From positions 34,173 through 98,172 of the forward strand of contig JAMPAL010000003.1 of assembly GCA_023667245.1 (NCBI GenBank): a DNA stretch of 64,000 nucleotides, written 5' to 3'. Shown here one piece after another: positions 1 through 64,000 of the stretch. Positions within the stretch are counted from its first letter, which is position 1; every line of letters begins with the position of its first letter. The notes below the pieces were generated by a model. That model worked only from the letters and a program-made list of their open reading frames with translations, searched no databases and had not been told where the DNA came from. Source of the DNA: Anaeroplasma bactoclasticum (GTDB taxonomy: Bacteria; Bacillota_I; Bacilli_A; ML615J-28; CAG-313). The position numbers and the translations under genes are program-made.

Positions 1-194
1 AAGTCCTCTTTAGTCTGAAAATAAGTTTCTAAAATTAAATCATATGAACGTGGCGAATGTAGAAAATCGATTCCCACTGTAACATCAACAAGCATTGGCA
101 CATTTCCCTTCATCGAAAGTAAAATTTCTTTTGCTTTTTTCAAATCTTCTATATTTGAACTAATCAATTTAAAACAAACAATATGCTTAATCAT
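1..194 (-). CDS. Dabb-type stress-responsive alpha/beta-barrel protein (partial; C-terminus lies outside the window)
   Basis: Reverse-strand translation from the ATG (complement of 192-194) gives MIKHIVCFKLISSNIEDLKKAKEILLSMKGNVPMLVDVTVGIDFLHSPRSYDLILETYFQTKED..., the typical N-terminus of the stress-responsive Dabb dimeric alpha/beta-barrel family. It is absent from the ORF track because it is truncated. Confidence 0.45.
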   Translation of the reverse strand, partial: MIKHIVCFKLISSNIEDLKKAKEILLSMKGNVPMLVDVTVGIDFLHSPRSYDLILETYFQTKED

Positions 195-307
195 TTTCTT
201 TTTCTCCTTATCTTTTCTATATATTATACCAAATTATTCTTTTTTTAGCCACTGTTTCATTCTAGAAAGTAAAAAATACCTAAAGAAATATTCTTCAGGT
301 ATTGTAT

Positions 308-571
308 TTATAATTTTTTCAAAATGCTTTTCATTTTTTCTACTACTTGATCAATCATACGATCAATTTTGTGAGCAGTCTTATTTACCATATTTTCCTC
401 AGGTTGAAGTGTTTTAGGTGTATAACCATTATTTGGCGTTACAATTTCCGTTTCAAACTTGTCTTTTTCTTTTTCCAAAATGGAATTAGGTGAATGAGAA
501 GTCTCACCCATTTTTAAACCAAAAATAAAAATAAATAGAACAAGAGCAATCATACATAATTTTTTCATCAT
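308..571 (-). CDS. small secreted hypothetical protein (N-terminal signal peptide)
   Basis: 87-aa ORF with a hydrophobic N-terminus (MMKKLCMIALVLFIFIFGL) and a charged C-terminus. No recognisable family. Confidence 0.35.
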   Translation of the reverse strand: MMKKLCMIALVLFIFIFGLKMGETSHSPNSILEKEKDKFETEIVTPNNGYTPKTLQPEENMVNKTAHKIDRMIDQVVEKMKSILKKL

Positions 572-576
572 CTCAC

Positions 577-837
577 CTAAGCATAATTTTGTATCGTAAT
601 AATGGAACGAATATCATGAATATTAAAGAAAAAGATAAAATATATGGCGTAATCATAAATGGTTTTGACATATGAGCCAATTGGATGTTCCATCTCTACA
701 TCAGGTTCTATCTTCATATAAAACACTTCTACCGTTTCTTCTTGATGAATATGTTTTAATTGATCAAAATGAAGAAACAAATTATTTATAAATGAAAAAA
801 TAGCTAATAACAATAAGACACTCACTTTATAATTCAA
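577..837 (-). CDS. hypothetical membrane protein
   Basis: 86-aa ORF with an N-terminal transmembrane segment, packed between gpr and the next small ORF on the same strand. Confidence 0.3.
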   Translation of the reverse strand: MNYKVSVLLLLAIFSFINNLFLHFDQLKHIHQEETVEVFYMKIEPDVEMEHPIGSYVKTIYDYAIYFIFFFNIHDIRSIITIQNYA

Positions 838-855
838 AATATCACCTAAGATATT

Positions 856-1911
856 TTATTCACTATATCCATTATATAGACCTGGATGCAAGGCTAAATT
901 AATAGAATTAGCAATAATTTTCGAAAGATCATCCACTTCTGTATCAATTTCTTTTGGTGTAACCATTAAGTTAAATCCATTAGGTGTAAGGACCTCTTCT
1001 ACTAGTGTACGCTGTTCTGCCTCACTCAAACTACCAAATTGTCCAAAAAAAGCAACTTTTGTTGGTTCTTGAATATCTTGGGGTTGATTCAAATTTTCCT
1101 TCACTAGTGTAGATGAAAGTGCATTGGCTTTAGATGTTTTTCCGTTTAATTCTAGATTCAAATACTTTAATACCATTTGGATAGTATTGACTGTAATAGT
1201 TGTTGCATCCACAACAGTAGGAATACCGATGGCTATAACTGGTTTATGAAGGGTTTCAAAAGAAATTTCCTTTCTTTTGTTTCCTACCCCTGATCCTGGT
1301 TTAATTCCTGTATCTGTAATTTGAATAGTTTTATTGATACGTTCAACTGAATTGGTAGCTAGTGCATCAATGACAATCACAAAATCCGCTTTTACTTTTT
1401 CCAAAACAGTCTCAATGACATCATAAGTTTCTATTCCAGTTGTTCCCATCACACCTGGTGACATTGCGCAAACATTAGAAAAGCCTTCACTTAAGGCATT
1501 CATATTGGCCAAATGTCTAGTCACAATAGTATTATCTATGACGATTGGTCCAATGGCATCTGGTGTCACATTACTATTTCCTAATCCCACAACAAATGCT
1601 TTTTGACCAAGCAAATGATTTTCTTTTAAACATTCTACTAAAACCTCCGCAACTGCTTTTTCCGTTTTTTCCAAATGAAGCGTATCATGGATATTGATTT
1701 TAGATAAATCTATCGTATAATAATTTCCTGGTTTTTTACTCACTATTTCTGATGCTTTTTCCCCAACAATACTTTTATGAATAGGAATATCAAATGAAGT
1801 ATAACTATGTGTCACAAAATCAGGGATATCTTCATCAAGATGTTTTTGATATTCATCATAAGCAAGATCTGTTCTTGCAAATACAAAATAAGCATTTTCA
1901 TTTTTATTCAT
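856..1911 (-). CDS. gpr: germination protease GPR (spore protease that degrades SASPs)
   Basis: The 351-aa translation carries the GPR signature blocks FVVGLGNSNVTPDAIGPIVIDNTIVTRHL, SPGVMGTTGIETYDVIE, DFVIVIDALATNSVERINKTIQITDTGIKPGSGVGNKRKEISFETLHKPVIAIGIPTVVDA and NLMVTPKEID. These align closely with Bacillus GPR. Confidence 0.9.
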   Translation of the reverse strand: MNKNENAYFVFARTDLAYDEYQKHLDEDIPDFVTHSYTSFDIPIHKSIVGEKASEIVSKKPGNYYTIDLSKINIHDTLHLEKTEKAVAEVLVECLKENHLLGQKAFVVGLGNSNVTPDAIGPIVIDNTIVTRHLANMNALSEGFSNVCAMSPGVMGTTGIETYDVIETVLEKVKADFVIVIDALATNSVERINKTIQITDTGIKPGSGVGNKRKEISFETLHKPVIAIGIPTVVDATTITVNTIQMVLKYLNLELNGKTSKANALSSTLVKENLNQPQDIQEPTKVAFFGQFGSLSEAEQRTLVEEVLTPNGFNLMVTPKEIDTEVDDLSKIIANSINLALHPGLYNGYSE

Positions 1912-1982
1912 TTTATCACCTCAAAATAGTATGAGTCATATTTTGAAATAATATGCAAAAATGATTCATAATAAAAACAAGA

Positions 1983-2558
1983 TCAATTGACCTTGTTTTG
2001 AGTAGAATTTAATTTTAAAATATGTAAGTAAGAAAGTATTTTGATTAAGATAGGAATAAGGATTAGTTGTAAGAGAATACCAGGCCAAGCAGTGACAAAA
2101 GCACCCGCCATAAAAAGTGACCAAGTGAAATAATTGGAATCGAATAAACCACAAACCATTCTTGATACTCCCCACAATAGTCTTCCTATTAACATCGCCG
2201 CAATTAAAGCAATATAAATCCGAATCAAAGAATAAGCTTTCATTTTGGCACCAAGTGTAGCATATATAGCGCCACTCACTATACCATAAGTGGCAAGCTC
2301 AATCATCATACAAATTGCTGTTGGATATAATGGCGGCATACCCCAAAATATTGATCTCGTAATGGGTAAAATCAGTCCAATTATTCCCCCATACTTAGGT
2401 CCTAAAATCAGTCCACATAATAGTACTGGTATATGCATAGGACAAAGCATATTTCCAATAGTGGGAATTCTCAATGTAACCAAAGGAAGTAACCACCCCA
2501 TTACTAAGAAGAACACACTTAGTACCATTTTTCGAAGTGTAATTGATGCTTTATTCAT
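1983..2558 (-). CDS. ECF-type transporter substrate-specific (S) component (vitamin or cofactor uptake; substrate unknown)
   Basis: 191 aa with about 6 TM helices and the MHIPVLLCGLILGPKYGGIIGL...PLYPTAICMMIELATYG pattern typical of ECF S-components. It overlaps the stop of the upstream DUF362 gene by 8 nt, which suggests translational coupling. Confidence 0.55.
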   Translation of the reverse strand: MNKASITLRKMVLSVFFLVMGWLLPLVTLRIPTIGNMLCPMHIPVLLCGLILGPKYGGIIGLILPITRSIFWGMPPLYPTAICMMIELATYGIVSGAIYATLGAKMKAYSLIRIYIALIAAMLIGRLLWGVSRMVCGLFDSNYFTWSLFMAGAFVTAWPGILLQLILIPILIKILSYLHILKLNSTQNKVN

Positions 2559-3423
2559 TGGTAATCTCTATTAATTCATAATCTCTAGATCCATACCCTA
2601 GTGTAGCGGCTGTTTCAATGGTGTGAATACCATTTCTACTTTCTACTCGTTCAATAAAGTGATCACGACCTTTGTCAGTAGAAGCATAGACCAAATCAAT
2701 GCAAGCTTGATCAATTGCAATTGGATCATCTGAAATCAATACGCCAATATCTTTTATGCATGGATCTTCCGCAACTGCACAACAATCACAGTCTACTGAC
2801 ATATTCTTCATAACATTAATGTATACAATTTGACCTTTAAAATAGGATACTATAGAACCTGCTGCCTCAGCCATTGCCTCTAAAAAATGATCATGATTGG
2901 CCGTCCAAATTTCTTCTGGAACACCACAACCATGAATATATGCCTTACCATAAGATGATGCTATTCCAATAGATAATTGTTTCAATGCTCCCCCATATCC
3001 TCCCATTGGATGGCCTTTAAAGTGAGATAAGACAAGCATAGAATCATAATGAACTAAGTCTTTACCTACATAATTTTTTTGAATGACTTTCCCATTTGGA
3101 ATATCTAAAACCAGGTCTGGTCCTTCTTTATCTAATAAATCTACCTTAAATGCATCTAACCAACCATGTTTTTGAAATGTTTTCATATGTTTTTCTGTTG
3201 TATCTCTACCACCATCATATGCGGTATTGCACTCTACTACAGTTCCTCTTACTTCGTGAATGATATTCGCAAAAAAATCAGGTCCCAAAAAATTCTGATT
3301 TCCTGGCTCACCAGAGTGAAGTTTTACCGCGACATTTCCAGGTAAATCTTTACCTAATCTTTGATACAATTTTACCAATTCGCTTGGTGTTAAATGTTTA
3401 GAAAAATAAACTTTTGATTTCAT
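2551..3423 (-). CDS. DUF362 domain protein (putative Fe-S/redox protein; variant lacking the ferredoxin insert)
   Basis: 290 aa: MKSKVYFSK...HSGEPGN, HFKGH, CDCC, DPIAIDQACIDLV and a C-terminal GYGSRDYELIEI, matching the DUF362 family layout. Confidence 0.6.
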   Translation of the reverse strand: MKSKVYFSKHLTPSELVKLYQRLGKDLPGNVAVKLHSGEPGNQNFLGPDFFANIIHEVRGTVVECNTAYDGGRDTTEKHMKTFQKHGWLDAFKVDLLDKEGPDLVLDIPNGKVIQKNYVGKDLVHYDSMLVLSHFKGHPMGGYGGALKQLSIGIASSYGKAYIHGCGVPEEIWTANHDHFLEAMAEAAGSIVSYFKGQIVYINVMKNMSVDCDCCAVAEDPCIKDIGVLISDDPIAIDQACIDLVYASTDKGRDHFIERVESRNGIHTIETAATLGYGSRDYELIEITNE

Positions 3424-3553
3424 ATAGTTTTCCTTCCTTATTATATAGATATATTATATCACACTATTCCATTTTCGACATCCCCTACACGCAATACATC
3501 CTCAGATAGTTTTTTACCAATATGAAAAAATTGCGTTTGAAGTCTTTGTCCAT

Positions 3554-3634
3554 TTAGCGTTTTCTAACTTCTGATAAAACAGTATATGTACAACCCTTTT
3601 CATGAGAACGACCATTAATTAATAAAACTTTCAT
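3554..3634 (-). pseudogene. remnant of a flavodoxin-like NAD(P)H-dependent FMN reductase gene (N-terminal fragment only)
   Basis: Minus-strand reading from the ATG (complement of 3632-3634) gives MKVLLINGRSHEKGCTYTVLSEVRKR then a stop. MKxLxINGSxxxxGxT is the conserved N-terminus of NADPH-dependent FMN reductases / iron-sulfur flavoproteins. The remaining 240 bp intergenic stretch has no intact frame. Confidence 0.25.
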
Positions 3635-3669
3635 GTCTCACTATTAGCTAAATGATACTTTTGATATAA

Positions 3670-4233
3670 TTATTTTAATTTTGCACCGTCTTTGAATGCA
3701 TTCCCCACTCTTTCGGTTACTTTATAATATCCATGAGTATACGGATCAAAAGCAATTGCTTCAAGTTTGGTAATGTCAACTTGATTATTAATTAAAACTG
3801 CTTCATCTGCAGAAACATTAATGATTTTACCGATAACACCACATCCATATTTACCATCTTGATATTCAATAAACTCACATTCTAAACAAATGGGAAATTC
3901 ATTAATAATTGGAGCATCCACTAAAGATGATTTTGAAGAAGTTAAACCACTTTTTTCAAACTTATTTTGAAAATTGTTTGCTGAAACAATTCCAAAGTAA
4001 TCTGCTTCAATTACGTGTTTAGCGTCAGCAATGCTTACTGTAAATGCCTTTCTTTGTTTTATATTTTGGACTGTTTTATGTGTTTCAGTTAAATTTAAAA
4101 TTACATAATCTCTTTCGAGCATGGTTCCCCATGCTGCATTCATTACATCAATTGAACCATCTTCATTATAAGTTGCAACCATAAGCACAGGCATAGGAAA
4201 GATAGCCTCTGTTGTTTTAATATTTTTTTTCAT
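3670..4233 (-). CDS. flavin reductase-like (flavoredoxin) FMN-binding split-barrel protein
   Basis: 187 aa: PMPVLMVATYNEDGSIDVMNAAWGTM...AFTVSI...DYFGIVS, characteristic of the flavin reductase-like domain family. Confidence 0.75.
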   Translation of the reverse strand: MKKNIKTTEAIFPMPVLMVATYNEDGSIDVMNAAWGTMLERDYVILNLTETHKTVQNIKQRKAFTVSIADAKHVIEADYFGIVSANNFQNKFEKSGLTSSKSSLVDAPIINEFPICLECEFIEYQDGKYGCGVIGKIINVSADEAVLINNQVDITKLEAIAFDPYTHGYYKVTERVGNAFKDGAKLK

Positions 4234-5002
4234 ACAAATCTCCTTTTTTAAGTTATTATTTATTTTCAGTAAAAATTTTTAAATGATAATCATATATAAT
4301 TATATTGTCTAGTACACACATTTGCATAATACGAACCAAAAGCAAAATATAATGAAAGTTAATTATTTATGGATAGAATTAAAAACAGATGTATTCCAAA
4401 TAAAAAATTATGCGAGATAAAATTTAGCAGTATCTTAGCTATCATCAATGAAAAATGCAAAATAACTATACTTTATGCATTAATGAAATTTGCATTGATT
4501 TAATATAGCAAATTGAAAAGATATGTAAAGGACATTTCACATAAAACACTTTTGCTTTCATTAATAAAATGAGAAAAAATACATTATGGTCTGAAAAGAA
4601 TATTCTCAAATTTTCCCTAAAGGCGAATATAACCTATTTGAACGAAATCATTAACTCCAATTTTAAATCAAATGTATAAATAAAGAACTAAACATAAAAT
4701 ATAATGGCTATGATTTATTTCATTATACTATAAAATATTGCAAATAGTTTTTATATTGCATCTAAAAATATAATCATTATTCAATAGTGAGATTATAATG
4801 GTATTTCTTTCCAATTTAATATATTATCCAAAAAAGTTATTGCTAAAATTAAGCTGAAGATACAAATTTTCAAGTATTTGAGAATAGTCAAAATATTTTT
4901 CATCAATCCATTGATTTTTAAATTCAAATTAAAGGCAAAATTTATGATAATTTTTCAGTCTGAATTATAGTTTAGATTCAAATTTTGCCCCAAACAACTT
5001 CC

Positions 5003-5049
5003 AAAGCAAAAAAAAGATTTGATACAACAATTCTCTTTGTATCAAATCT
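5003..5049 (-). terminator. rho-independent terminator of the tRNA operon
   Basis: Inverted repeat agatttgatacaa (5015-5027) / ttgtatcaaatct (5037-5049), followed on the minus strand by a run of 8 U. Confidence 0.7.
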
Positions 5050-5061
5050 ATTCATTCTTAA

Positions 5062-5135
5062 TGGAGCAGGTGATGGGAATCGAACCCACGTAGTCAGCTT
5101 GGAAGGCTGAAGTTCTGCCGTTGAACTACACCTGC
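5062..5135 (-). tRNA. tRNA-Gly (anticodon UCC)
   Basis: Reverse complement GCAGGTGTAGTTCAACGGCAGAACTTCAGCCTTCCAAGCTGACTACGTGGGTTCGATTCCCATCACCTGCTCCA folds as a cloverleaf with anticodon loop CUUCCAA. CCA is encoded. Confidence 0.9.
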
Positions 5136-5141
5136 GTAAAA

Positions 5142-5218
5142 TGGTCGGGACTGCAGGATTCGAACCTGTGACCCTCTGGTCCCAAACCAGATGCTCTACC
5201 AAGCTGAGCTAAGTCCCG
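5142..5218 (-). tRNA. tRNA-Pro (anticodon UGG)
   Basis: Reverse complement CGGGACTTAGCTCAGCTTGGTAGAGCATCTGGTTTGGGACCAGAGGGTCACAGGTTCGAATCCTGCAGTCCCGACCA; anticodon loop UUUGGGA. Confidence 0.9.
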
Positions 5219-5264
5219 CAAGTATTAATATTATAACACTTTTCATAAATATTGTCAAGTAAAA

Positions 5265-5341
5265 TGGCGCGCCTGGCAGGATTCGAACCCACAACCCCTT
5301 GATCCGTAGTCAAGTATTCTATCCAATTGAACTACAGGCGC
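5265..5341 (-). tRNA. tRNA-Arg (anticodon ACG)
   Basis: Reverse complement GCGCCTGTAGTTCAATTGGATAGAATACTTGACTACGGATCAAGGGGTTGTGGGTTCGAATCCTGCCAGGCGCGCCA; anticodon loop CUACGGA. Confidence 0.9.
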
Positions 5342-5357
5342 ATATACAACTGATAAA

Positions 5358-5433
5358 TGGCGGTTCCAACGGGACTTGAACCCGCGATCTCCAGTGTGAC
5401 AGACTGGCATGTTAACCACTACACCATGGAACC
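5358..5433 (-). tRNA. tRNA-Asp (anticodon GUC)
   Basis: Reverse complement GGTTCCATGGTGTAGTGGTTAACATGCCAGTCTGTCACACTGGAGATCGCGGGTTCAAGTCCCGTTGGAACCGCCA; anticodon loop CUGUCAC. Confidence 0.9.
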
Positions 5434-5435
5434 AT

Positions 5436-5518
5436 TGGTGCGGGCGACAGGAATCGAACCTGCACTCGTGAGAACTAGATCCTAAGTCTAGCGCGTCTGC
5501 CAGTTCCGCCACGCCCGC
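5436..5518 (-). tRNA. tRNA-Leu (anticodon UAG), type II with a long variable arm
   Basis: Reverse complement GCGGGCGTGGCGGAACTGGCAGACGCGCTAGACTTAGGATCTAGTTCTCACGAGTGCAGGTTCGATTCCTGTCGCCCGCACCA; anticodon loop CUUAGGA. Confidence 0.85.
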
Positions 5519-5536
5519 AATTAACAATGCCTTAAT

Positions 5537-5565
5537 ATTATAGCATATTCTCTCTAAGCGTGCAA
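5537..5565 (-). promoter_or_regulatory. sigma-A type promoter of the tRNA operon (TTGCAC-17-TATAAT)
   Basis: On the minus strand: TTGCAC (complement of 5560-5565), a 17-nt spacer, then TATAAT (complement of 5537-5542), about 18 nt upstream of tRNA-Leu. Confidence 0.7.
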
Positions 5566-5580
5566 ATTATTTACTCACTT

Positions 5581-5611
5581 TTTTAAATTAAAAATAAGGG
5601 AAAACCCTTAT
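5581..5611 (-). terminator. rho-independent terminator of the small Cys-rich gene
   Basis: Hairpin ataaggg-aaaa-cccttat overlapping the stop codon, followed on the minus strand by a U-rich tract (UUUUAAUUUAAAA). Confidence 0.5.
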
Positions 5612-5790
5612 TTTGTTTCTGGATGATGTTCTACGCAAAGTTCGCATCCACATTCTGCCGCAATTTTCTTACCTGCACATACACATGCTTCTTTTGTAGC
5701 ATAATGTTCTTCTAAAACTTGACCATTTTGGTCTTTGATTTCCCAATTATTTTGTTCTTTACAAGGTCTACAAGTGACTGTTTTTTTCAT
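5608..5790 (-). CDS. small cysteine-rich protein (putative metal-binding), hypothetical
   Basis: 60 aa with eight Cys arranged CRPC...CVC...CGCELC. It has its own terminator; no family recognised. Confidence 0.4.
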   Translation of the reverse strand: MKKTVTCRPCKEQNNWEIKDQNGQVLEEHYATKEACVCAGKKIAAECGCELCVEHHPETK

Positions 5791-5905
5791 AATTTCACCT
5801 CAACTTTCATAATATTATTATTTCACTATTTTTATTTTTTAATATTACCACATTCTAGTTTTTTATAAAAAAAGTAACACAATATGTTGTGCTACTTTTT
5901 TTTGA

Positions 5906-8425
5906 TTATCTTTGTTTTTTAATTTTAACAATTTCCATTAGAACAAAACTCAAATCGACCATTAATATAAAGTAAATCCATCCATTCGACTGACATCCTT
6001 TTACCCGAATCAATTGAATTTTCGAACAAGTTTCCTGATAAAATCCATCTATTTCAATCTTTGATTGAGCATTTTGAATGGATTGTTTGGCTTGTTCTAT
6101 GATTTCATCTACTTTTTTTTGATTTTTCTTTGTATATGATTTTCCCATAAGCCATTCATCTAAATCTAAAATGATTTTGGTTTTATATTTTGCTATTTGG
6201 TCTTGCATAATACACTCTTCAATTTGTGACAAAGCGTTATTATAAATCGCATCTATTTCTGTTTTTGAAAAAACCTTATCTAAATCAATTGTTGCTTGAT
6301 TAATAATATCTTGGACACCTAAAATAGTATAATCTTTTTCTAACAAATGATTTATCTTTTCTTCTTTATATTGAATAATCATTTCTTTTGTACTCATTTG
6401 ATTGATTTGTTCTTGTACATATTGAATTTTTTCCACAATTGTTTCGAAGTTTGCTTCCTGATTGATTAGATTATTGACTTCTTCGATATAATTTTTTATT
6501 TCCATTTGGTTGTCTTCATCATATTGTTCAAGTTGTATGTCTTTAGGATACCATATACATTTTTGAATGATTTGCGTTTTATCTGAAGGTGTGGATAAAA
6601 CTTTATAATCAATGGTAATTAGAATCTCCAAATGATTGAATTGATGAAGTGGGTACATTATGCTTTGATTTTCATATTCATTTAAAAAGGCAAAAAGGGA
6701 TCCACATTCATAACTCACCAAATAAATTGCTTGGTGAACATCTCGAATATCAATATCAATGTATACTTGTTGATTGATTATATCAAAGGTTGCCCGCTGA
6801 ACAACAGGTTTGGGTTTTCCAGTTGTAAAGGTTTGAATTCTGCTTATCTTGTGTTCCGTAACGCCTTTGTACTCAACGTCATATTGATACTGAAGCGTAT
6901 AAGTTGTATCTGGAGTTAAATTGCTAAAATCAACTGTGAATCCTGATTCATCAAATGTGACATGCCTTATTTCTTCACCAATTTGAATCTCTACATTTTT
7001 AATATCTAAATCTTTTGATATAGCTGGGCTAGATACACAAACGGAAGTATCACGATATTGTGAAAGCTGTAACTCTAATTCTGGGGCGACAACCAAAAGT
7101 ACATTAGAAACAGCACGTTCATTACCATCAGATGGTGTATTCATAATTACAAATTCCCCTTGTTCATTGCGTATACCAAAGGTAGATGAGCCTCCTCCAT
7201 CAATATTTACACCTTCATAACATCCATAATGAGCCAATAACACCCCTTGTTCATCTTGAGTCATTCCAGACATTCCATTATTTTTTTGTCTGCCATCAAT
7301 TACAAAAAACATCATAGTACCATCTTCTTTTACACCAATACAAGTACGAGGATGCCTATCATATCGCATGCCATCAGAATTGTTTTCAGATATCACCCCT
7401 TGTTCCATAAGTGTAGATCCTACACCTATAATTTGGTCACAATCTTCAAGCTCCCCAATCACTTGCTTTTGTATACGAATGGTTGTGCCTATACTTAATT
7501 TTTCTTGGATATTTTGGTTTGTAGTTACAATTGCAAATTGCCCGAATGAAAGCGTTGCTTCTTCAGTATTCTGTTTAGAAATACTCCCTCTAGCATATAA
7601 TTCAGGCTCATCTGTAGGTAGACATCTAATGGGTCTTTCTATAATATAAGAAATATCTTTAGGAACTTTGACCTTCGTTTCTGTATATTGGGTAGGAAAA
7701 GCTTCCCCAGATACATATACATTACTCCGATAAGTGTAATACACGGCTAATTCATTTTCCAAAGGTAACTCATTGATCTTATCTACTGGAAAAGTAGACA
7801 CAACATCCCCTTTTTCGTCGTATATGGTTAAAACATGATAGTTTGTAAACTTTAGATTTTCATCTATGATAAAAGGAGTAGTACTACCATCGTTTTTATA
7901 TCCAACACTTTTGGTTTCTACTGCCCTCAGCAATTCTTCATCAGATAAAGTAGTCCCTGCGGTATGATAAGGTAAGGCTGGATCATGCGCTTTCCAATCA
8001 TAAAAGTCTCCATTTACACCAGCCAAAACAACCCACCCAGGGTGATCTGCTTCATAACGCTGAACAAACTTTGATAGTGTTTGGCGATTCCAACCTTGTG
8101 AATTGGGATATGTATAATTGATAATTCTTACATTTTGTTGACTCGGCACACTGAGTATATTGATGATTTGTTGACTCAGTTCACTAGCACTTATATCATT
8201 ATTGCAACGATTGGTACTAGATAAACCACTCACTTTGATATGCTCTACACCATATCCTAAATGGTGTGTTAGCAAACGTTCTTCTTCTTGATAGACTGCA
8301 TAATCGCTTGTTGTCTTTTCACTTTTTGCATCAAAAGCAACTAGATTGATACAAATTGCACCATATAAAAGTACTCCTAAAACCAAAAACATTAAAAGAC
8401 GTATCGTATGATTTTTTCGATTCAT
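5906..8425 (-). CDS. membrane-anchored phosphodiester glycosidase family protein (NAGPA/DUF2233-like) with a C-terminal coiled-coil/low-complexity domain
   Basis: 839 aa with an N-terminal TM helix (LLMFLVLGVLLYGAI), the GVNGDFYDW and VNIDGGGSSTF motifs typical of the phosphodiester glycosidase family, and a roughly 250-aa Q/E/K-rich C-terminus. Confidence 0.55.
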   Translation of the reverse strand: MNRKNHTIRLLMFLVLGVLLYGAICINLVAFDAKSEKTTSDYAVYQEEERLLTHHLGYGVEHIKVSGLSSTNRCNNDISASELSQQIINILSVPSQQNVRIINYTYPNSQGWNRQTLSKFVQRYEADHPGWVVLAGVNGDFYDWKAHDPALPYHTAGTTLSDEELLRAVETKSVGYKNDGSTTPFIIDENLKFTNYHVLTIYDEKGDVVSTFPVDKINELPLENELAVYYTYRSNVYVSGEAFPTQYTETKVKVPKDISYIIERPIRCLPTDEPELYARGSISKQNTEEATLSFGQFAIVTTNQNIQEKLSIGTTIRIQKQVIGELEDCDQIIGVGSTLMEQGVISENNSDGMRYDRHPRTCIGVKEDGTMMFFVIDGRQKNNGMSGMTQDEQGVLLAHYGCYEGVNIDGGGSSTFGIRNEQGEFVIMNTPSDGNERAVSNVLLVVAPELELQLSQYRDTSVCVSSPAISKDLDIKNVEIQIGEEIRHVTFDESGFTVDFSNLTPDTTYTLQYQYDVEYKGVTEHKISRIQTFTTGKPKPVVQRATFDIINQQVYIDIDIRDVHQAIYLVSYECGSLFAFLNEYENQSIMYPLHQFNHLEILITIDYKVLSTPSDKTQIIQKCIWYPKDIQLEQYDEDNQMEIKNYIEEVNNLINQEANFETIVEKIQYVQEQINQMSTKEMIIQYKEEKINHLLEKDYTILGVQDIINQATIDLDKVFSKTEIDAIYNNALSQIEECIMQDQIAKYKTKIILDLDEWLMGKSYTKKNQKKVDEIIEQAKQSIQNAQSKIEIDGFYQETCSKIQLIRVKGCQSNGWIYFILMVDLSFVLMEIVKIKKQR

Positions 8426-8502
8426 TATCCTTTTCTCCTTTTCTTTTCTATATTATATCATGAAAAAAAGCAAAACCAAAAAGGCTTTGCTTTTTCTTTC
8501 TC

Positions 8503-9060
8503 TTATCCTCTAGAATTGTATTTACCATCCCAAGTAGAAACAATAATTCGATCTCCTTGTTCAATAAACATAGGTACTTTAACAACCAATCCAGTTTCCA
8601 CTGTTACTTCTTTTAGCGCATTGGTTGCGGTATTTCCAGCAACAGCAGGTGAAGCCTCTGTTACCTCTAAAGATACTTTTTCTGGTAGATTTACACCTAA
8701 AATTTCATCTCCATAAAAAACAATTTCAATACTCATACCTTCAAGCAAAAATTTAGCTTCCCATTCTAAACGCTCTGCAGGAATTTCTACTTGATCATAT
8801 GTTTCCATATCCATAAAGCAGTAATCAGCACCACCATATAAATATTGCATTTTCTTCTTTTCAATCATTGCTTGCTCTAATTTTTCACCAGCATTAAAAG
8901 AATATTCAGTTGTTGTACCAGTTCTTAAATTACGTAATTTAGTACGAACGAAAGCTTGTCCCTTACCTGGTTTTACATGTTGAAAATCAACAATAGTAAA
9001 AATTTGATTGTTGTAAAGGATGGTCATGCCAGTTTTAAAATCGGCTGTAGTAATAGACAT
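8503..9060 (-). CDS. efp: translation elongation factor P
   Basis: 185 aa: FKTGMTILYNNQIFTIVDFQHVKPGKGQAFVRTKLRNLRTG...GDRIIVSTWDGKYNSR, a canonical EF-P. Confidence 0.95.
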   Translation of the reverse strand: MSITTADFKTGMTILYNNQIFTIVDFQHVKPGKGQAFVRTKLRNLRTGTTTEYSFNAGEKLEQAMIEKKKMQYLYGGADYCFMDMETYDQVEIPAERLEWEAKFLLEGMSIEIVFYGDEILGVNLPEKVSLEVTEASPAVAGNTATNALKEVTVETGLVVKVPMFIEQGDRIIVSTWDGKYNSRG

Positions 9061-9148
9061 ATTTTCCTCCTCATATCATTTGTTCGATTTTTTTTACTTT
9101 TTTATTATATCAAAAAGGAAAGCATTTTTCAATTGATTAACTAATGAT

Positions 9149-9177
9149 TTGCATATTTTTTGGTTTTTGACTATAAT
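9149..9177 (+). promoter_or_regulatory. sigma-A type promoter of ispH (TTGCAT-17-TATAAT)
   Basis: TTGCAT at 9149-9154, a 17-nt spacer, TATAAT at 9172-9177. An RBS GAGGTGAAGG precedes the ATG at 9202. Confidence 0.65.
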
Positions 9178-9201
9178 AGTTTTAATGATTGAGGTGAAGG
9201 T

Positions 9202-10122
9202 ATGCAAAAAATTATAAAATTACAAGATGTTGGCTTTTGTTATGGCGTTAAGCGTTCTATTGAACTTGCTACTCAAATTGCAAATGATCCAAATATTCCT
9301 CGTCCTATCTACTTGTTAGGAAATTTGGTACACAATAGACATATTACAACATATCTTACTTCTATTGGCATCATCACACTAGAAAACGGGACTAGACTTG
9401 AAATGTTAGATGGCATTCAACAAGGAACCGTGGTGATTACCGCACATGGTGTTGCTCCTTCTGTGGTTGAGAAAGCCAAATCCAAAAACCTCTATATTGT
9501 TGATACAACTTGTCCTTATGTAAAAAAAACATTTGAAAAAATGGAGCAAAAAATAAATGAAAATTATGATATTATTTTTATTGGGAAAGATAATCACCCA
9601 GAAACTGAAGCTGCAAAAGAGCTTTCTAAGCGTGTCCATATCATTGGTGAATTAGAGCGAGGTTTACCACTCCAAAAAGTAGCTCTTTGTCATCAAACTA
9701 CCTTTTCTTCTTACGATATTGACACCATTTATCAAGAATTATTGTTATCTTATCCTCATTTGGAAAAATTAGATATGGTATGCAAAGTAACTGAAAAAAG
9801 ACAACAGGCTCTTTTAAATTTACAATTTCACCCATTCTTATCTCCTTCTTTGATTCTTGTTGTTGGAGATGCTTTAAGTAATAACTCTACTAAACTTGTT
9901 GAAATGGCCAAACGAATTGGAAAATGTGATGTCCTTTTTGTGAGCTGTGTGGAAGAATTGGACTTGAGTCAGTTAAAGCAATATCAAGAAATTTGGATTA
10001 CAAGTGGCACTTCTACTCCTAGTAGCATTGTTGATGAAATTGAAAGAGTCTTACTTGAATTATTTTCTCACCATCAAAAACACACCTCATCTCAATTGCA
10101 TACTAGTGATTATATTAAGTAA
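9202..10122 (+). CDS. ispH: 4-hydroxy-3-methylbut-2-enyl diphosphate reductase
   Basis: 306 aa: GFCYGVKRSIELA, VHNRHI, TAHGVAPSV, DTTCPYVKK and the conserved Cys/His Fe-S ligand pattern of IspH/LytB. Confidence 0.9.
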   Translation: MQKIIKLQDVGFCYGVKRSIELATQIANDPNIPRPIYLLGNLVHNRHITTYLTSIGIITLENGTRLEMLDGIQQGTVVITAHGVAPSVVEKAKSKNLYIVDTTCPYVKKTFEKMEQKINENYDIIFIGKDNHPETEAAKELSKRVHIIGELERGLPLQKVALCHQTTFSSYDIDTIYQELLLSYPHLEKLDMVCKVTEKRQQALLNLQFHPFLSPSLILVVGDALSNNSTKLVEMAKRIGKCDVLFVSCVEELDLSQLKQYQEIWITSGTSTPSSIVDEIERVLLELFSHHQKHTSSQLHTSDYIK

Positions 10123-10148
10123 TGGATTTATGTTTTTAAAATATAAAA

Positions 10149-10192
10149 AGCATCTCTTTTGAGGATACTCAAAGGAGATGCTTTTCTTTTTT
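10149..10192. terminator. bidirectional rho-independent terminator between ispH and the giant surface-protein gene
   Basis: 15-bp inverted repeat agcatctcttttgag / ctcaaaggagatgct (one mismatch) flanked by T-runs on both strands. Confidence 0.7.
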
Positions 10193-10224
10193 AATGGAAA
10201 AGAAACTATGCCATTTTTTACAAA

Positions 10225-13200
10225 TTATCTTGCAAATACACCATTGTTCCAAATTTTGCTAGCACTATATGTGCCATCCCATTGTTCCCAAGTGGTTGTA
10301 CCAGGAATAATGCTTGATAATGTAATGGTTCTTGTTTCACCACCCAATTCAACAGTAACTTCATACGATACTGTTGTTGTAATAGTAGGAGCATGAACAA
10401 CGCGACCAGTATTATCTACAATTTCAGGATTATTTGATTTCATTGTAATCTTCGCTGCACTATAATTCTTTTGAATTTCATATTGCAACTCAACCATTTC
10501 CATGAAATTATTCCAATAATCACCTGCAATTATTGTCTGTGGACAATTCTTACCTGTCCACGTATTGTGCATTTTTACTCTTGTTGGATCTAATTGATTA
10601 CGAATAAGGATATCTGCTACAAGTTGGGCAGTTCTTTGCCATGTATCATAAATATCACCTGATAAATTAGAACACATTTCAATACCAATGGAATTATTGT
10701 TACCACCACGAGAACCAATTGTTCTATAACTTGATGAATACCATAATGGTCCACCAATATAGTAATAACCATTTTCTACCTTCCAAGTTGGTCCAAGATG
10801 GCTTAAATCCTTTACAGAAGGTGCAGCACCATTTACTGTAGGTACTTCAATTTGTGTCGCTGTACCATTTAATGTTAAATAATATGCTGAACCATTTTGA
10901 ACAATACCAAATACAGGAGCTACATTCAATGTTGCAGCTACATTTGTTTTTGTCCAAGTAAATGTTGCAGTTGTACCATCACCTGCATGATATGCAATAT
11001 ATTTTTCTGGAACTACTCCATAAATTGCATCATTACCTACTGTATAGTGAATAGATGTTTCTCCACTTGACATACCTTGTGCAATGGATACTACTGTACC
11101 TGTAAGCGTTGCTGTATCATGAACAGTAACGAATTCAATTGTATCTACACTACGGCGTGACTTATGATTATTTGGGTTAGCTTCACTTGTCGCATAATAT
11201 GTTTCATCTACTTTAAATGCATCGAATAAATATTTGTTTACGCTACCATATGTTGAAACATATACTCTTTCTACACCATCATTATATAAAGATACATTAC
11301 CTGTTTCAACTACTGCAAAATTATTTTTAGCAAGTAATGCAACTAAACGATCAATTTCAGTATCTTCTAGATATGTCTTTACTGTGATACGAATAGAAAT
11401 ATTAATATTTGTATTTGCAACTGCAACCATTACATAGGCTTCTCCTTCTGTAAGCGCAGTAATTAATCCCGTTTCGGATACTGTTAAAATGTTTGTGTCA
11501 CTAGATGTGTATGTTAATGCTGCATTTTCCATTCCTTTACCAAATGCTTGAGCAACTATTTGAAGTGTTTCACCAGGTTGAATGGCACCACTATAGTTTC
11601 TATCAAAATCAACACTTATAGATTGAATTGGATAAATCGTAATCTCTTTTTGAGTTGAAATTTTTCTCAAATAATCATAAATGGTAACTGTAGCCTTACC
11701 CGCATTAATAGCTGTAATTAAACCAGTGCTAGATACAGTTAGAATGTCTGTATTACTAGACTCATAGAATAATTGTTTAAAATAAGCTTCACTAGGTTCT
11801 ACACTAGCTTCAATTTGGAATGTTTCTCCAGTTAATAATTCATCACAAATTGCATCTACTTTTATTCCTGTTACTGGATTTAATTGTTCCCATTTTGCAT
11901 ATAAGGTAACATTGCCTTTTAATGTGTCAAGGTTTGGATAATATGTATCATTTTCATCAAACCATCCCAAGAATTTATAACCTAAATAACCAGGTTGAAT
12001 TAAAGCATCACTATATCTTGCACTTACAGTCAATTGATTGCCTGCAGGTACTGCATCAAAGAAACATACTGTTCCTGGATCATCCGCTGTAATATCCTCA
12101 ATTGGTTTACTAAATGCTACCATTTGTCCTACTTTTAATTTTTGAGTAACTGGATTAATACTACCCCAATAATTATTATAGGAATTAGAAATTGTAATCA
12201 AATATTCCGCACCCTCTGGCCAAGAAGAAGCACCAGATGAAACTACTTTTACGATTTCATATAAACCAGTTTCTTCATTTTTACCAATATAAATACGATC
12301 AGAGAACGTTGCTGCAGGATCATAACTACTTGTACCAATAAAAATATCGGTTGTATATTTTCCACCCCAGAAAGTACCATTATTATAATTATAATTATTA
12401 ATGGTTAAACTTGGTGCATCTCCTCTATTTGCCATTAATAATTCTTCTGAATATCCTCCATTGAATACGTAGGTCACTTCGTAAATTTCACCTTCTAATT
12501 GTTTCCATGATGCAACAAGACTTAAATTTCCTCTTGATGTAACTGGGATTTCCGTAACATATTCATCGTTTAAGAGCCATCCTAAAAATTGATAATTTTC
12601 TTTTACCAAAGTAGGTAAAGTTATCGCTTTGTCCATCATATTGGTATAACCATTTACTAGGCTTCCTTTTACTGTACCTCCACCTAATTCATATGAAATG
12701 GTGTAAAACTCTAGTGGCTCAACAACCGCTACACCAGGTTTAGTAGATAAGGTTGTACCATATGTACTTAAGTGTTGGAAATAAGATGCATAAGGTGTTA
12801 AATCAGTAATGACATTACCTGCATTATCTTCATAATAGTTTTCACCAAATATAGCCAAGTGTGGATTAGTTGTAGCGGTATCACTTCCACGATATGTGCC
12901 AAAATAATGCGTTTCAGGTAAACCTAAAAATGAATTATTTTGAACAGTACAACTCCAAATGCTTGCATTTGCACCATTATTGCGCAAGTACATATAGTTA
13001 TAACAATGATCAAATGTATTATTTTCAATCACCCAATTGGTTTTATTCTCTTGATAAATATTACAAGCTATTGCACCATTGAATTTTTCAGCAGTAGTAT
13101 CTTTTGTACCTAGGTTTTTAAATACATTATTTTTAATGATTGCCTCAGTTTTTGTACCTGCTGCACCCGCAATGGCATAGAAGAAAATACCATTATAGCC

Positions 13201-16200
13201 GTTGCCAGATACTGTTTGTTCAAAAATATTATTGGTAAATGAGAATACACCGTAATTGTATCCACCTTCAAAACGAATCGCATCACGTCCAAAATCTTTA
13301 AATACATTGCCATCAAATGCTGCATTAATCGCACGATTTAACAAAATATTGGTTGCTTGAACATTTTCAAATAAATTATTTTTAAAACTAAAATTACTGG
13401 TCGTACCACCACTTGCCATTTTGAATTCAATGAATCCATCTGCAACGTATCTGTTCAATCCCCATACCGTTGTAGCATCTGCTGTGTCATACACTTTATT
13501 ATTCACAAATGTAAAGCCACTATATGCTTTATCTTGAGCATTCTTAATTGAACCACCTTCAGTAAAAGCAAGTCCATCAATAGTTAAATTTGTAGCTATA
13601 GCATCTACTTTAATAACACCTTTATAAATCGCTTCTTCTTTTCTCGTATCTTTATTTGGATTAACACCTGCATTTGGACCGACAATTGTCAAGTTAGCAA
13701 TTGAAATTGTTACATTTTCATTATACTCTCCTGCCAAAAGGATGATTTTATCTCCTTCCTTAGCATGAGCAAGTGCTTCTGCTAAAGTTGGATAAATCCA
13801 ATCTTCTGTACCATTTCCAACATATAAAGCATCTTCTCTATATCTAGCTACTAAAACAATATCCCCTTGTGTACCCGCTGGGATAGATTCAATTAATTCT
13901 CCATTGAAATACCAACCAAGGAAAATCATACCATCCATAGTAGGAATAGGAAGTGAGGCCAACCCTGTACTTGGATTATAACTTGTTGGAGCACCGTTTG
14001 GTAATGTTCCACCACCTAATACATATTCAATGGTATTGGTTTGTACTGGTTCTCCATATACAGGTACTTCAGCATCGCTTGTATAATAAGGTTCCCATAC
14101 ACTTACGCCACTAAAATGAGCAGCAGTTGGTGTCTTATCATAATAGTTATTTGAAGCATCGATATAATTTCCTGAATTTTTACCATTATCAGAAACAAAT
14201 TTTGTATTTAAACATCCGTAAATCTTATTATAATTGACATGAGCTACCAAGCTATTTTCATCTAATCCAGCAGCTTGAATTCTTGCAAGGATACCAGATT
14301 GCTTTGTTGTATTATAAAGTACATCAATTGTAACCTTATTTGTACCATTTACACTTGCATAAGTTGCAAAAGTAAAGCAGCCATTGTTATAGTTTGCATA
14401 AACTCCACTGTCTTCAAAAATGTTATTTTGTAAAGAATATGTTCCTTCTGCATAAGTTCCAAACCAAACAGGATATTGCTTAAAGTCAACAAACGTATTG
14501 CTTAAAATTTGAACATCACCCATGATATCAAACTTTAATTTTGTGTTAGCATTGAATTTTAAACCATCATTGTATTGACCACTACTACTTGTACCATGGA
14601 ATTCACAATTTTCAATGGTAATGCCATTTAATTGCGTAGCATACATGATCATCGCTCTACCGCTTCTTGCTTTCATCAACATATTAGCTATATACGTGTT
14701 AGAATAAACAACAGTATCTACATTTGGTATGAAATAAAGTGGTGCATTGGTACTACCATCAATAGTTGAATCCTCTACTAAAACATTGATAATTTTAAGA
14801 TTATCTACTGATGCATCTGGATTAGCCACAATTCTTGCACTTCCAGTAAGTTGTATACCATCCAATGTTACATCGTCTGCACAAACTACAATATCTCCTG
14901 TAAAAATAGTTTCTGCTGTTCTTGCTTGCTTAACTGGATTTACGCCACAATTTTCACCCCTAATGGTTACCGATTTCGTTACTTTTATGCCGCCAAATGT
15001 GCCTGCAACAATCACAATTGTATCTCCATCATTTGCAGCATCAAGAGCAGCTTCTATTGTTGCATAGGCATTCGCATCATTTGAATCAACAAGTAATTCT
15101 TTTGGTCCTTCACTACCTTGTTCTTTTTCCCATTTCGCAGTAAAAGTAAGATTGCCTGTCATCTCTTCGGTAATCGATTCTACTTTTACTTCACCTGCAT
15201 ACCAACCTAAGAATTTAAATCCTTCCTTTGTTGGTTGTGGAAGCAATAATTCCTGGCCTTCTGTATATTCTGTTGGCAGATTTTCACATACTCCACCATC
15301 TAAAATAAATTCAAGGTGAGATTTTATCACTATTTTTTCCCATTTCGCAGTAAGAGTAAGATCGCCTATCATCTCTTCGGTAATCGATTCTACTTTTACT
15401 TCACCTGCATACCAACCTAAGAATATATAGCCTTCTTTAGTTGGAGTTGGTAAAGTAAAGACTGTACCTTTTGTATATACTGTTGGTAGATTTTCACATA
15501 CTCCACCATCTAAATCATATGTAATAGTATATTCAATCGCTGACCATTTCGCAGTGAGAGTGAGATTACCTTTCGTATTTGAAGTAATCATCTCAATTTT
15601 TTCTTCACCCATATACCAACCTAAGAATGTGTAACCATTTTTTGTTGGTATAGGTAATTCAAGAGCTGTACCAGTTTCATATGTTGCAGGTAAGTTCTCA
15701 CATACTCCACCATCTAGTATATATTCAAGTGTATATGTATCTGCTTCATATTTTGCAGTAAGGGTAAGATTACCTTTCGTTTCTTCAGTAATAGATTCTA
15801 CCTTTTCTTCACCCATATACCAACCTATAAATGTATAACCTTCTTTAATAGGCACTGGTAATGCTAATTCCATACCTTCTGTATATTCAGTTGGTAAATC
15901 ATCACATACTCCACCATCTAGTATATATTCAATACTATATACTGACTTTACGACTTCTACATTTAACGTGTATTCACGATACTGATTTGCATCTAGTGGA
16001 TAAGTCACTCTCACTACAATTTGTGCTTCCCCTAATGCTTTTGCATATACATTTCCCTCAGCATCTACTGAAAGAATATTTTCATCAGAAGAAGTAAAAG
16101 TAACAATAGAGTCTGTACTATCTGATGCAAGTCGATATGTAACTACTGTTGTCTCTCCTACTGTTAACTTTTGTTTTACTGAAAAATCACCTTGTAGTGA

Positions 16201-16539
16201 CTTCGTAAACCGAACTGTAACTTTTGCTGTAATATAAGCTAAGGGTTGTTCTATCGCATAAACACGAATCGTAGTCTCCCCTTCACGAATGGCTTGAATC
16301 TCGCCATTTACAAAAGTTGCAACTGTTTCATCCTCACTTCTGAAACCAAGTTCAGTTTCATAAGGATTGTTACCCTTTGTAATTGTCGCTTGTACTTTTA
16401 TACTTGTGCCAGCTTCCAAAGTATACACTTTTTCATCCAATTCAATATGAATGACTTCAGCTGGATTACAAGAGGCAAAAACCAAAAGTAAACCAAAAAT
16501 AACAAAAATGAATGATAATTTTTTACCTAAATTTTTCAT
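10225..16539 (-). CDS. giant (2104 aa) cell-surface lipoprotein: Big_2 Ig-like domains + Listeria-Bacteroides repeats + right-handed beta-helix (pectate-lyase-like) region + C-terminal amidase_2 (N-acetylmuramoyl-L-alanine amidase/PGRP) domain
   Basis: Signal peptide with lipobox (LLVFASC). Four 72-aa List-Bact repeats (DGGVCENLP...GYTFLGWY...LTLTAKW). Many NNxF/NNK beta-helix (PbH1-like) repeats. Further List-Bact and Big_2 modules. A C-terminal block VTVHDTA...SIHYTVGNDAIYGVVPEKYIAYHAG...NSIGIEMCSN...HNTWTGKNCP matches amidase_2 zinc-ligand motifs (coords about 10570-11440). Confidence 0.8.
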   Translation of the reverse strand: MKNLGKKLSFIFVIFGLLLVFASCNPAEVIHIELDEKVYTLEAGTSIKVQATITKGNNPYETELGFRSEDETVATFVNGEIQAIREGETTIRVYAIEQPLAYITAKVTVRFTKSLQGDFSVKQKLTVGETTVVTYRLASDSTDSIVTFTSSDENILSVDAEGNVYAKALGEAQIVVRVTYPLDANQYREYTLNVEVVKSVYSIEYILDGGVCDDLPTEYTEGMELALPVPIKEGYTFIGWYMGEEKVESITEETKGNLTLTAKYEADTYTLEYILDGGVCENLPATYETGTALELPIPTKNGYTFLGWYMGEEKIEMITSNTKGNLTLTAKWSAIEYTITYDLDGGVCENLPTVYTKGTVFTLPTPTKEGYIFLGWYAGEVKVESITEEMIGDLTLTAKWEKIVIKSHLEFILDGGVCENLPTEYTEGQELLLPQPTKEGFKFLGWYAGEVKVESITEEMTGNLTFTAKWEKEQGSEGPKELLVDSNDANAYATIEAALDAANDGDTIVIVAGTFGGIKVTKSVTIRGENCGVNPVKQARTAETIFTGDIVVCADDVTLDGIQLTGSARIVANPDASVDNLKIINVLVEDSTIDGSTNAPLYFIPNVDTVVYSNTYIANMLMKARSGRAMIMYATQLNGITIENCEFHGTSSSGQYNDGLKFNANTKLKFDIMGDVQILSNTFVDFKQYPVWFGTYAEGTYSLQNNIFEDSGVYANYNNGCFTFATYASVNGTNKVTIDVLYNTTKQSGILARIQAAGLDENSLVAHVNYNKIYGCLNTKFVSDNGKNSGNYIDASNNYYDKTPTAAHFSGVSVWEPYYTSDAEVPVYGEPVQTNTIEYVLGGGTLPNGAPTSYNPSTGLASLPIPTMDGMIFLGWYFNGELIESIPAGTQGDIVLVARYREDALYVGNGTEDWIYPTLAEALAHAKEGDKIILLAGEYNENVTISIANLTIVGPNAGVNPNKDTRKEEAIYKGVIKVDAIATNLTIDGLAFTEGGSIKNAQDKAYSGFTFVNNKVYDTADATTVWGLNRYVADGFIEFKMASGGTTSNFSFKNNLFENVQATNILLNRAINAAFDGNVFKDFGRDAIRFEGGYNYGVFSFTNNIFEQTVSGNGYNGIFFYAIAGAAGTKTEAIIKNNVFKNLGTKDTTAEKFNGAIACNIYQENKTNWVIENNTFDHCYNYMYLRNNGANASIWSCTVQNNSFLGLPETHYFGTYRGSDTATTNPHLAIFGENYYEDNAGNVITDLTPYASYFQHLSTYGTTLSTKPGVAVVEPLEFYTISYELGGGTVKGSLVNGYTNMMDKAITLPTLVKENYQFLGWLLNDEYVTEIPVTSRGNLSLVASWKQLEGEIYEVTYVFNGGYSEELLMANRGDAPSLTINNYNYNNGTFWGGKYTTDIFIGTSSYDPAATFSDRIYIGKNEETGLYEIVKVVSSGASSWPEGAEYLITISNSYNNYWGSINPVTQKLKVGQMVAFSKPIEDITADDPGTVCFFDAVPAGNQLTVSARYSDALIQPGYLGYKFLGWFDENDTYYPNLDTLKGNVTLYAKWEQLNPVTGIKVDAICDELLTGETFQIEASVEPSEAYFKQLFYESSNTDILTVSSTGLITAINAGKATVTIYDYLRKISTQKEITIYPIQSISVDFDRNYSGAIQPGETLQIVAQAFGKGMENAALTYTSSDTNILTVSETGLITALTEGEAYVMVAVANTNINISIRITVKTYLEDTEIDRLVALLAKNNFAVVETGNVSLYNDGVERVYVSTYGSVNKYLFDAFKVDETYYATSEANPNNHKSRRSVDTIEFVTVHDTATLTGTVVSIAQGMSSGETSIHYTVGNDAIYGVVPEKYIAYHAGDGTTATFTWTKTNVAATLNVAPVFGIVQNGSAYYLTLNGTATQIEVPTVNGAAPSVKDLSHLGPTWKVENGYYYIGGPLWYSSSYRTIGSRGGNNNSIGIEMCSNLSGDIYDTWQRTAQLVADILIRNQLDPTRVKMHNTWTGKNCPQTIIAGDYWNNFMEMVELQYEIQKNYSAAKITMKSNNPEIVDNTGRVVHAPTITTTVSYEVTVELGGETRTITLSSIIPGTTTWEQWDGTYSASKIWNNGVFAR
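15121..15960. repeat. intragenic tandem DNA repeats (about 216 bp x4) encoding the List-Bact repeat modules of the giant lipoprotein
   Basis: Near-identical stretches, for example ttctttttcccatttcgcagtaa(a/g)agtaagat(t/c)gcct(g/a)tcatctcttcggtaatcgattctacttttacttcacctgcataccaacctaagaat, at 15121 and again at about 15337. Two more diverged copies follow. Confidence 0.8.
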
Positions 16540-16699
16540 CTTTTTTTCTTTCCTTTCTTTTTGATTGCTTTATTATTATAGCACTCTTTACGAAAGTTTG
16601 CAAGCGTTTACATATTTTTATTGTCATTATTATCCATTTCATATAAAAAAACTACTGATAAATATCAGTAGTTTTTTATTCAATACACGATAATGTAAA

Positions 16700-16933
16700 T
16701 TAGTCAATCCACCAAATTGGTTTGCCAAGAATGACACAAATTAGATCAACAATCCACAAAATAACGAACCCACCACAAAGTAATAATACTACAGCTAAAA
16801 TGATGCCAAGTACATTTCCAGCAGCAATGGATTTGAATAATCTTAATAGGTTACCATAAGCGCCCCATAAAATTACAAGTAGCAAACGTACTATCCAAGG
16901 AAGTCCTTCTAATGTTGAAACTACTTTTTTCAT
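16700..16933 (-). CDS. small two-TM membrane protein, hypothetical
   Basis: 77 aa with two hydrophobic helices and a terminal WWID. It sits immediately downstream of the PII-like pair on the same strand. Confidence 0.35.
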   Translation of the reverse strand: MKKVVSTLEGLPWIVRLLLVILWGAYGNLLRLFKSIAAGNVLGIILAVVLLLCGGFVILWIVDLICVILGKPIWWID

Positions 16934-17031
16934 TTTTATTTCCTCCTGTTTTATTATTTCACATTTGAGTATGACTCAAATGTGACGCAATTATCATTAT
17001 AACCAAAAAATTTTTTTTGTCAATCATAAGG

Positions 17032-17334
17032 CTAATTGCTAATACCAATAGCATCATCTACTGGAAGCGAAAAAGTAACCGTATGTGCTTGTGTACCTAC
17101 ACCATGTTTTCTAGATATCGATTGCATAATAGGCGCCTTTAATGCTTCATCTGTGATAATCATAATGATATCTTTTTCTGGTTGTATCGTAATTCCTAAA
17201 AAATGTTCACTATCTTTTTGTGCAGATCCTCTTGCATGAATGATGGTACCCCCTTTTGCTCCTGCATCTTTGGCTGTACGCATAACTTCGTCTGCACTAC
17301 CACTATTACAAATAGCAAGAATTAAATGACGCAT
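17032..17334 (-). CDS. PII-like (GlnB-fold) signal-transduction protein, copy 2
   Basis: 100 aa: MRHLILAICNSGSADEVMRTAKDAGAKGGTIIHARGSAQKD... resembles PII/DUF190-type proteins (beta-alpha-beta core and T-loop region). It starts 1 nt after the stop of the preceding PII-like gene. Confidence 0.55.
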   Translation of the reverse strand: MRHLILAICNSGSADEVMRTAKDAGAKGGTIIHARGSAQKDSEHFLGITIQPEKDIIMIITDEALKAPIMQSISRKHGVGTQAHTVTFSLPVDDAIGISN

Positions 17335-17335
17335 A

Positions 17336-17725
17336 CTACTGTTCCTCCTTTTGTTCGTTTGAAGTCGAGTGAGACATCGTCAGTTTGGTCTCACGCAAAA
17401 TTTCTTCTAAAACACTTTGCCCCGCAATACTATCTAATGGAATTGTACAAGCCACACCATGTCCTGGCTGATCTAGATGCATTTCTATGCGCAAGGCATC
17501 TAACATAAATGGCACAATATCCGTAGGAGCTACCGATAAGACCACTTCTTTTTCTATTTCACCAAAACCAATATATTCAAAAATTTCTTTTGGCGCCGTT
17601 CCTTTTCCATAAATAATTTGATGGTAATGACATCCTACTTCTTCTAATATTTTTACAACTTGATTACCAAGGCCACGGTCAACTATAATGACAAATAATC
17701 GCATACCAGTGATTTTTCTATTCAT
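17336..17725 (-). CDS. PII-like (GlnB-fold) signal-transduction protein, copy 1
   Basis: I chose the start at MNRKITGMRLFVIIVDRGLGNQVVKILEEVGCHY because a GGAGG lies 9 nt upstream; the longer ORF-track start has no RBS. It overlaps the DUF1538 gene stop by 8 nt. Confidence 0.55.
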   Translation of the reverse strand: MNRKITGMRLFVIIVDRGLGNQVVKILEEVGCHYHQIIYGKGTAPKEIFEYIGFGEIEKEVVLSVAPTDIVPFMLDALRIEMHLDQPGHGVACTIPLDSIAGQSVLEEILRETKLTMSHSTSNEQKEEQ

Positions 17726-19271
17726 TTGCCTTTTCCTCCATTTCTTCATAATCAATTGTAAATTCAATAATAGGTTCTAATTCAGCCATTACATAATGCG
17801 ATTTCATTCTAGTCTTCCACTTATACACTAAGCCTACAATTTGGATAACGACAAGCGGTGTCATCGCAACAAGAGCAACTACGCCAAATCCATTAGTCAA
17901 CATCTTTGTCTCAAAATGACTTGTTCCTTCATAAATAGCAAGGCAGGCACCACTTGCAAGTGGTAATAAAAAAGTCGCTGTAAGTGGTCCTGAAGCAACA
18001 CCACCTGAGTCAAAGGCAATTGCAGTGAAAATTTTAGGAACGAAAAACATTAACCCAATGGCAATCACATATCCAGGAATTAAAATATACCAAATACTAT
18101 AATCGAAAATAACCCTTGACATTGCAAGACCAACCGATATAGCAACGCCTGCTGCTAAACTATATAACATTGTTTTTTTGGAAATAGCACCACTTGTAAT
18201 TTCTTCTACTTGTTTATTTAACACATGAACGGCAGGTTCTGCCATCACAACAAAAAATCCCATAATCATACCGAGTGGTATCAATATGTATTTTAACTGC
18301 GTGGCACCTACTGTTTTACCCAATAAAGTTGCAACAGGCATAAATCCAATATGTGCGCCTGTTAGAAATATGACTAAACCAATATAAGTATAAAGTAAAC
18401 CGATAAATATTTTGATGATATTTTTCTTACTATCTTTAATTAAAATCATTTCAAAAACAACTACACAAGCAATAATGGGTAAGATGGCTAGAGCAATTTC
18501 CCCTATCATACTTACCAATTGATGGCCAAATCCTGTACTAAAATCATGAAATGTTTGATATGCTATAACATCTGATGTACTTACATTTGGATTTCTAAAA
18601 AATAATCCTAGTATCAAAACCATAAGTACTGGACCAACAGAACAAAAAGAAACAAGTCCAAATGAATCATCTTTCGAGGCATTATCACCACGAGCTCCTG
18701 CTACACCTAGTCCAAGTGCAAGTATGAAAGGAACTGTCATAGGACCTGTAGTCACACCACCAGAATCAAAGGCCACTGCAATAAATTCACTTGGTACAAA
18801 AATAGCAACTAAAAAAACGATCCCATACAATATGATAAGCAAAACATTCAATTGAATTTGTAATACTATACGCAATAGTGCTAAAGCAAGGAAAAGCCCT
18901 ACTCCAAGTGCTACACATAAAATCAAAACTAGTGGTGGAATTGTGCTTTTCATTTGATCTGCTAGTACCATCAAATCTGGTTCTGCAATAGTGATAATCA
19001 AACCAATCGCTGCAGTTACTCCGACCAAAAGAAGCAAATTCTTTTTTTTCGTGATATAACTGCCGACTTGCTCACCCATTTTCATCATCGAGGCATCGGC
19101 ACCAAGATTGAAAAAACTAAGCCCAAAAATCAACATAATAGCGCCTATGACAAAGGCAAAAATCGTCCATCCTGGAAGCTTAAAGCAAAAACATAAAATC
19201 AGTACAATCACCGTTATGGGCAAAACAGCCAACAAAGATTCTTTGATTTTTTCAAGCAATGCTTTTTTCAT
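17718..19271 (-). CDS. DUF1538-like polytopic membrane protein (internally duplicated; putative transporter partnered with PII-like proteins)
   Basis: 517 aa, about 14 TM helices, two homologous halves each carrying AIAFDSGGV(T/A)(T/S)GP(M/L)T. I recall DUF1538 genes characteristically sitting next to PII-like genes. Confidence 0.55.
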   Translation of the reverse strand: MKKALLEKIKESLLAVLPITVIVLILCFCFKLPGWTIFAFVIGAIMLIFGLSFFNLGADASMMKMGEQVGSYITKKKNLLLLVGVTAAIGLIITIAEPDLMVLADQMKSTIPPLVLILCVALGVGLFLALALLRIVLQIQLNVLLIILYGIVFLVAIFVPSEFIAVAFDSGGVTTGPMTVPFILALGLGVAGARGDNASKDDSFGLVSFCSVGPVLMVLILGLFFRNPNVSTSDVIAYQTFHDFSTGFGHQLVSMIGEIALAILPIIACVVVFEMILIKDSKKNIIKIFIGLLYTYIGLVIFLTGAHIGFMPVATLLGKTVGATQLKYILIPLGMIMGFFVVMAEPAVHVLNKQVEEITSGAISKKTMLYSLAAGVAISVGLAMSRVIFDYSIWYILIPGYVIAIGLMFFVPKIFTAIAFDSGGVASGPLTATFLLPLASGACLAIYEGTSHFETKMLTNGFGVVALVAMTPLVVIQIVGLVYKWKTRMKSHYVMAELEPIIEFTIDYEEMEEKANE

Positions 19272-19421
19272 CTCTCACCACCTCTTTCTTTCGATGATAT
19301 GAAAAAAAGGCATTACTGCCTCTTTATTTGACAGACTCCACCATTTTTTCATATTCAATTGATACGTTTCTCTCTATATTTTTACATATTAGGGAGTATA
19401 AATTTATTTTAACATTTTTTT

Positions 19422-20963
19422 TTATTTCTGTAAAGAAATTGATTCACTATTTTTTGTGTAGCTAACAAGTAACATATAATTCCCTTGTTCATAATACATT
19501 GCCGCAAGATATTGCCCATCTTCTAATGCACAAATTGTATATAAATCGCATGTATCATCATAAGTATACCCCGATTGGGTCAATACGGTTTTGACTTCTG
19601 TAGCAATGGAGAAAAAAGGAAAATCTGGTGCATCAATTTGTTTTGTACTCCATGCGGTACTTGATTTTGCATCTGTAAGAAATGCTTGATGCTCCTTCTC
19701 TTTCCCAAAGACAATTACATCAATTTGCTTTCTTGTGTAATTTTGTTCTTGGTGTATTACAGTATCTTCTTTCGTATTGCGATATACGGTATAATATGTA
19801 TCAGGCATATTGATTTCAGTCATAGATTCAATTTTTTCATAAGCCACTTTGTCATTTGCTTTTACACAAGTTGCAAGGCTCATCGTAGCATATCCCGCTA
19901 ACAACAAGCAAATTCCTATCATGACAATACCTGTAATGATATTCTTTTTTCTCTTCATTTTATACTTTTTATTCAAAATTATGCCAAAGATAATCGACAC
20001 AATCGGAAATAGCAATGCAATTCCATAGGTCAACCAATATAAAGTAAGCGTTGTATCCTTGGTAAATAATTCTATTATGGTGGAAACAATCGCTATCCCC
20101 ATAATAGCCAGTGCCATAAAAACCCATGATAATATATCCATACTTCTTGGTAGAGTGGCCTCATTTTTTTCTTTCTTTAATGCCATATAGTCTACATAAT
20201 TTTGACTATTTGGTTTCATTTTTTCTTTCACTTGTGAAAATGATCCATTTTGAAAATCATTTTTATCAATGACCATAATCGTTCGTTGGTCTTTCACACA
20301 AGAAGAAATCAAATATTTATTATTTTCTACAGAAAGTAAAAATTCATTATAATAAAAAGTAGTTTGTGTTGTTTCATCTGGTTTAGATACATCCATATGA
20401 TCTTGATAATAGGTATAAATCCTTGTTTGTCCCACAAATTCCTCTACCCAATTCGCCTTTAGTCTTTTGTACTGGCGTGCCTTTTGAATAAAGCGAAAAA
20501 TAAAAATCACCGAAACCAATAATGAGATGATACCCAGTACTTTTAGAGTGCCAAAGTAAAAAAACAATCCCCACACCACATAAATCAAACACGAAAATAG
20601 ATTAGCAATCACAAAATTGCGATAATCTCGTTTAAAAATTTCATCAAACACATTGGGTGTATAGGTGATTTGAGACTGAGCAAAAGGCGTTTCTTGTACA
20701 TTTTCTTCTTGTATATGATTGTCTTCCTCTATAATTTCTGTCGTTTGATGCACATATGTTTTTCGATCGATACGAAAACTAAATGTATCCATAGGAACAT
20801 CAAATACCTGTGCAAGAGCCAATTTTTTATCTAATGATGGCTCTAATTCATTGGATTCATACTTTGCTACATTTTCTACACTATCTTGAATCAAAGATGC
20901 TAGTTCTTCTATAGTCATCTGTTTTGATTCACGCAAAGTCTGAATATTACTACCTATATTCAT
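19422..20963 (-). CDS. membrane-anchored XRE-family helix-turn-helix transcriptional regulator
   Basis: The N-terminal 60 aa (IQTLRESKQMTIEELASLIQDSVENVAKYESNELEPSLDKKLALAQVFDVPMDTF) form an XRE/Cro-type HTH. Several TM helices follow (about aa 120-175 and 280-365), with extracytoplasmic domains between them. Confidence 0.6.
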   Translation of the reverse strand: MNIGSNIQTLRESKQMTIEELASLIQDSVENVAKYESNELEPSLDKKLALAQVFDVPMDTFSFRIDRKTYVHQTTEIIEEDNHIQEENVQETPFAQSQITYTPNVFDEIFKRDYRNFVIANLFSCLIYVVWGLFFYFGTLKVLGIISLLVSVIFIFRFIQKARQYKRLKANWVEEFVGQTRIYTYYQDHMDVSKPDETTQTTFYYNEFLLSVENNKYLISSCVKDQRTIMVIDKNDFQNGSFSQVKEKMKPNSQNYVDYMALKKEKNEATLPRSMDILSWVFMALAIMGIAIVSTIIELFTKDTTLTLYWLTYGIALLFPIVSIIFGIILNKKYKMKRKKNIITGIVMIGICLLLAGYATMSLATCVKANDKVAYEKIESMTEINMPDTYYTVYRNTKEDTVIHQEQNYTRKQIDVIVFGKEKEHQAFLTDAKSSTAWSTKQIDAPDFPFFSIATEVKTVLTQSGYTYDDTCDLYTICALEDGQYLAAMYYEQGNYMLLVSYTKNSESISLQK

Positions 20964-21072
20964 AAAATACCTCCCGTTTTAATTTTTCCCCTATTTTGTA
21001 TTATACCATAAGAACTATTTTTTTATCGTGAAATTACTATGAAAAAATAATGAAATTTTAAAAAGGAGGATT

Positions 21073-23226
21073 TTACTCCTCCTTTTGTTTCAAACTTGTG
21101 TACATTGCATTGACCAAAATACCTGTATCATGATCATTATAGTCTTGCGTTAAATCCCAACACATTAGACCTCCTAGACCATGAGCTTTTACATAGTTAC
21201 ACTTAGCCTCAATGCTTCTTTCATTATCATAAGAATAAAACATACCTGCCCGAATAATATAAGCTGCTTCTGCTTGCTCATCATACTGTTCTACATAGGT
21301 AGAATCATTCAAAATTAATTCTTTCAATTTTGCAAAAGAAAGCGCATTTGTCCCCATTGATGTCGAAAGAGAGGCTGATAAATTTTGATTAACAACACTC
21401 GCAAAGGTTCCCCTTCTAGCATAAAAGGCAGCACCGGGGATGATTTTATCCACATCTACTCTCGTTTTCATAAACTCTACTGCGCTACTCATACTAGATG
21501 AAGCGTTTACACGATATAATGCTGAATCATGATAGGCTGTATTGCCCATTGCATAGTCATAAGTCATTACATTGAAAATATCCACATATTGATTGAGTGT
21601 TCTAAAGTCAAAAAAAGTATCACTTGTTGTAACTGCTATACTTAAAATCAAGTCTTTCCGATAAGCATTCATTGCTTGTTTTAATTCTTCACAAAATAAA
21701 TTCAAGTTTTGTCTATCTTCTTTATTTGAACCGATTCCTGCTACGCTACTCGTTGGATATTCCCAGTCAATATCAATGCCATCAAATTGATACTGCTTGA
21801 GTGTATTCATAATGGATTGAACCAGTTTGCTTCTTCCTTCCTTGGTCAGCATTGCTTCACTAAAGCCACCTGCTCCCCATCCTCCAATAGCAATACCAAC
21901 TCGAACGCCTTGTTGACGATAAGATAAAACCTGTCGAACAGCAGTAAGATTAGGTAATACAAGTTCACCATTTTGGATGCTTGCAAATGAAAAATTGATA
22001 TAATCTAATTGTTCAATTGAAGTACTTGGTAAGCGGAAGGCTCCGTTATAGTCATACAAATATCCACTGACGATACTCCCCTTGTTTAGGGGCTTTAATT
22101 CTATTTTAGGTACAATTGTATGAAATTTCAATTCAAAAATTTGTGTATCCTTTAATACTTGCACAGTTATGTCAACCTCACAATCTACAATTTGCCTTGT
22201 CACCAAGCCATTAGCAGAAATTACATCTTCATTGGATGATTGCCAAACCAATGTTGCCAGCGAATCTTCTATGTGTTCTAAGAAAACCAAATCACTTGAA
22301 GTGACTTCTGGAACTAAATCCATTAGATACCTTTCTAATGTATTTTGGTTCATATCCCATCCAGCGGTAAAAACCATATTATAGTGAATGGGGGTAGTAA
22401 AATCAAATAATTCTCCTAAATAATACCATCCAACAAAAGTGTATCCTTCTTTTGTAGGTGATTGAGGTTCTTCTAAGATTGTACCATAAGCCACCTGAAA
22501 ACCATCTATTGTATCTTCTGTATGCGTAATCCATTCTACTCCAAACATTTTCAATTCCCAAACTGCTGTTAAAGTCATATCTGTTTCTACTACACTATCG
22601 AAATCATAGCGTTCACCATCTTTTTCCCAATACAAAAAAGTATATCCCGGATTCAAAAGGGCATTGGGTTGATAGACTTTATTTCCTTTTTCAACAATCT
22701 GATTCCTAACCACTTTGTCACACATTGTATCAAACTGAATTAAATAACTAGTCTGTTCCCATTCCGCAATCAGTTTCATATCTTGTTGTACTTCCAAGAC
22801 TGAATCTACAAATTCCCCTTTGTATTTCCAACCTAGAAATGCACATCTTTCTTTAGTTGGTGTGGGTAGAATAATCGTTTCATGTAAGGTAGCTTGAAGA
22901 ACAATATCTGCTTCACCATTTTGACTTTGTAAAGTAATGGTATATTGTTTTTCTTCAAATCGTGCAATTAAAGCAAAATTGGTTTGAACATCACGCTCAA
23001 AATCATACAATTCATCTTCTAGATACCAACCTAAGAAATGATATCCTTCTTTCACAGGATCAAGTGGTTTTTCCACTTTTCCTTGTTTTTTTACTTCTAC
23101 TTGATGTATGCATATATCATCTACAAAAAAATGTACCTCATATGTCTTACGACATCCTACTAAACACAATAAGCAAAATACAATCCCCCCCCATAATGCA
23201 AAACTTCTTTTTTTTGTCATTTTCAA
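21073..23226 (-). CDS. secreted lipoprotein with List-Bact repeats and a C-terminal glycoside hydrolase family 18 (chitinase-like) domain
   Basis: Lipobox LCLVGC. Four GYxFLGWY-type repeats. The GH18 catalytic motif FDGIDIDWEYP (DxxDxDxE) and GGWG blocks are present. Confidence 0.75.
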   Translation of the reverse strand: MKMTKKRSFALWGGIVFCLLCLVGCRKTYEVHFFVDDICIHQVEVKKQGKVEKPLDPVKEGYHFLGWYLEDELYDFERDVQTNFALIARFEEKQYTITLQSQNGEADIVLQATLHETIILPTPTKERCAFLGWKYKGEFVDSVLEVQQDMKLIAEWEQTSYLIQFDTMCDKVVRNQIVEKGNKVYQPNALLNPGYTFLYWEKDGERYDFDSVVETDMTLTAVWELKMFGVEWITHTEDTIDGFQVAYGTILEEPQSPTKEGYTFVGWYYLGELFDFTTPIHYNMVFTAGWDMNQNTLERYLMDLVPEVTSSDLVFLEHIEDSLATLVWQSSNEDVISANGLVTRQIVDCEVDITVQVLKDTQIFELKFHTIVPKIELKPLNKGSIVSGYLYDYNGAFRLPSTSIEQLDYINFSFASIQNGELVLPNLTAVRQVLSYRQQGVRVGIAIGGWGAGGFSEAMLTKEGRSKLVQSIMNTLKQYQFDGIDIDWEYPTSSVAGIGSNKEDRQNLNLFCEELKQAMNAYRKDLILSIAVTTSDTFFDFRTLNQYVDIFNVMTYDYAMGNTAYHDSALYRVNASSSMSSAVEFMKTRVDVDKIIPGAAFYARRGTFASVVNQNLSASLSTSMGTNALSFAKLKELILNDSTYVEQYDEQAEAAYIIRAGMFYSYDNERSIEAKCNYVKAHGLGGLMCWDLTQDYNDHDTGILVNAMYTSLKQKEE

Positions 23227-23753
23227 TCTATTAACCTTTCTATAAATTGTTTGGCACTAGAGCGTGTCTTAAATATTTTCACATCGACTTGTGGATACTG
23301 GCTAATCACTTGCATCAAAGCAGGATAATAAACTGTCTTAAATGATTTTGCCCAATCTACTAGGTCTTGATAAGATCGATTGAATGCATCTTTACATCCC
23401 ATTCCAAGATCTTTTCTTTTGAAAAATTGTCCCTTTAAAGTTCGCCAAAATACACCTCTAATGCAAATTTTTGTGGGGATATCTAGCATAATAACCAAAT
23501 CAGCCCGTTCTAAGCGAAGTGGTAAAGTTTCAATATAATTGCCTTCAATTACCCACTTATCTTCAGATACAAATTTAGCGATTTTTTCCTCCCATATTTG
23601 ATGTTTTGGACGTGTCCAATTGGGTAACCAATATTCTTTATCTAGATGATAAACTAATATTTCTGTCTTTTTTTGAATACTATTGGCTAGGGTCGTTTTT
23701 CCAGATCCAATAGATCCCAGGATTAGTATTCTTTCATATTTCTTATTTTGCAT
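23223..23753 (-). CDS. FlaR-like topology modulation protein / P-loop NMP-kinase-fold ATPase
   Basis: 176 aa: RILILGSIGSGKTTLANSIQKKTEILVYHLDKEYWLPNW...WVIEGNY...ADLVIMLDIP aligns along its whole length with Bacillus FlaR/topology modulation proteins. Confidence 0.7.
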   Translation of the reverse strand: MQNKKYERILILGSIGSGKTTLANSIQKKTEILVYHLDKEYWLPNWTRPKHQIWEEKIAKFVSEDKWVIEGNYIETLPLRLERADLVIMLDIPTKICIRGVFWRTLKGQFFKRKDLGMGCKDAFNRSYQDLVDWAKSFKTVYYPALMQVISQYPQVDVKIFKTRSSAKQFIERLID

Positions 23754-23894
23754 CGTCTACTCCATCCTTTGTTATTTTTTGATTATACTATAAATCCCTT
23801 TTTTTTGCAATAGATAAACAATAGCAGTATTTGCCTATTGATATTTCACGTGGTAATCTTTTTTATGATAAATGAAAACTACATAACCTAAAAA

Positions 23895-23930
23895 AAGATA
23901 TATTTTCTCCATCAAAAATATATCTTTTTA
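23895..23930 (-). terminator. rho-independent terminator of pheST
   Basis: Inverted repeat aagatatatttt / aaaatatatctt, followed on the minus strand by UUUUUUU. Confidence 0.65.
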
Positions 23931-23948
23931 AATGATCCTATTTTGCCA

Positions 23949-26357
23949 TTAAGCTCTAAGCGTAATCTGGTAGCGATATTCTAGTGATTTTAAAATACGT
24001 TTGATTTTAGAAGAAATAATTTCATCTGTCAAAGTTTCATCTGATTCTAATGTAATCCTTACAGCAACACTCTTTTTACTAGGTTCTATTTTATCTCCTA
24101 TATACAAATCAAATACTTGCACTTTTGAAATCATTTTATCACTTTTTCGAATGGCCTCTAAAATCTCTCCAACGGGTTGCTTGATATCCATTACAAGTGC
24201 CAAATCACGTTCAACAGATGGTACTTTAGAAATAGCTTGGAAAGGCACTACTGCTAATGTATCTTCAAGAAGAGTATCTAATAAGATTTCAAATACATAA
24301 CTTTCTCCAAGATCATACTCTTTGGCATATTTTGGATGTAACTCACCCATAAATCCAATGACTTGATTGCGATACATAAGGAGAGCTGTACGCTTTGGAT
24401 GCATTTCTGAACTAGGTACATCTAATCCTTTATATTGGACTTGAACACGTAAATTGGCAAACATACGCTCTAATATACCTTTGACATAGAAAAAATCAAC
24501 TGTTTTGTTTTCACTAGCCCAAGGATGATTAGGCACTACACCATTCATTATACCTGATACAACCGTTTCCTCAAACGTATCTTCACCAATACGATAATAC
24601 TTTTTGCCAATTTCAAAAAAGGCATTATCCATTATTTTTCTAGCACGATTATATTTTACAACTTCAACTAAACTAGAAATCAAACTTTTTCGAAGTACCG
24701 CATGTTCTTCACTCATCGGATGGTTCAATTCAATTGTTGTTTCATTTTCTTTTTGCAAAAGGCCAAAAGCCTCTACCTTTTTGGGGTGAATCAAACTATA
24801 TGTTATCACTTCATTCCATCCCATATCTTTAAGCGTATGACGAACAATTCGTCTTGCTTTTTGATGCATTGTAAGCCCACCACTCACATTCATTAACGGA
24901 AGCGTTTCTTGCAATTGGTCATACCCATATATTCGGGCAATCTCTTCTACTAAATCTTGTTGAATAGTGATATCCAATCTTCTATTGGGTACACTCACTT
25001 TCAATTGTTCATTTTCTATAGCAACACCAAAAGAAAGGGATTCGCATATCGTTTTCATTTTCAAAAGAGGAATGTTTATACCCAAATAATGCTCAACATA
25101 AGCAGGTGTAATGGTAAATACTTTATCCTCAATATGACTCACCCCTTGGTGAATATATCCTTTCAATACTGTACCACCTGCATATTGTTCTAGCAAATAA
25201 CAAGCATAATCGAGTGCTTCTAGTGATTGATTCAAGTCTACACCTCTTTCATAGCGAATGCTTGCCTCGCTACGTAATCCCAATCTTGAAGATGTTTTAC
25301 GAATACTCAGTGGTCGAAATACAGCCGACTCTAAAACAACATTCACTGTTTTTTCTGTCACTTCTGTATTGTTTGATCCCATTACCCCCGCAATACAAAC
25401 TGGTTTTTCTCCGTCTGTAATCACGATATCACTATGTGTCAATGTACGTTCAATTTGATCGAGTGTAATGGTTTTCTCACCCTCTTTTGCACGCCTAACT
25501 ACAATACGATGCCCCAATTGATCTTGGTCAAATGCATGAAGCGGTTGACCAAATAACATCAAAATATAATTGGTAATATCCACGACATTATTGATGGGAC
25601 GAATGCCACTTGCAATTAAACGCGCTTTGATAAAAGTAGGTGATTCTTGAATGACTACATTTTTAACGACCCTAGCATAATACGAATAGCAATTACTTGT
25701 TTCTAGTGACACGCTCAGTTCGTCTTCTGTTTTTTGAGAATCTTCATGGAGCGTATAAGAAAGAGGAATCTCTTCTACTTGATACATGGCTTTGACATCT
25801 TTTGCAACACCTTTCATTGAAAGAAGATCCATCCGGTTAGGTGTCAGTCCTAGTTCAATTACATCATCATCCAATCCCAAGTAAGTAAGAGCATTCGTAC
25901 CTGGAATAGCATCTTCACCGAGCACATAAATACCGTGAGCAAACGCACTTGGAATGTATTTGGCATCTAATCCCAATTCTTGTAAAGAGCAAATCATTCC
26001 ATTCGATTCTACACCACGAATAACCGATTTCTTGATTGTTCCTCCTGGTAAAACGGCACCAGGCAAGGCTACAATCACGTGTTGGCCTTCTTCTACATTG
26101 GGCGCACCACAAACAATCTGTAAATCATAGTCACCAAAATGAACTTGACATACATTCAAGTGATCTGAATTTTCATGTTTGCGTTTTTCTTTTACATATC
26201 CTACTACTAGATTTGTAGCTTGAATCAATTTGGAAAACGATTCAACTTCAACACTATATAATGACATTTCTTCCGCAAGTTTTTCTGCGGGAACATTTAA
26301 TTGTATAAGTTCTTTTAACCAATTGTATGATACAATCATATTATCTATCTCCCTCAA
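23949..26357 (-). CDS. pheT: phenylalanine--tRNA ligase beta subunit
   Basis: 802 aa with an N-terminal tRNA-binding domain, B3/B4, B5 and a C-terminal anticodon-binding region. It overlaps the pheS stop, as usual for pheST. Confidence 0.95.
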
Positions 26358-27375
26358 ATTGTTTTAAAAATCGGTAATCATTGGTATAAAAATGTCGAAT
26401 ATCATCAATACCATATCTAAGCATTGTAATTCGTTCAATTCCCGCACCAAAAGCAAATCCTTGGTAAATTTCAGGATCATATCCACAAGCTTTGAGTACA
26501 TGAGGATGTACCATTCCGGCACCAAGAACTTCAATCCACCCAGTGTGTTTACACATTGGGCACCCCTTTCCACCACATTTAAAGCAGCTTACATCTACTT
26601 CTACGCTTGGTTCAGTAAAAGGAAAATACGATGGTTTAAACCGAATACGCCTGTTTTCACCAAACATTTTTTTCATCAACAAACTCAGTGTTCCTTTTAA
26701 ATCAGACATCGTAATATGCTTATCTACAACAAGACCCTCAAATTGCGTAAACTGATGAGAATGTGTTGCATCATCATCATCACGGCGATATACTTTACCA
26801 GGGCATACAATTTTTACTGGTTTTCCTCCTGCTTCTAGTAGAGTTCTTGCCTGAACTGGCGAGGTTTGAGTACGCATAAGCACATTCTCATTGATATAAA
26901 ATGAATCTTGCATATCGCGAGCAGGATGCCCTTTGGGCACATTGAGCATTTCAAAATTAAATACATCTACTTCTACTTCTGGCCCTTCAGCAATACTATA
27001 TCCCATGCCAATAAAAATATCTTCTAATTCCTCAATGACTTGATTGAGAGGGTGAATGGTTCCCTTTTTAAAACTATATCCAGGTAGCGTTACATCTATT
27101 TCCTCTTTTTCAAGTTGGGCATTGACAATAGCTTCTTCTAATGCCATACGCTTAGCCATAACCGCCGTTTCAATAGCTTGTTTCACTTGATTTGATGCTG
27201 CACCTAGCGTTTTTTTCTCTTCAATAGTCGCTGTAGCAAGACCCTTCATAATCTCAGCGAGCGGGCTTTTTTTACCCGTATAGTAAGACCTAATTTCGTT
27301 TAATTCAAGCATTGTCTTTGCTTGTTCAATTTTCGTTAATGCTTCTTGTTGAATGTTTTCCAACTGATGACTCAT
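26341..27375 (-). CDS. pheS: phenylalanine--tRNA ligase alpha subunit
   Basis: 344 aa with class II aaRS motifs ([30 protein letters not shown]). Confidence 0.95.
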
Positions 27376-27379
27376 ACAT

Positions 27380-27640
27380 TTCCTCCTTAAAAATAAAAAA
27401 TGCCCTCTTCCTCATAAAGGACGAAAGCATGCCGTGGTACCACCTTAATTCGAGAAATATCCATTATTTCTCCTCTATATCTATTAACGCTAGATAGACG
27501 GGCTTTCTTAGGGCCACTCCTGGGTGAACTTCAATTATCGTCATGCTTAAACTTGCTTTCAGTCTATGACAAGTTCTCCCTAAAAGACGCCCAATAATCT
27601 ACTCTTCCAATCAATGATTTATATCTATATATGATTTACT
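27380..27640 (-). promoter_or_regulatory. T-box riboswitch leader of pheST (expected Phe specifier)
   Basis: The minus-strand RNA contains the T-box consensus AAUUAAGGUGGUACCACGG (complement of 27431-27450), overlapping an intrinsic terminator AUGCUUUCGUCC...GGAAGAGGGCAU + UUUUUU just upstream of the pheS RBS. Confidence 0.8.
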
Positions 27641-27682
27641 TTATTATTATACACCATTTTTTTAGTTTATAAAAGTTATTTG

Positions 27683-28510
27683 CTAGGAATTCTCTTGATA
27701 ATGTTTATTTTTTACATTTTTATCTTTGATTCTTTGGTATAAAAAATATATACCTTGAATGCTAAAAAATAAAATCGTCGCTGCAAGAATAATACCCAAT
27801 ACATAACAAGCCAAAAAAACATACCAATTGGTCTTTTCCCAAATTGTAGATAAGACAAGAACAGTACTTTTATAATAGGGACTAATAAAGAACATATTGA
27901 ATGTATCGGTTAGTTGATATTTGACTTTAAATTGCTCAAATACAATATCCATTGTGAGGGCTATAGCCGTAATCACCAAAAAGACAAGGGTACCAGGATA
28001 TACTTCTTTGTATTGTTTTCCAAAATGATATGCCCCTATTAAATAACAAGCTAAAACAACCATTGTACTATGCCAAATCAAAGATTGCATGGTAATGGTG
28101 ACTTCGGTACTCATCACTGTTTTTGGAAAAACCAAAACGGAAAAACCTCCTAAAAAACCATAAAAAGCAAGAAAGGAAAAAACAAACTTTCTTCCTTGAT
28201 GAGGAAGGAAGGGGGCTATCAAACAAAAGTAAAGTGGAGTAGAGCAAAATTGAAAAGGAAAAATGGACCATTTATACCCGTCTCTTTTTTCAAATACATG
28301 AAAAAACAATTGTTTATACAATTCTAAGCAAAAAAAGAAAATCCCAAAAGCAAATACAACCTTTTTGATTGCATTTGTGGATGAATGCTTCCCCCATTTT
28401 AAAAATAGTATTGAAAAAATGATAGTCCATACACAAATCACTATATGTGCAATACCATATCCTTGATGAGTGGGATTGGGCCAAGAAAAAATATTTTCAA
28501 GCAGATTCAT
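27683..28510 (-). CDS. polytopic integral membrane protein (YwaF/TIGR02206-like, uncertain)
   Basis: About 275 aa and 7-8 TM helices; start taken at MNLLENIFSW. No catalytic motif identified. Confidence 0.4.
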   Translation of the reverse strand: MNLLENIFSWPNPTHQGYGIAHIVICVWTIIFSILFLKWGKHSSTNAIKKVVFAFGIFFFCLELYKQLFFHVFEKRDGYKWSIFPFQFCSTPLYFCLIAPFLPHQGRKFVFSFLAFYGFLGGFSVLVFPKTVMSTEVTITMQSLIWHSTMVVLACYLIGAYHFGKQYKEVYPGTLVFLVITAIALTMDIVFEQFKVKYQLTDTFNMFFISPYYKSTVLVLSTIWEKTNWYVFLACYVLGIILAATILFFSIQGIYFLYQRIKDKNVKNKHYQENS

Positions 28511-28640
28511 ATGACACCTTCTTCCTAACAATCACTAATGATGCTATATCATACCATAAACTCACCAATTTCGTCAATCATTTCATACCCCATAAAAAAG
28601 AAAATCGCCTGTTAATCAACAGGTTCATTTCTTTTGTTCA

Positions 28641-29009
28641 TTATCTTGGATAATTGGTGTTGTTTGGCTCATTCACGTGTACTTCACTACATGTATAATT
28701 TGGAATAAATTCATTTTCAGTTACATGATGATGAACGATTTCGGTATGATAGTTATGTACATATGGTTGTTTAGTTACATGATATTGATTGATAACTTGT
28801 TTAGAGCAGGTTACAATGGGTGGGCAGCATTTGTATGTAGTAGGACATTGTTGTTGACATCCGCAATCTGGCATACCTTGATTGATATTGCCACAATTAC
28901 AAGTTTGGTTATCAGGATTCATCATAGGTTCTTGTTGTTGTTCAGGTTGGTTGTTGAAGTTCATACCAGGGAAATTATTATTTTGAAAAGGATTGTAAAA
29001 TCTTGGCAC
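28641..29009 (-). CDS. CotD-like inner spore coat protein (Cys/His/Gln-rich)
   Basis: I trimmed the start to the GTG preceded by AAGGAGGTG. The Cys-rich core (CNCG...CGCQQQC...YKCCPPIVTC) and the His-rich repeats VINQYHVTKQPYVHNYHTEIVHHHV resemble Bacillus CotD. Confidence 0.45.
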   Translation of the reverse strand: MPRFYNPFQNNNFPGMNFNNQPEQQQEPMMNPDNQTCNCGNINQGMPDCGCQQQCPTTYKCCPPIVTCSKQVINQYHVTKQPYVHNYHTEIVHHHVTENEFIPNYTCSEVHVNEPNNTNYPR

Positions 29010-29131
29010 GAGAATCACCTCCTTCGTTGTTAGTATATTACTTTTTTTTGAAATTGCTTGTGCAATTGCCATTTTTTTTGTTTTTTTGACAAAGCAATGC
29101 GGTATAATAAGGGAGAAAGAGAGGATATCCT

Positions 29132-29719
29132 ATGTACTTAACACCCGTTGTCATTGAACAAACTATAAAAGGAGAAAGAAGTTTTGATATATATTCTAGA
29201 CTCCTAAAAGATAGAATTATTTTGATATTTGGAGAAATTAATGATGCCATCAGTGCAAGTGTCATTGCACAATTGCTATTTTTATCAAGCATTGATAAAG
29301 AAAAAGAAATTTATATCTATATCAACTCCCCTGGTGGATCGGTTTCATCTGGATTAGCGATTTATGATACAATGCACTATATCCCCAACCCTTGTGTGAC
29401 TATTGGTATGGGTATTTGCGCAAGCATGGGGGCTTTTTTATTAGCTAGTGGTGAAGCCAAAAAAAGATATGCCCTAAAGCATACCAAAATAATGATTCAT
29501 CAACCATTGGGAGGTGCACAAGGCCAGGCATCCGATGTTATGATTGTTGCTGAAGAAATTATTAAAACTAAGCATCTTTTAAATACACTTTTGAGTAAGC
29601 ATACGGGTCAATCTTTAGAAACCATTGAAAAGGATTCTGATCGTGATCACTATATGACTTCAGATGAAGCAAAAGCTTATGGACTCATCGACGAAGTGCT
29701 TGAAAAAAATAATTTTTAA
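29132..29719 (+). CDS. clpP: ATP-dependent Clp protease proteolytic subunit
   Basis: 195 aa: [42 protein letters not shown], the catalytic [25 protein letters not shown] and DRDHYM, which supply the Ser-His-Asp triad. Confidence 0.9.
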
Positions 29720-29726
29720 TTTAATT

Positions 29727-30578
29727 TTAGATGATTTTTTCTATCCATTGTGGTAAACAAGTGATACTGATTTCTTGTTGCAAAATAGGATGAACAAAAC
29801 GAATGTGCATACTGTGCAAGTGTAAAATACCATCACTTGCCTTTTTGCCGTACAATTCATCTCCTATAATGCTGTGCCCTAAATGAGCGAAATGGAGTCT
29901 CAATTGATGTGTTTTACCTGTATGTAATGTGGCTTTTACAATGGAGGTCGATTCTTTGATTTGAAGGACTTCATATGTGGTCTTACTATTTACAAATGTT
30001 GTAGTGACTCTTCTTTTGATGATACTAGTAGGATCTTTTTCAATGCCAACTTCAATGATGCCTTTTTGTTGTTGACAGTGTCCTTCCACTTCTAAAATAT
30101 ACTCTTTAAGAAGAGCAATTTTTTTCATTTCTGCCATTATATATGGATTTTTAGCTAAAACAACTATACCAGAAGTTGCATAATCCAATCTACCTATAAA
30201 GTGAATATTGGATATGATTCCTTTTCTTTTATAATATGACATCACATAATTGGCCAAAGAATGTTGGTAGTGTAGCCTAGTTGGAATGGTTGCTAAATTA
30301 TTGGGTTTATTCAATATCAACAAATAACTATCTTCATATAAAATATCCAATGGACCTTTTATTCCTAGAATATGTTCACCTTGAAAAGACGCAGGAAAAA
30401 CAACCTCTAAGATATCACCATGATGCATGACATACCAATTTTCTACAATTTGATCATTAACTAGGAGTTGACCATTTCCTTGTTTAATTGCTTTTTGTGC
30501 ATTTTGAAAGATACCTTGTTTGGTTAAATAATCTTTAACTAGAATCTCGGATTCTTTGATGAAAAATCTTTTAATCAT
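29727..30578 (-). CDS. RluA-family 23S rRNA pseudouridine synthase (RluD/YlyB-like)
   Basis: 283 aa with an N-terminal S4-like domain and the catalytic block HRLDYATSGIVVLAKN. Confidence 0.85.
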   Translation of the reverse strand: MIKRFFIKESEILVKDYLTKQGIFQNAQKAIKQGNGQLLVNDQIVENWYVMHHGDILEVVFPASFQGEHILGIKGPLDILYEDSYLLILNKPNNLATIPTRLHYQHSLANYVMSYYKRKGIISNIHFIGRLDYATSGIVVLAKNPYIMAEMKKIALLKEYILEVEGHCQQQKGIIEVGIEKDPTSIIKRRVTTTFVNSKTTYEVLQIKESTSIVKATLHTGKTHQLRLHFAHLGHSIIGDELYGKKASDGILHLHSMHIRFVHPILQQEISITCLPQWIEKII

Positions 30579-30582
30579 AGAT

Positions 30583-31272
30583 TTACCATTTTTTCAGATT
30601 GACCAAAGATATCTCATTTTCTAATGGATCAACCTGTTTGGTTGTATTTGCATTTTCTATTTCAAGAATAAGTTGATGAATCTGCGACATTTCTTCATCT
30701 AACTTAGATGCGGCTAAACTAGCACTTTTTAGTCTTTCTTTTAGAGTATCTGGTATATTTTTCTGATACTTGTATTTAAGCGAATGTTCAATACTGGCCC
30801 AAAAATGCATCGCATGCGTTCTAATTTGAAATTCTAATATAATAGGCTCTTGTCCATCAATAGTTTCTACATTATAAGCCATAATCAAATGCAATGAACG
30901 ATATCCACTTGGTTTAATATGTTGAATGTAATCTCGCTCTTCTAACAGTTTAACATCCTTTCTTGACTTTAATAATTCACAAACGCTATAGACGTCTTCA
31001 ATATACTTACAAGTAATTCGAACACCACCAATGTCATATACTTCTTTTGAAATATTTTCAAATGCAACATGCATTCTATTGGCTTTATCTAAGATACTAT
31101 CTGGAGACTTCACACGACCAGTAACAATTTCAATTGGACAGTATTCCCCTCGTAATTGATATTGTTTTTTGATACCCTCTATTTTTAAAATGAATCCTTC
31201 TACAGCAAGTTCATAAGGTTGTAGAAACCTTTCCCAATTGAATTCTTTTTCGACCATATATTGTCTCCTCAT
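30583..31272 (-). CDS. small alarmone synthetase (GTP pyrophosphokinase; RelQ/YjbM family)
   Basis: 229 aa aligning along its whole length to B. subtilis YjbM: WERFLQPYELAVEGF, VTGRVKSPDSILDKA, DIGGVRITC, SGYRSLHLI, IQIRTHAMHFWASIEHSLKYKY. Confidence 0.85.
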   Translation of the reverse strand: MRRQYMVEKEFNWERFLQPYELAVEGFILKIEGIKKQYQLRGEYCPIEIVTGRVKSPDSILDKANRMHVAFENISKEVYDIGGVRITCKYIEDVYSVCELLKSRKDVKLLEERDYIQHIKPSGYRSLHLIMAYNVETIDGQEPIILEFQIRTHAMHFWASIEHSLKYKYQKNIPDTLKERLKSASLAASKLDEEMSQIHQLILEIENANTTKQVDPLENEISLVNLKKW

Positions 31273-31424
31273 ATTTTATTCTTTATATCCATTATATCAT
31301 AATATTGCAATTTTCTCAATTGTAATGTTTTTACCAAAATATTTTTATTACTTTAGTTGATATTTTATTTTTTTTGTGTATAATTTAGAGCGATATAGAA
31401 AATCGTAATAATGAGGTAATATTT

Positions 31425-31994
31425 ATGTCTAAAGAATTAGAAATTGAATTTAAAACATTATTAACCAAGGAAGAGTATGTGAGTCTTTGTACGATGTTTT
31501 CTGACAAACAACGTAACTTGCAAACCAACTATTATTTTGATACTTCTCGCTTTACATTAAAAGCGTCAGAAATTGGTTTGAGAGTGCGAAAAAGTGATAA
31601 ATACGTAATGACACTCAAAAGAAAAAAAGGTTATGCTCTTCAAGAAATTAATGAAACCATCACAGAAGAACAATTGCAAACCTTTATTCAAACAGGAATC
31701 ATTCCAGTTGAAGAAATTCAAAATGAATTAGTAGATATTTTGAAAGGACAAGTCCTTAAATGTTACATGACCTTTTCTACTTATCGTATTAGTTTCCCTT
31801 ATAAAAAAGGAATTGTAGCCATTGATAAATGTAAATATGTTGATACAATTGATTATGAATTAGAATACGAAGCTACATCGTATGATGCGGGAAAAAGAGA
31901 ATTTGTTGAATTGGTACGTGAATTAGGTGTGACTTATAAAAAGAGTCAGCCTAAAATGAAAAGAGCTTATGATGCTTTAAAAAGAAAAATGTAA
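31425..31994 (+). CDS. CYTH-domain protein (YjbK-like triphosphate tunnel metalloenzyme)
   Basis: 189 aa: EIEFKTLLTKEEY...QTNYYFDT...LRVRK, the CYTH fold signature. It is divergently transcribed from the alarmone synthetase (B. subtilis has yjbK-yjbM linkage). Confidence 0.75.
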   Translation: MSKELEIEFKTLLTKEEYVSLCTMFSDKQRNLQTNYYFDTSRFTLKASEIGLRVRKSDKYVMTLKRKKGYALQEINETITEEQLQTFIQTGIIPVEEIQNELVDILKGQVLKCYMTFSTYRISFPYKKGIVAIDKCKYVDTIDYELEYEATSYDAGKREFVELVRELGVTYKKSQPKMKRAYDALKRKM

Positions 31995-32022
31995 AAAAGG
32001 AACCAACTGGTTCCTTTTTTTA
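31993..32022. terminator. bidirectional rho-independent terminator
   Basis: Hairpin ggaacca-ac-tggttcc flanked by A-run and T-run, between the convergent CYTH and lipoprotein genes. Confidence 0.7.
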
Positions 32023-33390
32023 TTTTATTTCCATCCATGTAATTGTAATATCCACATACGCATCTGATGTAGGATTGATATTGACTATTAAATTTACACC
32101 CTCTTTATAACTATAACAAATGTAAATCATTCCTTCTATCTCATAGGTTTGGCTTTTTTGTGTACACAGCGCTTCTATATTAGAAATCAACTGACCTTTT
32201 TCTACATTTGAAACAGATGATAAATACATACTATATCCATTTCCAGAAAGTTTCAATAGAATAGAATCGTTTTCTTGAATCGTATATTGCTTGATGTCTC
32301 TTGTCAAAAAATATAGTTTTCCAAGATTGGGTGAAATCGCTTGATCTAATCCACTCTTATAAAATGCATTAGGTATTTTTGATATTTGGATAAAATCTAC
32401 AAATTCTCCTGTTGTTGGATGCATATTATTGAATTCATCAATATATAAACAATATCCATCTTTCACATAATATAACATAGGTACATATACAAGTTCTGTT
32501 AGGGGATTATATTGTTTGGATAGTCCAGGCATTTCCCACCCTAAATCAAGCAAGTAATTATGCATATTGGCATACCCTTTTTCTATCCAATATTGTTCTA
32601 AAGTACTATGATTTATTCGGCACTGTGCCATATTTTCACTAGATATAAATGAAGAATCTTGCTCTACATCTGATTCATCTATGTTGAATGGAACATATTC
32701 CAATAATCCTAATAATATTTTTGATGTGCACATTGTCATACCATTATAACTTAATTCAACATAATTGGCACTCATTTTCGTTTCAGGATCGGTTTGATAA
32801 GAAGCATTCACTATCATATCCTCACAGGGCAATTCGACTTGTTTCCCATCTTTTAATATAGCAAATACTTTTAAATACTCTTTCAAATTTTCATATTGGG
32901 ATATCGTCAAATAAGCAGATTGAATATCTATCTCATATATCAGTTCTACTGGTTGATAGAAAAGTTTGCTACCAACGGTTTCCCCACATACAGTGCAGGT
33001 TTGAGGAGCTTGATAGGTTGCATCTAGCCAAGTATGACCTTTTGCATTTCCCTCCGTTTGACCACATATGATACAAGTTTTGGCATGTGTACAATCCGCA
33101 TCCTTCAATTGGTGTCCCTCAACTTGACAAATGAAATCATATTTGGCAATGAGTGTCATATTCTTTTCTATTTTGCTATCAAAAGAAAATAATTTTCCCT
33201 CATACATCCAACCAATAAATACTTGATTTTCTTTTTGAGGGGCTAAAATTACCTCCGCTTGTTTCCCTTTTTGTATTTCTATTACTTGATATACTTCATT
33301 ATCTACAATATAATTGACTTGGTATGAATTCGTACAACTTGTCAATGCAATCATAATCAGTATTCCCCAAAAAACAATCATTTTTTTCAT
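32020..33390 (-). CDS. lipoprotein with one List-Bact repeat and a Cys-rich (CxxC x2) module, hypothetical
   Basis: Start set at MKKMIVFWGILIMIALTSC (lipobox LTSC) because AAGGGGG lies 8 nt upstream. It carries QVFIGWMYEGKLF and CIICGQTEG...CTVCGETVG. Confidence 0.55.
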   Translation of the reverse strand: MKKMIVFWGILIMIALTSCTNSYQVNYIVDNEVYQVIEIQKGKQAEVILAPQKENQVFIGWMYEGKLFSFDSKIEKNMTLIAKYDFICQVEGHQLKDADCTHAKTCIICGQTEGNAKGHTWLDATYQAPQTCTVCGETVGSKLFYQPVELIYEIDIQSAYLTISQYENLKEYLKVFAILKDGKQVELPCEDMIVNASYQTDPETKMSANYVELSYNGMTMCTSKILLGLLEYVPFNIDESDVEQDSSFISSENMAQCRINHSTLEQYWIEKGYANMHNYLLDLGWEMPGLSKQYNPLTELVYVPMLYYVKDGYCLYIDEFNNMHPTTGEFVDFIQISKIPNAFYKSGLDQAISPNLGKLYFLTRDIKQYTIQENDSILLKLSGNGYSMYLSSVSNVEKGQLISNIEALCTQKSQTYEIEGMIYICYSYKEGVNLIVNINPTSDAYVDITITWMEIK

Positions 33391-33521
33391 AGTTCTTTCC
33401 CCCTTATACTTCATTATATCATTATTCCTATTTGTTTGCAAACGTTTTCGCATATGAAAAGTAAAAAAATTCTGATATAGAACACATTCGCATAGCCGAA
33501 CAAGTTCCTTATCAGAATTTT

Positions 33522-33950
33522 TTATTTTTTTGAATACTTTATATTAATAGGTTCATTATCAAAAATGGTAAACCCTTCTGTATTTCTTAATTCTTTTGGT
33601 AAAAAGATGGTAATGTCTTCATTGTTATAACCAACTTGAAGTTCATTTTCATTGATGATAATGGGACGCTTTAAAACACTTGGATATTCAATAATGAATT
33701 CAACCAGTTGTTGAACACTCATATTATCTGGGTCTAATTTTTTTTCTTTGAATACTTTTGACCGAGTAGAGATAATATCATCAAATCCATTTTCACTATT
33801 GGCTAGCATTCTAAAGATATCTTCTCTACTTAATTTGATACTAAAAATGTTTTTTTCGGAATAAGGGATTTTATACTGGTCAAACCATTTTTTGGCTTTT
33901 CTACAAGAAGCACAACTTGGGGTAGTATATATTTGAATCACTGTGGTCAC
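33522..33950 (-). CDS. spx: Spx-family (ArsC-fold) global transcriptional regulator
   Basis: 142 aa: IQIYTTPSCASCRKAKKWFDQYKIPYSEKNIF...ISTRSKVFK...LKRPIIINENELQVGYNNEDITIFLP, matching Spx including the CxxC redox motif. Confidence 0.85.
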   Translation of the reverse strand: MTTVIQIYTTPSCASCRKAKKWFDQYKIPYSEKNIFSIKLSREDIFRMLANSENGFDDIISTRSKVFKEKKLDPDNMSVQQLVEFIIEYPSVLKRPIIINENELQVGYNNEDITIFLPKELRNTEGFTIFDNEPINIKYSKK

Positions 33951-34105
33951 CTCATTATTAATTGTATCACATTTTTATCCTTTTTTCAATACTTTTTTTG
34001 AAATTATTTTAAAATTTTTTTAATTTTTCTTTGAATTTGGTGCAACTATGTCAATCAATGTCTTTTTGTATCGAAACAATGTTGAATCTTCTATCTTTTT
34101 TTATT

Positions 34106-34489
34106 CTATTGAAATAGGGTTAAAATAAAAGATACAATAATGAAAATTGCACCTACTATGAAATAGGGCACAAAAGTGAGAGGGCCATGTTTTCGTTCTT
34201 CTTTTTTTTGAATAGAATAATCATATAAATCTTCATACTTGGCTCTACCACCACTTCTGAAACTTGCAAACCCATAACGTATAGTATCAAATCCCCCAAA
34301 ATAGGATATTAAACTTAAGGCACCACATAAAAAGACAATAGCGCCTGCAATAGCAAATGCATCAATGTAATAAATCAGTGTTTGAAAACCCCTGGTACAT
34401 AAATAAATCAATGATAAAACTGCAGCAAGACAAAAGGATATGAGGTATCTTTGCCATGAATGTATAAATACACGTTTTATCCAGTTCAT
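34106..34489 (-). CDS. small membrane protein (DUF3899-like?), last gene of the opp operon
   Basis: 127 aa, 3 TM helices, overlapping the oppF stop by 4 nt. Confidence 0.35.
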   Translation of the reverse strand: MNWIKRVFIHSWQRYLISFCLAAVLSLIYLCTRGFQTLIYYIDAFAIAGAIVFLCGALSLISYFGGFDTIRYGFASFRSGGRAKYEDLYDYSIQKKEERKHGPLTFVPYFIVGAIFIIVSFILTLFQ

Positions 34490-35883
34490 AGTTCTTCCTT
34501 TAGATTTGCTTGATATTCAACCAACTCTTTTTCATTGCAATACACCATATGGCCAGGTTTTAATTCTCTTAATTCTGGCTTATCGGTTGTATAATCGTGC
34601 ATAGCAGGATTATATACGATTCGCTTACGTGACTTTTCTGTCTTTGGATTGGGCTTAGGAATGGCGGAAAGCAAACTTCTTGTATATGGATGCGTTGGAT
34701 GGGCAAAAAGTTCATCACTACTTGCTGTTTCAACAACCTTACCAAAATACATCACCACAATTCGGTCACAAAAGTATTTGACAACAGATAAATCATGCGC
34801 AATAAAAATGATAGATAAACCATATTCTTGTTTGAGTTCATTTAATAAGTTAATAATTTGAGCGCGAATAGAAACATCAAGTGCACTAATTGGCTCATCA
34901 CAAATTAACAGTTTGGGATTCATTATCAATGCTCTTGCAATACCAATCCGTTGTCTTTGACCACCCGAGAATTCATGTGGATATCGTGAAGCATGTTCTG
35001 CTACTAGTCCAACTTTTTCAAGCATTTCGACAACCTTCTCATGATTTTCTGCCTTATTACGATATCCTTGTATTTGTAATCCTTCTTGGATAATATCTTC
35101 TACTGTCATTCTTGGATCAAGAGAATCTATTGGATCTTGGAAAATCATTTGAATTTCATTGACTAATTTACGACTAACATGTCTATTATCAAATTGGATT
35201 TGCTTAATTTTGCTTTTTTGCTCAGCTACAATTTTTCTAGTATTTTCTTTTATCTTAGCTATTTTTTCGTCATAATTTAAAATCACATTCTTCCGTGTTT
35301 CAGCGAAATTTTCACTTTTTACATCTAATTTGGCTAGTTCTTCCTTCATTTCTTTTTGAAGTTGCTTGCATTTATGATTTGAACGGATGGTGGTCCATTT
35401 GATTTCTTTTTTATTCCATCTCATTCCAGCCGATATTCGAACTCCCCGGTAATAAATAGATCCAGATGTAATATCATATAATTTAATAATAGAACGACCT
35501 GTTGTTGTTTTTCCACATCCTGATTCACCTACAATGCCAATACATTCTCCTTCATGTAAATCAAAAGATATATTCGAAACAGCCTTCAATTTGGTACTTC
35601 TAGCACCAGAACCAAATTTAAAAAATTGTTTCAAATGTCTAACTGAAAGCAAGATATTATTTTCCCTTAGTTCTGGTTTGCTTTTCACATGTGGATGAAT
35701 ACCATACTTCTTATTGAATTTTAAAACTTCTTGATTTTCATCAACGCCCCCTTCAATAGCTGTATCCAATTCTGCTTCTGGAAATTCTTCATGTTCATCT
35801 GAAAGGGTTGGATCACTATCATCTTTTAATAAGTTGTCTTTTAGTTCTTCTTCTAAACGATTACCATATTTTGACATAATCAC
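34486..35883 (-). CDS. oppF: oligopeptide ABC transporter ATP-binding protein (OppF-like) with a roughly 100-aa coiled-coil insertion
   Basis: Walker A GESGCGKTT, signature FSGGQRQRIGIARAL, Walker B LLICDEPISALD, and a Lys/Glu-rich insert (KCKQLQKEMKEELAKLDVK...). Confidence 0.85.
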   Translation of the reverse strand: MIMSKYGNRLEEELKDNLLKDDSDPTLSDEHEEFPEAELDTAIEGGVDENQEVLKFNKKYGIHPHVKSKPELRENNILLSVRHLKQFFKFGSGARSTKLKAVSNISFDLHEGECIGIVGESGCGKTTTGRSIIKLYDITSGSIYYRGVRISAGMRWNKKEIKWTTIRSNHKCKQLQKEMKEELAKLDVKSENFAETRKNVILNYDEKIAKIKENTRKIVAEQKSKIKQIQFDNRHVSRKLVNEIQMIFQDPIDSLDPRMTVEDIIQEGLQIQGYRNKAENHEKVVEMLEKVGLVAEHASRYPHEFSGGQRQRIGIARALIMNPKLLICDEPISALDVSIRAQIINLLNELKQEYGLSIIFIAHDLSVVKYFCDRIVVMYFGKVVETASSDELFAHPTHPYTRSLLSAIPKPNPKTEKSRKRIVYNPAMHDYTTDKPELRELKPGHMVYCNEKELVEYQANLKEEL

Positions 35884-37373
35884 TTTCCCTCCTTTTGAGC
35901 ATTTTTGATTCTTTCGGAAACAATTTTAGGCATTTCGACTTTTGGAGCTCTTTCATCCAGTAACCAGGTTGCAGCATAATGCGTATTTGTAATTTTAAAA
36001 AATGGAGGTTCACACTCAAAATCAACTTTCATCGCATATTTGCTTCTTAATGCAAAAGCATCTCCTTTAGGTGGATAAATCATATTAGGTGGAGTACCTG
36101 GTATGGCTTCTAATTTTTCTTTGCTATCGACATCAGGGATACTGGATAGCAGTGCCCAAGTATATGGATGACGTGGATCAAAAAAGACTTCTTCTGATGT
36201 ACCATATTCAACAATTTTTCCTGCATACATTACCGCGACTCTATCTGCCATATTGGCTACTACCCCTAAATCATGAGTAATAAAAATACACGATAAATCT
36301 CGCTCTTGTTTAATACGATTAATCAATTCTAGAATTTGAGCTTGAATCGTCACATCAAGTGCTGTTGTGGGTTCATCACAAATTAAAATTTCTGGCGTTG
36401 CTGTCAATGCAATTGCAATGACAATTCTTTGTCTCATTCCACCTGAAAATTCAAATGGATATTGTCTAAAACGCTTTTCAGGATCAGGAATACCTACTTC
36501 TTTCATAATTTCTAATGCCCGTCTTTTAGCTTCCGCTTTTGTAATTCTAAGTTGATTAATATAGTGCTCTTTTTCCAAGACTATTTCTTTTTCAATAGCA
36601 GCTTTTTCTTCACTAGTTTGAGCATTACTCAAAGATTGTTTTAATTGAGACATTTGACTTTGATGTTCATGTTTCACTTGCTCTTGATATGCTTTAACTT
36701 TTGCCTTTGCAACTTGCTCAGTTTCTTTTAATTTTGCCCTTAGTGGTAGCGCATTTGATTTTGATGTTGCTTTAATTTGAGCAATAGTTTGCTTGAGTTC
36801 CATTTTCTTTTGCTTTATTTGTTGCTTATTATTTGCTTTTTCTTCCGCAGTTAAATTCTCTTTTGAGCGAATATCTTTTATCCATGCATCAAACTTTTCT
36901 TGTTCATGTTGGATTTGAATATCTCTTTTTGTAAGCACATTTTTATAAGCCACTAAATCATCTGATATGATTTCATTATACATTTGTTTGAGTTTATTGG
37001 CATTAATCAACGTAGCTTCTGTAATTTGTTTCCCAATCCTAACAATTGGATTTAACGAGGAAAGTGGATCTTGGAAAATCATTCCAATTTTATGTCCTCT
37101 AATTTTGTGAAATTCTTCTTCTGAAACTTCTAATAAATTTTCACCATGATAGGTAATACTGCCTTGTTCTACTACTGCATTATTGGCTAAAATGCCCATA
37201 ATTGCCTTAGAAGTAACTGATTTGCCTGATCCAGATTCTCCAACAATGCACAATGTTTCTCCCCTTGCAAGATCAAATGAAACATCGCGAACCGCATGAA
37301 CAAGACCATTGTCGGTTTTAAAATTAATGACCAAATGATCAACAGATAAAACTTTTTCTGACATCTTATTCAC
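35880..37373 (-). CDS. oppD: oligopeptide ABC transporter ATP-binding protein (OppD-like) with a roughly 150-aa coiled-coil insertion
   Basis: Walker A GESGSGKSV, signature FSGGMRQRIVIAIAL, Walker B ILICDEPTTALD, and a long Q/K/E-rich insert typical of Mollicutes-type OppD. Confidence 0.85.
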   Translation of the reverse strand: MNKMSEKVLSVDHLVINFKTDNGLVHAVRDVSFDLARGETLCIVGESGSGKSVTSKAIMGILANNAVVEQGSITYHGENLLEVSEEEFHKIRGHKIGMIFQDPLSSLNPIVRIGKQITEATLINANKLKQMYNEIISDDLVAYKNVLTKRDIQIQHEQEKFDAWIKDIRSKENLTAEEKANNKQQIKQKKMELKQTIAQIKATSKSNALPLRAKLKETEQVAKAKVKAYQEQVKHEHQSQMSQLKQSLSNAQTSEEKAAIEKEIVLEKEHYINQLRITKAEAKRRALEIMKEVGIPDPEKRFRQYPFEFSGGMRQRIVIAIALTATPEILICDEPTTALDVTIQAQILELINRIKQERDLSCIFITHDLGVVANMADRVAVMYAGKIVEYGTSEEVFFDPRHPYTWALLSSIPDVDSKEKLEAIPGTPPNMIYPPKGDAFALRSKYAMKVDFECEPPFFKITNTHYAATWLLDERAPKVEMPKIVSERIKNAQKEGK

Positions 37374-39261
37374 TTCCTTTCAACGATGGATTTAAAGCAT
37401 CTCGCAATCCATTTCCAAATAAATTAAACGAAATCATAATCAACGCAATAATAATTGCGGGAAAAACAACTAAATTCGGCGAACTTTGTAAATATTGTTG
37501 ATTTTCTGACATCATTACCCCAAAAGCCTGAACGCCTTGCAAACCTAAATTCAAATAGGCGAGTGTGGCTTCTGAAAATATTGTGCTTGGAATCATCAAT
37601 ACACTCGCAGTTACAATCGTTCCTAGTGAATTGGGTAAAATATGTTTAAAAATTAATCTACCATCTGATGCACCAAGGGTACGAGAAGCAAGGACATATT
37701 CACGTCCTTTAAAACGATAAAATTGTGTTCTTGTTCTTGCAGCAGTTCCCATCCAACCCGTTAAACAAAGGGCCAAGAAGAACGTAATAAAATTATTACC
37801 AAAATGTAAGATTGCTAGTGTCATAATAACAATCCATGGCACACCTCCTAAAATATCACAGAATCGTTCCATGAAGATATCGATATTCCCACCAAAGTAA
37901 CCTGAAATAGCACCCCAGCATAAACCGAATAAAAAGCAAAAAGCGGCAGTGCATACACCTAGCATTAATGAAGTTCTAAGTCCAGCAAAAGATTTTTTAA
38001 ATAAATCCTGACCATTCTGGTTGGTACCTAATATAAATTTAGGCATTTTTTTGTAGCCCAATTTTCGATATCGATAACTATTTGCCCTAACCGAAAGTAG
38101 TTTCTTTGTAATTGAATTAATCTGCTGATCAATAATGGAATCAATAGGACAATCATCGCTTAATTTTTTAAAGGATTCGGGACCTATGGTGTAGTCATAT
38201 TCACATAAACCTTGATCAATATATGCTTGCAAATCTGATGCAGCATAGGTTACTTCTTGTGCATCATATGCCACAGCATATGTATCATATAAAAAATCAC
38301 AATAATAAATTTCTGAATTATGAACACCTTTTCTTCCTGAACAACTCCAATAACCTACTGGTACATTTTGAAACTCGTCTCTTGCAAGAAGAACCATTTT
38401 TGTTGCATCTGTAAAAGAAATTTGATTCACCAATTCATCATAATTTTCAACTTGTTGATCACTTGAAAATACACATTCTTTAATTAAAATATAAGTATTT
38501 TCATTTTCTTTCGACTCTAGTTCAAACGTAAGTGATCCTTTTATTTCAAGAAGACCTTCTTGTTGTAGTGCACTACTAATGTCTAATTCAACCATTCCAT
38601 ATTCTTTTGAACTATTTTTTAACAATATCCGTTTTGTTGTTCCATTTTCAGTATAGGTAATGTATACTGCGTATTCACCAAGCATTGATTCTTGTACATT
38701 ATCTTCACTATCTAATAAAAATCGAACTTTATAATTGCCACTAGATGTAAATAGTGTTGGATAAGATGAAAGCAAAACAGGTTTATCTATTGCCTTAGTC
38801 TCGTTTGCAAACATTACAAATCCACCTATACCATTTTTTGAAGCTTGGTCAATATATGTCGGTTTTTCATCTACTTTTAATTTCAATACCGCTGGTTTAT
38901 AATAATCTGCTGGCACTTCATTGACTGTATCATAGACAATTCTAGTATACTTTTTCGTTCCATCCCAAAAGCCTGTACCTGCTTCAAATAATTTTGGAGC
39001 TAAAAAAGCTTCCGATTTACTGGTTCTATCAATATTTTTAGTAGAAATTGCTGGAACAACAAGCGCTAGTAAAATTAAAATACCTAAAATAATTGCACCT
39101 ACTACAGAAGATTTATTTTTTCTAAATCGCTTTAATGCATCTTTAAAGAAGGTAGTTGGTTTAGATTCCAATGCTTTATCTGAAATTTTAGTATCTTTTT
39201 GAATCAAAACAAAATCATCTTTACTAATATTTGTTATGTTATCTTGATGATTATCTATCAT
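37366..39261 (-). CDS. oppC: oligopeptide ABC transporter permease (OppC-like) with a large extracytoplasmic N-terminal domain
   Basis: 631 aa: TM1, a roughly 330-aa ectodomain, then a canonical BPD-transporter core (EATLAYLNLG). Confidence 0.8.
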   Translation of the reverse strand: MIDNHQDNITNISKDDFVLIQKDTKISDKALESKPTTFFKDALKRFRKNKSSVVGAIILGILILLALVVPAISTKNIDRTSKSEAFLAPKLFEAGTGFWDGTKKYTRIVYDTVNEVPADYYKPAVLKLKVDEKPTYIDQASKNGIGGFVMFANETKAIDKPVLLSSYPTLFTSSGNYKVRFLLDSEDNVQESMLGEYAVYITYTENGTTKRILLKNSSKEYGMVELDISSALQQEGLLEIKGSLTFELESKENENTYILIKECVFSSDQQVENYDELVNQISFTDATKMVLLARDEFQNVPVGYWSCSGRKGVHNSEIYYCDFLYDTYAVAYDAQEVTYAASDLQAYIDQGLCEYDYTIGPESFKKLSDDCPIDSIIDQQINSITKKLLSVRANSYRYRKLGYKKMPKFILGTNQNGQDLFKKSFAGLRTSLMLGVCTAAFCFLFGLCWGAISGYFGGNIDIFMERFCDILGGVPWIVIMTLAILHFGNNFITFFLALCLTGWMGTAARTRTQFYRFKGREYVLASRTLGASDGRLIFKHILPNSLGTIVTASVLMIPSTIFSEATLAYLNLGLQGVQAFGVMMSENQQYLQSSPNLVVFPAIIIALIMISFNLFGNGLRDALNPSLKGSE

Positions 39262-40295
39262 TTCTTCGCCCCCATTCTAATTCTTGGGTCAATAAATCCG
39301 TAAGATATGTCTAAAACAACACCAGCTAGTAAACTAATTGTTGTAAATATTGCCATATCTACGAATAAGATATTATAATCTTTATATTCTAAAGATTCTA
39401 TAAATAATTTTCCAATACCAGGAATACCATATAATCCTTCTAGAATCATCGATCCACCTAAAATACCAATAAATTCCGCTAAAATTGATGGCACAATAGG
39501 CACCATAGCATTTCGTAATGCATGACGCAAAATAGCCTGCTTTTTGGTTAGACCTTTCGTTCTAGCTAGTAGTAAATAATCACTTTCCATTACTTCGCAT
39601 AATTCTGCTCTTGTAAAACGGCAATATCCACAAATGGAACCAAACGATAAGCAGAAAACTGGCAAAATATAGCCTAGAATCTTATACGATAAAGGATCCG
39701 TAGGATTAGGCCATTTGGTTGGCACCCACCCTAATTTGTAGCCAAAGATAAGTAGCAAGAAAATAATTAATACAAAACTTGGAATAGAAATAAAAACCAT
39801 AACTAATGTAGATATCACATGGTCAGTCATCGTATTTTTCTTTAGTGCAGCCCAAATACCCAGTAATATACCAATAGGTACAGAGAATAATACAGACAAG
39901 ATATTAATGCGAATAGAATATCCCAAACGCTCACCTATAATCACTGACGCTTTTACATTGGGATTAATTTTTCTTGATACACCCCAATCAAACTTTGTAA
40001 AAATATTTTTCAACCAACTGCCATATTGTTTCATAACTGGAACCTGATAATAATAGGTTGACTTACCAGAAGAACCATTCGTCTTATATAGATAATCCCC
40101 TAATTCTGGTTTTTCCATATTAAAGGAATATGCATAACCTAATCGTACTTGTTCTTCATAAAATGCAATTTGTTGTGGTTCTTGACCAATAGTTTTATCC
40201 GGTGGTAAGAGTTTAATCATTATGAATGTAAGCGACAAAATAATGAATGCAGTGGCTAGCGCTAAACCGATTCTTTTTAATACGTATTTTACCAT
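39258..40295 (-). CDS. oppB: oligopeptide ABC transporter permease (OppB-like)
   Basis: 345 aa, 6 TM helices with a DppB/OppB-like topology. Confidence 0.85.
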   Translation of the reverse strand: MVKYVLKRIGLALATAFIILSLTFIMIKLLPPDKTIGQEPQQIAFYEEQVRLGYAYSFNMEKPELGDYLYKTNGSSGKSTYYYQVPVMKQYGSWLKNIFTKFDWGVSRKINPNVKASVIIGERLGYSIRINILSVLFSVPIGILLGIWAALKKNTMTDHVISTLVMVFISIPSFVLIIFLLLIFGYKLGWVPTKWPNPTDPLSYKILGYILPVFCLSFGSICGYCRFTRAELCEVMESDYLLLARTKGLTKKQAILRHALRNAMVPIVPSILAEFIGILGGSMILEGLYGIPGIGKLFIESLEYKDYNILFVDMAIFTTISLLAGVVLDISYGFIDPRIRMGAKK

Positions 40296-40413
40296 AACAC
40301 TCCTCCTTTTTTCATTTTCTATATTCGTGCAAAAAGCAATTAGGTTAGTTTTTGAAACGCCTAATTGCCCTTACACATCCTCTAATAAATTTTAGTCGTT
40401 ACTAAGAATCAGT

Positions 40414-43107
40414 TTACTCTGAAACCATTGGGAACATACCATATACAGATGCCATTTCCGTTGTAGTTACACCATTAATTGTGAGTGCAAAGACAACATC
40501 AAATCCCATTTCACCATAGAATGCGGCAGTAAGATCTGCAGATGTAGTAATTGTTAAAACTACTTTTCCACCTTCGGTTGATACAACCGTAGCATCTAAT
40601 ACAGCAGCTTCTTTATAGCCCTCATCACCTTCTTGATACCAACACATAATTACATTTTGTACTTCTACTTCAGTTGCTTCTGGTAAAGTAAGTTGAATCT
40701 CAACCACAGATGTAACTGAACCATCAGTATTTGCTTTTTGATTAACGATTTCTGCTTGATATGAAGGAACATTTGCACCATTTTCAACAACGGCTTGACC
40801 GTTTGCAGCAAGATATAATGCGTCATATGACCAACGATATCCATTATAAACCAGTAAGTCTACATCTGGATCATTTGTATTTGGACCCCAGTTTAATGTA
40901 AAATTATGAGAAATTCCCGCATCAGAAGATAAAATGTTAAGGAATGCAAGTGGATTTAATGGGTCCCCACTAATTGAACCAAATCCAATATCATATTGAC
41001 CTACTAATAATTTATCATTATATACCTCAGCCCAATCTGCACCAGTCCAGAAATTCACTTCTAATTTATATTTGCCACCTGATACTGAATCATCATTGAA
41101 TGCATCTTCAAAATATTGTTTCAATTCATTATGATCTGATGTTTCTTGCCAAGGATACATCCACGCAATCTCAAGTTCAATTACTGTAGGATTTGCTTTT
41201 GTACCTGGTTTATATTTGCCGCTAGCTTCTAATTCTGCAAGAGCGATTTTGAAATATTCACGAGCAAGTTCTAAGTTATATCCATAACCATCTGTATCTG
41301 CTAATAAATCAGCAACAGCGTTTTTATGAGCTTGTGTATCGTTATATGTAATACCATTGATTGGATCAGACATATAGTTTGGTGCAAGGAAATCTACAGA
41401 AGCAATAGAACCACGTGCATCAGAATACTCTTTTCTATTGATAGATAAACTCAATGCTTTTACAAAATGTGCATTGCTTAGTGCAGGTTCAACTTTCCAA
41501 TAATTGTCTTTTGGATTTTGAACAATAGTTCCGTTTTCACCAAATAAGTATTCCCATGTAGCTTCATCAGTAGCATTTACATTTAATTTGAAATTAGCCT
41601 CTCCTCTTACTACACGTGTACGTGGGTCATTCTTATATTCATCTAATCTAGTTTGAGGAATAACCGAAGCATCTGTATTGCCTGCTAAAAATTCTTTAAT
41701 GCCTGCTTCTTTATCTGATGCAGCAGCAGTTAAGATATTCATATGAATACCCTCAATGGTATATTTTGTATCTGCATATACATAGAATGGGTTCTTTTTA
41801 TACACAATTTGTTGTCCACTATCCCAACGTTCTAATGTATATGCACCAAGTGATAATGAATTATCAACTGGTGTTTCTGTTTTGTTTTCATTGAATCCAA
41901 GGAAGTTTTTAACGCCTACTAAATCTAAGAAAGCTTGTGGAATAGGCATATATAGACCACTTGTGATGTAATACATCGCATAGAATTGAGTCATTGGATT
42001 TACAAATTCTACTTCGAAATATTCAAGACCATTTTCTTCATATACCTTAACACCTACTGAACTAAAGTCTGCTTCTCCCTTACTTGATGCATTGTAATAT
42101 GCTTGTGCACCTTTGATTGCGGCAGTAGTTTGATTCGCAAGTTCACCACCACGATATAGACCATTCTTTTGATCTAATAATAATTTAAATGGTGTAAGAT
42201 AATCTTCTAATGCAACTTCTCTACCATCAAAGGCTTGACGAGATGCCATAGTAGAATTTGTATTGTATTTTAAACCATCTTTACCTGTTTTAACTGGGAA
42301 TCTCCATGTAGTAGCACTACCATCGGCTTGTGGATTAACTGCTTGTGGTTTTTCTTTAGCAAGTTCTGGAACCCAATCATAACCATCTTTTGTTTCATTC
42401 ATAAATGTAGTGAAATAACTAGCACTCATATAAGTATATAAGTCACCTACTTGAGAACCTTGGTCATTATGATAATATACGGTACCTGGATCAGATGATT
42501 GAATTGCATGATAATATCTTTTCCATGCTTCATTCTTTTCAGTAGCTAAATCAGCAGTAATTGAACCTTCAGCTAATGTACCAAAGCCGTAACCAATGAT
42601 ATAATTTTCAGTACCTAAAGTAACACGTGGATTAAACATTTGATATGCAGCATCTTCATATAGACTGATACCTGTAAGACCATTTTTAACGCCATATGCT
42701 TCTAAAAGCCCTAAAATTTCAGTTTTTTCTTCATTGCTTAAAGAAATAAAAGAATACACACCATTAGCAAGTGGAATTTGATTTGCAATTTCAGCTTTAG
42801 CCGCTTTAAATGCTGCTTGAACTTCTTTCACTGACTTTGCTGCATTCATTGCTGCAACACCAGCGTCTTTTTTAGCATTCACCAATTTCAACACACTTGC
42901 ATCAAGTTGATTGCTAATCCCTTTTACAACATTTTCTAAATCATATACCATATATGCCTTATAATCTGACAATGATAGATAATCTGGATTTACATCTTCA
43001 TCTACTGGTGGTTTAGGAGTTGGCTTGTCAGTCTTACAACCAACTAGTGCTATTCCAGCAACCAATACCATCAATAGAACAGAAAACTTCTTACATAATT
43101 TTTTCAT
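40414..43107 (-). CDS. oppA: oligopeptide-binding lipoprotein (OppA-like, family-5 SBP), about 900 aa
   Basis: Start trimmed to MKKLCKKF because GGGGAGG lies 7 nt upstream. Lipobox LVGC. It is the first gene of the opp operon. Confidence 0.7.
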   Translation of the reverse strand: MKKLCKKFSVLLMVLVAGIALVGCKTDKPTPKPPVDEDVNPDYLSLSDYKAYMVYDLENVVKGISNQLDASVLKLVNAKKDAGVAAMNAAKSVKEVQAAFKAAKAEIANQIPLANGVYSFISLSNEEKTEILGLLEAYGVKNGLTGISLYEDAAYQMFNPRVTLGTENYIIGYGFGTLAEGSITADLATEKNEAWKRYYHAIQSSDPGTVYYHNDQGSQVGDLYTYMSASYFTTFMNETKDGYDWVPELAKEKPQAVNPQADGSATTWRFPVKTGKDGLKYNTNSTMASRQAFDGREVALEDYLTPFKLLLDQKNGLYRGGELANQTTAAIKGAQAYYNASSKGEADFSSVGVKVYEENGLEYFEVEFVNPMTQFYAMYYITSGLYMPIPQAFLDLVGVKNFLGFNENKTETPVDNSLSLGAYTLERWDSGQQIVYKKNPFYVYADTKYTIEGIHMNILTAAASDKEAGIKEFLAGNTDASVIPQTRLDEYKNDPRTRVVRGEANFKLNVNATDEATWEYLFGENGTIVQNPKDNYWKVEPALSNAHFVKALSLSINRKEYSDARGSIASVDFLAPNYMSDPINGITYNDTQAHKNAVADLLADTDGYGYNLELAREYFKIALAELEASGKYKPGTKANPTVIELEIAWMYPWQETSDHNELKQYFEDAFNDDSVSGGKYKLEVNFWTGADWAEVYNDKLLVGQYDIGFGSISGDPLNPLAFLNILSSDAGISHNFTLNWGPNTNDPDVDLLVYNGYRWSYDALYLAANGQAVVENGANVPSYQAEIVNQKANTDGSVTSVVEIQLTLPEATEVEVQNVIMCWYQEGDEGYKEAAVLDATVVSTEGGKVVLTITTSADLTAAFYGEMGFDVVFALTINGVTTTEMASVYGMFPMVSE

Positions 43108-43159
43108 AATTTTCCTCCCCTGATTTTTTAATCGAAAACATTTACTAATGTTTGATACC

Positions 43160-43188
43160 ATTATATAATAAAAAATAAATTATATCAA
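43160..43188 (-). promoter_or_regulatory. sigma-A type promoter of the opp operon (TTGATA-17-TATAAT)
   Basis: On the minus strand: TTGATA (complement of 43183-43188), a 17-nt spacer, TATAAT (complement of 43160-43165), about 50 nt upstream of the oppA start. Confidence 0.6.
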
Positions 43189-43411
43189 CCTTTTTTATAT
43201 TGAAAACGCTTACTTTGGCATTTTTTTCTTTTTTTGGAAATTATTTAATATATAAAAAATGCTTTTTTTACTTTAGTTTTTACCAAATTTACTACTAAAT
43301 GGCATATTTGCAAATATGGCAAAATTACCTCTTTTTCTCTTATCACTGTCTTACAAAAGTATTGACAATTAGAAAAAGAAAGTGTATAATAAAGGGCAAA
43401 GGAGATGGAAT

Positions 43412-43771
43412 ATGGCTCAATACGAAGAAGTGATTATCGATGGAAATCAAGTGAAAAGCAAAGAGAAAAGAAACCGAAATAAACTTTCAAAAAAAATTTC
43501 AAAGGCAATGCCATTACTTGCATTAACTGCTTTTTTAATTTTAGGCTTTTGCAAAAATGCATGGCACCCTGGTTGGGTTGTTTTTCTCAGTATTCCATTA
43601 ACGGAAGTCGTGCTCAGTGTATTTAAAAAAGAAGGAAAAGCAAAATACGTTAGCATTGCCTTTATTATCAGTGTGATAGCCTATGCAGCACTTGGATTTT
43701 GTTTAAATGCTTGGCATCCTGGGTGGCTCGTCTTCTTTTTAGTACCTATAGTAAGTATTTTTGCTGAATAA
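43412..43771 (+). CDS. small membrane protein with an internal duplication (two (F/L)C(K/L)NAWHPGW(V/L)VF hairpins), hypothetical
   Basis: Start taken at MAQYEEV because AAAGGAG lies upstream. It has a K-rich cytoplasmic N-terminus, then two homologous TM-hairpin units. Confidence 0.45.
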   Translation: MAQYEEVIIDGNQVKSKEKRNRNKLSKKISKAMPLLALTAFLILGFCKNAWHPGWVVFLSIPLTEVVLSVFKKEGKAKYVSIAFIISVIAYAALGFCLNAWHPGWLVFFLVPIVSIFAE

Positions 43772-43774
43772 TCA

Positions 43775-44005
43775 AAACATATGATATGGAAATAGTAATC
43801 TATTCTTATCTTGTAAAGTGAACAATGGAGAGTGGGAACATTGTTAAGAAAGATAGATGAATGGATCCATAGATGTAAAAAGAGGAAATGCTTTTTCGTT
43901 TTAACCGCGTTAAGGTTTCGAGAATATAAGTAATTGCACTTATATTGAATAAAGGTGGTACCACGATGCTTTCGTCCTTTTGAGGACAAAAGCATTTTTT
44001 TATTT
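43775..44005 (+). promoter_or_regulatory. T-box riboswitch leader of trpS (expected Trp specifier)
   Basis: T-box consensus AATAAAGGTGGTACCACG at 43948-43965, overlapping the terminator ATGCTTTCGTCC (43966-43977) / GGACAAAAGCAT (43984-43995) + TTTTTTT, immediately upstream of the trpS RBS AAAGGAG. Confidence 0.8.
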
Positions 44006-44026
44006 TATGCATAAAGGAGATATTAT

Positions 44027-45028
44027 ATGAAAACTATTATATCAGGAATTCAGCCTTCTGGTAGACTGACGCTAGGAAATTATCTTGGCGCTATTAAAAA
44101 TTTTGTTGATCTACAAAATAATGGAAACTATGACGAATTTTTCGTTTTTATTGCTGATTTACACGCCATTACGGTTCCAAAAGACCCCATTCAATTGAGA
44201 AAAACAATTAAAGAACTTGCGGCACTATATTTAGCATGCGGATTAAATCCCGATAAAGTTACCTTATTTATCCAATCTGAAGTACACGAACATGCAGAAA
44301 TAGGCTATTTATTACAAACAATTACTTATATAGGCGAACTAGAAAGAATGACCCAATATAAAGACAAAAAAGTAAAACAAATAGAAGGTGTGTCTAGTGC
44401 ACTACTCACTTATCCTGTCCTAATGGCTGGTGATATTTTATTGTACAATGCAGATGGTGTTCCCATTGGACACGATCAAAAACAACATTTGGAATTGACA
44501 AGAAATTTAGCCGAACGATTCAATGCAAAATTTGGTGAGTTTTTTCACGTCCCAGAACCAATCATTGCTCCTCAAGGTGCAAAGATTTGCTCCCTTCAAG
44601 ACCCAACCAAAAAAATGTCTAAATCCGATCCAATTGAAAAAGCTTGTATTTATTTAGACGATACTGCTGCCATTGTTCGGAAAAAAATTGCGAGCGCTGT
44701 AACTGATAGTGATGGTAGTATTCGCTATGATCCTATTCATAAACCTGGTGTTTCTAATCTGATGACTATTCTATCTTGTTGTACTGGTGAAAGTATGGAT
44801 TCTATTGAAAAACGACTACAAGGTTGTGGATATGGCGTTTTAAAAGAAAATGTAAGTAATGCAATTATAGAAGTACTTACACCTATTCAAGAACGCTATC
44901 AAGCTTTTTTAAATGACAAAGAAGGCTTAAATGTAATTTTAAATCAAGGGCGGGATAAGGCAAGTTATTTTGCTAAAAAAAATCTAGTCAAAATCAAAAA
45001 GAAAATGGGTGTAGGTAGAATTATTTAA
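44027..45028 (+). CDS. trpS: tryptophan--tRNA ligase
   Basis: 333 aa with a class I HIGH-like block (SGIQPSGRLTLGNYLG) and KMSKS. Confidence 0.95.
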   Translation: MKTIISGIQPSGRLTLGNYLGAIKNFVDLQNNGNYDEFFVFIADLHAITVPKDPIQLRKTIKELAALYLACGLNPDKVTLFIQSEVHEHAEIGYLLQTITYIGELERMTQYKDKKVKQIEGVSSALLTYPVLMAGDILLYNADGVPIGHDQKQHLELTRNLAERFNAKFGEFFHVPEPIIAPQGAKICSLQDPTKKMSKSDPIEKACIYLDDTAAIVRKKIASAVTDSDGSIRYDPIHKPGVSNLMTILSCCTGESMDSIEKRLQGCGYGVLKENVSNAIIEVLTPIQERYQAFLNDKEGLNVILNQGRDKASYFAKKNLVKIKKKMGVGRII

Positions 45029-45038
45029 CAAATAAAAA

Positions 45039-45076
45039 CAGTCTTAAAGGTAAACATATCTTTAAGACTGTTTTTC
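45039..45076 (+). terminator. rho-independent terminator of trpS
   Basis: Inverted repeat cagtcttaaag / ctttaagactg followed by TTTTT. Confidence 0.7.
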
Positions 45077-45122
45077 TATGCAATTTATATGATATGTAAG
45101 TATACACCCGATAAAGTACGCC

Positions 45123-46904
45123 TTATACTTCACATAGGAATACTGCCTTTTTATCTTCTAATAACATACCGATTGTTATACATACCATAAATGAATTTTT
45201 CTTATTCATATGTATTCTTCTTGTTATTTCACTAGAATTGGTTGCATAGGTAGAAATAGCAATCATATCTTTATGGCTAAAGTGCCACTCATATTCATTT
45301 TTAGAGCTTTGCAAGCACATCATAGATTGACTGAATTTTTGATACGGAGGAGATTCTTTTTTAGAAATAAATTCCTTATTACTCTTTTTGATCATATGTA
45401 CATTTTGCAAACCTAAGAAAGAACTATCCTCCTGCTTTTTTTCATTGGGAGTAAACGGATTTAGTCTGAAATCGTTTGGATATATAGCATTATATACATT
45501 GAATAAAATTTTGATAGAGTAGCCCAATACAAGATGTATCGGGTTCTTTATATGAATGTCAAGACTTAACATATCTTTATTGCTTTTTGCATTTTCTATT
45601 TCTAAATAATATATCCCTTTTGATAGTATATATTCCTTATCTTTGGTTATATCACTTGCCTTTTTTATGTAAGGTTCAATTCTTTCTAGACTTTCATTAT
45701 ATAATGTAATATGTAGCGTTTCATAACTATGAGCAATAATTTGATAACATTGAACCGATTCTACATTCAGTTTATAATACATTTTGGATAAAGAATTGAT
45801 GATTTTTGTGTCTTTTATTTTTGAATTATCTTTATTTATGTCATATTCTTCTACAAATTCAATCGTATCTATGTGTCTACACCCTTGACATTTGAAGTAA
45901 TCTAAATTTCCAAAAGATGCAACCAATAGCATACGAGTAGAATCATTTCCATAATGATTACAACTTTGATAAGTTATTCTATGGTCCTCAAAATTTTTTA
46001 CATTATACATCACGCTATTGCAAATTGCACAAATCAAATCAATGGTATTATCTATATTCGACCTTTTCATCCAGATATGATTTTCATCCGTATGTAATCC
46101 CCTTGTAATGGCTATCCCCGCAATATCTTGATAGGTTGCAGCTAGCTGATAATTCAACCCATCTCCATATCCCATCAATAATTCTTCATGATGGTGATTG
46201 GGCGCACAATATGCATCCACATCCCTTAATCCTAAAACGTGTCCTAATTCATGCATTCCTGTGCGTTCTTTATGAATATAAGCCAATTGGGCGCTTATAT
46301 CCTGATTTTGATAAAAATAATGCAGATTTACATTCATATACCATTTCTCATAATGTATATGACGCAAACGTGGTGTATGTGTATCTATCTCGGTTCCTAC
46401 ACCGAGTGGCGCAGTTGAGGCAATGTAGGGTGCTGTAGCATCAATTGGATAAATTAGCAAATTATAATTGTCTTTTGTGCCTTCTTCTATTGTGATCAAT
46501 TGTTTTTTTATTCTACCACCAAGTGAATCATACATGTAATAAAATACATCATTCCATTTGCATAAACTTTTTATAAAAGCGTTTTGAATCTCATCTGCTA
46601 TTTCTTTTGAAACATCTGTTGTCCATGTATAATCCACATCATCTTTTGCATGATCTGAAACATAATATCGTATTATACCCGTATCTTCGCTCAAATGTAA
46701 GTATTCATCATACTCCAAAAAAGGACGATGCAATAAATACCATAATTCATCTTCTCCTTCTTGATTTTTTGATGGTTGGCAAACATCATATGTCACATCT
46801 AATACATCTGAATGAGCAAAAATAGTATCAGAAGGAACCATTTTATAAATAAAAACAAAAAATAATACACATGCTAAAAGAAACTTTGATTTCATTATTT
46901 TCAC
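45123..46904 (-). CDS. secreted zinc metallopeptidase (metzincin-like HEXXHXXGXXD) with a C-terminal Cys-rich zinc-ribbon-like region
   Basis: 593 aa with a signal peptide, MHELGHVLGLRD, and downstream CAICNSV...C...CQGC cysteine clusters. Confidence 0.6.
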   Translation of the reverse strand: MKIMKSKFLLACVLFFVFIYKMVPSDTIFAHSDVLDVTYDVCQPSKNQEGEDELWYLLHRPFLEYDEYLHLSEDTGIIRYYVSDHAKDDVDYTWTTDVSKEIADEIQNAFIKSLCKWNDVFYYMYDSLGGRIKKQLITIEEGTKDNYNLLIYPIDATAPYIASTAPLGVGTEIDTHTPRLRHIHYEKWYMNVNLHYFYQNQDISAQLAYIHKERTGMHELGHVLGLRDVDAYCAPNHHHEELLMGYGDGLNYQLAATYQDIAGIAITRGLHTDENHIWMKRSNIDNTIDLICAICNSVMYNVKNFEDHRITYQSCNHYGNDSTRMLLVASFGNLDYFKCQGCRHIDTIEFVEEYDINKDNSKIKDTKIINSLSKMYYKLNVESVQCYQIIAHSYETLHITLYNESLERIEPYIKKASDITKDKEYILSKGIYYLEIENAKSNKDMLSLDIHIKNPIHLVLGYSIKILFNVYNAIYPNDFRLNPFTPNEKKQEDSSFLGLQNVHMIKKSNKEFISKKESPPYQKFSQSMMCLQSSKNEYEWHFSHKDMIAISTYATNSSEITRRIHMNKKNSFMVCITIGMLLEDKKAVFLCEV

Positions 46905-46990
46905 CCCATCTTTTTTCCTATATTATATAGCAGAAAAAAGATGAAAGATGTCGAATTTTAGTATGATTTCATATAGATTTATATTTGTTT

Positions 46991-47018
46991 ATAAAAAAGG
47001 ACATACCAAAGTATGTCC
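46991..47018 (-). terminator. rho-independent terminator ending the long MurNAc/Etf-LDH operon
   Basis: Perfect 8-bp GC-containing stem ggacatac-caaa-gtatgtcc, followed on the minus strand by UUUUUUAU, 8 nt after the stop of the FAD oxidase gene. Confidence 0.75.
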
Positions 47019-47025
47019 TGCATTC

Positions 47026-48426
47026 TTATTCTACTACTTTTCCTGGATTTAAAATATCATTGGGATCAAAGACCGCTTTAATTCCTTTCATTAAACGAAC
47101 TTGATTTTCTCCAAGTACTTCTTTCATATAAGTTTTCTTGGCATAACCAATGCCATGCTCACCAGAAACGAGTCCTCCTACTGCTTTTGCCTTTTTATAC
47201 ATTTCATCAAAGATTGCGGATAGCTTTTCTTCAAACTCTGTATGACTATAAGCATCTTTACAAATATAAATATGAAGATTACCATCTCCAGCATGCCCAA
47301 ACGATGGAATTCGAATTTGATATTTTTCGGCAAGTTCATAAGTAAATTTAATATAATTGGCAATCTCACTACGAGGTACAACAACATCACACTCATCCAT
47401 TTGTGTAGTTGATGCTTTGATAGCCTCTAAGAAAGCCCCTCTAGCTTTCCATACAGATTCTTTTCTTTCTTCAGTGTCTACAATAAAAACATCAGTTGCT
47501 CCTAGCTGATTGAGACATACATCAGCAGCAAGTTGATAATTATAATTCAGTTCTTCTTTTGTTTTCCCCTCAAAAGTTAAAAGGATGTATGAATCACTTT
47601 TGGTATCTGGAAATTTTTTTCCTAAGAATTCTTCTGCAAATAAGATAGTTTGCCGTTCAAAAAATTCGATTGCGGTTGGAGAAACTTTTGCTTTAATAAT
47701 TTCTGGTACTGCATCTAGTCCCTCTTGTTCAGTTGGAAAAGGAACTAGCAAACTAATACTTTCTACTGGTTTCGGGTCCAATTTTAAAATAGCCTTGGTA
47801 ATAATACCTAAAGTGCCTTCACTACCAATCATCAGTTGTTTGAGCGGATATCCTGTTGAATCTTTTACTACCTTTCTACCAAACCATTCAATATCACCAT
47901 TAGGTAACACAACCTCTAGTGCCCTTACCCAATCTCTTGTTACACCATATTTTACTGCACGCATACCACCTGCATTAGTGGCAATATTTCCACCTATAGT
48001 CGCACTTTTTTCACCCGGGTCTGGTGCATAAAAATATCCTTTTGGCTCTACATAATCATAAATCTCCATAAGCAGAACACCAGGTTCAACGGTTAATGTC
48101 AAATTAGATTCGTCTAATTCCAAAATGTGATTCATTTTAGATGTGTTGATGATAATACCACCAAATAGTGGTACACATGCCCCAACAAGTCCTGTTCCGC
48201 TTCCTCGAACGACAACAGGAATCAAATGTTCGTTCGCATATTTCATAATTTTGGATACTTCCTCGGCGCTTTTGACATACATCATGACATCAGGTTTGCC
48301 ACTTACTGTTCCTAATTCATCTTTACCAAAATCTTCTGAAATTGCATCACCTTCTAAAAAGTCTTGTTGGTCTACAATTGTTTTTAAATAGGCTATATCT
48401 TGATTTGTTATTTTATTATATGCCAT
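47026..48426 (-). CDS. FAD-binding oxidoreductase of the GlcD/Dld family (putative FAD-dependent D-lactate dehydrogenase, LctD-like)
   Basis: 466 aa with an FAD-binding PCMH domain ([16 protein letters not shown]...[13 protein letters not shown]) and the C-terminal FAD-linked oxidase domain. It sits directly downstream of etfBA. Confidence 0.75.
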
Positions 48427-48435
48427 TTTTTCCTC

Positions 48436-49656
48436 CTACAATATCCCTTTTGTTTTCTTGATATTTTCAATCAATTGAGGTACAACTTGATAAATATCTC
48501 CTACAATGCCATAATGTGATACATCAAAAATGGATGCGGATGGATCTTGATTGACAGAAACTATCATTTGGCTACCTGTCATACCTGCTGTATATTGAAC
48601 TGCACCACTGATTCCTAAATTAATGATTAATTTAGGAGCTACTGTCCTTCCACTTAAACCCACTTGAAATTTAGCATCTTTGAAACCGGATTCAATTAAT
48701 GGTCTTGTTACCGCAACGACACCACCTAGTAAATTAGCTAGTTCTTCTGCCATTGCCAAATCTTCTTTTGACTTAAATGCTCTTCCACAAGCGACAATAA
48801 CATCTGCTTCTGAAATATCCGTTACTTTTTCTTTTTCTTTGATTTCAAGTGTTTCAATATGGCTTGACTTTTCAATTGACGTCGTATCCATATACACTTT
48901 TTCGCCAAATGGAATGACTTTTTCAGGCATTTTAAAAATTTTGTAACGTACTGTTGACATTTGTGGGCGATGATTTGGACAAACAATTTGAGCCATAACA
49001 TTACCACCAAAAGCAGGTCGTACTTGAATTAAATCAGAGTTTTCCTTCATTCCTAAAATGGTACAATCTGCAGTCAAACCAGTTCTAAAATGAGCTGCAA
49101 CTCTTGGTGCAAAACTTCTGCCAAGCGATGTTCCTCCATATAAAAGAACAGAAGGTTGAACTTTTGAAACAAAGTCTTCAACACATCTTGCATATCGTTC
49201 CATATTGAATGTGCTATATGCATCATCTTCATAGATAAATACCTTATCTACTCCATATGCCAATATTTCTTCCGCATAAGCATCATTTTTTTCCTTTGAC
49301 CCAATTAAGATGGCATATACTGGATGTTGACATACTGCGGCTAACTCCTTTGCCTTTCCAATAAGTTCGAAAGACACAGGATGAATACCATCTAAGTCTA
49401 CTTCAACAAATACACTCACACCAACCCACTTGGTTTTATCAATTCGTGGTGTACTATCTTGAACAATTTCTTCAGTTACCACACCATTTGGTCCTTTTTT
49501 AGCGCATAAGCCACAATTTTTGCATCCTGCAGTAAAGTTCAATTGTTGATTGGTATACTCCAATCCGCCAAAAGGACATATTTTGATTACTGCCTCAGCA
49601 GTTTCTTGATTCACTTTTTCTTGATGAATTGTTAATTTTTTTGCCATATCAATCAC
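48436..49656 (-). CDS. etfA: electron transfer flavoprotein alpha subunit with an N-terminal ferredoxin-like [4Fe-4S] domain (bifurcating-type EtfA, LctC/CarE-like)
   Basis: 406 aa with an N-terminal Cys cluster (ICPF...CKNCGLC), then a canonical EtfA FAD-binding domain (VACGRAFKSKEDL...GISGAVQYTAGM). Confidence 0.8.
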   Translation of the reverse strand: MIDMAKKLTIHQEKVNQETAEAVIKICPFGGLEYTNQQLNFTAGCKNCGLCAKKGPNGVVTEEIVQDSTPRIDKTKWVGVSVFVEVDLDGIHPVSFELIGKAKELAAVCQHPVYAILIGSKEKNDAYAEEILAYGVDKVFIYEDDAYSTFNMERYARCVEDFVSKVQPSVLLYGGTSLGRSFAPRVAAHFRTGLTADCTILGMKENSDLIQVRPAFGGNVMAQIVCPNHRPQMSTVRYKIFKMPEKVIPFGEKVYMDTTSIEKSSHIETLEIKEKEKVTDISEADVIVACGRAFKSKEDLAMAEELANLLGGVVAVTRPLIESGFKDAKFQVGLSGRTVAPKLIINLGISGAVQYTAGMTGSQMIVSVNQDPSASIFDVSHYGIVGDIYQVVPQLIENIKKTKGIL

Positions 49657-50445
49657 CTAAATATATTTTTTGTCCTTTAAAATTTCTATCAGTCGATCAA
49701 CTTGTTCAGGTACACTTCCTTCAAGCACAATTTTATCTGTATTTCTTTCTGGTGGAAACATTCTTTCTACTTGAGTAGGAGATCCTTTGAGTCCATAATG
49801 GTTTTCATCTTGATCCATAACATCTTGGAACGTAATCATTGGTATATTGATATTTTCCATAGATTTTCCTCTCTTATATGATGGCAAGCGTGGTGTCACA
49901 TGCCCTTTATCTATCGTAATCAAGCATGGATACATCACCTCAAATGTTTCAATTGTTTTATCCATAGATGCACGAACTACAATTGATTTTTCTTTCACTT
50001 CTAATACTTTTTCCACATAAGCAATATGCGGAATACCTAGGTACTCTGCCATCTCTGCACCTACTTGAGCAGTATCACCATCTGTTGTTTGTTTCCCACA
50101 AACAATCAAATCAAAATCGCCTAATTTGCGAATTCCTTGGCTAATCGTGTATGCTGTAGCAACAACATCGGCACCACCAAATTTGCGATCACTAATCAGC
50201 ATCGCCTCATCACACCCCATCCAAAGAGATTCTTGTAATACTGCTTTTGCAGGTGGAGGTCCCATTGTAATAGTTTTAACTGTTGCACCAGTTTGTTCTT
50301 TAATGCGTAAAGCAGTTTCGATTCCATACAAATCATATGGATTCATTTTTGTATTATTTCCATCCCGAATTAAAACGCCTGTAACTGGATCAATTTTAAC
50401 ATCTGATGAGGCTGGAACTTGTTTGATACATACAACAATATTCAT
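49657..50445 (-). CDS. etfB: electron transfer flavoprotein beta subunit
   Basis: 262 aa: MNIVVCIKQVP...DLIVCGKQTTDGDTAQVG, an EtfB signature. Confidence 0.85.
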   Translation of the reverse strand: MNIVVCIKQVPASSDVKIDPVTGVLIRDGNNTKMNPYDLYGIETALRIKEQTGATVKTITMGPPPAKAVLQESLWMGCDEAMLISDRKFGGADVVATAYTISQGIRKLGDFDLIVCGKQTTDGDTAQVGAEMAEYLGIPHIAYVEKVLEVKEKSIVVRASMDKTIETFEVMYPCLITIDKGHVTPRLPSYKRGKSMENINIPMITFQDVMDQDENHYGLKGSPTQVERMFPPERNTDKIVLEGSVPEQVDRLIEILKDKKYI

Positions 50446-50458
50446 ATTTTTTCCTTCC

Positions 50459-51196
50459 CTATTTTAAAAATTCTGTTACTTTTTGATGAATAATCTGCCG
50501 ATAGGCTACTTTTGCATAGCCATGTTCAGAACCATCTACTAAAATATATTCACTATTTGGATATAAATCGTCATACCGTTTACTATATGTTGGCGGAACC
50601 GCTTGATCACAAGATCCTTGTATAATCAGTACTGGTTTAGTAAACTTCTCAATATCTTTATACATATCATACCCTTCAAACGATTTTTGAATAGCACTAT
50701 TCATATAATAGCCTCCCATATCAATATTGCCATCTAAATTCATTTGACTTTGCGTAAAGCGTTTTTGGATAATTTCTGGAATATTGCCAGCTGGAGAAAG
50801 TAATATCAGTTTCTCTATTCGATCCTGAACGAGCAAAGAAACCCTACTAGCAATAGCCCCCCCCATTGAAAAACCAAGCAAAACAATGGGTCTACATTGA
50901 TTCAATTGATATGCTTCTTCAATGATAGCTAGACCATCTTCTATTTCAGTAAATAACGTATAATCGGTAAAATCACCATCGCTTTCCCCGTTTCCCATAA
51001 AATCATAGCGCAAAGTGGCAATATGCTGCTCTACCAAAGTTTTTGTCAATTGCTTAAACAAATAGCCATGTTCATTTTTATGTCCTGTAAAACCATGAAA
51101 CATCACTACTATTGTTTTGTAATCATCCTCTGGCCTAGAAAATAAGCCTCTCAAGATATATCCATTTACTTCTAATGCTTTTTGTTCAATTATCAT
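50459..51196 (-). CDS. alpha/beta-fold hydrolase (serine esterase/peptidase S33-like)
   Basis: 245 aa with an HGFTGH oxyanion region, the nucleophile elbow GFSMGG, and a C-terminal Asp/His (GSEHGY). Confidence 0.7.
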   Translation of the reverse strand: MIIEQKALEVNGYILRGLFSRPEDDYKTIVVMFHGFTGHKNEHGYLFKQLTKTLVEQHIATLRYDFMGNGESDGDFTDYTLFTEIEDGLAIIEEAYQLNQCRPIVLLGFSMGGAIASRVSLLVQDRIEKLILLSPAGNIPEIIQKRFTQSQMNLDGNIDMGGYYMNSAIQKSFEGYDMYKDIEKFTKPVLIIQGSCDQAVPPTYSKRYDDLYPNSEYILVDGSEHGYAKVAYRQIIHQKVTEFLK

Positions 51197-52116
51197 TTTA
51201 TATGTCCTCGTTGTTCTAAAGAAGCAATTGCCTTTCGAATATTTCCGTTATTCTCAAATAACAATTGTTGTATTTCCTCTTCATTTTCAATATTTGTTAA
51301 ATAAGATAGAATCACACCTTTTACAGTTTGATAGCGATTTAACGCCTCTTTTGCATCGGCTTCTTCATATCCTGTTACTTCTTTTATCATATATAGCATT
51401 CTTGCAACCAATTTTTGATTGGTAGGTTGCAAATCCACCATTAAGTTTTCATATACTTTACCTAGTCGAATCATCGCAGTAGTTGTTATCATATTACAAA
51501 TTAATTTTTGGGCAGTTCCAGATTTCATTCTAGTAGAACCTGTTATGGGCTCTGGACCAGTAATTGCTTCAATTGGATAATCTACAATATTAGCTAATTT
51601 ACTCGTTGAAGCTGTTGTAATGCAACCTGTTTTGCAACCGATTTGTTTCGCATAGCGCATACCTGATAAGACATAAGGTGTTCTCCCGCTTGCCGCAATA
51701 CCAACAACAAAGTCCTTTGAATGTATGTGTATACGATCTAAATCTATTTTTGCAAGTTCTTCAGAATCTTCTGCTCCTTCTACTGCAGTTATCAAAGCAT
51801 CCACTCCCCCCGCAATCAATCCTACCACCATATTTTTATCTACCCCATATGTAGGAGGGCACTCTGATGCATCAAGAATGCCTAATCTACCCGAGGTCCC
51901 TGCTCCCATATAAATCAATCTTCCCCCTAATTGAAAAGTGAGGACAAGCGCATCAACTAAATCTGTTATTTGTGGAATTGCTTGTTCAATGACAAAAGGA
52001 ATAGTTTTATCTTCATTATTGATTTTCTTCAATATTTCCATTGTTGAAACTCGATCAATATCCATTGTATTTGGATTTCTCGTTTCAGTTGTAATTTTCT
52101 TTAAATTTATTTCCAT
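51193..52116 (-). CDS. murQ: N-acetylmuramic acid 6-phosphate etherase
   Basis: 307 aa with a SIS domain: LIYMGAGTSGRLGILDASECPPTYGV...GIAASGRTPYV, a MurQ signature. Confidence 0.9.
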   Translation of the reverse strand: MEINLKKITTETRNPNTMDIDRVSTMEILKKINNEDKTIPFVIEQAIPQITDLVDALVLTFQLGGRLIYMGAGTSGRLGILDASECPPTYGVDKNMVVGLIAGGVDALITAVEGAEDSEELAKIDLDRIHIHSKDFVVGIAASGRTPYVLSGMRYAKQIGCKTGCITTASTSKLANIVDYPIEAITGPEPITGSTRMKSGTAQKLICNMITTTAMIRLGKVYENLMVDLQPTNQKLVARMLYMIKEVTGYEEADAKEALNRYQTVKGVILSYLTNIENEEEIQQLLFENNGNIRKAIASLEQRGHIK

Positions 52117-53255
52117 ATATTCTCCTTACAAGGTGGATAAGTGATATTCCCTAAGACAACAGAGTGCTTGGCACCAGTCACACTTTTTACATTTGAAGGC
52201 TTTTGCAATATAGTCATATGGCCAAGAATTGCAAACCCAAATGCTTCATATGCATCTGTCCTCTCCTCCACTATAACATCTATTCCCAATTTTTGCTTGA
52301 ATATCTCTAAGATAAATGCATTATGCGCTCCACCGCCTGAAACAATCAATTCATCAATGGGACCTAAAAAACGTTGATATTGATCAATAATGGAATAAGC
52401 AGTAAACGCAGTAAGGGTTGCAATGATGTCTTCATTTCTTTGACCTAATCTTCTCATTTTGTCTATAATCCCATTCAAAAAAACATCATTATATTTTTCT
52501 CTTCCCGTACTCTTTGGATAAGTTGCTTTAAAATAATCATCTGCTAATAACTCTTGCAACATCCCTTTATGAATAATGCCACTTTTTGCAATCTGACCTT
52601 CATTATCAAAGGGTAAGCGATATAATTTTTGCATTGCACCATCAATAAGCATATTTCCAGGCCCTGTGTCAAAAGCAATTACATCCTCTATTGTCCCGTT
52701 TTGTTTTAAATAGCATACATTACCAATTCCACCAATATTTTGCAATGCAATATTTTTCGTTTTACTTTGATATAACAAATGATTCACAAATGGAATAAGC
52801 GGTGCCCCACTGCCACCAGCTGCCATATCCATTGTTCTAAAATTGCTAATCACCATTTTATTAAAGCGATAAGCTAAGATGCTAGGATCACCGATTTGTA
52901 GTGTAGATGAAGCATACCCATCCATATGATTGGGATTATGCCAGATGGTCTGACCATGCATTGCAATATAATTTACATCTTCCATATTTATATTGTATTT
53001 TTCAATAAACTGGGAAAGCGCATCTGCATAGGCCTCACTGACCTCCACATTTAAACTGCAAATTTTTTGCACATTAGAGGTTGATAAATTACTAGCCTCT
53101 TGAATTTTTTGAACCAATTCTTTTATATATGGATATGTTTGAAAAGCAAGAATCGTATATTCAAACGATTCGCTTTGTTGGATTATATTCACTAAACAAA
53201 TATCTATGCCATCTAATGAAGTCCCACTCATCATTCCGATTGATTTCATTTTCAT
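52107..53255 (-). CDS. anmK: anhydro-N-acetylmuramic acid kinase
   Basis: 382 aa: IGMMSGTSLDGIDICLV...QNIGGIGNV...FDTGPGNMLID, an AnmK signature. Confidence 0.85.
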   Translation of the reverse strand: MKMKSIGMMSGTSLDGIDICLVNIIQQSESFEYTILAFQTYPYIKELVQKIQEASNLSTSNVQKICSLNVEVSEAYADALSQFIEKYNINMEDVNYIAMHGQTIWHNPNHMDGYASSTLQIGDPSILAYRFNKMVISNFRTMDMAAGGSGAPLIPFVNHLLYQSKTKNIALQNIGGIGNVCYLKQNGTIEDVIAFDTGPGNMLIDGAMQKLYRLPFDNEGQIAKSGIIHKGMLQELLADDYFKATYPKSTGREKYNDVFLNGIIDKMRRLGQRNEDIIATLTAFTAYSIIDQYQRFLGPIDELIVSGGGAHNAFILEIFKQKLGIDVIVEERTDAYEAFGFAILGHMTILQKPSNVKSVTGAKHSVVLGNITYPPCKENIWK

Positions 53256-54178
53256 CCCATCCTATTCTGTTTCATATTATAACATGCTCTTCTGTAAACA
53301 CCTAACATTTGATGGATTATAGACTCCTCAAATGTTAGGTCAATATTCCTTTGTTTGAAATAGTCATGAATACCCTTTATAATATATTGTCCTTCATATT
53401 CTAAAAATCCTCCACGCAATCCGATTTTTGTTTTGGGGGAAATAGACAACCATTGAATCAAATGCTCGACTTGTTTTCCCAGTAATACTCCTTGCGTATA
53501 GAGCAAATTTTTTGCATGTAAATCTCCGTTTTGTGCACAAGACTTGATATAAATACTCCATTTTGCGATTTCATCTTTTGTATGTTGATAAAATAAATGG
53601 TTTAAATCTCTTATATTTTCAAAACCTAGCGCGTCTAGAAAACCCTTTTCCAATTGATCTAATTCCTTCCCCGATTCATATTTATCAATCATCTCAACTG
53701 CTAAATCATGAACAATAGCATATGCACTTCCAGATTCTCTAATCAAATGTCCCCATCCACCAATCAACTGACTTTTTCCATCACGTTCACCATATATGGC
53801 AACACCAGTTCCTGATATAACTACAATACCACTAGTATCATTTTCTTCTATGACTGAATATAATGCTGTTACTGTATCACTTGTGATTTCACATATTGTC
53901 TGATACTTTTTTTCAAAGAAATCATCCATTTCCCGATGGGATGAAAGTGCACTAATACCCGAAACGCCCATTTCTATGTATTCAATTTCAATTTCTTCTG
54001 CAGATAATTTAGACAATGCCAGTTGAATGGTATCATCAATATGTTGATACCAATGCTGTATATCTACTGCGGGAGAACCTGGTTTTCCAATACCAGTTGT
54101 AAGTATCTTTCCCTTGCAATCAAAAATAGCTACTTTCGTTGAGGTACCACCTGCATCTACACATATACATACCTTCAT
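53252..54178 (-). CDS. BadF/BadG/BcrA/BcrD-type ATPase (putative MurNAc/GlcNAc kinase, MurK-like)
   Basis: 308 aa with an ASKHA-fold N-terminus (CICVDAGGTSTKVAIFD) and ISGTG. It lies between anmK and the DUF871 gene. Confidence 0.65.
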   Translation of the reverse strand: MKVCICVDAGGTSTKVAIFDCKGKILTTGIGKPGSPAVDIQHWYQHIDDTIQLALSKLSAEEIEIEYIEMGVSGISALSSHREMDDFFEKKYQTICEITSDTVTALYSVIEENDTSGIVVISGTGVAIYGERDGKSQLIGGWGHLIRESGSAYAIVHDLAVEMIDKYESGKELDQLEKGFLDALGFENIRDLNHLFYQHTKDEIAKWSIYIKSCAQNGDLHAKNLLYTQGVLLGKQVEHLIQWLSISPKTKIGLRGGFLEYEGQYIIKGIHDYFKQRNIDLTFEESIIHQMLGVYRRACYNMKQNRMG

Positions 54179-54181
54179 ATC

Positions 54182-55222
54182 TTATATATCATCCATTATA
54201 AACATAAATTGTTTTTGCTGTCGAATTTCATCTAAAATGAATTCACTTATTTCTATATGTCCTACTACATTAACTCGTTCATCCCTAGGTAAAGATTGAA
54301 GGACAATGTTGATTTCTCCCTTATAACGGAGAAAGTCTTGATTGTCAATTGTGATATCTCCCCTTTTTCTTTCTACCATTTGAAAGGGAGGAAATGTCGC
54401 AATATTAGTTTTTGTGGAAACACGAAGCAATACATTATTAAAATCAGGACGTATCCGGTATATCCCTTTTAAATAATCCCGATACATTATAGGCAATTCA
54501 GACTTTAATTGAATGGGCAGTAAAATCAGTTTAGTTTGATGGTGAATAAGTTGTTTCAATTCTATCTCACTTGCATAGGCATCTCCAAAGTATATTTCAT
54601 CTATTCCAATAGCTTTCAGTTCTTCAATAGCCATATCTAAAGAACTATATCGATGTTCTTCTATGCTTGGTAGACCTTGATATAATGGAGGCCTATGCCC
54701 CACTTTTGATGGAAGAAATGCTCCGACTGATATACCATATTGATGATAATAATCTATACGCTCTTTGCAAAAAGCTATACTATGTCCTGTATAAAGTTTT
54801 GGGTAATAATTAAAACTAACGCGAACATGCTTTAAATTTAATCCTTTTTCAATGAGGTTTTCAAATCTATTATTGGAAAGTGTTGATGCATTGAGTTCGA
54901 CGAAAAAGGGTGCTTCTTGTGATAATTGAATGATATCATCATCGCTAAATCCATAATCTAATCTCAGTGCATACAAATTTTCTAAATAATCCATTTTGTC
55001 ATATGCAGATTTTGAAATATCTAAAGAAAACTTCATTTCGAGTTGTTTTGCCTTTTTCAAACAAACTTGTAAATCTTGATAATTTCTATCTGCCTCATTA
55101 ATATGTGCCGATGAAAAAATCATTTCTATTCCATTTTGTTTTGCTTTTTCCATATAGGCTAAATTGGTTTCTAAATCATAGTCTTTTAAACCATTGAAAA
55201 TGGAAATTCCTGACTTGTACAT
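54182..55222 (-). CDS. DUF871-family protein (putative 6-phospho-N-acetylmuramidase, MupG-like)
   Basis: 346 aa; the size and context suggest MupG. The family call rests on my recall of overall features, so it is only moderate. Confidence 0.5.
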   Translation of the reverse strand: MYKSGISIFNGLKDYDLETNLAYMEKAKQNGIEMIFSSAHINEADRNYQDLQVCLKKAKQLEMKFSLDISKSAYDKMDYLENLYALRLDYGFSDDDIIQLSQEAPFFVELNASTLSNNRFENLIEKGLNLKHVRVSFNYYPKLYTGHSIAFCKERIDYYHQYGISVGAFLPSKVGHRPPLYQGLPSIEEHRYSSLDMAIEELKAIGIDEIYFGDAYASEIELKQLIHHQTKLILLPIQLKSELPIMYRDYLKGIYRIRPDFNNVLLRVSTKTNIATFPPFQMVERKRGDITIDNQDFLRYKGEINIVLQSLPRDERVNVVGHIEISEFILDEIRQQKQFMFIMDDI

Positions 55223-55232
55223 AAAATACCTC

Positions 55233-56399
55233 TTAAAGCGTATAAATATAATATTTTTGACTCAATGTTTTAAAATCCTTTGAATACTTTTCAAGGCGAC
55301 GCAATTGCTCATCAAGTGGTACACTATTTTCGATAATGTCATCAGTACCCGCCTCAAATTGAAATAATCCTGGTCGTCCTTCTACATAGGGCTTATTAAG
55401 TTGAAAATATTGTGGATAAGTGGTGCGAATGTGATATAACATAGTCCAACTCGTTTTTACAGCTTCAAATGTATTTCGATCTGTAATATGTACATAGACT
55501 CCACCACATAATTCTCCTACGTACTTGGAAAAAGTAGGGGTAAAATATTGTGGTCTAAAATATACTCCAGGTAATTGATAACTATTCAACTCTTTTGCAA
55601 GTTTCTCTGATTTTAACCATGGTGCACCAATAAGTTCAAACGGTGTTGTTGTTCCTCTTCCTTCAGCTACATTTGTTCCTTCAAAAATACATGTTGCATT
55701 ATATACGTATGCGGTTTGAATCGTTGGAAGATTAGGAGTAGGAATAACCCATGGAAGTCCTGTATCTTCAAAGTCCATATTTCTTGTATAATTCATCATA
55801 GGAATAACCGTTAATTTACAATGTATACCATATTCTTCATTGAATAATTGAGCCAATTCCCCCATTGTCATGCCATGACGTTGAGCAATGGGATAATATC
55901 CAACAAATGACCGATATTTCTGAATATCGATTGTGTTTCCCTCTACCTTTGCACAATTGATTGGATTAGGTCTATCAAACACAACAAATTCCTTGTCATA
56001 TTCAGCACAAGCTTGCATACAATATGCCATTGTATAAATAAAGGTATAATATCTAGATCCACAATCTTGAATATCAATAGACATTATATCTACTTTATCC
56101 ATTACTTCTTTAGATGGCTTTTTAGATGAACCATAAAGGCTATATACAGTGATGCCAGTTTCCTCATCTATATAAGTCTCTAAATGTTGTCCTGCTTGAA
56201 TGCTTGCGCGAACACCATGTTCTGGTGAAAATAAGCCCACTAAATTAGTCTTTTCTTTCAAAATATCAATTGAAGAAGTAAAATTTCCATCAATTCCAGT
56301 TGGATTTGTAATTAATCCAATTCGTTTTCCCATAAATGTGTCTTTAAATTCATCAATTCTTTCAATTCCTAAAATGGTTCTTTTCTTTTGATTATTCAT
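55233..56399 (-). CDS. DUF1343-family protein (putative exo-beta-N-acetylmuramidase, NamZ/YbbC-like)
   Basis: 388 aa: GKRIGLITNPTGIDGNFTSSIDIL...LVGLFSPEHGVRA, the conserved N-terminal block of YbbC/NamZ proteins. Confidence 0.65.
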   Translation of the reverse strand: MNNQKKRTILGIERIDEFKDTFMGKRIGLITNPTGIDGNFTSSIDILKEKTNLVGLFSPEHGVRASIQAGQHLETYIDEETGITVYSLYGSSKKPSKEVMDKVDIMSIDIQDCGSRYYTFIYTMAYCMQACAEYDKEFVVFDRPNPINCAKVEGNTIDIQKYRSFVGYYPIAQRHGMTMGELAQLFNEEYGIHCKLTVIPMMNYTRNMDFEDTGLPWVIPTPNLPTIQTAYVYNATCIFEGTNVAEGRGTTTPFELIGAPWLKSEKLAKELNSYQLPGVYFRPQYFTPTFSKYVGELCGGVYVHITDRNTFEAVKTSWTMLYHIRTTYPQYFQLNKPYVEGRPGLFQFEAGTDDIIENSVPLDEQLRRLEKYSKDFKTLSQKYYIYTL

Positions 56400-57087
56400 C
56401 TTCTAATTCCTCCTCGATTTGTTTTGTGATTTTATCGAAATCAACTTTCTCAAACTGATAATATATAGGTTTTGTTATTTTGGTGATTAAAAATATAGGT
56501 AATGAAATGCCAATAATCATCCATACTGCAAGCAATCCTGGAATAGCTACACAAAGCAGTAATAATCCAACAATAATGCCAAAAGTAATCATCATTGCAA
56601 TTGTTGTAAATATATAGCGAAATGCCATGTAAAAAGAGGTTTTCACAATATCAACTTTACGCAACTTAGGTAGTATAATTATCAAATACGGAATATGCAC
56701 AACCGAAAATATGTAAATAATCAAACAAATAACCATAACTACTAGTCCTGCTTGTGCAATCCACTCCATTGAGCTTTGATGAAATTCTTGAAAAATCCAA
56801 AAAAAGAAAGCATAAATAATCATTGCCAAAATGAGTAATAAACATATTCCCAACAAAAATGATTTAACAAAATATTGTTTTACATTTCTAAAATAAGCTT
56901 TTATAATATTGCCCTCGGCTAAATCATTACGAATGGTTGCAACACATGCAACAAGCACAGGAAATATTGTAATAATTGGCATAGACAAAATAATTGTTAG
57001 AATATTTATGACCAATAGTTTATATAACAAATCAAAAAAACGATATGTTTTTGAGAAATATTTTTTATCATTTTCTTCTAGTTTCAT
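56392..57087 (-). CDS. DUF624 (YesL-like) integral membrane protein, first gene of the operon
   Basis: 231 aa, about 6 TM helices, with a YFSKTYRFFDLLYKLLVINILTIILSMP N-terminus typical of YesL-family proteins that accompany sugar transporters. Confidence 0.5.
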   Translation of the reverse strand: MKLEENDKKYFSKTYRFFDLLYKLLVINILTIILSMPIITIFPVLVACVATIRNDLAEGNIIKAYFRNVKQYFVKSFLLGICLLLILAMIIYAFFFWIFQEFHQSSMEWIAQAGLVVMVICLIIYIFSVVHIPYLIIILPKLRKVDIVKTSFYMAFRYIFTTIAMMITFGIIVGLLLLCVAIPGLLAVWMIIGISLPIFLITKITKPIYYQFEKVDFDKITKQIEEELEDE

Positions 57088-57127
57088 ATTTACCTCCTTT
57101 TTCGTAAGCGCTCACATTATTATATAT

Positions 57128-57136
57128 ATTATAACA
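57128..57136 (-). promoter_or_regulatory. possible extended -10 promoter element (TGtTATAAT) for the DUF624-murQ-etf operon
   Basis: The minus strand reads TGTTATAAT about 40 nt upstream of the DUF624 start. The -35 region is weak. Confidence 0.35.
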
Positions 57137-57163
57137 TAAAATCCTTTTTCTGTGTTGCATAAA

Positions 57164-57197
57164 GAAAAGAAAAAGTGATTCACGATTTCTGTGAATC
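57164..57197. terminator. bidirectional rho-independent terminator
   Basis: 9-bp inverted repeat gtgattcac / gtgaatcac with a T-run on the plus side and a T-rich tract on the minus side. It separates the lipoprotein gene from the downstream operon. Confidence 0.65.
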
Positions 57198-57222
57198 ACT
57201 TTTTTTCATTTTTAGATAGCTA

Positions 57223-59460
57223 CTATACTAAGTAACCCATGCTTCTCATTGTGTCACGATATTTTCCTACAATTGAATTTAATTCAGTAGCAGGAGAAAC
57301 ATCTGATTTTCTACAAATATTAGGGATAACAATCCACAATGCATCAGGTCCAAAGTGAGAACCACCACCAACACTCATACTTAATAATTCAGCCAATTCA
57401 AAGTAAGTTCTACCTTCAGTTGACATAATTACATCTGCATATAATGTGTTATCAAACTTAGTAATTAACCAGTTTCTATATGATTCTTCAGCAGATAAAG
57501 TTACTTTATCAGGGTCATCACCAAGTCCATCATATAAATCATACATAATTGCAAATAAGATTTTATTTGTAATACCATTTTTACCATTTTGTGTATCAAT
57601 AATAGAATAGCATGAAGTACTTCCGTAAGGAACTTGGAAACTTGAGCTACTTAAATCTAATCCGCTAATATAATCACCTGTTTCAGGATCTACTAATGGT
57701 TGTTCATTAGAAAGAATTGCATTTTGTTGTCTGCTTGTAGTAATTGTTGTTCCGCCTTGACCATCAGCAGTTGGATAGGGTACGCAACCAATTTCAAAAT
57801 CACAAACACCAAAACGTGTAGTATCACCTAAGAACCAAAGATCTCCATGATGGAATACAGATTGGCCAGCAGCAAATGAGGTAGCTACATCAGAAACACC
57901 ACGAGAACCATCATATAAATTACTAGTAGTTAATCTTTGAATAGCACTGAATCTATTCAATGTGCTTGTAGAAGTTAAGTTCAACATTGGAGGAGTCATA
58001 CCATCTCCAGGAGTGGCAATTGATCCACCAGTAGATGCCACTGAACCAATTAAGAATTCAGGGTATCCCATTGCTAATGCTTTATATTCAGTACCTTTTG
58101 CAGCTAATTTAGTTTGAAGTTCATTTGCATAACTTTCAAATGTAGACCAAGTCCATTTTCCTTTAAACCAAAGTTCAGCAGGATTTTCCATACCCATTTC
58201 TTCTATTAATTCAACATTGAAATACATAAAGTAATCAGAATGTACACTTCCTTGAATATATCCATATACTTTATTTCCTGATGAAGCAACTTGGTTATTT
58301 GTCATATCTTGATGATAAGTATGATTTGTACCATCCCATACACCTGATTCAACTTCTTCATAACCAATTTCAGCAAAAATACCTGTTTGTGTACTCATAT
58401 CATATAATTCGGCTAAACAGTTAGCACCAACTAGTGTTGGAATCCATGAAGATGCAATATTGATAATATATTGGTCTTTACTTTGTAATTCTCCATTAGG
58501 GCCTTTATCCTTGATATATTTTACGCGGTCAGGTCCCCAAGGTGCTGAGTTATCCCAATCTTGATATTCAATTTGAATTTGATATTTTCTTTCAACTTCT
58601 CTTTCTTGTTGTTGTCTAATTCTTTGATCACTTGCACTATAACCATCATCAAATGGGTCATAAGAAGATTTTGGAAGTACAAGAATAACCACTTTCATAT
58701 TTCTTCCTTGCCATCCGCCAACTTGTTGCGCAGGTTCCCACTTTGGTGTATATACAGTAGTTCCTCCATCTTGTTTCCATGTTGCAACTAATGTAATATT
58801 TTCGCTAATAGTTTGATTTTGATTAAATGATTCTCCATTTAATGTCCAACCTTGGAAAGTATACCCACTCTTAGTAGGATTTGCTGGTAATGTTAATTTA
58901 TCACCTTTTTTAAGAGTGACTGGAGTAATATTACTACCACCATCTGTATTAAATGTTACAGTTACAGTTTCTACACCTGCTTGTGCTTTCCATTCAGCAG
59001 TCAGTGTAATATTACCAGTTACTGTAGCATTAAAGTCATAATCTGCACCGTTTAATTTCCAACCAACAAAATCATATCCACTTCTTGTAGGATCTGCTGG
59101 TTTTTGTACTTTTCCATTTACACTTACTTGTACTGAAGCAATTGTACTACCACCAGCAGTGTCAAATGTTACAGTATAAGTAGTTGCTGTATTTTGATCC
59201 CATTTTGCTTTCAAAGTAATATTTTCTTGAATAGCCGTACCAAAGTTAAATTTTGAACCATCTTTTTCCCAATAAGCGAAAGTATAGCCTTCTCTTGTAG
59301 GATCAGCTGGTTTTGTAACATATTTACCCTTTTTCACTTCTTGCGTTTCTACACTAGACCCGCCATTACTATCAAAAGTGACTTTAAACTTTTTAGAACA
59401 ACTTGTTAAAGTAAAAAGAGTAAATAAAGCAATCACTAGAATAAAAAATCTTCTCTTCAT
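57223..59460 (-). CDS. lipoprotein with three List-Bact repeats and a large C-terminal solute-binding-protein-like domain
   Basis: Lipobox LTSC. Three repeats (GYTFAYWEKDG, GYDFVGWKLNG, GYTFQGWTLNG). A roughly 480-aa C-terminal domain resembles family-1 extracellular SBPs (uncertain). Confidence 0.55.
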   Translation of the reverse strand: MKRRFFILVIALFTLFTLTSCSKKFKVTFDSNGGSSVETQEVKKGKYVTKPADPTREGYTFAYWEKDGSKFNFGTAIQENITLKAKWDQNTATTYTVTFDTAGGSTIASVQVSVNGKVQKPADPTRSGYDFVGWKLNGADYDFNATVTGNITLTAEWKAQAGVETVTVTFNTDGGSNITPVTLKKGDKLTLPANPTKSGYTFQGWTLNGESFNQNQTISENITLVATWKQDGGTTVYTPKWEPAQQVGGWQGRNMKVVILVLPKSSYDPFDDGYSASDQRIRQQQEREVERKYQIQIEYQDWDNSAPWGPDRVKYIKDKGPNGELQSKDQYIINIASSWIPTLVGANCLAELYDMSTQTGIFAEIGYEEVESGVWDGTNHTYHQDMTNNQVASSGNKVYGYIQGSVHSDYFMYFNVELIEEMGMENPAELWFKGKWTWSTFESYANELQTKLAAKGTEYKALAMGYPEFLIGSVASTGGSIATPGDGMTPPMLNLTSTSTLNRFSAIQRLTTSNLYDGSRGVSDVATSFAAGQSVFHHGDLWFLGDTTRFGVCDFEIGCVPYPTADGQGGTTITTSRQQNAILSNEQPLVDPETGDYISGLDLSSSSFQVPYGSTSCYSIIDTQNGKNGITNKILFAIMYDLYDGLGDDPDKVTLSAEESYRNWLITKFDNTLYADVIMSTEGRTYFELAELLSMSVGGGSHFGPDALWIVIPNICRKSDVSPATELNSIVGKYRDTMRSMGYLV

Positions 59461-59474
59461 ATTTAATCCTTTCT

Positions 59475-60434
59475 TTATTTTTTTAATTCTTTTGTCATAT
59501 AGAAGTATGACTTAAAGACCTCAAATCCCATATGTCTATAGAAATCTAGAAGACCAGTCCAATCAATAATAATCTCACTAGCATCTTCATCGATTAGCAT
59601 ATTATGCGCATAAGCAACAATATCATAACCTATATTTCTTTTTCGATATGCGATATCTACTCCTAGTGGTCCAATTCCACCTAGAGCATCAAAACGATTA
59701 CGCCATGTTTGGCTATAACTAATTAAATTGGTATGGGTATTAGGATATCCTACTTTTGCAAATGCACAGATTTTTCCTTTATCCATTGCCAATACATATT
59801 CCCTACCTGTTCCTCCATTATTGAAATAATCAATCGCTTCTTTGGTCCAACGTCCAGGCCAATTTTTATAAATAAATTGGATAATTGATTCCTTATCCGT
59901 TATACTTGCAATCCTATATTGAATCTCATTATTTTTAAGCGGCAGTTTTTGCTTAAAAACACCTTTGATGCTTTTGATTAAATCATACGTATCATATGGT
60001 CTAACGAATCCTCTTTTTTCAAAAAAATCAGTACTATTTTTTAAATCCACTGGAAGACCAGGAAAGTAATTTAAATAGTCTTTTCCTAAATAGATACGTT
60101 TTTTCTCTAATACTCTCATTTCTTTTTCTACTAGTTCAAGTAGTCTTGAACCTATTCCTTGATTCCGATATTTAGAATCAACATAAAATAAGCTAATCCA
60201 GCCACTATCTTGATAGGTTGGAATTTCAAAATCGTCCTTCCAAATTTTGGCTAAAATAAAGCCTATTAGTTTATCTTCATCGTTTAATACGATATAAGAT
60301 CCCTTTAAATAAATGTTTAAATTATTCCTTTGAAATAGTTCCTCTGAAATTGGAAATATATAACCATAAGCCTCATTCCATAAGGCGTATACTTCATATA
60401 TAGATTTATAATTTTGAATTTGAATATATTTCAT
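59475..60434 (-). CDS. GNAT-family N-acetyltransferase (two-lobed)
   Basis: 319 aa: RNQGIGSRLLELVEKEM (acetyl-CoA binding motif A) and a second GNAT-like half. Confidence 0.65.
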   Translation of the reverse strand: MKYIQIQNYKSIYEVYALWNEAYGYIFPISEELFQRNNLNIYLKGSYIVLNDEDKLIGFILAKIWKDDFEIPTYQDSGWISLFYVDSKYRNQGIGSRLLELVEKEMRVLEKKRIYLGKDYLNYFPGLPVDLKNSTDFFEKRGFVRPYDTYDLIKSIKGVFKQKLPLKNNEIQYRIASITDKESIIQFIYKNWPGRWTKEAIDYFNNGGTGREYVLAMDKGKICAFAKVGYPNTHTNLISYSQTWRNRFDALGGIGPLGVDIAYRKRNIGYDIVAYAHNMLIDEDASEIIIDWTGLLDFYRHMGFEVFKSYFYMTKELKK

Positions 60435-60486
60435 TTTTTATAAAGAGGTGAAGTTTACCTCCTCCACCTCCTTTTTAATCTAAGAA

Positions 60487-63400
60487 TTAGTGTCTTTTTC
60501 TCAATACTACTGCTAATAATGCAGCGGCACCAGCGATTTCAAGAACTAATAATGCACCACTTCCGCAACCTTTTTTAGTCACTTTGGATTGAATTGTTTC
60601 AACATTACCACCAATAGTATCTACTTCAGTTTTAAGAGCGTCAACTGCATTTTTAATAGATTGAACTTCATCTTTAGTTGCAGTATTGTTCATTAAATTA
60701 GCCAATTTTTCTAATTCAGCTTTAATATCTTTAACAGATACATCTAATGCATCTACTTTATCTAATATATCTTGAATTTCAGCGGTTAATTCACCAAGAG
60801 AATCTTTTAAATCACCAAATTCATTCATAAGATTTTCTTCTACATATTTATTAGCAACAATTGTCAAAACAAATGATTTAGAAGTTGTATTACCTGCTCT
60901 ATCTCTTGCAGTAATTGTAACAGTTTCTGTTCTATCTTTACCTGCTACACCCATTTTGTTTGTATCAATTGCTTTACTAGATTGATATACAGTTTGAAGA
61001 TCAGCGATATCTAACAAATTGCCATCTACTACATCATATGCATAAACAACTGCATCTAAAGCATTGAAGTTATCACCTTGAAGAACACTCATATTACGAA
61101 CTTGTAATAATGGAGCAGTCATATCACGAACTTCAACTTGGAAAGTCTTAGTAGCTTTCTTAGTACGCGCATTGTTCCAAATTGTGGCTACAACTGTATG
61201 GATACCTTCTGTAGGGTTGTTCCAATCCAATGTAGTATCAAATTCGATATTTTGAGAAATATCATTACCTAATAATTCAACACCATTGTATTGAGCATCA
61301 TATGCTTTAACGATAGCAAATCTATCAATTGGTGCAATTGATAATGCATCACCTACTTGTGTAGGGAAATATAATAAATTATTATTGTTTACTTCAATTA
61401 CAGGTGTATAAGAATCAACAACTACATATTTAATAGTTAATGTACTTGAAATATTTGTGCTAGAATTATAAACTCTATAATTCATTACCCAATTTTCGCC
61501 AGGATATGATTTAGAAGCATCAATTACAACATCATTCCATTTATCAAGATTACTTCTAGTATCCATCCATGCAGTATTATTTCCATCTTGGAAATTCATA
61601 CCAAAATATCCATGTTGTTGACCATTTAAGAAATACCAGAATGCATAAGCTATTGTTTGTGGTGAACCACAGAAATAACTAGTAGCTGCATCTTTAACAT
61701 GACCTAAACTTCCAGCATAAGTGTCTCCACCAGGATATGCTAACATAGTTTGATAAATTTTTTCAATTAACCAACCCCATTTTTCTCTATTTGCAGGAAT
61801 ATTCCAGAATGCAGGCATTTCTTCAGATGGATAATCTGGTTTAGCCGCATTATCTGCATTTGTAGCAAAGAATTGACCCCAAGAGAAGTTAGATTGGAAA
61901 TTAGCTGCTGTATCAAACTTAATTTCAGATACATCAACACCTTTCCATGCAGCAATATCAGCTAAGAAATCTTTAACGATATCATCCATTGAAGTATAGT
62001 CATTTGTTTTTTCAACAAGAGTTAATGTAGAACCACCATTTTTAGATGAAGTAATATAGAACTCTAGACTATCAGAAGAAGATGTATAAGATGTAAGATC
62101 ATCTTCTCTACTCCAATATCTCATAACACCATTGTAGTTAATATTTTTAGTAGGACTATATACATCACCTGCCATAATTTCTACAACATTTTGACCTTCT
62201 AATAGTTTGTAAGTTGTATCATTAATTACCTTTTCATCAAAAGAAATATCTGAAACAGAGAAACTATAAGTTCTTTGTTCACCCATACCAATTAATGTTT
62301 CAGTTTGATTACCAGCTTTGTCCACTTTATTGAATTCTTTACGTCCATATAGGTAACCATAAATAACAGTTTCATTAAAGAATTTATCATTTGTAACTTT
62401 ACCTTTATCTAAGTAACCATAGTCAAATACATATCCACCAGCAGGAATTCTAACAGTAGCAACACAAGTACGTACAGATGAATTTGCAATTTGTGTAGCT
62501 TCTTCTTCTGTCTTACCTTGACCAATTAATGTTTGTTTATATGCGTTAACTTGATCACCTTTTACATTACAAGTGTTATCAGCAGAACCAACAAATGCAA
62601 TACACATATATCCACCATCTTGTTCATAGCAGTAATCCCAAAGATTTGGATCCCAACCAGCAGAAAGATAAGGAACTGTATTTACATTTTCAGGTTTAGT
62701 TGTGAAATATTCCCAAACAAATCTTGAGTAAACAAGTCTATCTTTGTCTGTTTCAATCATAATAGGATTGCCATCTTCATCTAATACAGCATTTCCTTCT
62801 TCATCAAGTTGTTGTTGCATTTCTTTATCGCAAGTAACACCTTCTGCAATTTTAGTAACAACGCCATTAGAATAGCAATATTCAGGAGCGAATTTAAATG
62901 TGCCTTCTGCAGAATTATAAACTTCATCTAGTGCAATACCACGAATCAATTGACCCTTAGCATTAAAAATCATTGCACGATTATAATAGTTTGTACCTTC
63001 ATCCCCTAATCCCATTTGAGTTGGATTAATTTCAATATCAACACCTGAAATATTGGTTCTCATATGTGATAATGATGGGTCAGATGCTTGACCGCCTTTA
63101 GCAGCTAAAGCACCATCAGACATTTTCACAGCAACAATTTTTTTATTACCATTTGCATCTAGAACAGGGATTCTATTACCATCTTCATCTAAAAGGTATT
63201 TTGTTCCAGCTTCATTTCTTTGATACTCGTAATCATAGAATAAGATATTTTTACCAGCACCGATAACAAAATCGCCATTGCTTTCAACAGCTACAGTGTG
63301 TCCTGAGAAATAAACTGCGTAATATTTACCTGTTGGATTGCCGTTTTCATCAAATTGCGCAACTCTTAGTCTAGTTTCATTCCAAGGATACATTCTTGAA

Positions 63401-63618
63401 GGACCAGACCAATTATTATCAGGCTCAGCTTCATTATCATAATAATTTGGGAAAGTAGTATAAATACTATCCATGATATAAACAGGGATTTCATCCGCTG
63501 CTAATGTTGGGTCTTGCGTAATTTTGCCTGCAGCTTTAGCAGGAGTATTTACCGCAAAAACGCCAACGAATGCAATTGTGAGTAACATTGTACTCAAAAA
63601 AGCAAAAACTTTTTTCAT
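60487..63618 (-). CDS. large secreted cell-surface protein with Ig-like domains, a coiled-coil stalk and an unusual C-terminal GCGSG-hydrophobic-RKRH membrane anchor
   Basis: 1043 aa: signal peptide (AKA/AGK cleavage site), a globular region, two Ig-like (DUF5011-type) domains, a roughly 90-aa heptad-repeat coiled coil, then TKKGCGSGALLVLEIAGAAALLAVVLRKRH. There is no LPXTG. Confidence 0.7.
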   Translation of the reverse strand: MKKVFAFLSTMLLTIAFVGVFAVNTPAKAAGKITQDPTLAADEIPVYIMDSIYTTFPNYYDNEAEPDNNWSGPSRMYPWNETRLRVAQFDENGNPTGKYYAVYFSGHTVAVESNGDFVIGAGKNILFYDYEYQRNEAGTKYLLDEDGNRIPVLDANGNKKIVAVKMSDGALAAKGGQASDPSLSHMRTNISGVDIEINPTQMGLGDEGTNYYNRAMIFNAKGQLIRGIALDEVYNSAEGTFKFAPEYCYSNGVVTKIAEGVTCDKEMQQQLDEEGNAVLDEDGNPIMIETDKDRLVYSRFVWEYFTTKPENVNTVPYLSAGWDPNLWDYCYEQDGGYMCIAFVGSADNTCNVKGDQVNAYKQTLIGQGKTEEEATQIANSSVRTCVATVRIPAGGYVFDYGYLDKGKVTNDKFFNETVIYGYLYGRKEFNKVDKAGNQTETLIGMGEQRTYSFSVSDISFDEKVINDTTYKLLEGQNVVEIMAGDVYSPTKNINYNGVMRYWSREDDLTSYTSSSDSLEFYITSSKNGGSTLTLVEKTNDYTSMDDIVKDFLADIAAWKGVDVSEIKFDTAANFQSNFSWGQFFATNADNAAKPDYPSEEMPAFWNIPANREKWGWLIEKIYQTMLAYPGGDTYAGSLGHVKDAATSYFCGSPQTIAYAFWYFLNGQQHGYFGMNFQDGNNTAWMDTRSNLDKWNDVVIDASKSYPGENWVMNYRVYNSSTNISSTLTIKYVVVDSYTPVIEVNNNNLLYFPTQVGDALSIAPIDRFAIVKAYDAQYNGVELLGNDISQNIEFDTTLDWNNPTEGIHTVVATIWNNARTKKATKTFQVEVRDMTAPLLQVRNMSVLQGDNFNALDAVVYAYDVVDGNLLDIADLQTVYQSSKAIDTNKMGVAGKDRTETVTITARDRAGNTTSKSFVLTIVANKYVEENLMNEFGDLKDSLGELTAEIQDILDKVDALDVSVKDIKAELEKLANLMNNTATKDEVQSIKNAVDALKTEVDTIGGNVETIQSKVTKKGCGSGALLVLEIAGAAALLAVVLRKRH

Positions 63619-63665
63619 AAAATAATTTTCCTCCTATTTATATATTTGAAAGCGTTTGCGATTAT

Positions 63666-63694
63666 ATTATAACATAACAAAGAATCCTTTGCAA
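63666..63694 (-). promoter_or_regulatory. sigma-A type promoter (TTGCAA-17-TATAAT) of the surface-protein gene
   Basis: On the minus strand: TTGCAA (63689-63694), a 17-nt spacer, TATAAT (complement of 63666-63671). An RBS AGGAGG lies 7 nt before the ATG. Confidence 0.65.
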
Positions 63695-63762
63695 GGAAAT
63701 TAGTATAATTTTTTAAAAACGTTTACATCATTTTTTGCCTTTTTGCAAATTTTTATAAAAAA

Positions 63763-63797
63763 TGGAAAAAGTTGCCGAATATAGGGCAACTTTTTCT
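63763..63797. terminator. rho-independent terminator downstream of nagB
   Basis: Hairpin aagttgcc-gaatatag-ggcaactt flanked by T-runs. Confidence 0.6.
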
Positions 63798-63807
63798 ATT
63801 CCTCTCA

Positions 63808-64000
63808 TTACATTTTAGAATAAGCCTCTTGATCTATAATTACAGTTACGTCAGGATGGTTATGCAAAATAGATGCTGGAAAATCTGGTGTTACTTCTCC
63901 GCTTAATAGTTTCACAACAGTATCTGCTTTGCTTATACCACTAATCAACATTAGAATTTTCTTTGCTTGCATAATATTTTGAATACCCATTGTAATGGCA
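63808..64000 (-). CDS. nagB: glucosamine-6-phosphate deaminase (C-terminal part; gene continues beyond the window)
   Basis: Translation ...QAKKILMLISGISKADTVVKLLSGEVTPDFPASILHNHPDVTVIIDQEAYSKM matches the NagB C-terminus. Confidence 0.7.
   Translation of the reverse strand, partial: AITMGIQNIMQAKKILMLISGISKADTVVKLLSGEVTPDFPASILHNHPDVTVIIDQEAYSKM

Follow-up and report, generated by a model that had tools for sequence, protein, structure and literature searches.

The window, a stretch of 64,000 nucleotides from a gut Mollicutes-type bacterium, carries on its minus strand a double-DUF1538 gene followed by two small genes named here PII-1 and PII-2, as seen both in the open reading frame list and in the sequence. 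The putative transporter gene (19271..17718, minus strand; 517 aa) is the first of the unit and is followed by PII-1 (17725..17336, minus strand; 129 aa, from the ATG at 17725 to the stop at 17336) and PII-2 (17334..17032, minus strand; 100 aa, from the ATG at 17334). The first two genes overlap by 8 nt, with ATGAATAG common to both frames (..GCA AAT GAA TAG in one and ATG AAT AGA in the other), and a single nucleotide separates the PII-1 stop from the PII-2 start, so that the protein length and both junctions described in an earlier, sequence-only reading of this DNA hold. GGAGG-type ribosome-binding sites lie 8-9 nt 5' of each start. PII-1 is taken to begin at the ATG at 17725 and not at an upstream TTG because its homologues start at the same residues, sharing the N-terminus MN(R/K)KI.GMRL.

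Neighbouring the three genes is a 77-aa gene for a small membrane protein with two transmembrane segments (16933..16700, minus strand), which the sequence-only reading had considered a possible fourth member. Homologues of this gene are present in only five closely related loci (L001-L005), and its product shows only sub-threshold similarity to SemiSWEET/MtN3. A sigma-70-type promoter of the form TTGACA-16-TATAAT, matching the hexamers at 12 of 12 positions, lies between PII-2 and the small gene (16996..17023, minus strand). Membership was rejected on these two grounds, the narrow distribution and the gene's own consensus promoter. A terminator between PII-2 and the small gene was looked for and not found; the first one downstream of the PII genes is an intrinsic terminator 3' of the small gene (16646..16677, minus strand), with a 14-bp stem and U-run, -16.5 kcal/mol and z=-4.8. 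On the other side of the unit, a 150-nt spacer precedes the transporter gene and contains a hairpin with a U-run (19297..19354, minus strand) that is probably the terminator of an upstream HTH gene; it is kept only in the near-identical loci L001 and L002, with an analogous hairpin in L003 and L004. A riboswitch or leader RNA 5' of the operon was rejected, as Rfam gave only noise at E<=10 and the hairpin is limited to near-identical loci. The upstream HTH-membrane gene was rejected as a regulator of the module because only 13 of the 101 loci have it in this position, although Vescimonas and Paraclostridium likewise carry small HTH genes ahead of the module.

The trio itself is far more widely kept, being found in all of the approximately 105 related loci with enough downstream DNA. 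All 30 usable genome loci have PII-1 and then PII-2 directly 3' of the DUF1538 gene, as does every metagenome locus in which 750 nt or more of downstream sequence is available (about 75 of 80 fetched), and PII linkage to DUF1538 was also seen in the eight plasmid/chromid and other loci checked as well as in a further locus, L039. The expected co-conservation of the transporter and PII genes across genomes is thereby confirmed, and the arrangement is not due to chance, because the order is the same in all usable related loci. Junctions in these loci mostly range from -11 to +34 nt. The same trio occurs in differing gene neighbourhoods, and clustering of all flanking ORFs returned no further co-conserved gene, only local synteny (PheT, EF-P, GH18, ABC ATPase).

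Most relatives have the two PII genes joined into one, with PII-1 preceding PII-2 (PII-1::PII-2). Among the best 150 representatives of the PII-1 family, 122 are 1-2 fusions and four are 1-2-2 fusions, the order being constant, while L039 encodes a triple PII fusion directly 3' of the DUF1538 gene, followed by an MgtE_N/CBS protein. Split proteobacterial DUF1538 pairs are accompanied by a single PII. The 1-2 and 1-2-2 fusions imply that PII-1 and PII-2 co-assemble and lend real support to the earlier suggestion of a heteromeric regulator built from two paralogues; we consider hetero-oligomerisation of the two proteins probable. A point against it is that a 1:1 PII fusion alone gives no closed trimer.

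The membrane protein belongs to the DUF1538 family, PF07556 matching its 517-aa sequence with 438.7 bits against a cut-off of 22.6 (E=3.3e-132) in two stretches that span both halves. The halves align with each other at 30% identity (E=1e-22), which together with the double Pfam match bears out the proposed internal duplication. Both copies of the AFDSGGV(T/A)(T/S)GP motif reported earlier are present, one per half: AFDSGGVTTGP in repeat 1 (aa 167-177; 18773..18741, minus strand) and AFDSGGVASGP in repeat 2 (aa 419-429; 18017..17985, minus strand), each invariant in 35 homologues. The AF2 model of the protein is all-helical (pLDDT 83, pTM 0.80), and its secondary structure breaks at 174-178 in repeat 1, between the helices 161-173 and 179-194, and at the equivalent position, 422-428, in repeat 2. 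Invariant acidic and polar residues are found at helix breaks when the 35 homologues are compared with the model (E97-P98-D99, D169-S-G-G, E345-P346 and D421-S-G-G). Loops rich in K/R alternate in opposite register between the halves, which indicates a 7+7 inverted topology with both termini inside (N-in/C-in). The C-terminal tail carries a conserved E-x-I-I-E-F. The protein is thus predicted to be a 14-helix transporter with a 7+7 inverted repeat and a distant homologue of UmpA plus UmpB. A solved structural relative was looked for and not found. Split DUF1538 pairs, encoded by separate genes, were seen in Methylocystis and Chelativorans. No DUF1538::PII fusion occurs among the matches listed; two long hits that were candidates (P0237 and P0238) were rejected as internal duplications of transporter sequence that are probably assembly artefacts.

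The only characterised DUF1538 member is UmpAB of Halomonas zhaodongensis, reported to be a two-component, pH-dependent Na+(Li+,K+)/H+ antiporter that acts as a heterodimer (PMC5484666). The 517-aa protein resembles it in sharing PF07556 and in pairing two homologous seven-helix DUF1538 units, but these are separate there and fused in one chain here, and PII partners go unmentioned in the UmpAB paper (PMC5484666). UmpA (NF041627) and UmpB (NF041628) are the only NCBIfam family matches of the protein, scoring 152 and 133.6 bits against equivalog cut-offs of 490 and 500, below both. The sequence-only reading had called the substrate unknown, which is partly outdated in the light of the antiport reported for UmpAB (PMC5484666), though the protein lies far under both cut-offs. 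Cation/proton antiport is accordingly put forward as a tentative assignment, somewhat short of an even chance, and the substrate may differ from that of UmpAB, given that the relationship is distant and that the UmpAB data come from heterologous complementation in one laboratory. An alternative retains the architecture of a DUF1538 transporter gated by PII proteins but assigns it an anion (bicarbonate or some other), ammonium, a divalent cation or a small metabolite as substrate, with the PII pair signalling the corresponding metabolic state in the manner of SbtB with SbtA. This would fit the low UmpA/UmpB scores, a mechanism fixed by no solved structure or fold relative, the MgtE_N/CBS protein that follows the DUF1538 and triple-PII genes in L039, and the presence of SbtB and CPII among the fold matches of PII-1. 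It is nonetheless rather unlikely, as the family's one experimental datum is alkali cation/H+ antiport (PMC5484666), the invariant membrane-embedded Asp and Glu residues favour cations, and the neighbourhoods contain no recurring metabolic partner; a weak further point is that one machine-learning study lists DUF1538 beside cation transporters among genes predicting pH adaptation.

Whether transport is the main role of the membrane protein may also be questioned, for it could chiefly serve as a sensor or anchor that holds the PII proteins at the membrane while their real output is exerted on soluble targets, comparable to AmtB-bound GlnK. PII proteins typically have several targets (PMC10710835), and the altered canonical ligand residues of PII-1 and PII-2, described below, suggest a non-standard signalling role. 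We regard this reading as very improbable, however, since the module has no other co-conserved gene, the tight 1:1 operon and the invariant transporter-like motifs argue for a working transporter, and the homologous UmpAB moves ions.

PII-1 and PII-2 are diverged PII-like paralogues, as the sequence-only reading had proposed, although the evidence differs between the two. PII-2 passes PF00543 (P-II) marginally, with 26.7 bits against a cut-off of 25, and aligns end to end with solved PII proteins; its family profile matches solved P-II chains, the best being NifI1 (9p1x_H, E=1.6e-5), and a homologue is labelled 'putative nitrogen regulatory protein P-II' by JGI. PII-1 has no Pfam match, but hhalign against the PII-2 family profile gives a probability of 97.6% (E=3e-12). 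Its AF2 model (pLDDT 76.6) has a beta-alpha-beta-beta-alpha-beta core, comprising E8-16, H20-30, E34-39, a low-confidence loop at 40-58, E59-67, H71-82 and E91-96, and so displays the ferredoxin-like PII fold with its loop between beta2 and beta3, to which a C-terminal helix extension is added. In a Foldseek search of the PDB, nearly all of the top 50 matches to this model belong to the PII family (GlnK, PotN, SbtB and CPII; E~1e-5, prob 1.00), with two chains of the NIF3-related 2gx8 as the non-PII exception. The PII-1 family comprises 2267 cluster representatives.

The ligand pockets of the two proteins deviate from the PII canon, for which R38, the B-loop G-D-G-K (with K90) and R101/R103 were scored by aligning the proteins with 3lf0 and 9p1x_H. 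In the B-loop, PII-1 has GHGV and PII-2 has Q-A-H-T, so that both lack the basic residue of the canonical GDGK. PII-2 has a gap at the R38 position and stops short of the R101/R103 region, a loss that is stated for PII-2, the C-terminal residues of PII-1 lying outside the alignment. Only Q39, K40 and a K58 equivalent (E-K) are retained. With the canonical ATP/2-OG residues missing, the usual list of PII ligands, as named in the sequence-only reading (ATP/ADP, 2-OG, cAMP and c-di-AMP), cannot be assumed for PII-1 and PII-2. Judged from their residues, the two proteins may sense ligands in a manner unlike known PIIs, and an adenine nucleotide or cyclic (di)nucleotide is only a guess. Highly conserved glycine-rich loops (GxGTA, PGxG and GGT..HARG) do occupy the positions of the PII ligand cleft, suggesting that a binding pocket is retained. 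Canonical PII proteins carry in their T-loop the modification signature Y-[KR]-G-[AS]-[AE]-Y, with Tyr51 or Ser49 as the modified residue. The T-loops here read GTAPKEIFEYIGFGEIEK in PII-1 and GSAQKDSEHFLGITIQPEK in PII-2, neither containing that signature. In both families, few parts are better conserved than the T-loop-equivalent segments.

The loss of canonical nucleotide-binding residues, together with the strict stoichiometric coupling and fusion, could also be read as indicating that PII-1 and PII-2 are constitutive structural subunits, required for the folding, stability or assembly of the transporter complex and devoid of ligand sensing. This is most improbable, given the high conservation of the cleft loops and the activity of UmpAB alone in E. 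coli; that it is active there without any PII also means that PIIs are dispensable for basal activity in that setting.

Among known systems, AmtB-GlnK and SbtA-SbtB are established cases of transporters gated by PII proteins, and the known PII-gated channels and transporters are trimers (PMC10710835). The present module shares with these two pairs a PII-family gene in a conserved operon with a transporter gene, as well as a T-loop-bearing PII fold, SbtB and GlnK themselves being among the top fold matches of PII-1. It differs in its transporter, which belongs to another family that has no solved fold relative and is an internally duplicated chain not known to trimerise, in having two PII paralogues, or their tandem fusion, where those pairs have a single homotrimer, and in lacking the canonical ATP/2-OG residues. 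A second point of comparison is NifI1/NifI2, a 2:1 PII heterotrimer that inhibits nitrogenase in methanogens (PDB 9p1x, bioRxiv 10.1101/2025.09.09.675011). As here, the two PII paralogues are encoded by adjacent genes; among PDB sequences, NifI1 matches both the PII-1 and the PII-2 profile best, and the 1-2-2 triple fusions echo a heterotrimer of 1:2 composition. By contrast, no nif genes were found in any neighbourhood examined, the target would be a membrane transporter, and the canonical ADP/ATP/2-OG residues kept in NifI are lost. PotN and PstA/DarA, PII-like nucleotide sensors of Firmicutes, are likewise small Bacillota PII-like proteins tied to transport or ion homeostasis, and PotN (7o4x) ranks high among the fold matches of PII-1; they differ in having other partner genes, and PII-1 and PII-2 show no membership of these groups at the sequence level.

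On balance, we favour reading the locus as a DUF1538 cation/proton transporter that is gated by a hetero-oligomeric PII switch. The three genes would form a self-contained, translationally coupled module, the first encoding a 14-helix secondary transporter whose two inverted DUF1538 repeats would make it the single-chain equivalent of the UmpA/UmpB heterodimer, most likely engaged in the exchange of monovalent cations (Na+/K+/Li+) for H+. PII-1 and PII-2 most likely assemble into a mixed PII oligomer, probably a unit of heterotrimer type, which would bind the transporter from its cytoplasmic side via the conserved T-loops and, on binding a small molecule, turn transport on or off. Such docking and gating seem reasonably probable. 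A more specific version, in which an asymmetric heterotrimer of one PII-1 and two PII-2 (compare the 1-2-2 fusions) with a non-canonical ligand pocket sits on a single pseudo-symmetric DUF1538 transporter, is speculative and on present evidence doubtful; its ligand would possibly be a second messenger, for example c-di-AMP controlling K+/Na+/H+ homeostasis in Bacillota. If true, this would be the first case of a membrane transporter acted on by a heteromeric PII, and DUF1538-PII would be the first PII-transporter pair to break the trimer-on-trimer rule.

Few transporters are established targets of PII proteins (AmtB/Amt1, the Nrt and Urt ABC importers, and SbtA), although these proteins rank with the most widespread signal integrators. 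No link between DUF1538 and PII was found in openly searchable texts, where six papers name DUF1538 and none of them PII, subscription literature being outside the search, and the combination of a heteromeric PII with DUF1538 is best read as a new variation on the AmtB-GlnK/SbtA-SbtB theme. The module defines a large PII family, with over 2,000 clusters at 50% identity, for which no description was found in the searchable literature and which is obligatorily tied to DUF1538 transporters, each transporter being accompanied by one to three PII domains that lack the canonical ATP/2-OG site. Its elucidation would give a transporter family without a solved structure a regulator and probably also a physiological role, would test whether PII regulation requires trimeric targets, and might bring a new PII ligand to light. 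Because its members are frequent in human-gut Clostridia and Bacilli, the family is open to experiments.

The three genes of the module follow one another in the same direction on the minus strand, the ORF list and the sequence placing the DUF1538 membrane protein gene (517 aa) at 19271..17718, PII-1 (129 aa) between an ATG at 17725 and a stop at 17336, and PII-2 (100 aa) at 17334..17032. The membrane protein gene and PII-1 share an 8-nt overlap, ATGAATAG, read as GCA AAT GAA TAG in one frame and ATG AAT AGA in the other, and a single nucleotide separates PII-1 from PII-2, both junctions being as the sequence-only reading had described them. A GGAGG-type ribosome-binding site lies 8-9 nt 5' of each start. 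For PII-1, the ATG at 17725 is favoured over the upstream TTG of the ORF finder because every homologue starts at the equivalent of MN.KI.GMRL. The source has a low GC content (~33%) and is a Bacilli/Mollicutes-type gut organism, with a protein identical to PII-2 on record from an Anaeroplasma bactoclasticum MAG. Elsewhere in the window are five clustered tRNA genes (5065-5518, minus), a T-box leader (43772-43982, plus; 101 bits, gathering score 93) and, at 28001-30000, a 2-kb bin whose GC skew is positive (+0.06) where that of all others is negative, which suggests a block of opposite-strand genes.

The linkage of these genes recurs in related loci. A genome scan returned 31 loci from Bacilli, Clostridia, Synergistaceae and Izemoplasmatales, in 30 of which the DUF1538 gene is followed directly by a PII-1-type and then a PII-2-type coding region, the remaining locus being ended by a contig edge; a metagenome scan added 80 loci, with PII genes in every one that has at least 750 nt downstream. 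The sequence-only reading had named a lack of co-conservation as a refuting outcome; the genes are co-conserved in both sets. Junctions within the related trios nearly always overlap or leave at most a few tens of bases, on heuristically chosen starts. The trio also has unrelated surroundings in a gut Clostridia genome and in replicons of Peptoclostridium, Paraclostridium and Vescimonas, the partner there bearing the RefSeq name 'P-II family nitrogen regulator'. Clustering of all flanking ORFs of the related loci found no other co-conserved genes, and conservation is limited to the transporter and the PII domains.

Two neighbouring genes were considered, one as a regulator and one as a member of the module, and rejected. 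Upstream lies the gene for a 513-aa protein (19422-20963, minus) that joins an XRE-type HTH at its N-terminus to a membrane region of several helices; its conservation ahead of the module is confined to the Anaeroplasma-like group (L001-L009), and this HTH-membrane gene occurs in 13 of 101 loci. Downstream, the small two-helix membrane protein that had been thought a possible member (77 aa, 16700-16933, minus; SemiSWEET/MtN3 at 20.8 bits, below the cut-off of 23.7) is found in only five close relatives and has its own 12/12 consensus promoter. Between this promoter and the ribosome-binding site lies a perfect 12-bp inverted repeat (16959-16985, minus; CACATTTGAGTC-ATA-CTCAAATGTG region) that could be an operator or leader hairpin, the whole spacer giving a fold z of -3.4. 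Two large minus-strand proteins flank the module (10225-16539 and 21073-23226): one, of 2104 aa, is rich in ~70-aa repeats of the 'GYTFLGWY' type, present in many copies, and the other, of 717 aa, has a near-identical homologue with GH18 chitinase-like and Listeria-Bacteroides repeat domains in the related locus L001 (JAMPDF010000006.1). This contig, whose proteins are 97% identical to those of the window, was deposited as a 'Prevotella sp.' MAG and is probably mis-binned, since the other close relatives are Bacilli/Mollicutes.

The membrane protein matches Pfam DUF1538 (PF07556) in two stretches (E=3e-132), as had been anticipated, and its two halves are indeed homologous, with 30% mutual identity (E=1e-22) and one AFDSGGV(T/A)(T/S)GP motif each, invariant in 35 homologues. 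Further invariant residues in this set are E97-P98-D99, D202-S-F-G, E345-P346, N352, Q354, E356, R134 and R386. The AlphaFold2 model is confident and all-helical (pLDDT 83, pTM 0.80), its helices being interrupted exactly at the EP and DSGG motifs of each repeat. Averaged over the 35 homologues, Lys and Arg are enriched in the N-terminus and loop 2-3 of repeat 1, and in loop 1-2, loop 3-4 and the C-terminal tail of repeat 2, a pattern that under the positive-inside rule points to a 7+7 inverted repeat whose N- and C-terminus are both cytoplasmic. Such a repeat is the usual design of ion-coupled secondary transporters.

The only NCBIfam matches, UmpA (152 bits) and UmpB (134 bits), fall below the equivalog cut-offs of 490 and 500 bits. 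UmpAB of Halomonas zhaodongensis, a heterodimer of two DUF1538 proteins, is the sole characterised DUF1538 system; it made E. coli KNabc tolerant again to Na+/Li+ and to alkaline pH, showed Na+(Li+,K+)/H+ antiport in vesicles, and was active in E. coli without any PII (PMC5484666). By comparison, the window protein is a distant relative with two units fused in one chain. The sequence-only reading had left the substrate open; the antiport reported for UmpAB, in one study, gives the family a candidate class, and for the distant, fused window protein cation/proton exchange can be proposed only tentatively.

Both small proteins are PII-like paralogues, as first proposed. PII-2 passes the Pfam P-II cut-off marginally (26.7 bits against 25), and the profile of its family finds numerous PII structures, with NifI1 of the 9p1x nitrogenase-NifI supercomplex as the top match (E=1.6e-5). 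PII-1 has no family match in Pfam or NCBIfam; it is assigned because its family profile aligns with that of PII-2 over ~100 columns (hhalign 97.6%, E=3e-12), because its AlphaFold2 model (pLDDT 76.6) shows the beta-alpha-beta-beta-alpha-beta core, in which the T-loop is modelled at low confidence, plus an additional helix at the C-terminus, and because nearly all of its top 50 Foldseek PDB matches are PII proteins (probability 1.00), including GlnK, M. tuberculosis PII, PotN, SbtB and CPII, the exceptions being two chains of the NIF3-related 2gx8. Aligned to canonical PIIs, the B-loop GDGK position reads GHGV in PII-1 and QAHT in PII-2; PII-2 keeps Q39-K40 and the K58-equivalent position, has a gap at R38 and stops before the R101/R103 region. 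Judged from the changed B-loop of both and the missing arginines of PII-2, the classical ATP/ADP/2-oxoglutarate pocket is not preserved, and homology therefore cannot give the ligand. The best-conserved motifs are loop motifs, GxGTAxSE..LGL.E.EK and PGxGIAFT in the wider PII-1 family and GGT(V/I)IHARG...PEK and FSLPV in that of PII-2, which suggests a pocket retained in altered form and a conserved T-loop surface.

A single ORF of ~220-260 aa encodes both PII-1 and PII-2 in most of the metagenome loci and in 8 of the 31 loci from genomes. An exhaustive profile search (E<=1e-3) gave 2267 PII-1 cluster representatives, the best 150 comprising 122 PII-1::PII-2 fusions, 24 single PII-1 proteins and four PII-1::PII-2::PII-2 proteins, with constant domain order in all fusions. 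By standard gene-fusion logic, the two would work in one complex. The triple fusions (P0123, P0124, P0127 and P0160; 325-357 aa) have the form expected of a PII pseudo-trimer in one chain; P0124 (L039:5001-6074) lies directly 3' of a fused DUF1538 gene, and next come a 522-aa protein that has MgtE_N and CBS domains and a DUF1003 protein. Split DUF1538 pairs of Alphaproteobacteria (Methylocystis, Chelativorans) are followed by one PII, nearer PII-2 than PII-1. Two further DUF1538 proteins, P0237 (679 aa) and P0238 (692 aa), carry verbatim internal duplications of ~170 residues, which most likely arose in assembly and do not reflect true architectures. Among heteromeric PIIs only NifI1,2 is documented, as a 2:1 heterotrimer (bioRxiv 10.1101/2025.09.09.675011).

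A mechanism can be proposed, modelled on GlnK-AmtB and SbtB-SbtA (PMC10710835), in which a PII-1/PII-2 hetero-oligomer would bind the cytoplasmic face of a DUF1538 transporter, tentatively a cation/proton exchanger, and, upon ligand, gate it. The analysis establishes gene linkage, coupling, fusion and fold; docking, gating, stoichiometry and ligand are inferred. Since UmpAB is active in E. coli without PII, the PII proteins would serve in regulation and not as indispensable subunits. The channels known to be gated by PII are trimers; nothing in the present data marks the DUF1538 protein as one. The adjacency of DUF1538 and PII genes is already visible in RefSeq annotation; no link between them was found in the searchable, non-subscription literature on DUF1538, nor the pair in that on antiporters or transporters combined with PII-like proteins, and it is also absent from a 2023 review of how transporters are regulated (PMC10710835). 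The new elements would be a further transporter family under PII regulation, a PII that is heteromeric or in tandem, and a pocket that departs from the canonical one.

Follow-up and report, generated by a model that had tools for sequence, protein, structure and literature searches.

The window, the whole 64,000-nucleotide stretch that was analysed, comes from Anaeroplasma bactoclasticum, an organism known from metagenomes only. Between positions 47026 and 57087 its minus strand holds exactly ten ORFs in the ORF listing. The junctions between them, read 5′ to 3′, measure −8, +10, +3, −4, −10, −4, +13, 0 and +9 nt. The genes and their flanking signals are, in the same direction:

57170..57204, minus strand: terminator of the upstream gene, marking the operon 5′ boundary (14-bp stem and T-run; terminator scan and sequence reading)
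57128..57136, minus strand: predicted extended −10 promoter element, TGTTATAAT
57103..57116, minus strand: cre-like palindrome, TGTGAGCGCTTACG
56392..57087, minus strand: gene 1, DUF624/MusI-like polytopic membrane protein (hydrophobic; Pfam DUF624 E = 5e-8)
55233..56399, minus strand: NamZ (GH171) exo-beta-N-acetylmuramidase homologue (NamZ_N E = 8e-83, NamZ_C E = 4e-46)
54182..55222, minus strand: MupG (GH170) 6-phospho-N-acetylmuramidase homologue (MupG_N E = 2.5e-53, MupG_C E = 1.2e-22)
53252..54178, minus strand: BadF/BcrAD-type sugar kinase, MurK-like (MurNAc/GlcNAc 6-kinase; Pfam BcrAD_BadFG E = 1e-23)
52107..53255, minus strand: AnmK, anhydro-MurNAc kinase (Pfam AnmK E = 7e-97)
51193..52116, minus strand: MurQ, MurNAc-6-phosphate etherase, the D-lactate-producing step (TIGR00274 358.6 bits, cut-off 302)
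50459..51196, minus strand: alpha/beta-fold serine esterase, Ser110/Asp197/His225 (Pfam Hydrolase_4)
49657..50445, minus strand: EtfB/LctB (best PDB match 7QH2_B, E = 4e-101)
48436..49656, minus strand: EtfA/LctC with an N-terminal one-cluster ferredoxin domain (7QH2_A, E = 5e-134)
47026..48426, minus strand: LctD, FAD-dependent (NAD-independent) D-lactate dehydrogenase subunit (7QH2_C, E = 4e-191, full length)
46998..47019, minus strand: intrinsic terminator, operon 3′ end (stem and T-run; −15.4 kcal/mol, z = −5.5 against shuffles)

Because nearly all genes of the window lie on the minus strand, the operon is called from gene spacing and flanking signals and not from shared orientation. The first-pass annotation described ten tightly packed same-strand genes ending at one strong terminator. 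Both points hold, as gaps and overlaps do not exceed 13 nt, the cluster lies between two terminators and the 3′ hairpin (47019-46998) is the strong one reported. A terminator ahead of etfB, named in that annotation as evidence against a single unit, did not emerge from the scan, which gave no convincing minus-strand terminator inside the operon; the stems listed there are weak, of 5-7 bp, and no more numerous than expected by chance. The murQ stop and the esterase start overlap as ATGA, the esterase being translationally coupled to murQ, and the 13-nt gap 5′ of etfB is filled by the ribosome-binding site GGGAAGGA. All ten genes are probably co-transcribed. The promoter, predicted by consensus match, lies ~40 nt 5′ of the DUF624 start, and TG-N-TATAAT-like elements occupy the same position in loci L001, L002, L004-L008, L010 and L019. 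The DUF624 start codon is preceded by GGAGG. Located between the promoter and this ribosome-binding site, the palindrome could conceivably act as a CcpA/LacI-type operator. It is the window's only match to TGWNANCGNTNWCR, yet at least one match arose in 24 of 100 shuffles, and it is found in the two closest relatives only.

All ten family names of the earlier annotation were confirmed by Pfam or NCBIfam matches. Gene 1 scores 53.9 bits against NCBIfam MusI_fam, under the cut-off of 160, and its product probably serves a sugar ABC importer as an accessory protein. The NamZ N-terminus, MNNQKKRTILGIERIDEF, has no signal peptide or hydrophobic leader, which places the enzyme in the cytoplasm. In five related genomes, MupG is fused to a GH3 NagZ domain. 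The best PDB match of the BadF-type kinase is 8ZO3, an N-acetylmuramic acid/N-acetylglucosamine kinase (E = 6e-18). AnmK scores above the cut-offs of NCBIfam NF007148 (440 bits against 387) and NF007142 (437 against 435), as does MurQ for NF003915 (395 against 168). The nearest solved relatives of the esterase are cinnamoyl, feruloyl and chlorogenate esterases and 7Q4H (E ~1e-36), and its catalytic triad does not vary across 22 orthologues. The esterase is part of the MurNAc module, and is also present 3′ of murQ in L083 and L119, loci without lctBCD. Its role may be to strip a 6-O-acetyl group, which would block phosphorylation at C6.

In layout this is a MurNAc salvage operon, as in the murQ-murR-murP-amiE-nagZ-namZ cluster of Bacillus subtilis and the MurP/MupG/MurQ system of Staphylococcus aureus, where MurQ is likewise central and the exo-muramidase is NamZ or MupG (PMC8054146, PMC6262408). 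Unlike these systems, the operon contains neither the MurP phosphotransferase transporter nor MurR, phosphorylation falls to kinases (MurK-like, AnmK), and an esterase and a D-lactate-oxidising complex have been added. NamZ of B. subtilis has a signal peptide, in contrast to NamZ here. The operon also combines NamZ with MupG, a pair described in PMC8054146 as mutually exclusive. A BadF-type kinase beside murQ, and with it a MurNAc-6P route independent of the phosphotransferase system, is shared with MurK of Clostridium acetobutylicum and murT-murK-murQ of Tannerella forsythia (PMC10465942, PMC5790795), but those clusters lack the NamZ and MupG pair, AnmK, the esterase and the lactate dehydrogenase.

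Upstream of the operon, the window contains the following:

63811..63999, minus strand: 3′ end of nagB (glucosamine-6-P deaminase-like), cut by the window edge
60487-63618, minus strand: 1043-aa secreted, C-terminally anchored protein, of the upstream conserved pair 59475..63618
59475-60434, minus strand: 319-aa GNAT acetyltransferase, partner of the 1043-aa protein
57223..59460, minus strand: lipoprotein (lipobox LTSC) with three Flg_new repeats and a C-terminal sugar-ABC substrate-binding fold

The AlphaFold2 model of lipoprotein residues 239-745 (pLDDT 91) has maltodextrin, trehalose and GNB/LNB binding proteins as its top Foldseek PDB matches (E ~2e-13), and homologues carry SBP_bac_8/SBP_bac_1. 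The position of the gene directly 5′ of DUF624 is conserved, and it probably belongs to the same system as the operon. No Pfam, NCBIfam or PDB match was returned for the 1043-aa protein. The order 1043-aa-type protein, GNAT, substrate-binding protein recurs in L119 and L120, following NAGPA-GH3-NagB. The nagB gene noted earlier at the window edge was verified from its C-terminal 63 residues (Pfam Glucosamine_iso E = 1.4e-5, narrowly below the cut-off, this being a fragment), and L119 and L120 encode a full NagB in the equivalent position. It forms a separate transcription unit from the operon. The first-pass label of peptidoglycan recycling is sound for the MurNAc gene content but is not the only likely purpose. 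No signal peptide is present in any operon enzyme, and among the neighbouring genes are ones for secreted wall hydrolases and a binding lipoprotein, so that scavenging of foreign wall is at least as likely.

The three 3′ genes had been assigned the architecture of the Acetobacterium woodii LctBCD complex (Ldh-EtfAB, PDB 7QH2), and the assignment stands, with close homology in all three: chains B, A and C are the best PDB matches of EtfB, EtfA and LctD, respectively, the order etfB-etfA-ldh is common to both and the defining sequence features are all kept. LctD consists of FAD_binding_4 and FAD-oxidase_C (Pfam). Gly123 of EtfB, within DGDTAQ, aligns without gaps to Gly123 of A. fermentans EtfB, and this glycine is a mark of bifurcating Etfs (PMC12630350). 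Residues 27-51 of EtfA form the [4Fe-4S] motif C-x17-C-x2-C-x2-C of the ferredoxin domain, as defined in PMC9232219. It is very unlikely that the Etf is an ordinary non-bifurcating carrier passing LctD electrons to an acyl-CoA dehydrogenase or membrane acceptor, as in Fusobacterium nucleatum. Such Ldh-ETF-Bcd systems are known (PMC12630350), and the genome could encode a partner at some other locus. However, DGDTAQ is kept in 21 of 21 linked loci, EtfA retains the ferredoxin domain required for confurcation in A. woodii (PMC9232219), and there is no acyl-CoA dehydrogenase among the annotated window ORFs.

All ten substrate and metal residues of LctD (Leu80, Arg328, Leu332, Glu344, Asp346, His377, His384, Tyr386, Glu422 and His423) are identical to those of A. 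woodii LctD, and also in 79 of the 79 relatives examined. This identity argues against a substrate other than free D-lactate, such as glycolate, D-2-hydroxyglutarate or a D-lactyl-peptide derived from wall catabolism. Such a preference is suggested by the breadth of the VAO/GlcD family, which spans glycolate oxidase, D-2-hydroxyglutarate dehydrogenase and a broad-range LDHD (‘Lactate dehydrogenase D is a general dehydrogenase for D-2-hydroxyacids’, the title of PMC10589216), by GlcD being the nearest NCBIfam model, though far under its cut-off, and by the adjoining esterase of unassigned substrate. Against this, the LctD match of E = 4e-191 compares with 3e-63 at best for other characterised family members, and MurQ liberates D-lactate in free form (cited in PMC6165865 as Jaeger 2005). 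Any other D-2-hydroxy acid, or a lactyl conjugate, is thus given little chance. LctD-type enzymes use D-lactate, a stereochemistry that fits the MurQ product: A. hadrus, without a racemase, uses D-lactate only (PMC8914356) and for the F. nucleatum Ldh the Km of D-lactate is 0.65 uM (PMC12630350). As the A. woodii LctBCD assay used D/L-lactate (PMC9232219), D-specificity is drawn from these relatives.

NamZ-MupG-kinase-AnmK-MurQ-esterase-EtfB-EtfA-LctD is colinear in 21 species-level genomes, completely or as far as the contig extends, which makes the linkage no accident of one genome. The segment murQ-esterase-etfB-etfA-lctD is colinear in 21 of 22 informative related genomes; identity among the 21 linked loci falls to 65% for LctD and 34% for the esterase. 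These loci form one LctD clade, Bacilli/Mollicutes-like, in which the linkage traces to a single ancestral event, so that the 21 genomes are not 21 independent observations. In L083 and L119 the SBP, DUF624, NamZ, AnmK, MurQ and esterase genes are present while lctBCD is absent, which identifies lctBCD as an added module. The first-pass annotation proposed a synteny survey of Erysipelotrichia and Clostridia; the linkage lies in one Mollicutes-like Bacilli clade and not in the Clostridia loci surveyed.

The lct operon of A. woodii (lctABCDEF) includes the LctA regulator, LctE permease and LctF racemase. All three are missing here, where the trio forms the 3′ end of an operon for MurNAc catabolism and the source of substrate would be internal (MurQ) rather than external lactate. 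No lactate permease, LarA racemase or GntR/FCD regulator lies within 10 kb of any of the 21 linked loci, whereas at least one of the three types is near 29 of 59 unlinked lct loci, about half of the Clostridia loci surveyed. This absence fits an internal source of the correct enantiomer.

It is improbable, though less so than the two alternatives above, that lctBCD is a general lactate module merely located at the end of an amino-sugar operon. It would then oxidise gut lactate, or work in the opposite direction (pyruvate + 2 NADH + oxidised ferredoxin to lactate + reduced ferredoxin) and serve as a fermentative sink while the cell grows on amino sugars. The original study of the A. woodii enzyme reportedly found the LctBCD reaction to be reversible in vitro. 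LctBCD is common as a stand-alone lactate-utilisation system (PMC8914356; loci surveyed), clade member L013 holds lctBCD apart from murQ, and genomes of the lineage are compact with most genes on one strand. However, the lack of a permease, racemase or lactate-sensing regulator is uniform, the junctions of 0-13 nt show translational coupling without a separate promoter or terminator, and colinearity persists even as the esterase diverges. A reverse sink would be expected beside general glycolytic genes, not MurNAc genes.

A further argument against a general module is that Alteromonadales murQ-namZ recruited an unrelated type of D-lactate-dehydrogenase-like gene. In Colwellia piezophila, Thalassotalea profundi and the related metagenome contigs L092/L100, a Dld-II-like gene directly follows murQ-namZ; the wall-catabolic genes around it include those for an amidase and D-Glu cyclase. 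Its product, annotated as D-lactate dehydrogenase, is a GlcD, Fe-S and CCG fusion of 950-980 aa. Dld-II is the D-lactate dehydrogenase type described in Shewanella; such GlcD and Fe-S fusions are probably respiratory rather than ferredoxin-linked. The parallel with the present operon, a gene annotated as D-lactate dehydrogenase adjoining murQ and namZ in a wall-catabolic island, is one of independent convergence. The hosts differ in being marine Gram-negative gammaproteobacteria with a TonB-type receptor and sodium symporter as uptake genes, and the enzyme in being a single fusion without Etf, its substrate assigned by annotation alone.

The locus is therefore most probably a catabolic operon for peptidoglycan glycan that also provides for disposal of the lactyl group. 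In the cytoplasm, NamZ would trim terminal MurNAc, and MupG terminal MurNAc-6P, from imported MurNAc-containing fragments. MurNAc and 1,6-anhydro-MurNAc would be converted to MurNAc-6P by the MurK-like kinase and AnmK, respectively, and MurQ would release GlcNAc-6P and D-lactate. Expression of MurQ in C. glutamicum leads to a build-up of lactate (PMC6165865). By electron confurcation, LctBCD would then convert D-lactate, reduced ferredoxin and 2 NAD+ to pyruvate, oxidised ferredoxin and 2 NADH. Pyruvate:ferredoxin oxidoreductase could restore reduced ferredoxin, giving acetyl-CoA and ATP; no ferredoxin, PFOR, Rnf, hydrogenase or substrate permease gene lies within the window. GlcNAc-6P would proceed to fructose-6-P via NagA/NagB, although no NagA was seen. 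The use of MurQ-derived D-lactate by LctBCD, put forward from this one locus in the first-pass annotation, gains support from comparative genomics through the colinearity, the missing accessory genes, the D-lactate use of LctD-type enzymes and the Alteromonadales link.

The suggestion that this linkage was new applies to the operon but not to the metabolic idea. The literature searched contained no description of a murQ operon fused to LctBCD. Fidelibacter multiformis IA91, an anaerobe of another phylum, obtains carbon and energy from foreign muropeptides, according to a passage of PMC11652737 citing Katayama et al. 2024. The same passage describes conversion of MurNAc-6P to GlcNAc-6P and D-lactate, then to pyruvate via D-lactate dehydrogenase; it names neither the type of dehydrogenase nor a linkage to murQ, whereas the present locus has both a physical link and a confurcating LctBCD-type enzyme.

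The D-lactate released by MurQ is probably oxidised at this locus by the LctBCD complex encoded beside it. This oxidation, with pyruvate as the product, was put forward in the first-pass annotation, and it is supported by the colinearity of the genes in 21 loci, by the lack of lactate accessory genes in all of these (0/21) and by a parallel arrangement in the Alteromonadales.

The operon consists of ten consecutive ORFs on the minus strand (DUF624, NamZ, MupG, MurK-like kinase, AnmK, MurQ, esterase, EtfB, EtfA and LctD), and the ORF listing returned exactly the coordinates first reported, 47026-57087. All of the families originally named for the ten genes were recovered with Pfam and NCBIfam, including a DUF624/MusI-like membrane protein and an alpha/beta hydrolase. 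The junctions, in gene order, measure -8, +10, +3, -4, -10, -4, +13, 0 and +9 nt. The murQ stop codon overlaps the next start codon as ATGA, and a ribosome-binding site, GGGAAGGA, lies inside the 13-nt gap 5' of etfB. The upstream boundary is as follows:

57204-57170, minus strand: terminator of the preceding gene, which bounds the operon upstream

Downstream of this terminator are TGTTATAAT, then GGAGG, then the first start codon of the operon. The terminator proposed for the operon end was found as a 9-bp GC-rich hairpin with a T-run at 47019-46998 (-15.4 kcal/mol; z = -5.5 against shuffles). An internal terminator before etfB, which would have separated the two halves, was not seen; a scan of the block shows only weak stems, no more than the chance number. 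As the minus strand is common to most genes of the window, the single-operon reading is based on spacing and flanking signals, from which co-transcription is predicted.

There is a cre-like palindrome, TGTGAGCGCTTACG, at 57103-57116 on the minus strand, just downstream of the -10 element of the operon. It is the sole match in the window, and is a weak side note because about a quarter of shuffles give one and it is kept only in the two nearest relatives. Immediately past the operon terminator lies the gene for a 593-aa protein (45123-46904, minus strand) whose N-terminus is hydrophobic. This protein has only a faint matrixin-like (HExxH) match and, among the relatives, is confined to the two closest ones, L001 and L002.

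The LctBCD architecture suggested for the last three genes was borne out, as their best PDB matches are the three subunits of the Acetobacterium woodii complex 7QH2 (LctD, E = 4e-191; LctC, the EtfA subunit, E = 5e-134; LctB, the EtfB subunit, E = 4e-101). LctD contains the FAD_binding_4 and FAD-oxidase_C domains (Pfam) of the VAO/GlcD fold. The residues of its lactate/metal site, as listed in the structure paper (PMC9232219), are identical at 10/10 positions: Leu80, Arg328, Leu332, Glu344, Asp346, His377, His384, Tyr386, Glu422 and His423. The same ten, including the catalytic His423, are also identical in 79 LctD relatives. Members of this fold family could in principle be read as acting on another 2-hydroxy-acid substrate; beside the conserved site, such a role for LctD is considered very improbable.

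The EtfA protein carries a one-cluster ferredoxin domain with the motif C-x17-C-x2-C-x2-C (CPFGGLEYTNQQLNFTAGCKNCGLC, residues 27-51). This motif occurs in 18 of the 21 linked orthologues, and the remaining three have x16 spacing. In EtfB, a gap-free alignment to 4KPU_B places Gly123 (A. fermentans numbering) in the sequence DGDTAQ, which is kept in 21/21 linked loci. A small residue at this position of EtfB has been reported as the mark separating bifurcating from canonical Etfs (PMC12630350). That the pair is instead a canonical Etf feeding another partner is accordingly given a very low probability. Because the LctD site, the EtfA motif and EtfB Gly123 all agree, the trio belongs to the LctBCD family on every sequence criterion, and confurcating activity is predicted.

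The enzymes of the MurNAc module are assigned with varying margins. MurQ, with GKRP_SIS_N and SIS domains, scores 358.6 bits against the NCBIfam equivalog TIGR00274 (cut-off 302). AnmK also lies above equivalog cut-offs, with 440.1 bits for NF007148 (cut-off 387) and 437.3 for NF007142 (cut-off 435). MupG, a predicted muramidase of GH170, covers nearly the full profiles (MupG_N, E = 2.5e-53; MupG_C, E = 1.2e-22), and both domains of the GH171 protein NamZ are present (NamZ_N, E = 8e-83; NamZ_C, E = 4e-46). In five relatives (L018, L021, L022, L024 and L025) MupG has a GH3 (NagZ) domain fused to its N-terminus, and the proteins are 872-876 aa long. The MurK-like kinase belongs to the BadF/BcrAD ATPase fold family (Pfam). 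Its best PDB match is the MurNAc/GlcNAc kinase 8ZO3 (E = 6e-18), and its 72 bits against the NCBIfam model NagK_SO3507 are far under the cut-off of 370.

Several features differ from known MurNAc systems. The N-terminus of NamZ, MNNQKKRTILGIERIDEFKD, has no hydrophobic leader and, judged by eye, no signal peptide, whereas the NamZ of Bacillus subtilis is secreted and has one (PMC8054146). In the survey published in the same paper NamZ and MupG were reported to be mutually exclusive; here they adjoin each other on the minus strand (55233-56399 and 54182-55222, respectively). The phosphotransferase-dependent MurNAc recycling operons of B. subtilis and Staphylococcus aureus have MurP and MurR beside murQ, whereas no PTS or RpiR-type gene was found among the ORFs at 44000-64000.

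A scan of one genome per species of the GTDB collection with LctD gave 80 loci, which were followed by tblastn with all window proteins. The series NamZ-MupG-kinase-AnmK-MurQ-esterase-EtfB-EtfA-LctD has the same order and strand, or does so as far as the contig reaches, in 21 loci. Their labels are those of Bacilli, Mollicutes, Acholeplasmataceae or Tenericutes MAGs, or 'Staphylococcus sp. CAG:324', and their lowest identities are 65% for LctD, 55% for MurQ and 34% for the esterase, with an esterase-etfB spacing of -8 to +94 nt. Four more close relatives stop at a contig edge and are uninformative on linkage. Only in L013 is lctBCD found in another context, after sbcCD. The linkage was found in 21 Bacilli/Mollicutes-type loci and in none of the surveyed Clostridia loci (L027-L080), where no murQ lies near lct. 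By neighbour joining, the linked LctDs group in a single clade of 27 sequences, that of the window among them, so the fusion arose once in the lineage and was then retained. The retained colinearity speaks for selection of this gene order and does not represent 21 independent events.

To our knowledge, work on LctBCD has so far dealt only with growth on external lactate, and the trio could be a general or reverse-running lactate module. Clostridium lct loci have the order GntR/FCD regulator, EtfB, EtfA, LctD, lactate permease and LarA racemase; in C. difficile the order is regulator, racemase, EtfB, EtfA and LctD. At least one of regulator, permease and racemase lies within 10 kb at 29/59 unlinked lct loci, against 0/21 of those linked to murQ. 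Among the annotated ORFs of the window there is no GntR/FCD regulator, lactate permease or LarA, and the locus thus differs from the canonical lctABCDEF operon in having no accompanying regulator, permease or racemase. A general or reverse-running module is unlikely on this comparison. A complex supplied with D-lactate made in the cytoplasm, as proposed for the MurQ-linked trio, requires no transporter or racemase.

D-lactate is the product of MurQ (Jaeger 2005, as cited in PMC6165865). D-specificity has been found wherever LctD-type enzymes have been examined (PMC8914356, PMC12630350). Anaerostipes hadrus, which has no racemase, consumes D-lactate alone (PMC8914356), the Km of the F. nucleatum homologue for D-lactate is 0.65 uM, and the enzyme of Megasphaera is specific for the D-form (PMC12630350).

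Among the comparative evidence, the proposed function is best supported by an arrangement in the marine Alteromonadales. Two loci from the murQ scan (L092 and L100) encode a sodium symporter, a BadF kinase, MurQ, NamZ, a 964-aa fusion of GlcD, 4Fe-4S and CCG domains, and an Amidase_2/beta-lactamase protein. The nearest relatives of the 964-aa fusion are from Colwellia, Thalassotalea, Pseudoalteromonas and Paraglaciecola; many of them bear the annotation D-lactate dehydrogenase. D-lactate is presumably the substrate of such GlcD and Fe-S fusions, as in Shewanella Dld-II. Colwellia piezophila (L116) has the order MurQ-NamZ-Dld. Thalassotalea profundi (L117) encodes NlpC/P60, epimerase, symporter, kinase, MurQ, NamZ, (MurR), Dld, an outer-membrane protein, an amidase and D-Glu cyclase. 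In Pseudoalteromonas sp. (L118) the same Dld-II-like enzyme lies amid GH3, D-Glu cyclase, D-amino-acid aminotransferase and M15 peptidase genes, with no murQ within 8 kb. In an unrelated phylum, murQ has thus acquired a neighbour of another type, a D-lactate dehydrogenase-like gene without an Etf partner and with its predicted substrate taken from annotation.

The peptidoglycan-catabolic island of these genomes (L092, L100 and L116-L118) also holds an oxoprolinase subunit and an Amidase_2/beta-lactamase fusion. An assignment of L092 and L100 to the Bacteroidota, suggested by a TonB-type receptor, was rejected, as a protein search placed Colwellia, Thalassotalea and Pseudoalteromonas nearest.

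A literature search found no paper joining MurQ or MurNAc with Etf, LctD or LctBCD; the metabolic idea had already been published (PMC11652737). That report describes Fidelibacter multiformis as an anaerobe living on foreign muropeptides, with D-lactate from MurNAc-6P oxidised by a D-lactate dehydrogenase, and records its growth on D-lactate. What appears to be new is that a complete MurNAc operon of the kinase-based type is physically joined to confurcating LctBCD, that this fusion is conserved within a clade of uncultured gut Bacilli and that the Alteromonadales have a parallel Dld-II-like arrangement. The side features also appear to be new; these are the esterase and the pairing of a cytoplasmic NamZ with MupG.

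The locus would give LctBCD a second physiological setting, in which it would clear and harvest D-lactate formed inside the cell on cleavage of muramic acid. This is a route by which a strict anaerobe could ferment the entire MurNAc molecule. The locus also draws attention to a group of uncultured gut bacteria with reduced genomes whose food may be the walls of other bacteria. The marine parallel suggests a general annotation rule, in which a D-lactate dehydrogenase beside murQ marks catabolic rather than anabolic use of MurNAc. For research on cell-wall recycling there are three oddities: the cytoplasmic NamZ, the presence of NamZ and MupG together, and the conserved esterase after murQ.

Shorter versions of the locus were found by a murQ-anchored scan of metagenome contigs and by context look-ups. 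In L083, NamZ-MupG-AnmK-MurQ-esterase is followed directly by an ArsC/Spx-family gene. In L119 the order is NAGPA-GH3(NagZ)-NagB-[958-aa unknown]-GNAT-SBP-DUF624-NamZ-AnmK-MurQ-esterase, then trpS. Both have the esterase after murQ and are without lctBCD. The esterase is therefore part of the MurNAc module, its assignment to the lactate module being rejected, and lctBCD is an extra 3'-end module added in one sub-lineage. In two Clostridium loci (L048 and L052), weak esterase homologues lie some 1.7 kb 5' of etfB. The triad Ser110/Asp197/His225 is invariant across 22 orthologues, and the closest solved relatives are cinnamoyl, feruloyl and chlorogenate esterases. As a guess, the esterase may strip MurNAc of a 6-O-acetyl group that would prevent its phosphorylation at C6.

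The identity of the host bears on the use of the system. An LctD identical to that of the window is labelled 'MAG: Anaeroplasma bactoclasticum', and elsewhere Prevotella or Staphylococcus; the related loci are from Bacilli or Mollicutes MAGs. One further gene is relevant:

856-1911, minus strand: germination protease Gpr (Peptidase_A25, E = 2e-103)

Its presence in a genome labelled Anaeroplasma/Mollicutes suggests a spore-forming, and hence walled, member of a lineage usually called wall-less. Sporulation and wall genes are kept by many Anaeroplasmataceae and RFN20/RF39 genomes (PMC10868615). As the signs of a wall conflict (Gpr gene against a wall-less genus label), the system may serve recycling, scavenging or both. 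A. bactoclasticum is named from its lysis of other bacteria. The literature search found no paper pairing Anaeroplasma bactoclasticum with 'bacteriolytic'.

The surroundings of the operon contain further candidate wall-related genes:

57223-59460, minus strand: lipoprotein with three Flg_new (Listeria-Bacteroides) repeats and a divergent sugar-ABC substrate-binding domain, directly upstream of the operon
59475-60434, minus strand: 319-aa GNAT, after the 1043-aa protein
60487-63618, minus strand: 1043-aa protein with signal peptide, coiled-coil and C-terminal anchor
10225-16539, minus strand: 2104-aa Flg_new/Big_2/Amidase_2 protein
21073-23226, minus strand: 717-aa Flg_new and GH18 protein
5906-8425, minus strand: 839-aa NAGPA phosphodiester glycosidase
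34486-43161, minus strand: Opp/Dpp-type ABC importer whose components are unusually long (binding protein of 915 aa, permease of 631 aa, insertions in the ATPases)

For the last 507 residues of the lipoprotein, Pfam gives no match even at E <= 10. Their predicted structure reaches pLDDT 91 (24-sequence alignment), and Foldseek matches the model to MalE, a trehalose/maltose binding protein and a galacto-N-biose binding protein (E about 2e-13). SBP_bac_8/SBP_bac_1 domains are found in some homologues. The predicted structure and Foldseek matches settle this half as a sugar-ABC substrate-binding fold. The uptake route is incomplete, since neither permeases, those of the CUT1 type included, nor ATPases are encoded nearby. 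No Pfam or NCBIfam family and no PDB sequence matches the 1043-aa protein, which may act in wall processing at the cell surface. The series unknown-GNAT-SBP is found again in L119 and L120, after NAGPA-GH3-NagB. At the window edge the 3' end of nagB is present, as had been noted; NagA, like the genes that precede nagB, is seen only in these relatives. The 2104-aa, GH18 and NAGPA proteins, which have wall-polymer-type domains, are presumed to be secreted and may produce the substrates of the operon.

It is possible, though doubtful as a whole, that the operon, the three upstream genes (lipoprotein, 1043-aa protein and GNAT) and the presumably secreted Flg_new-repeat amidase and GH18 proteins form a dedicated 'wall-eating' system. 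The host would be an uncultured gut lineage labelled Anaeroplasma/Mollicutes, with foreign peptidoglycan glycan as a main energy source. Imported oligomers would be processed by the cytoplasmic NamZ and MupG pair, and the esterase would act in the cytoplasm as a 6-O-acetyl-MurNAc deacetylase of a kind not known before. The ATP-yielding step would be the confurcating oxidation of the lactyl group, with PFOR and acetate kinase following.

The Opp/Dpp-type system is a possible importer of muropeptides or oligosaccharides. In several related loci, trpS is followed by ORFs of comparable length. Two RNA features complete the annotation of the window:

43772-43982, plus strand: T-box leader (101 bits), upstream of the tryptophanyl-tRNA synthetase gene (44027-45028)
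5065-5518, minus strand: cluster of five tRNA genes
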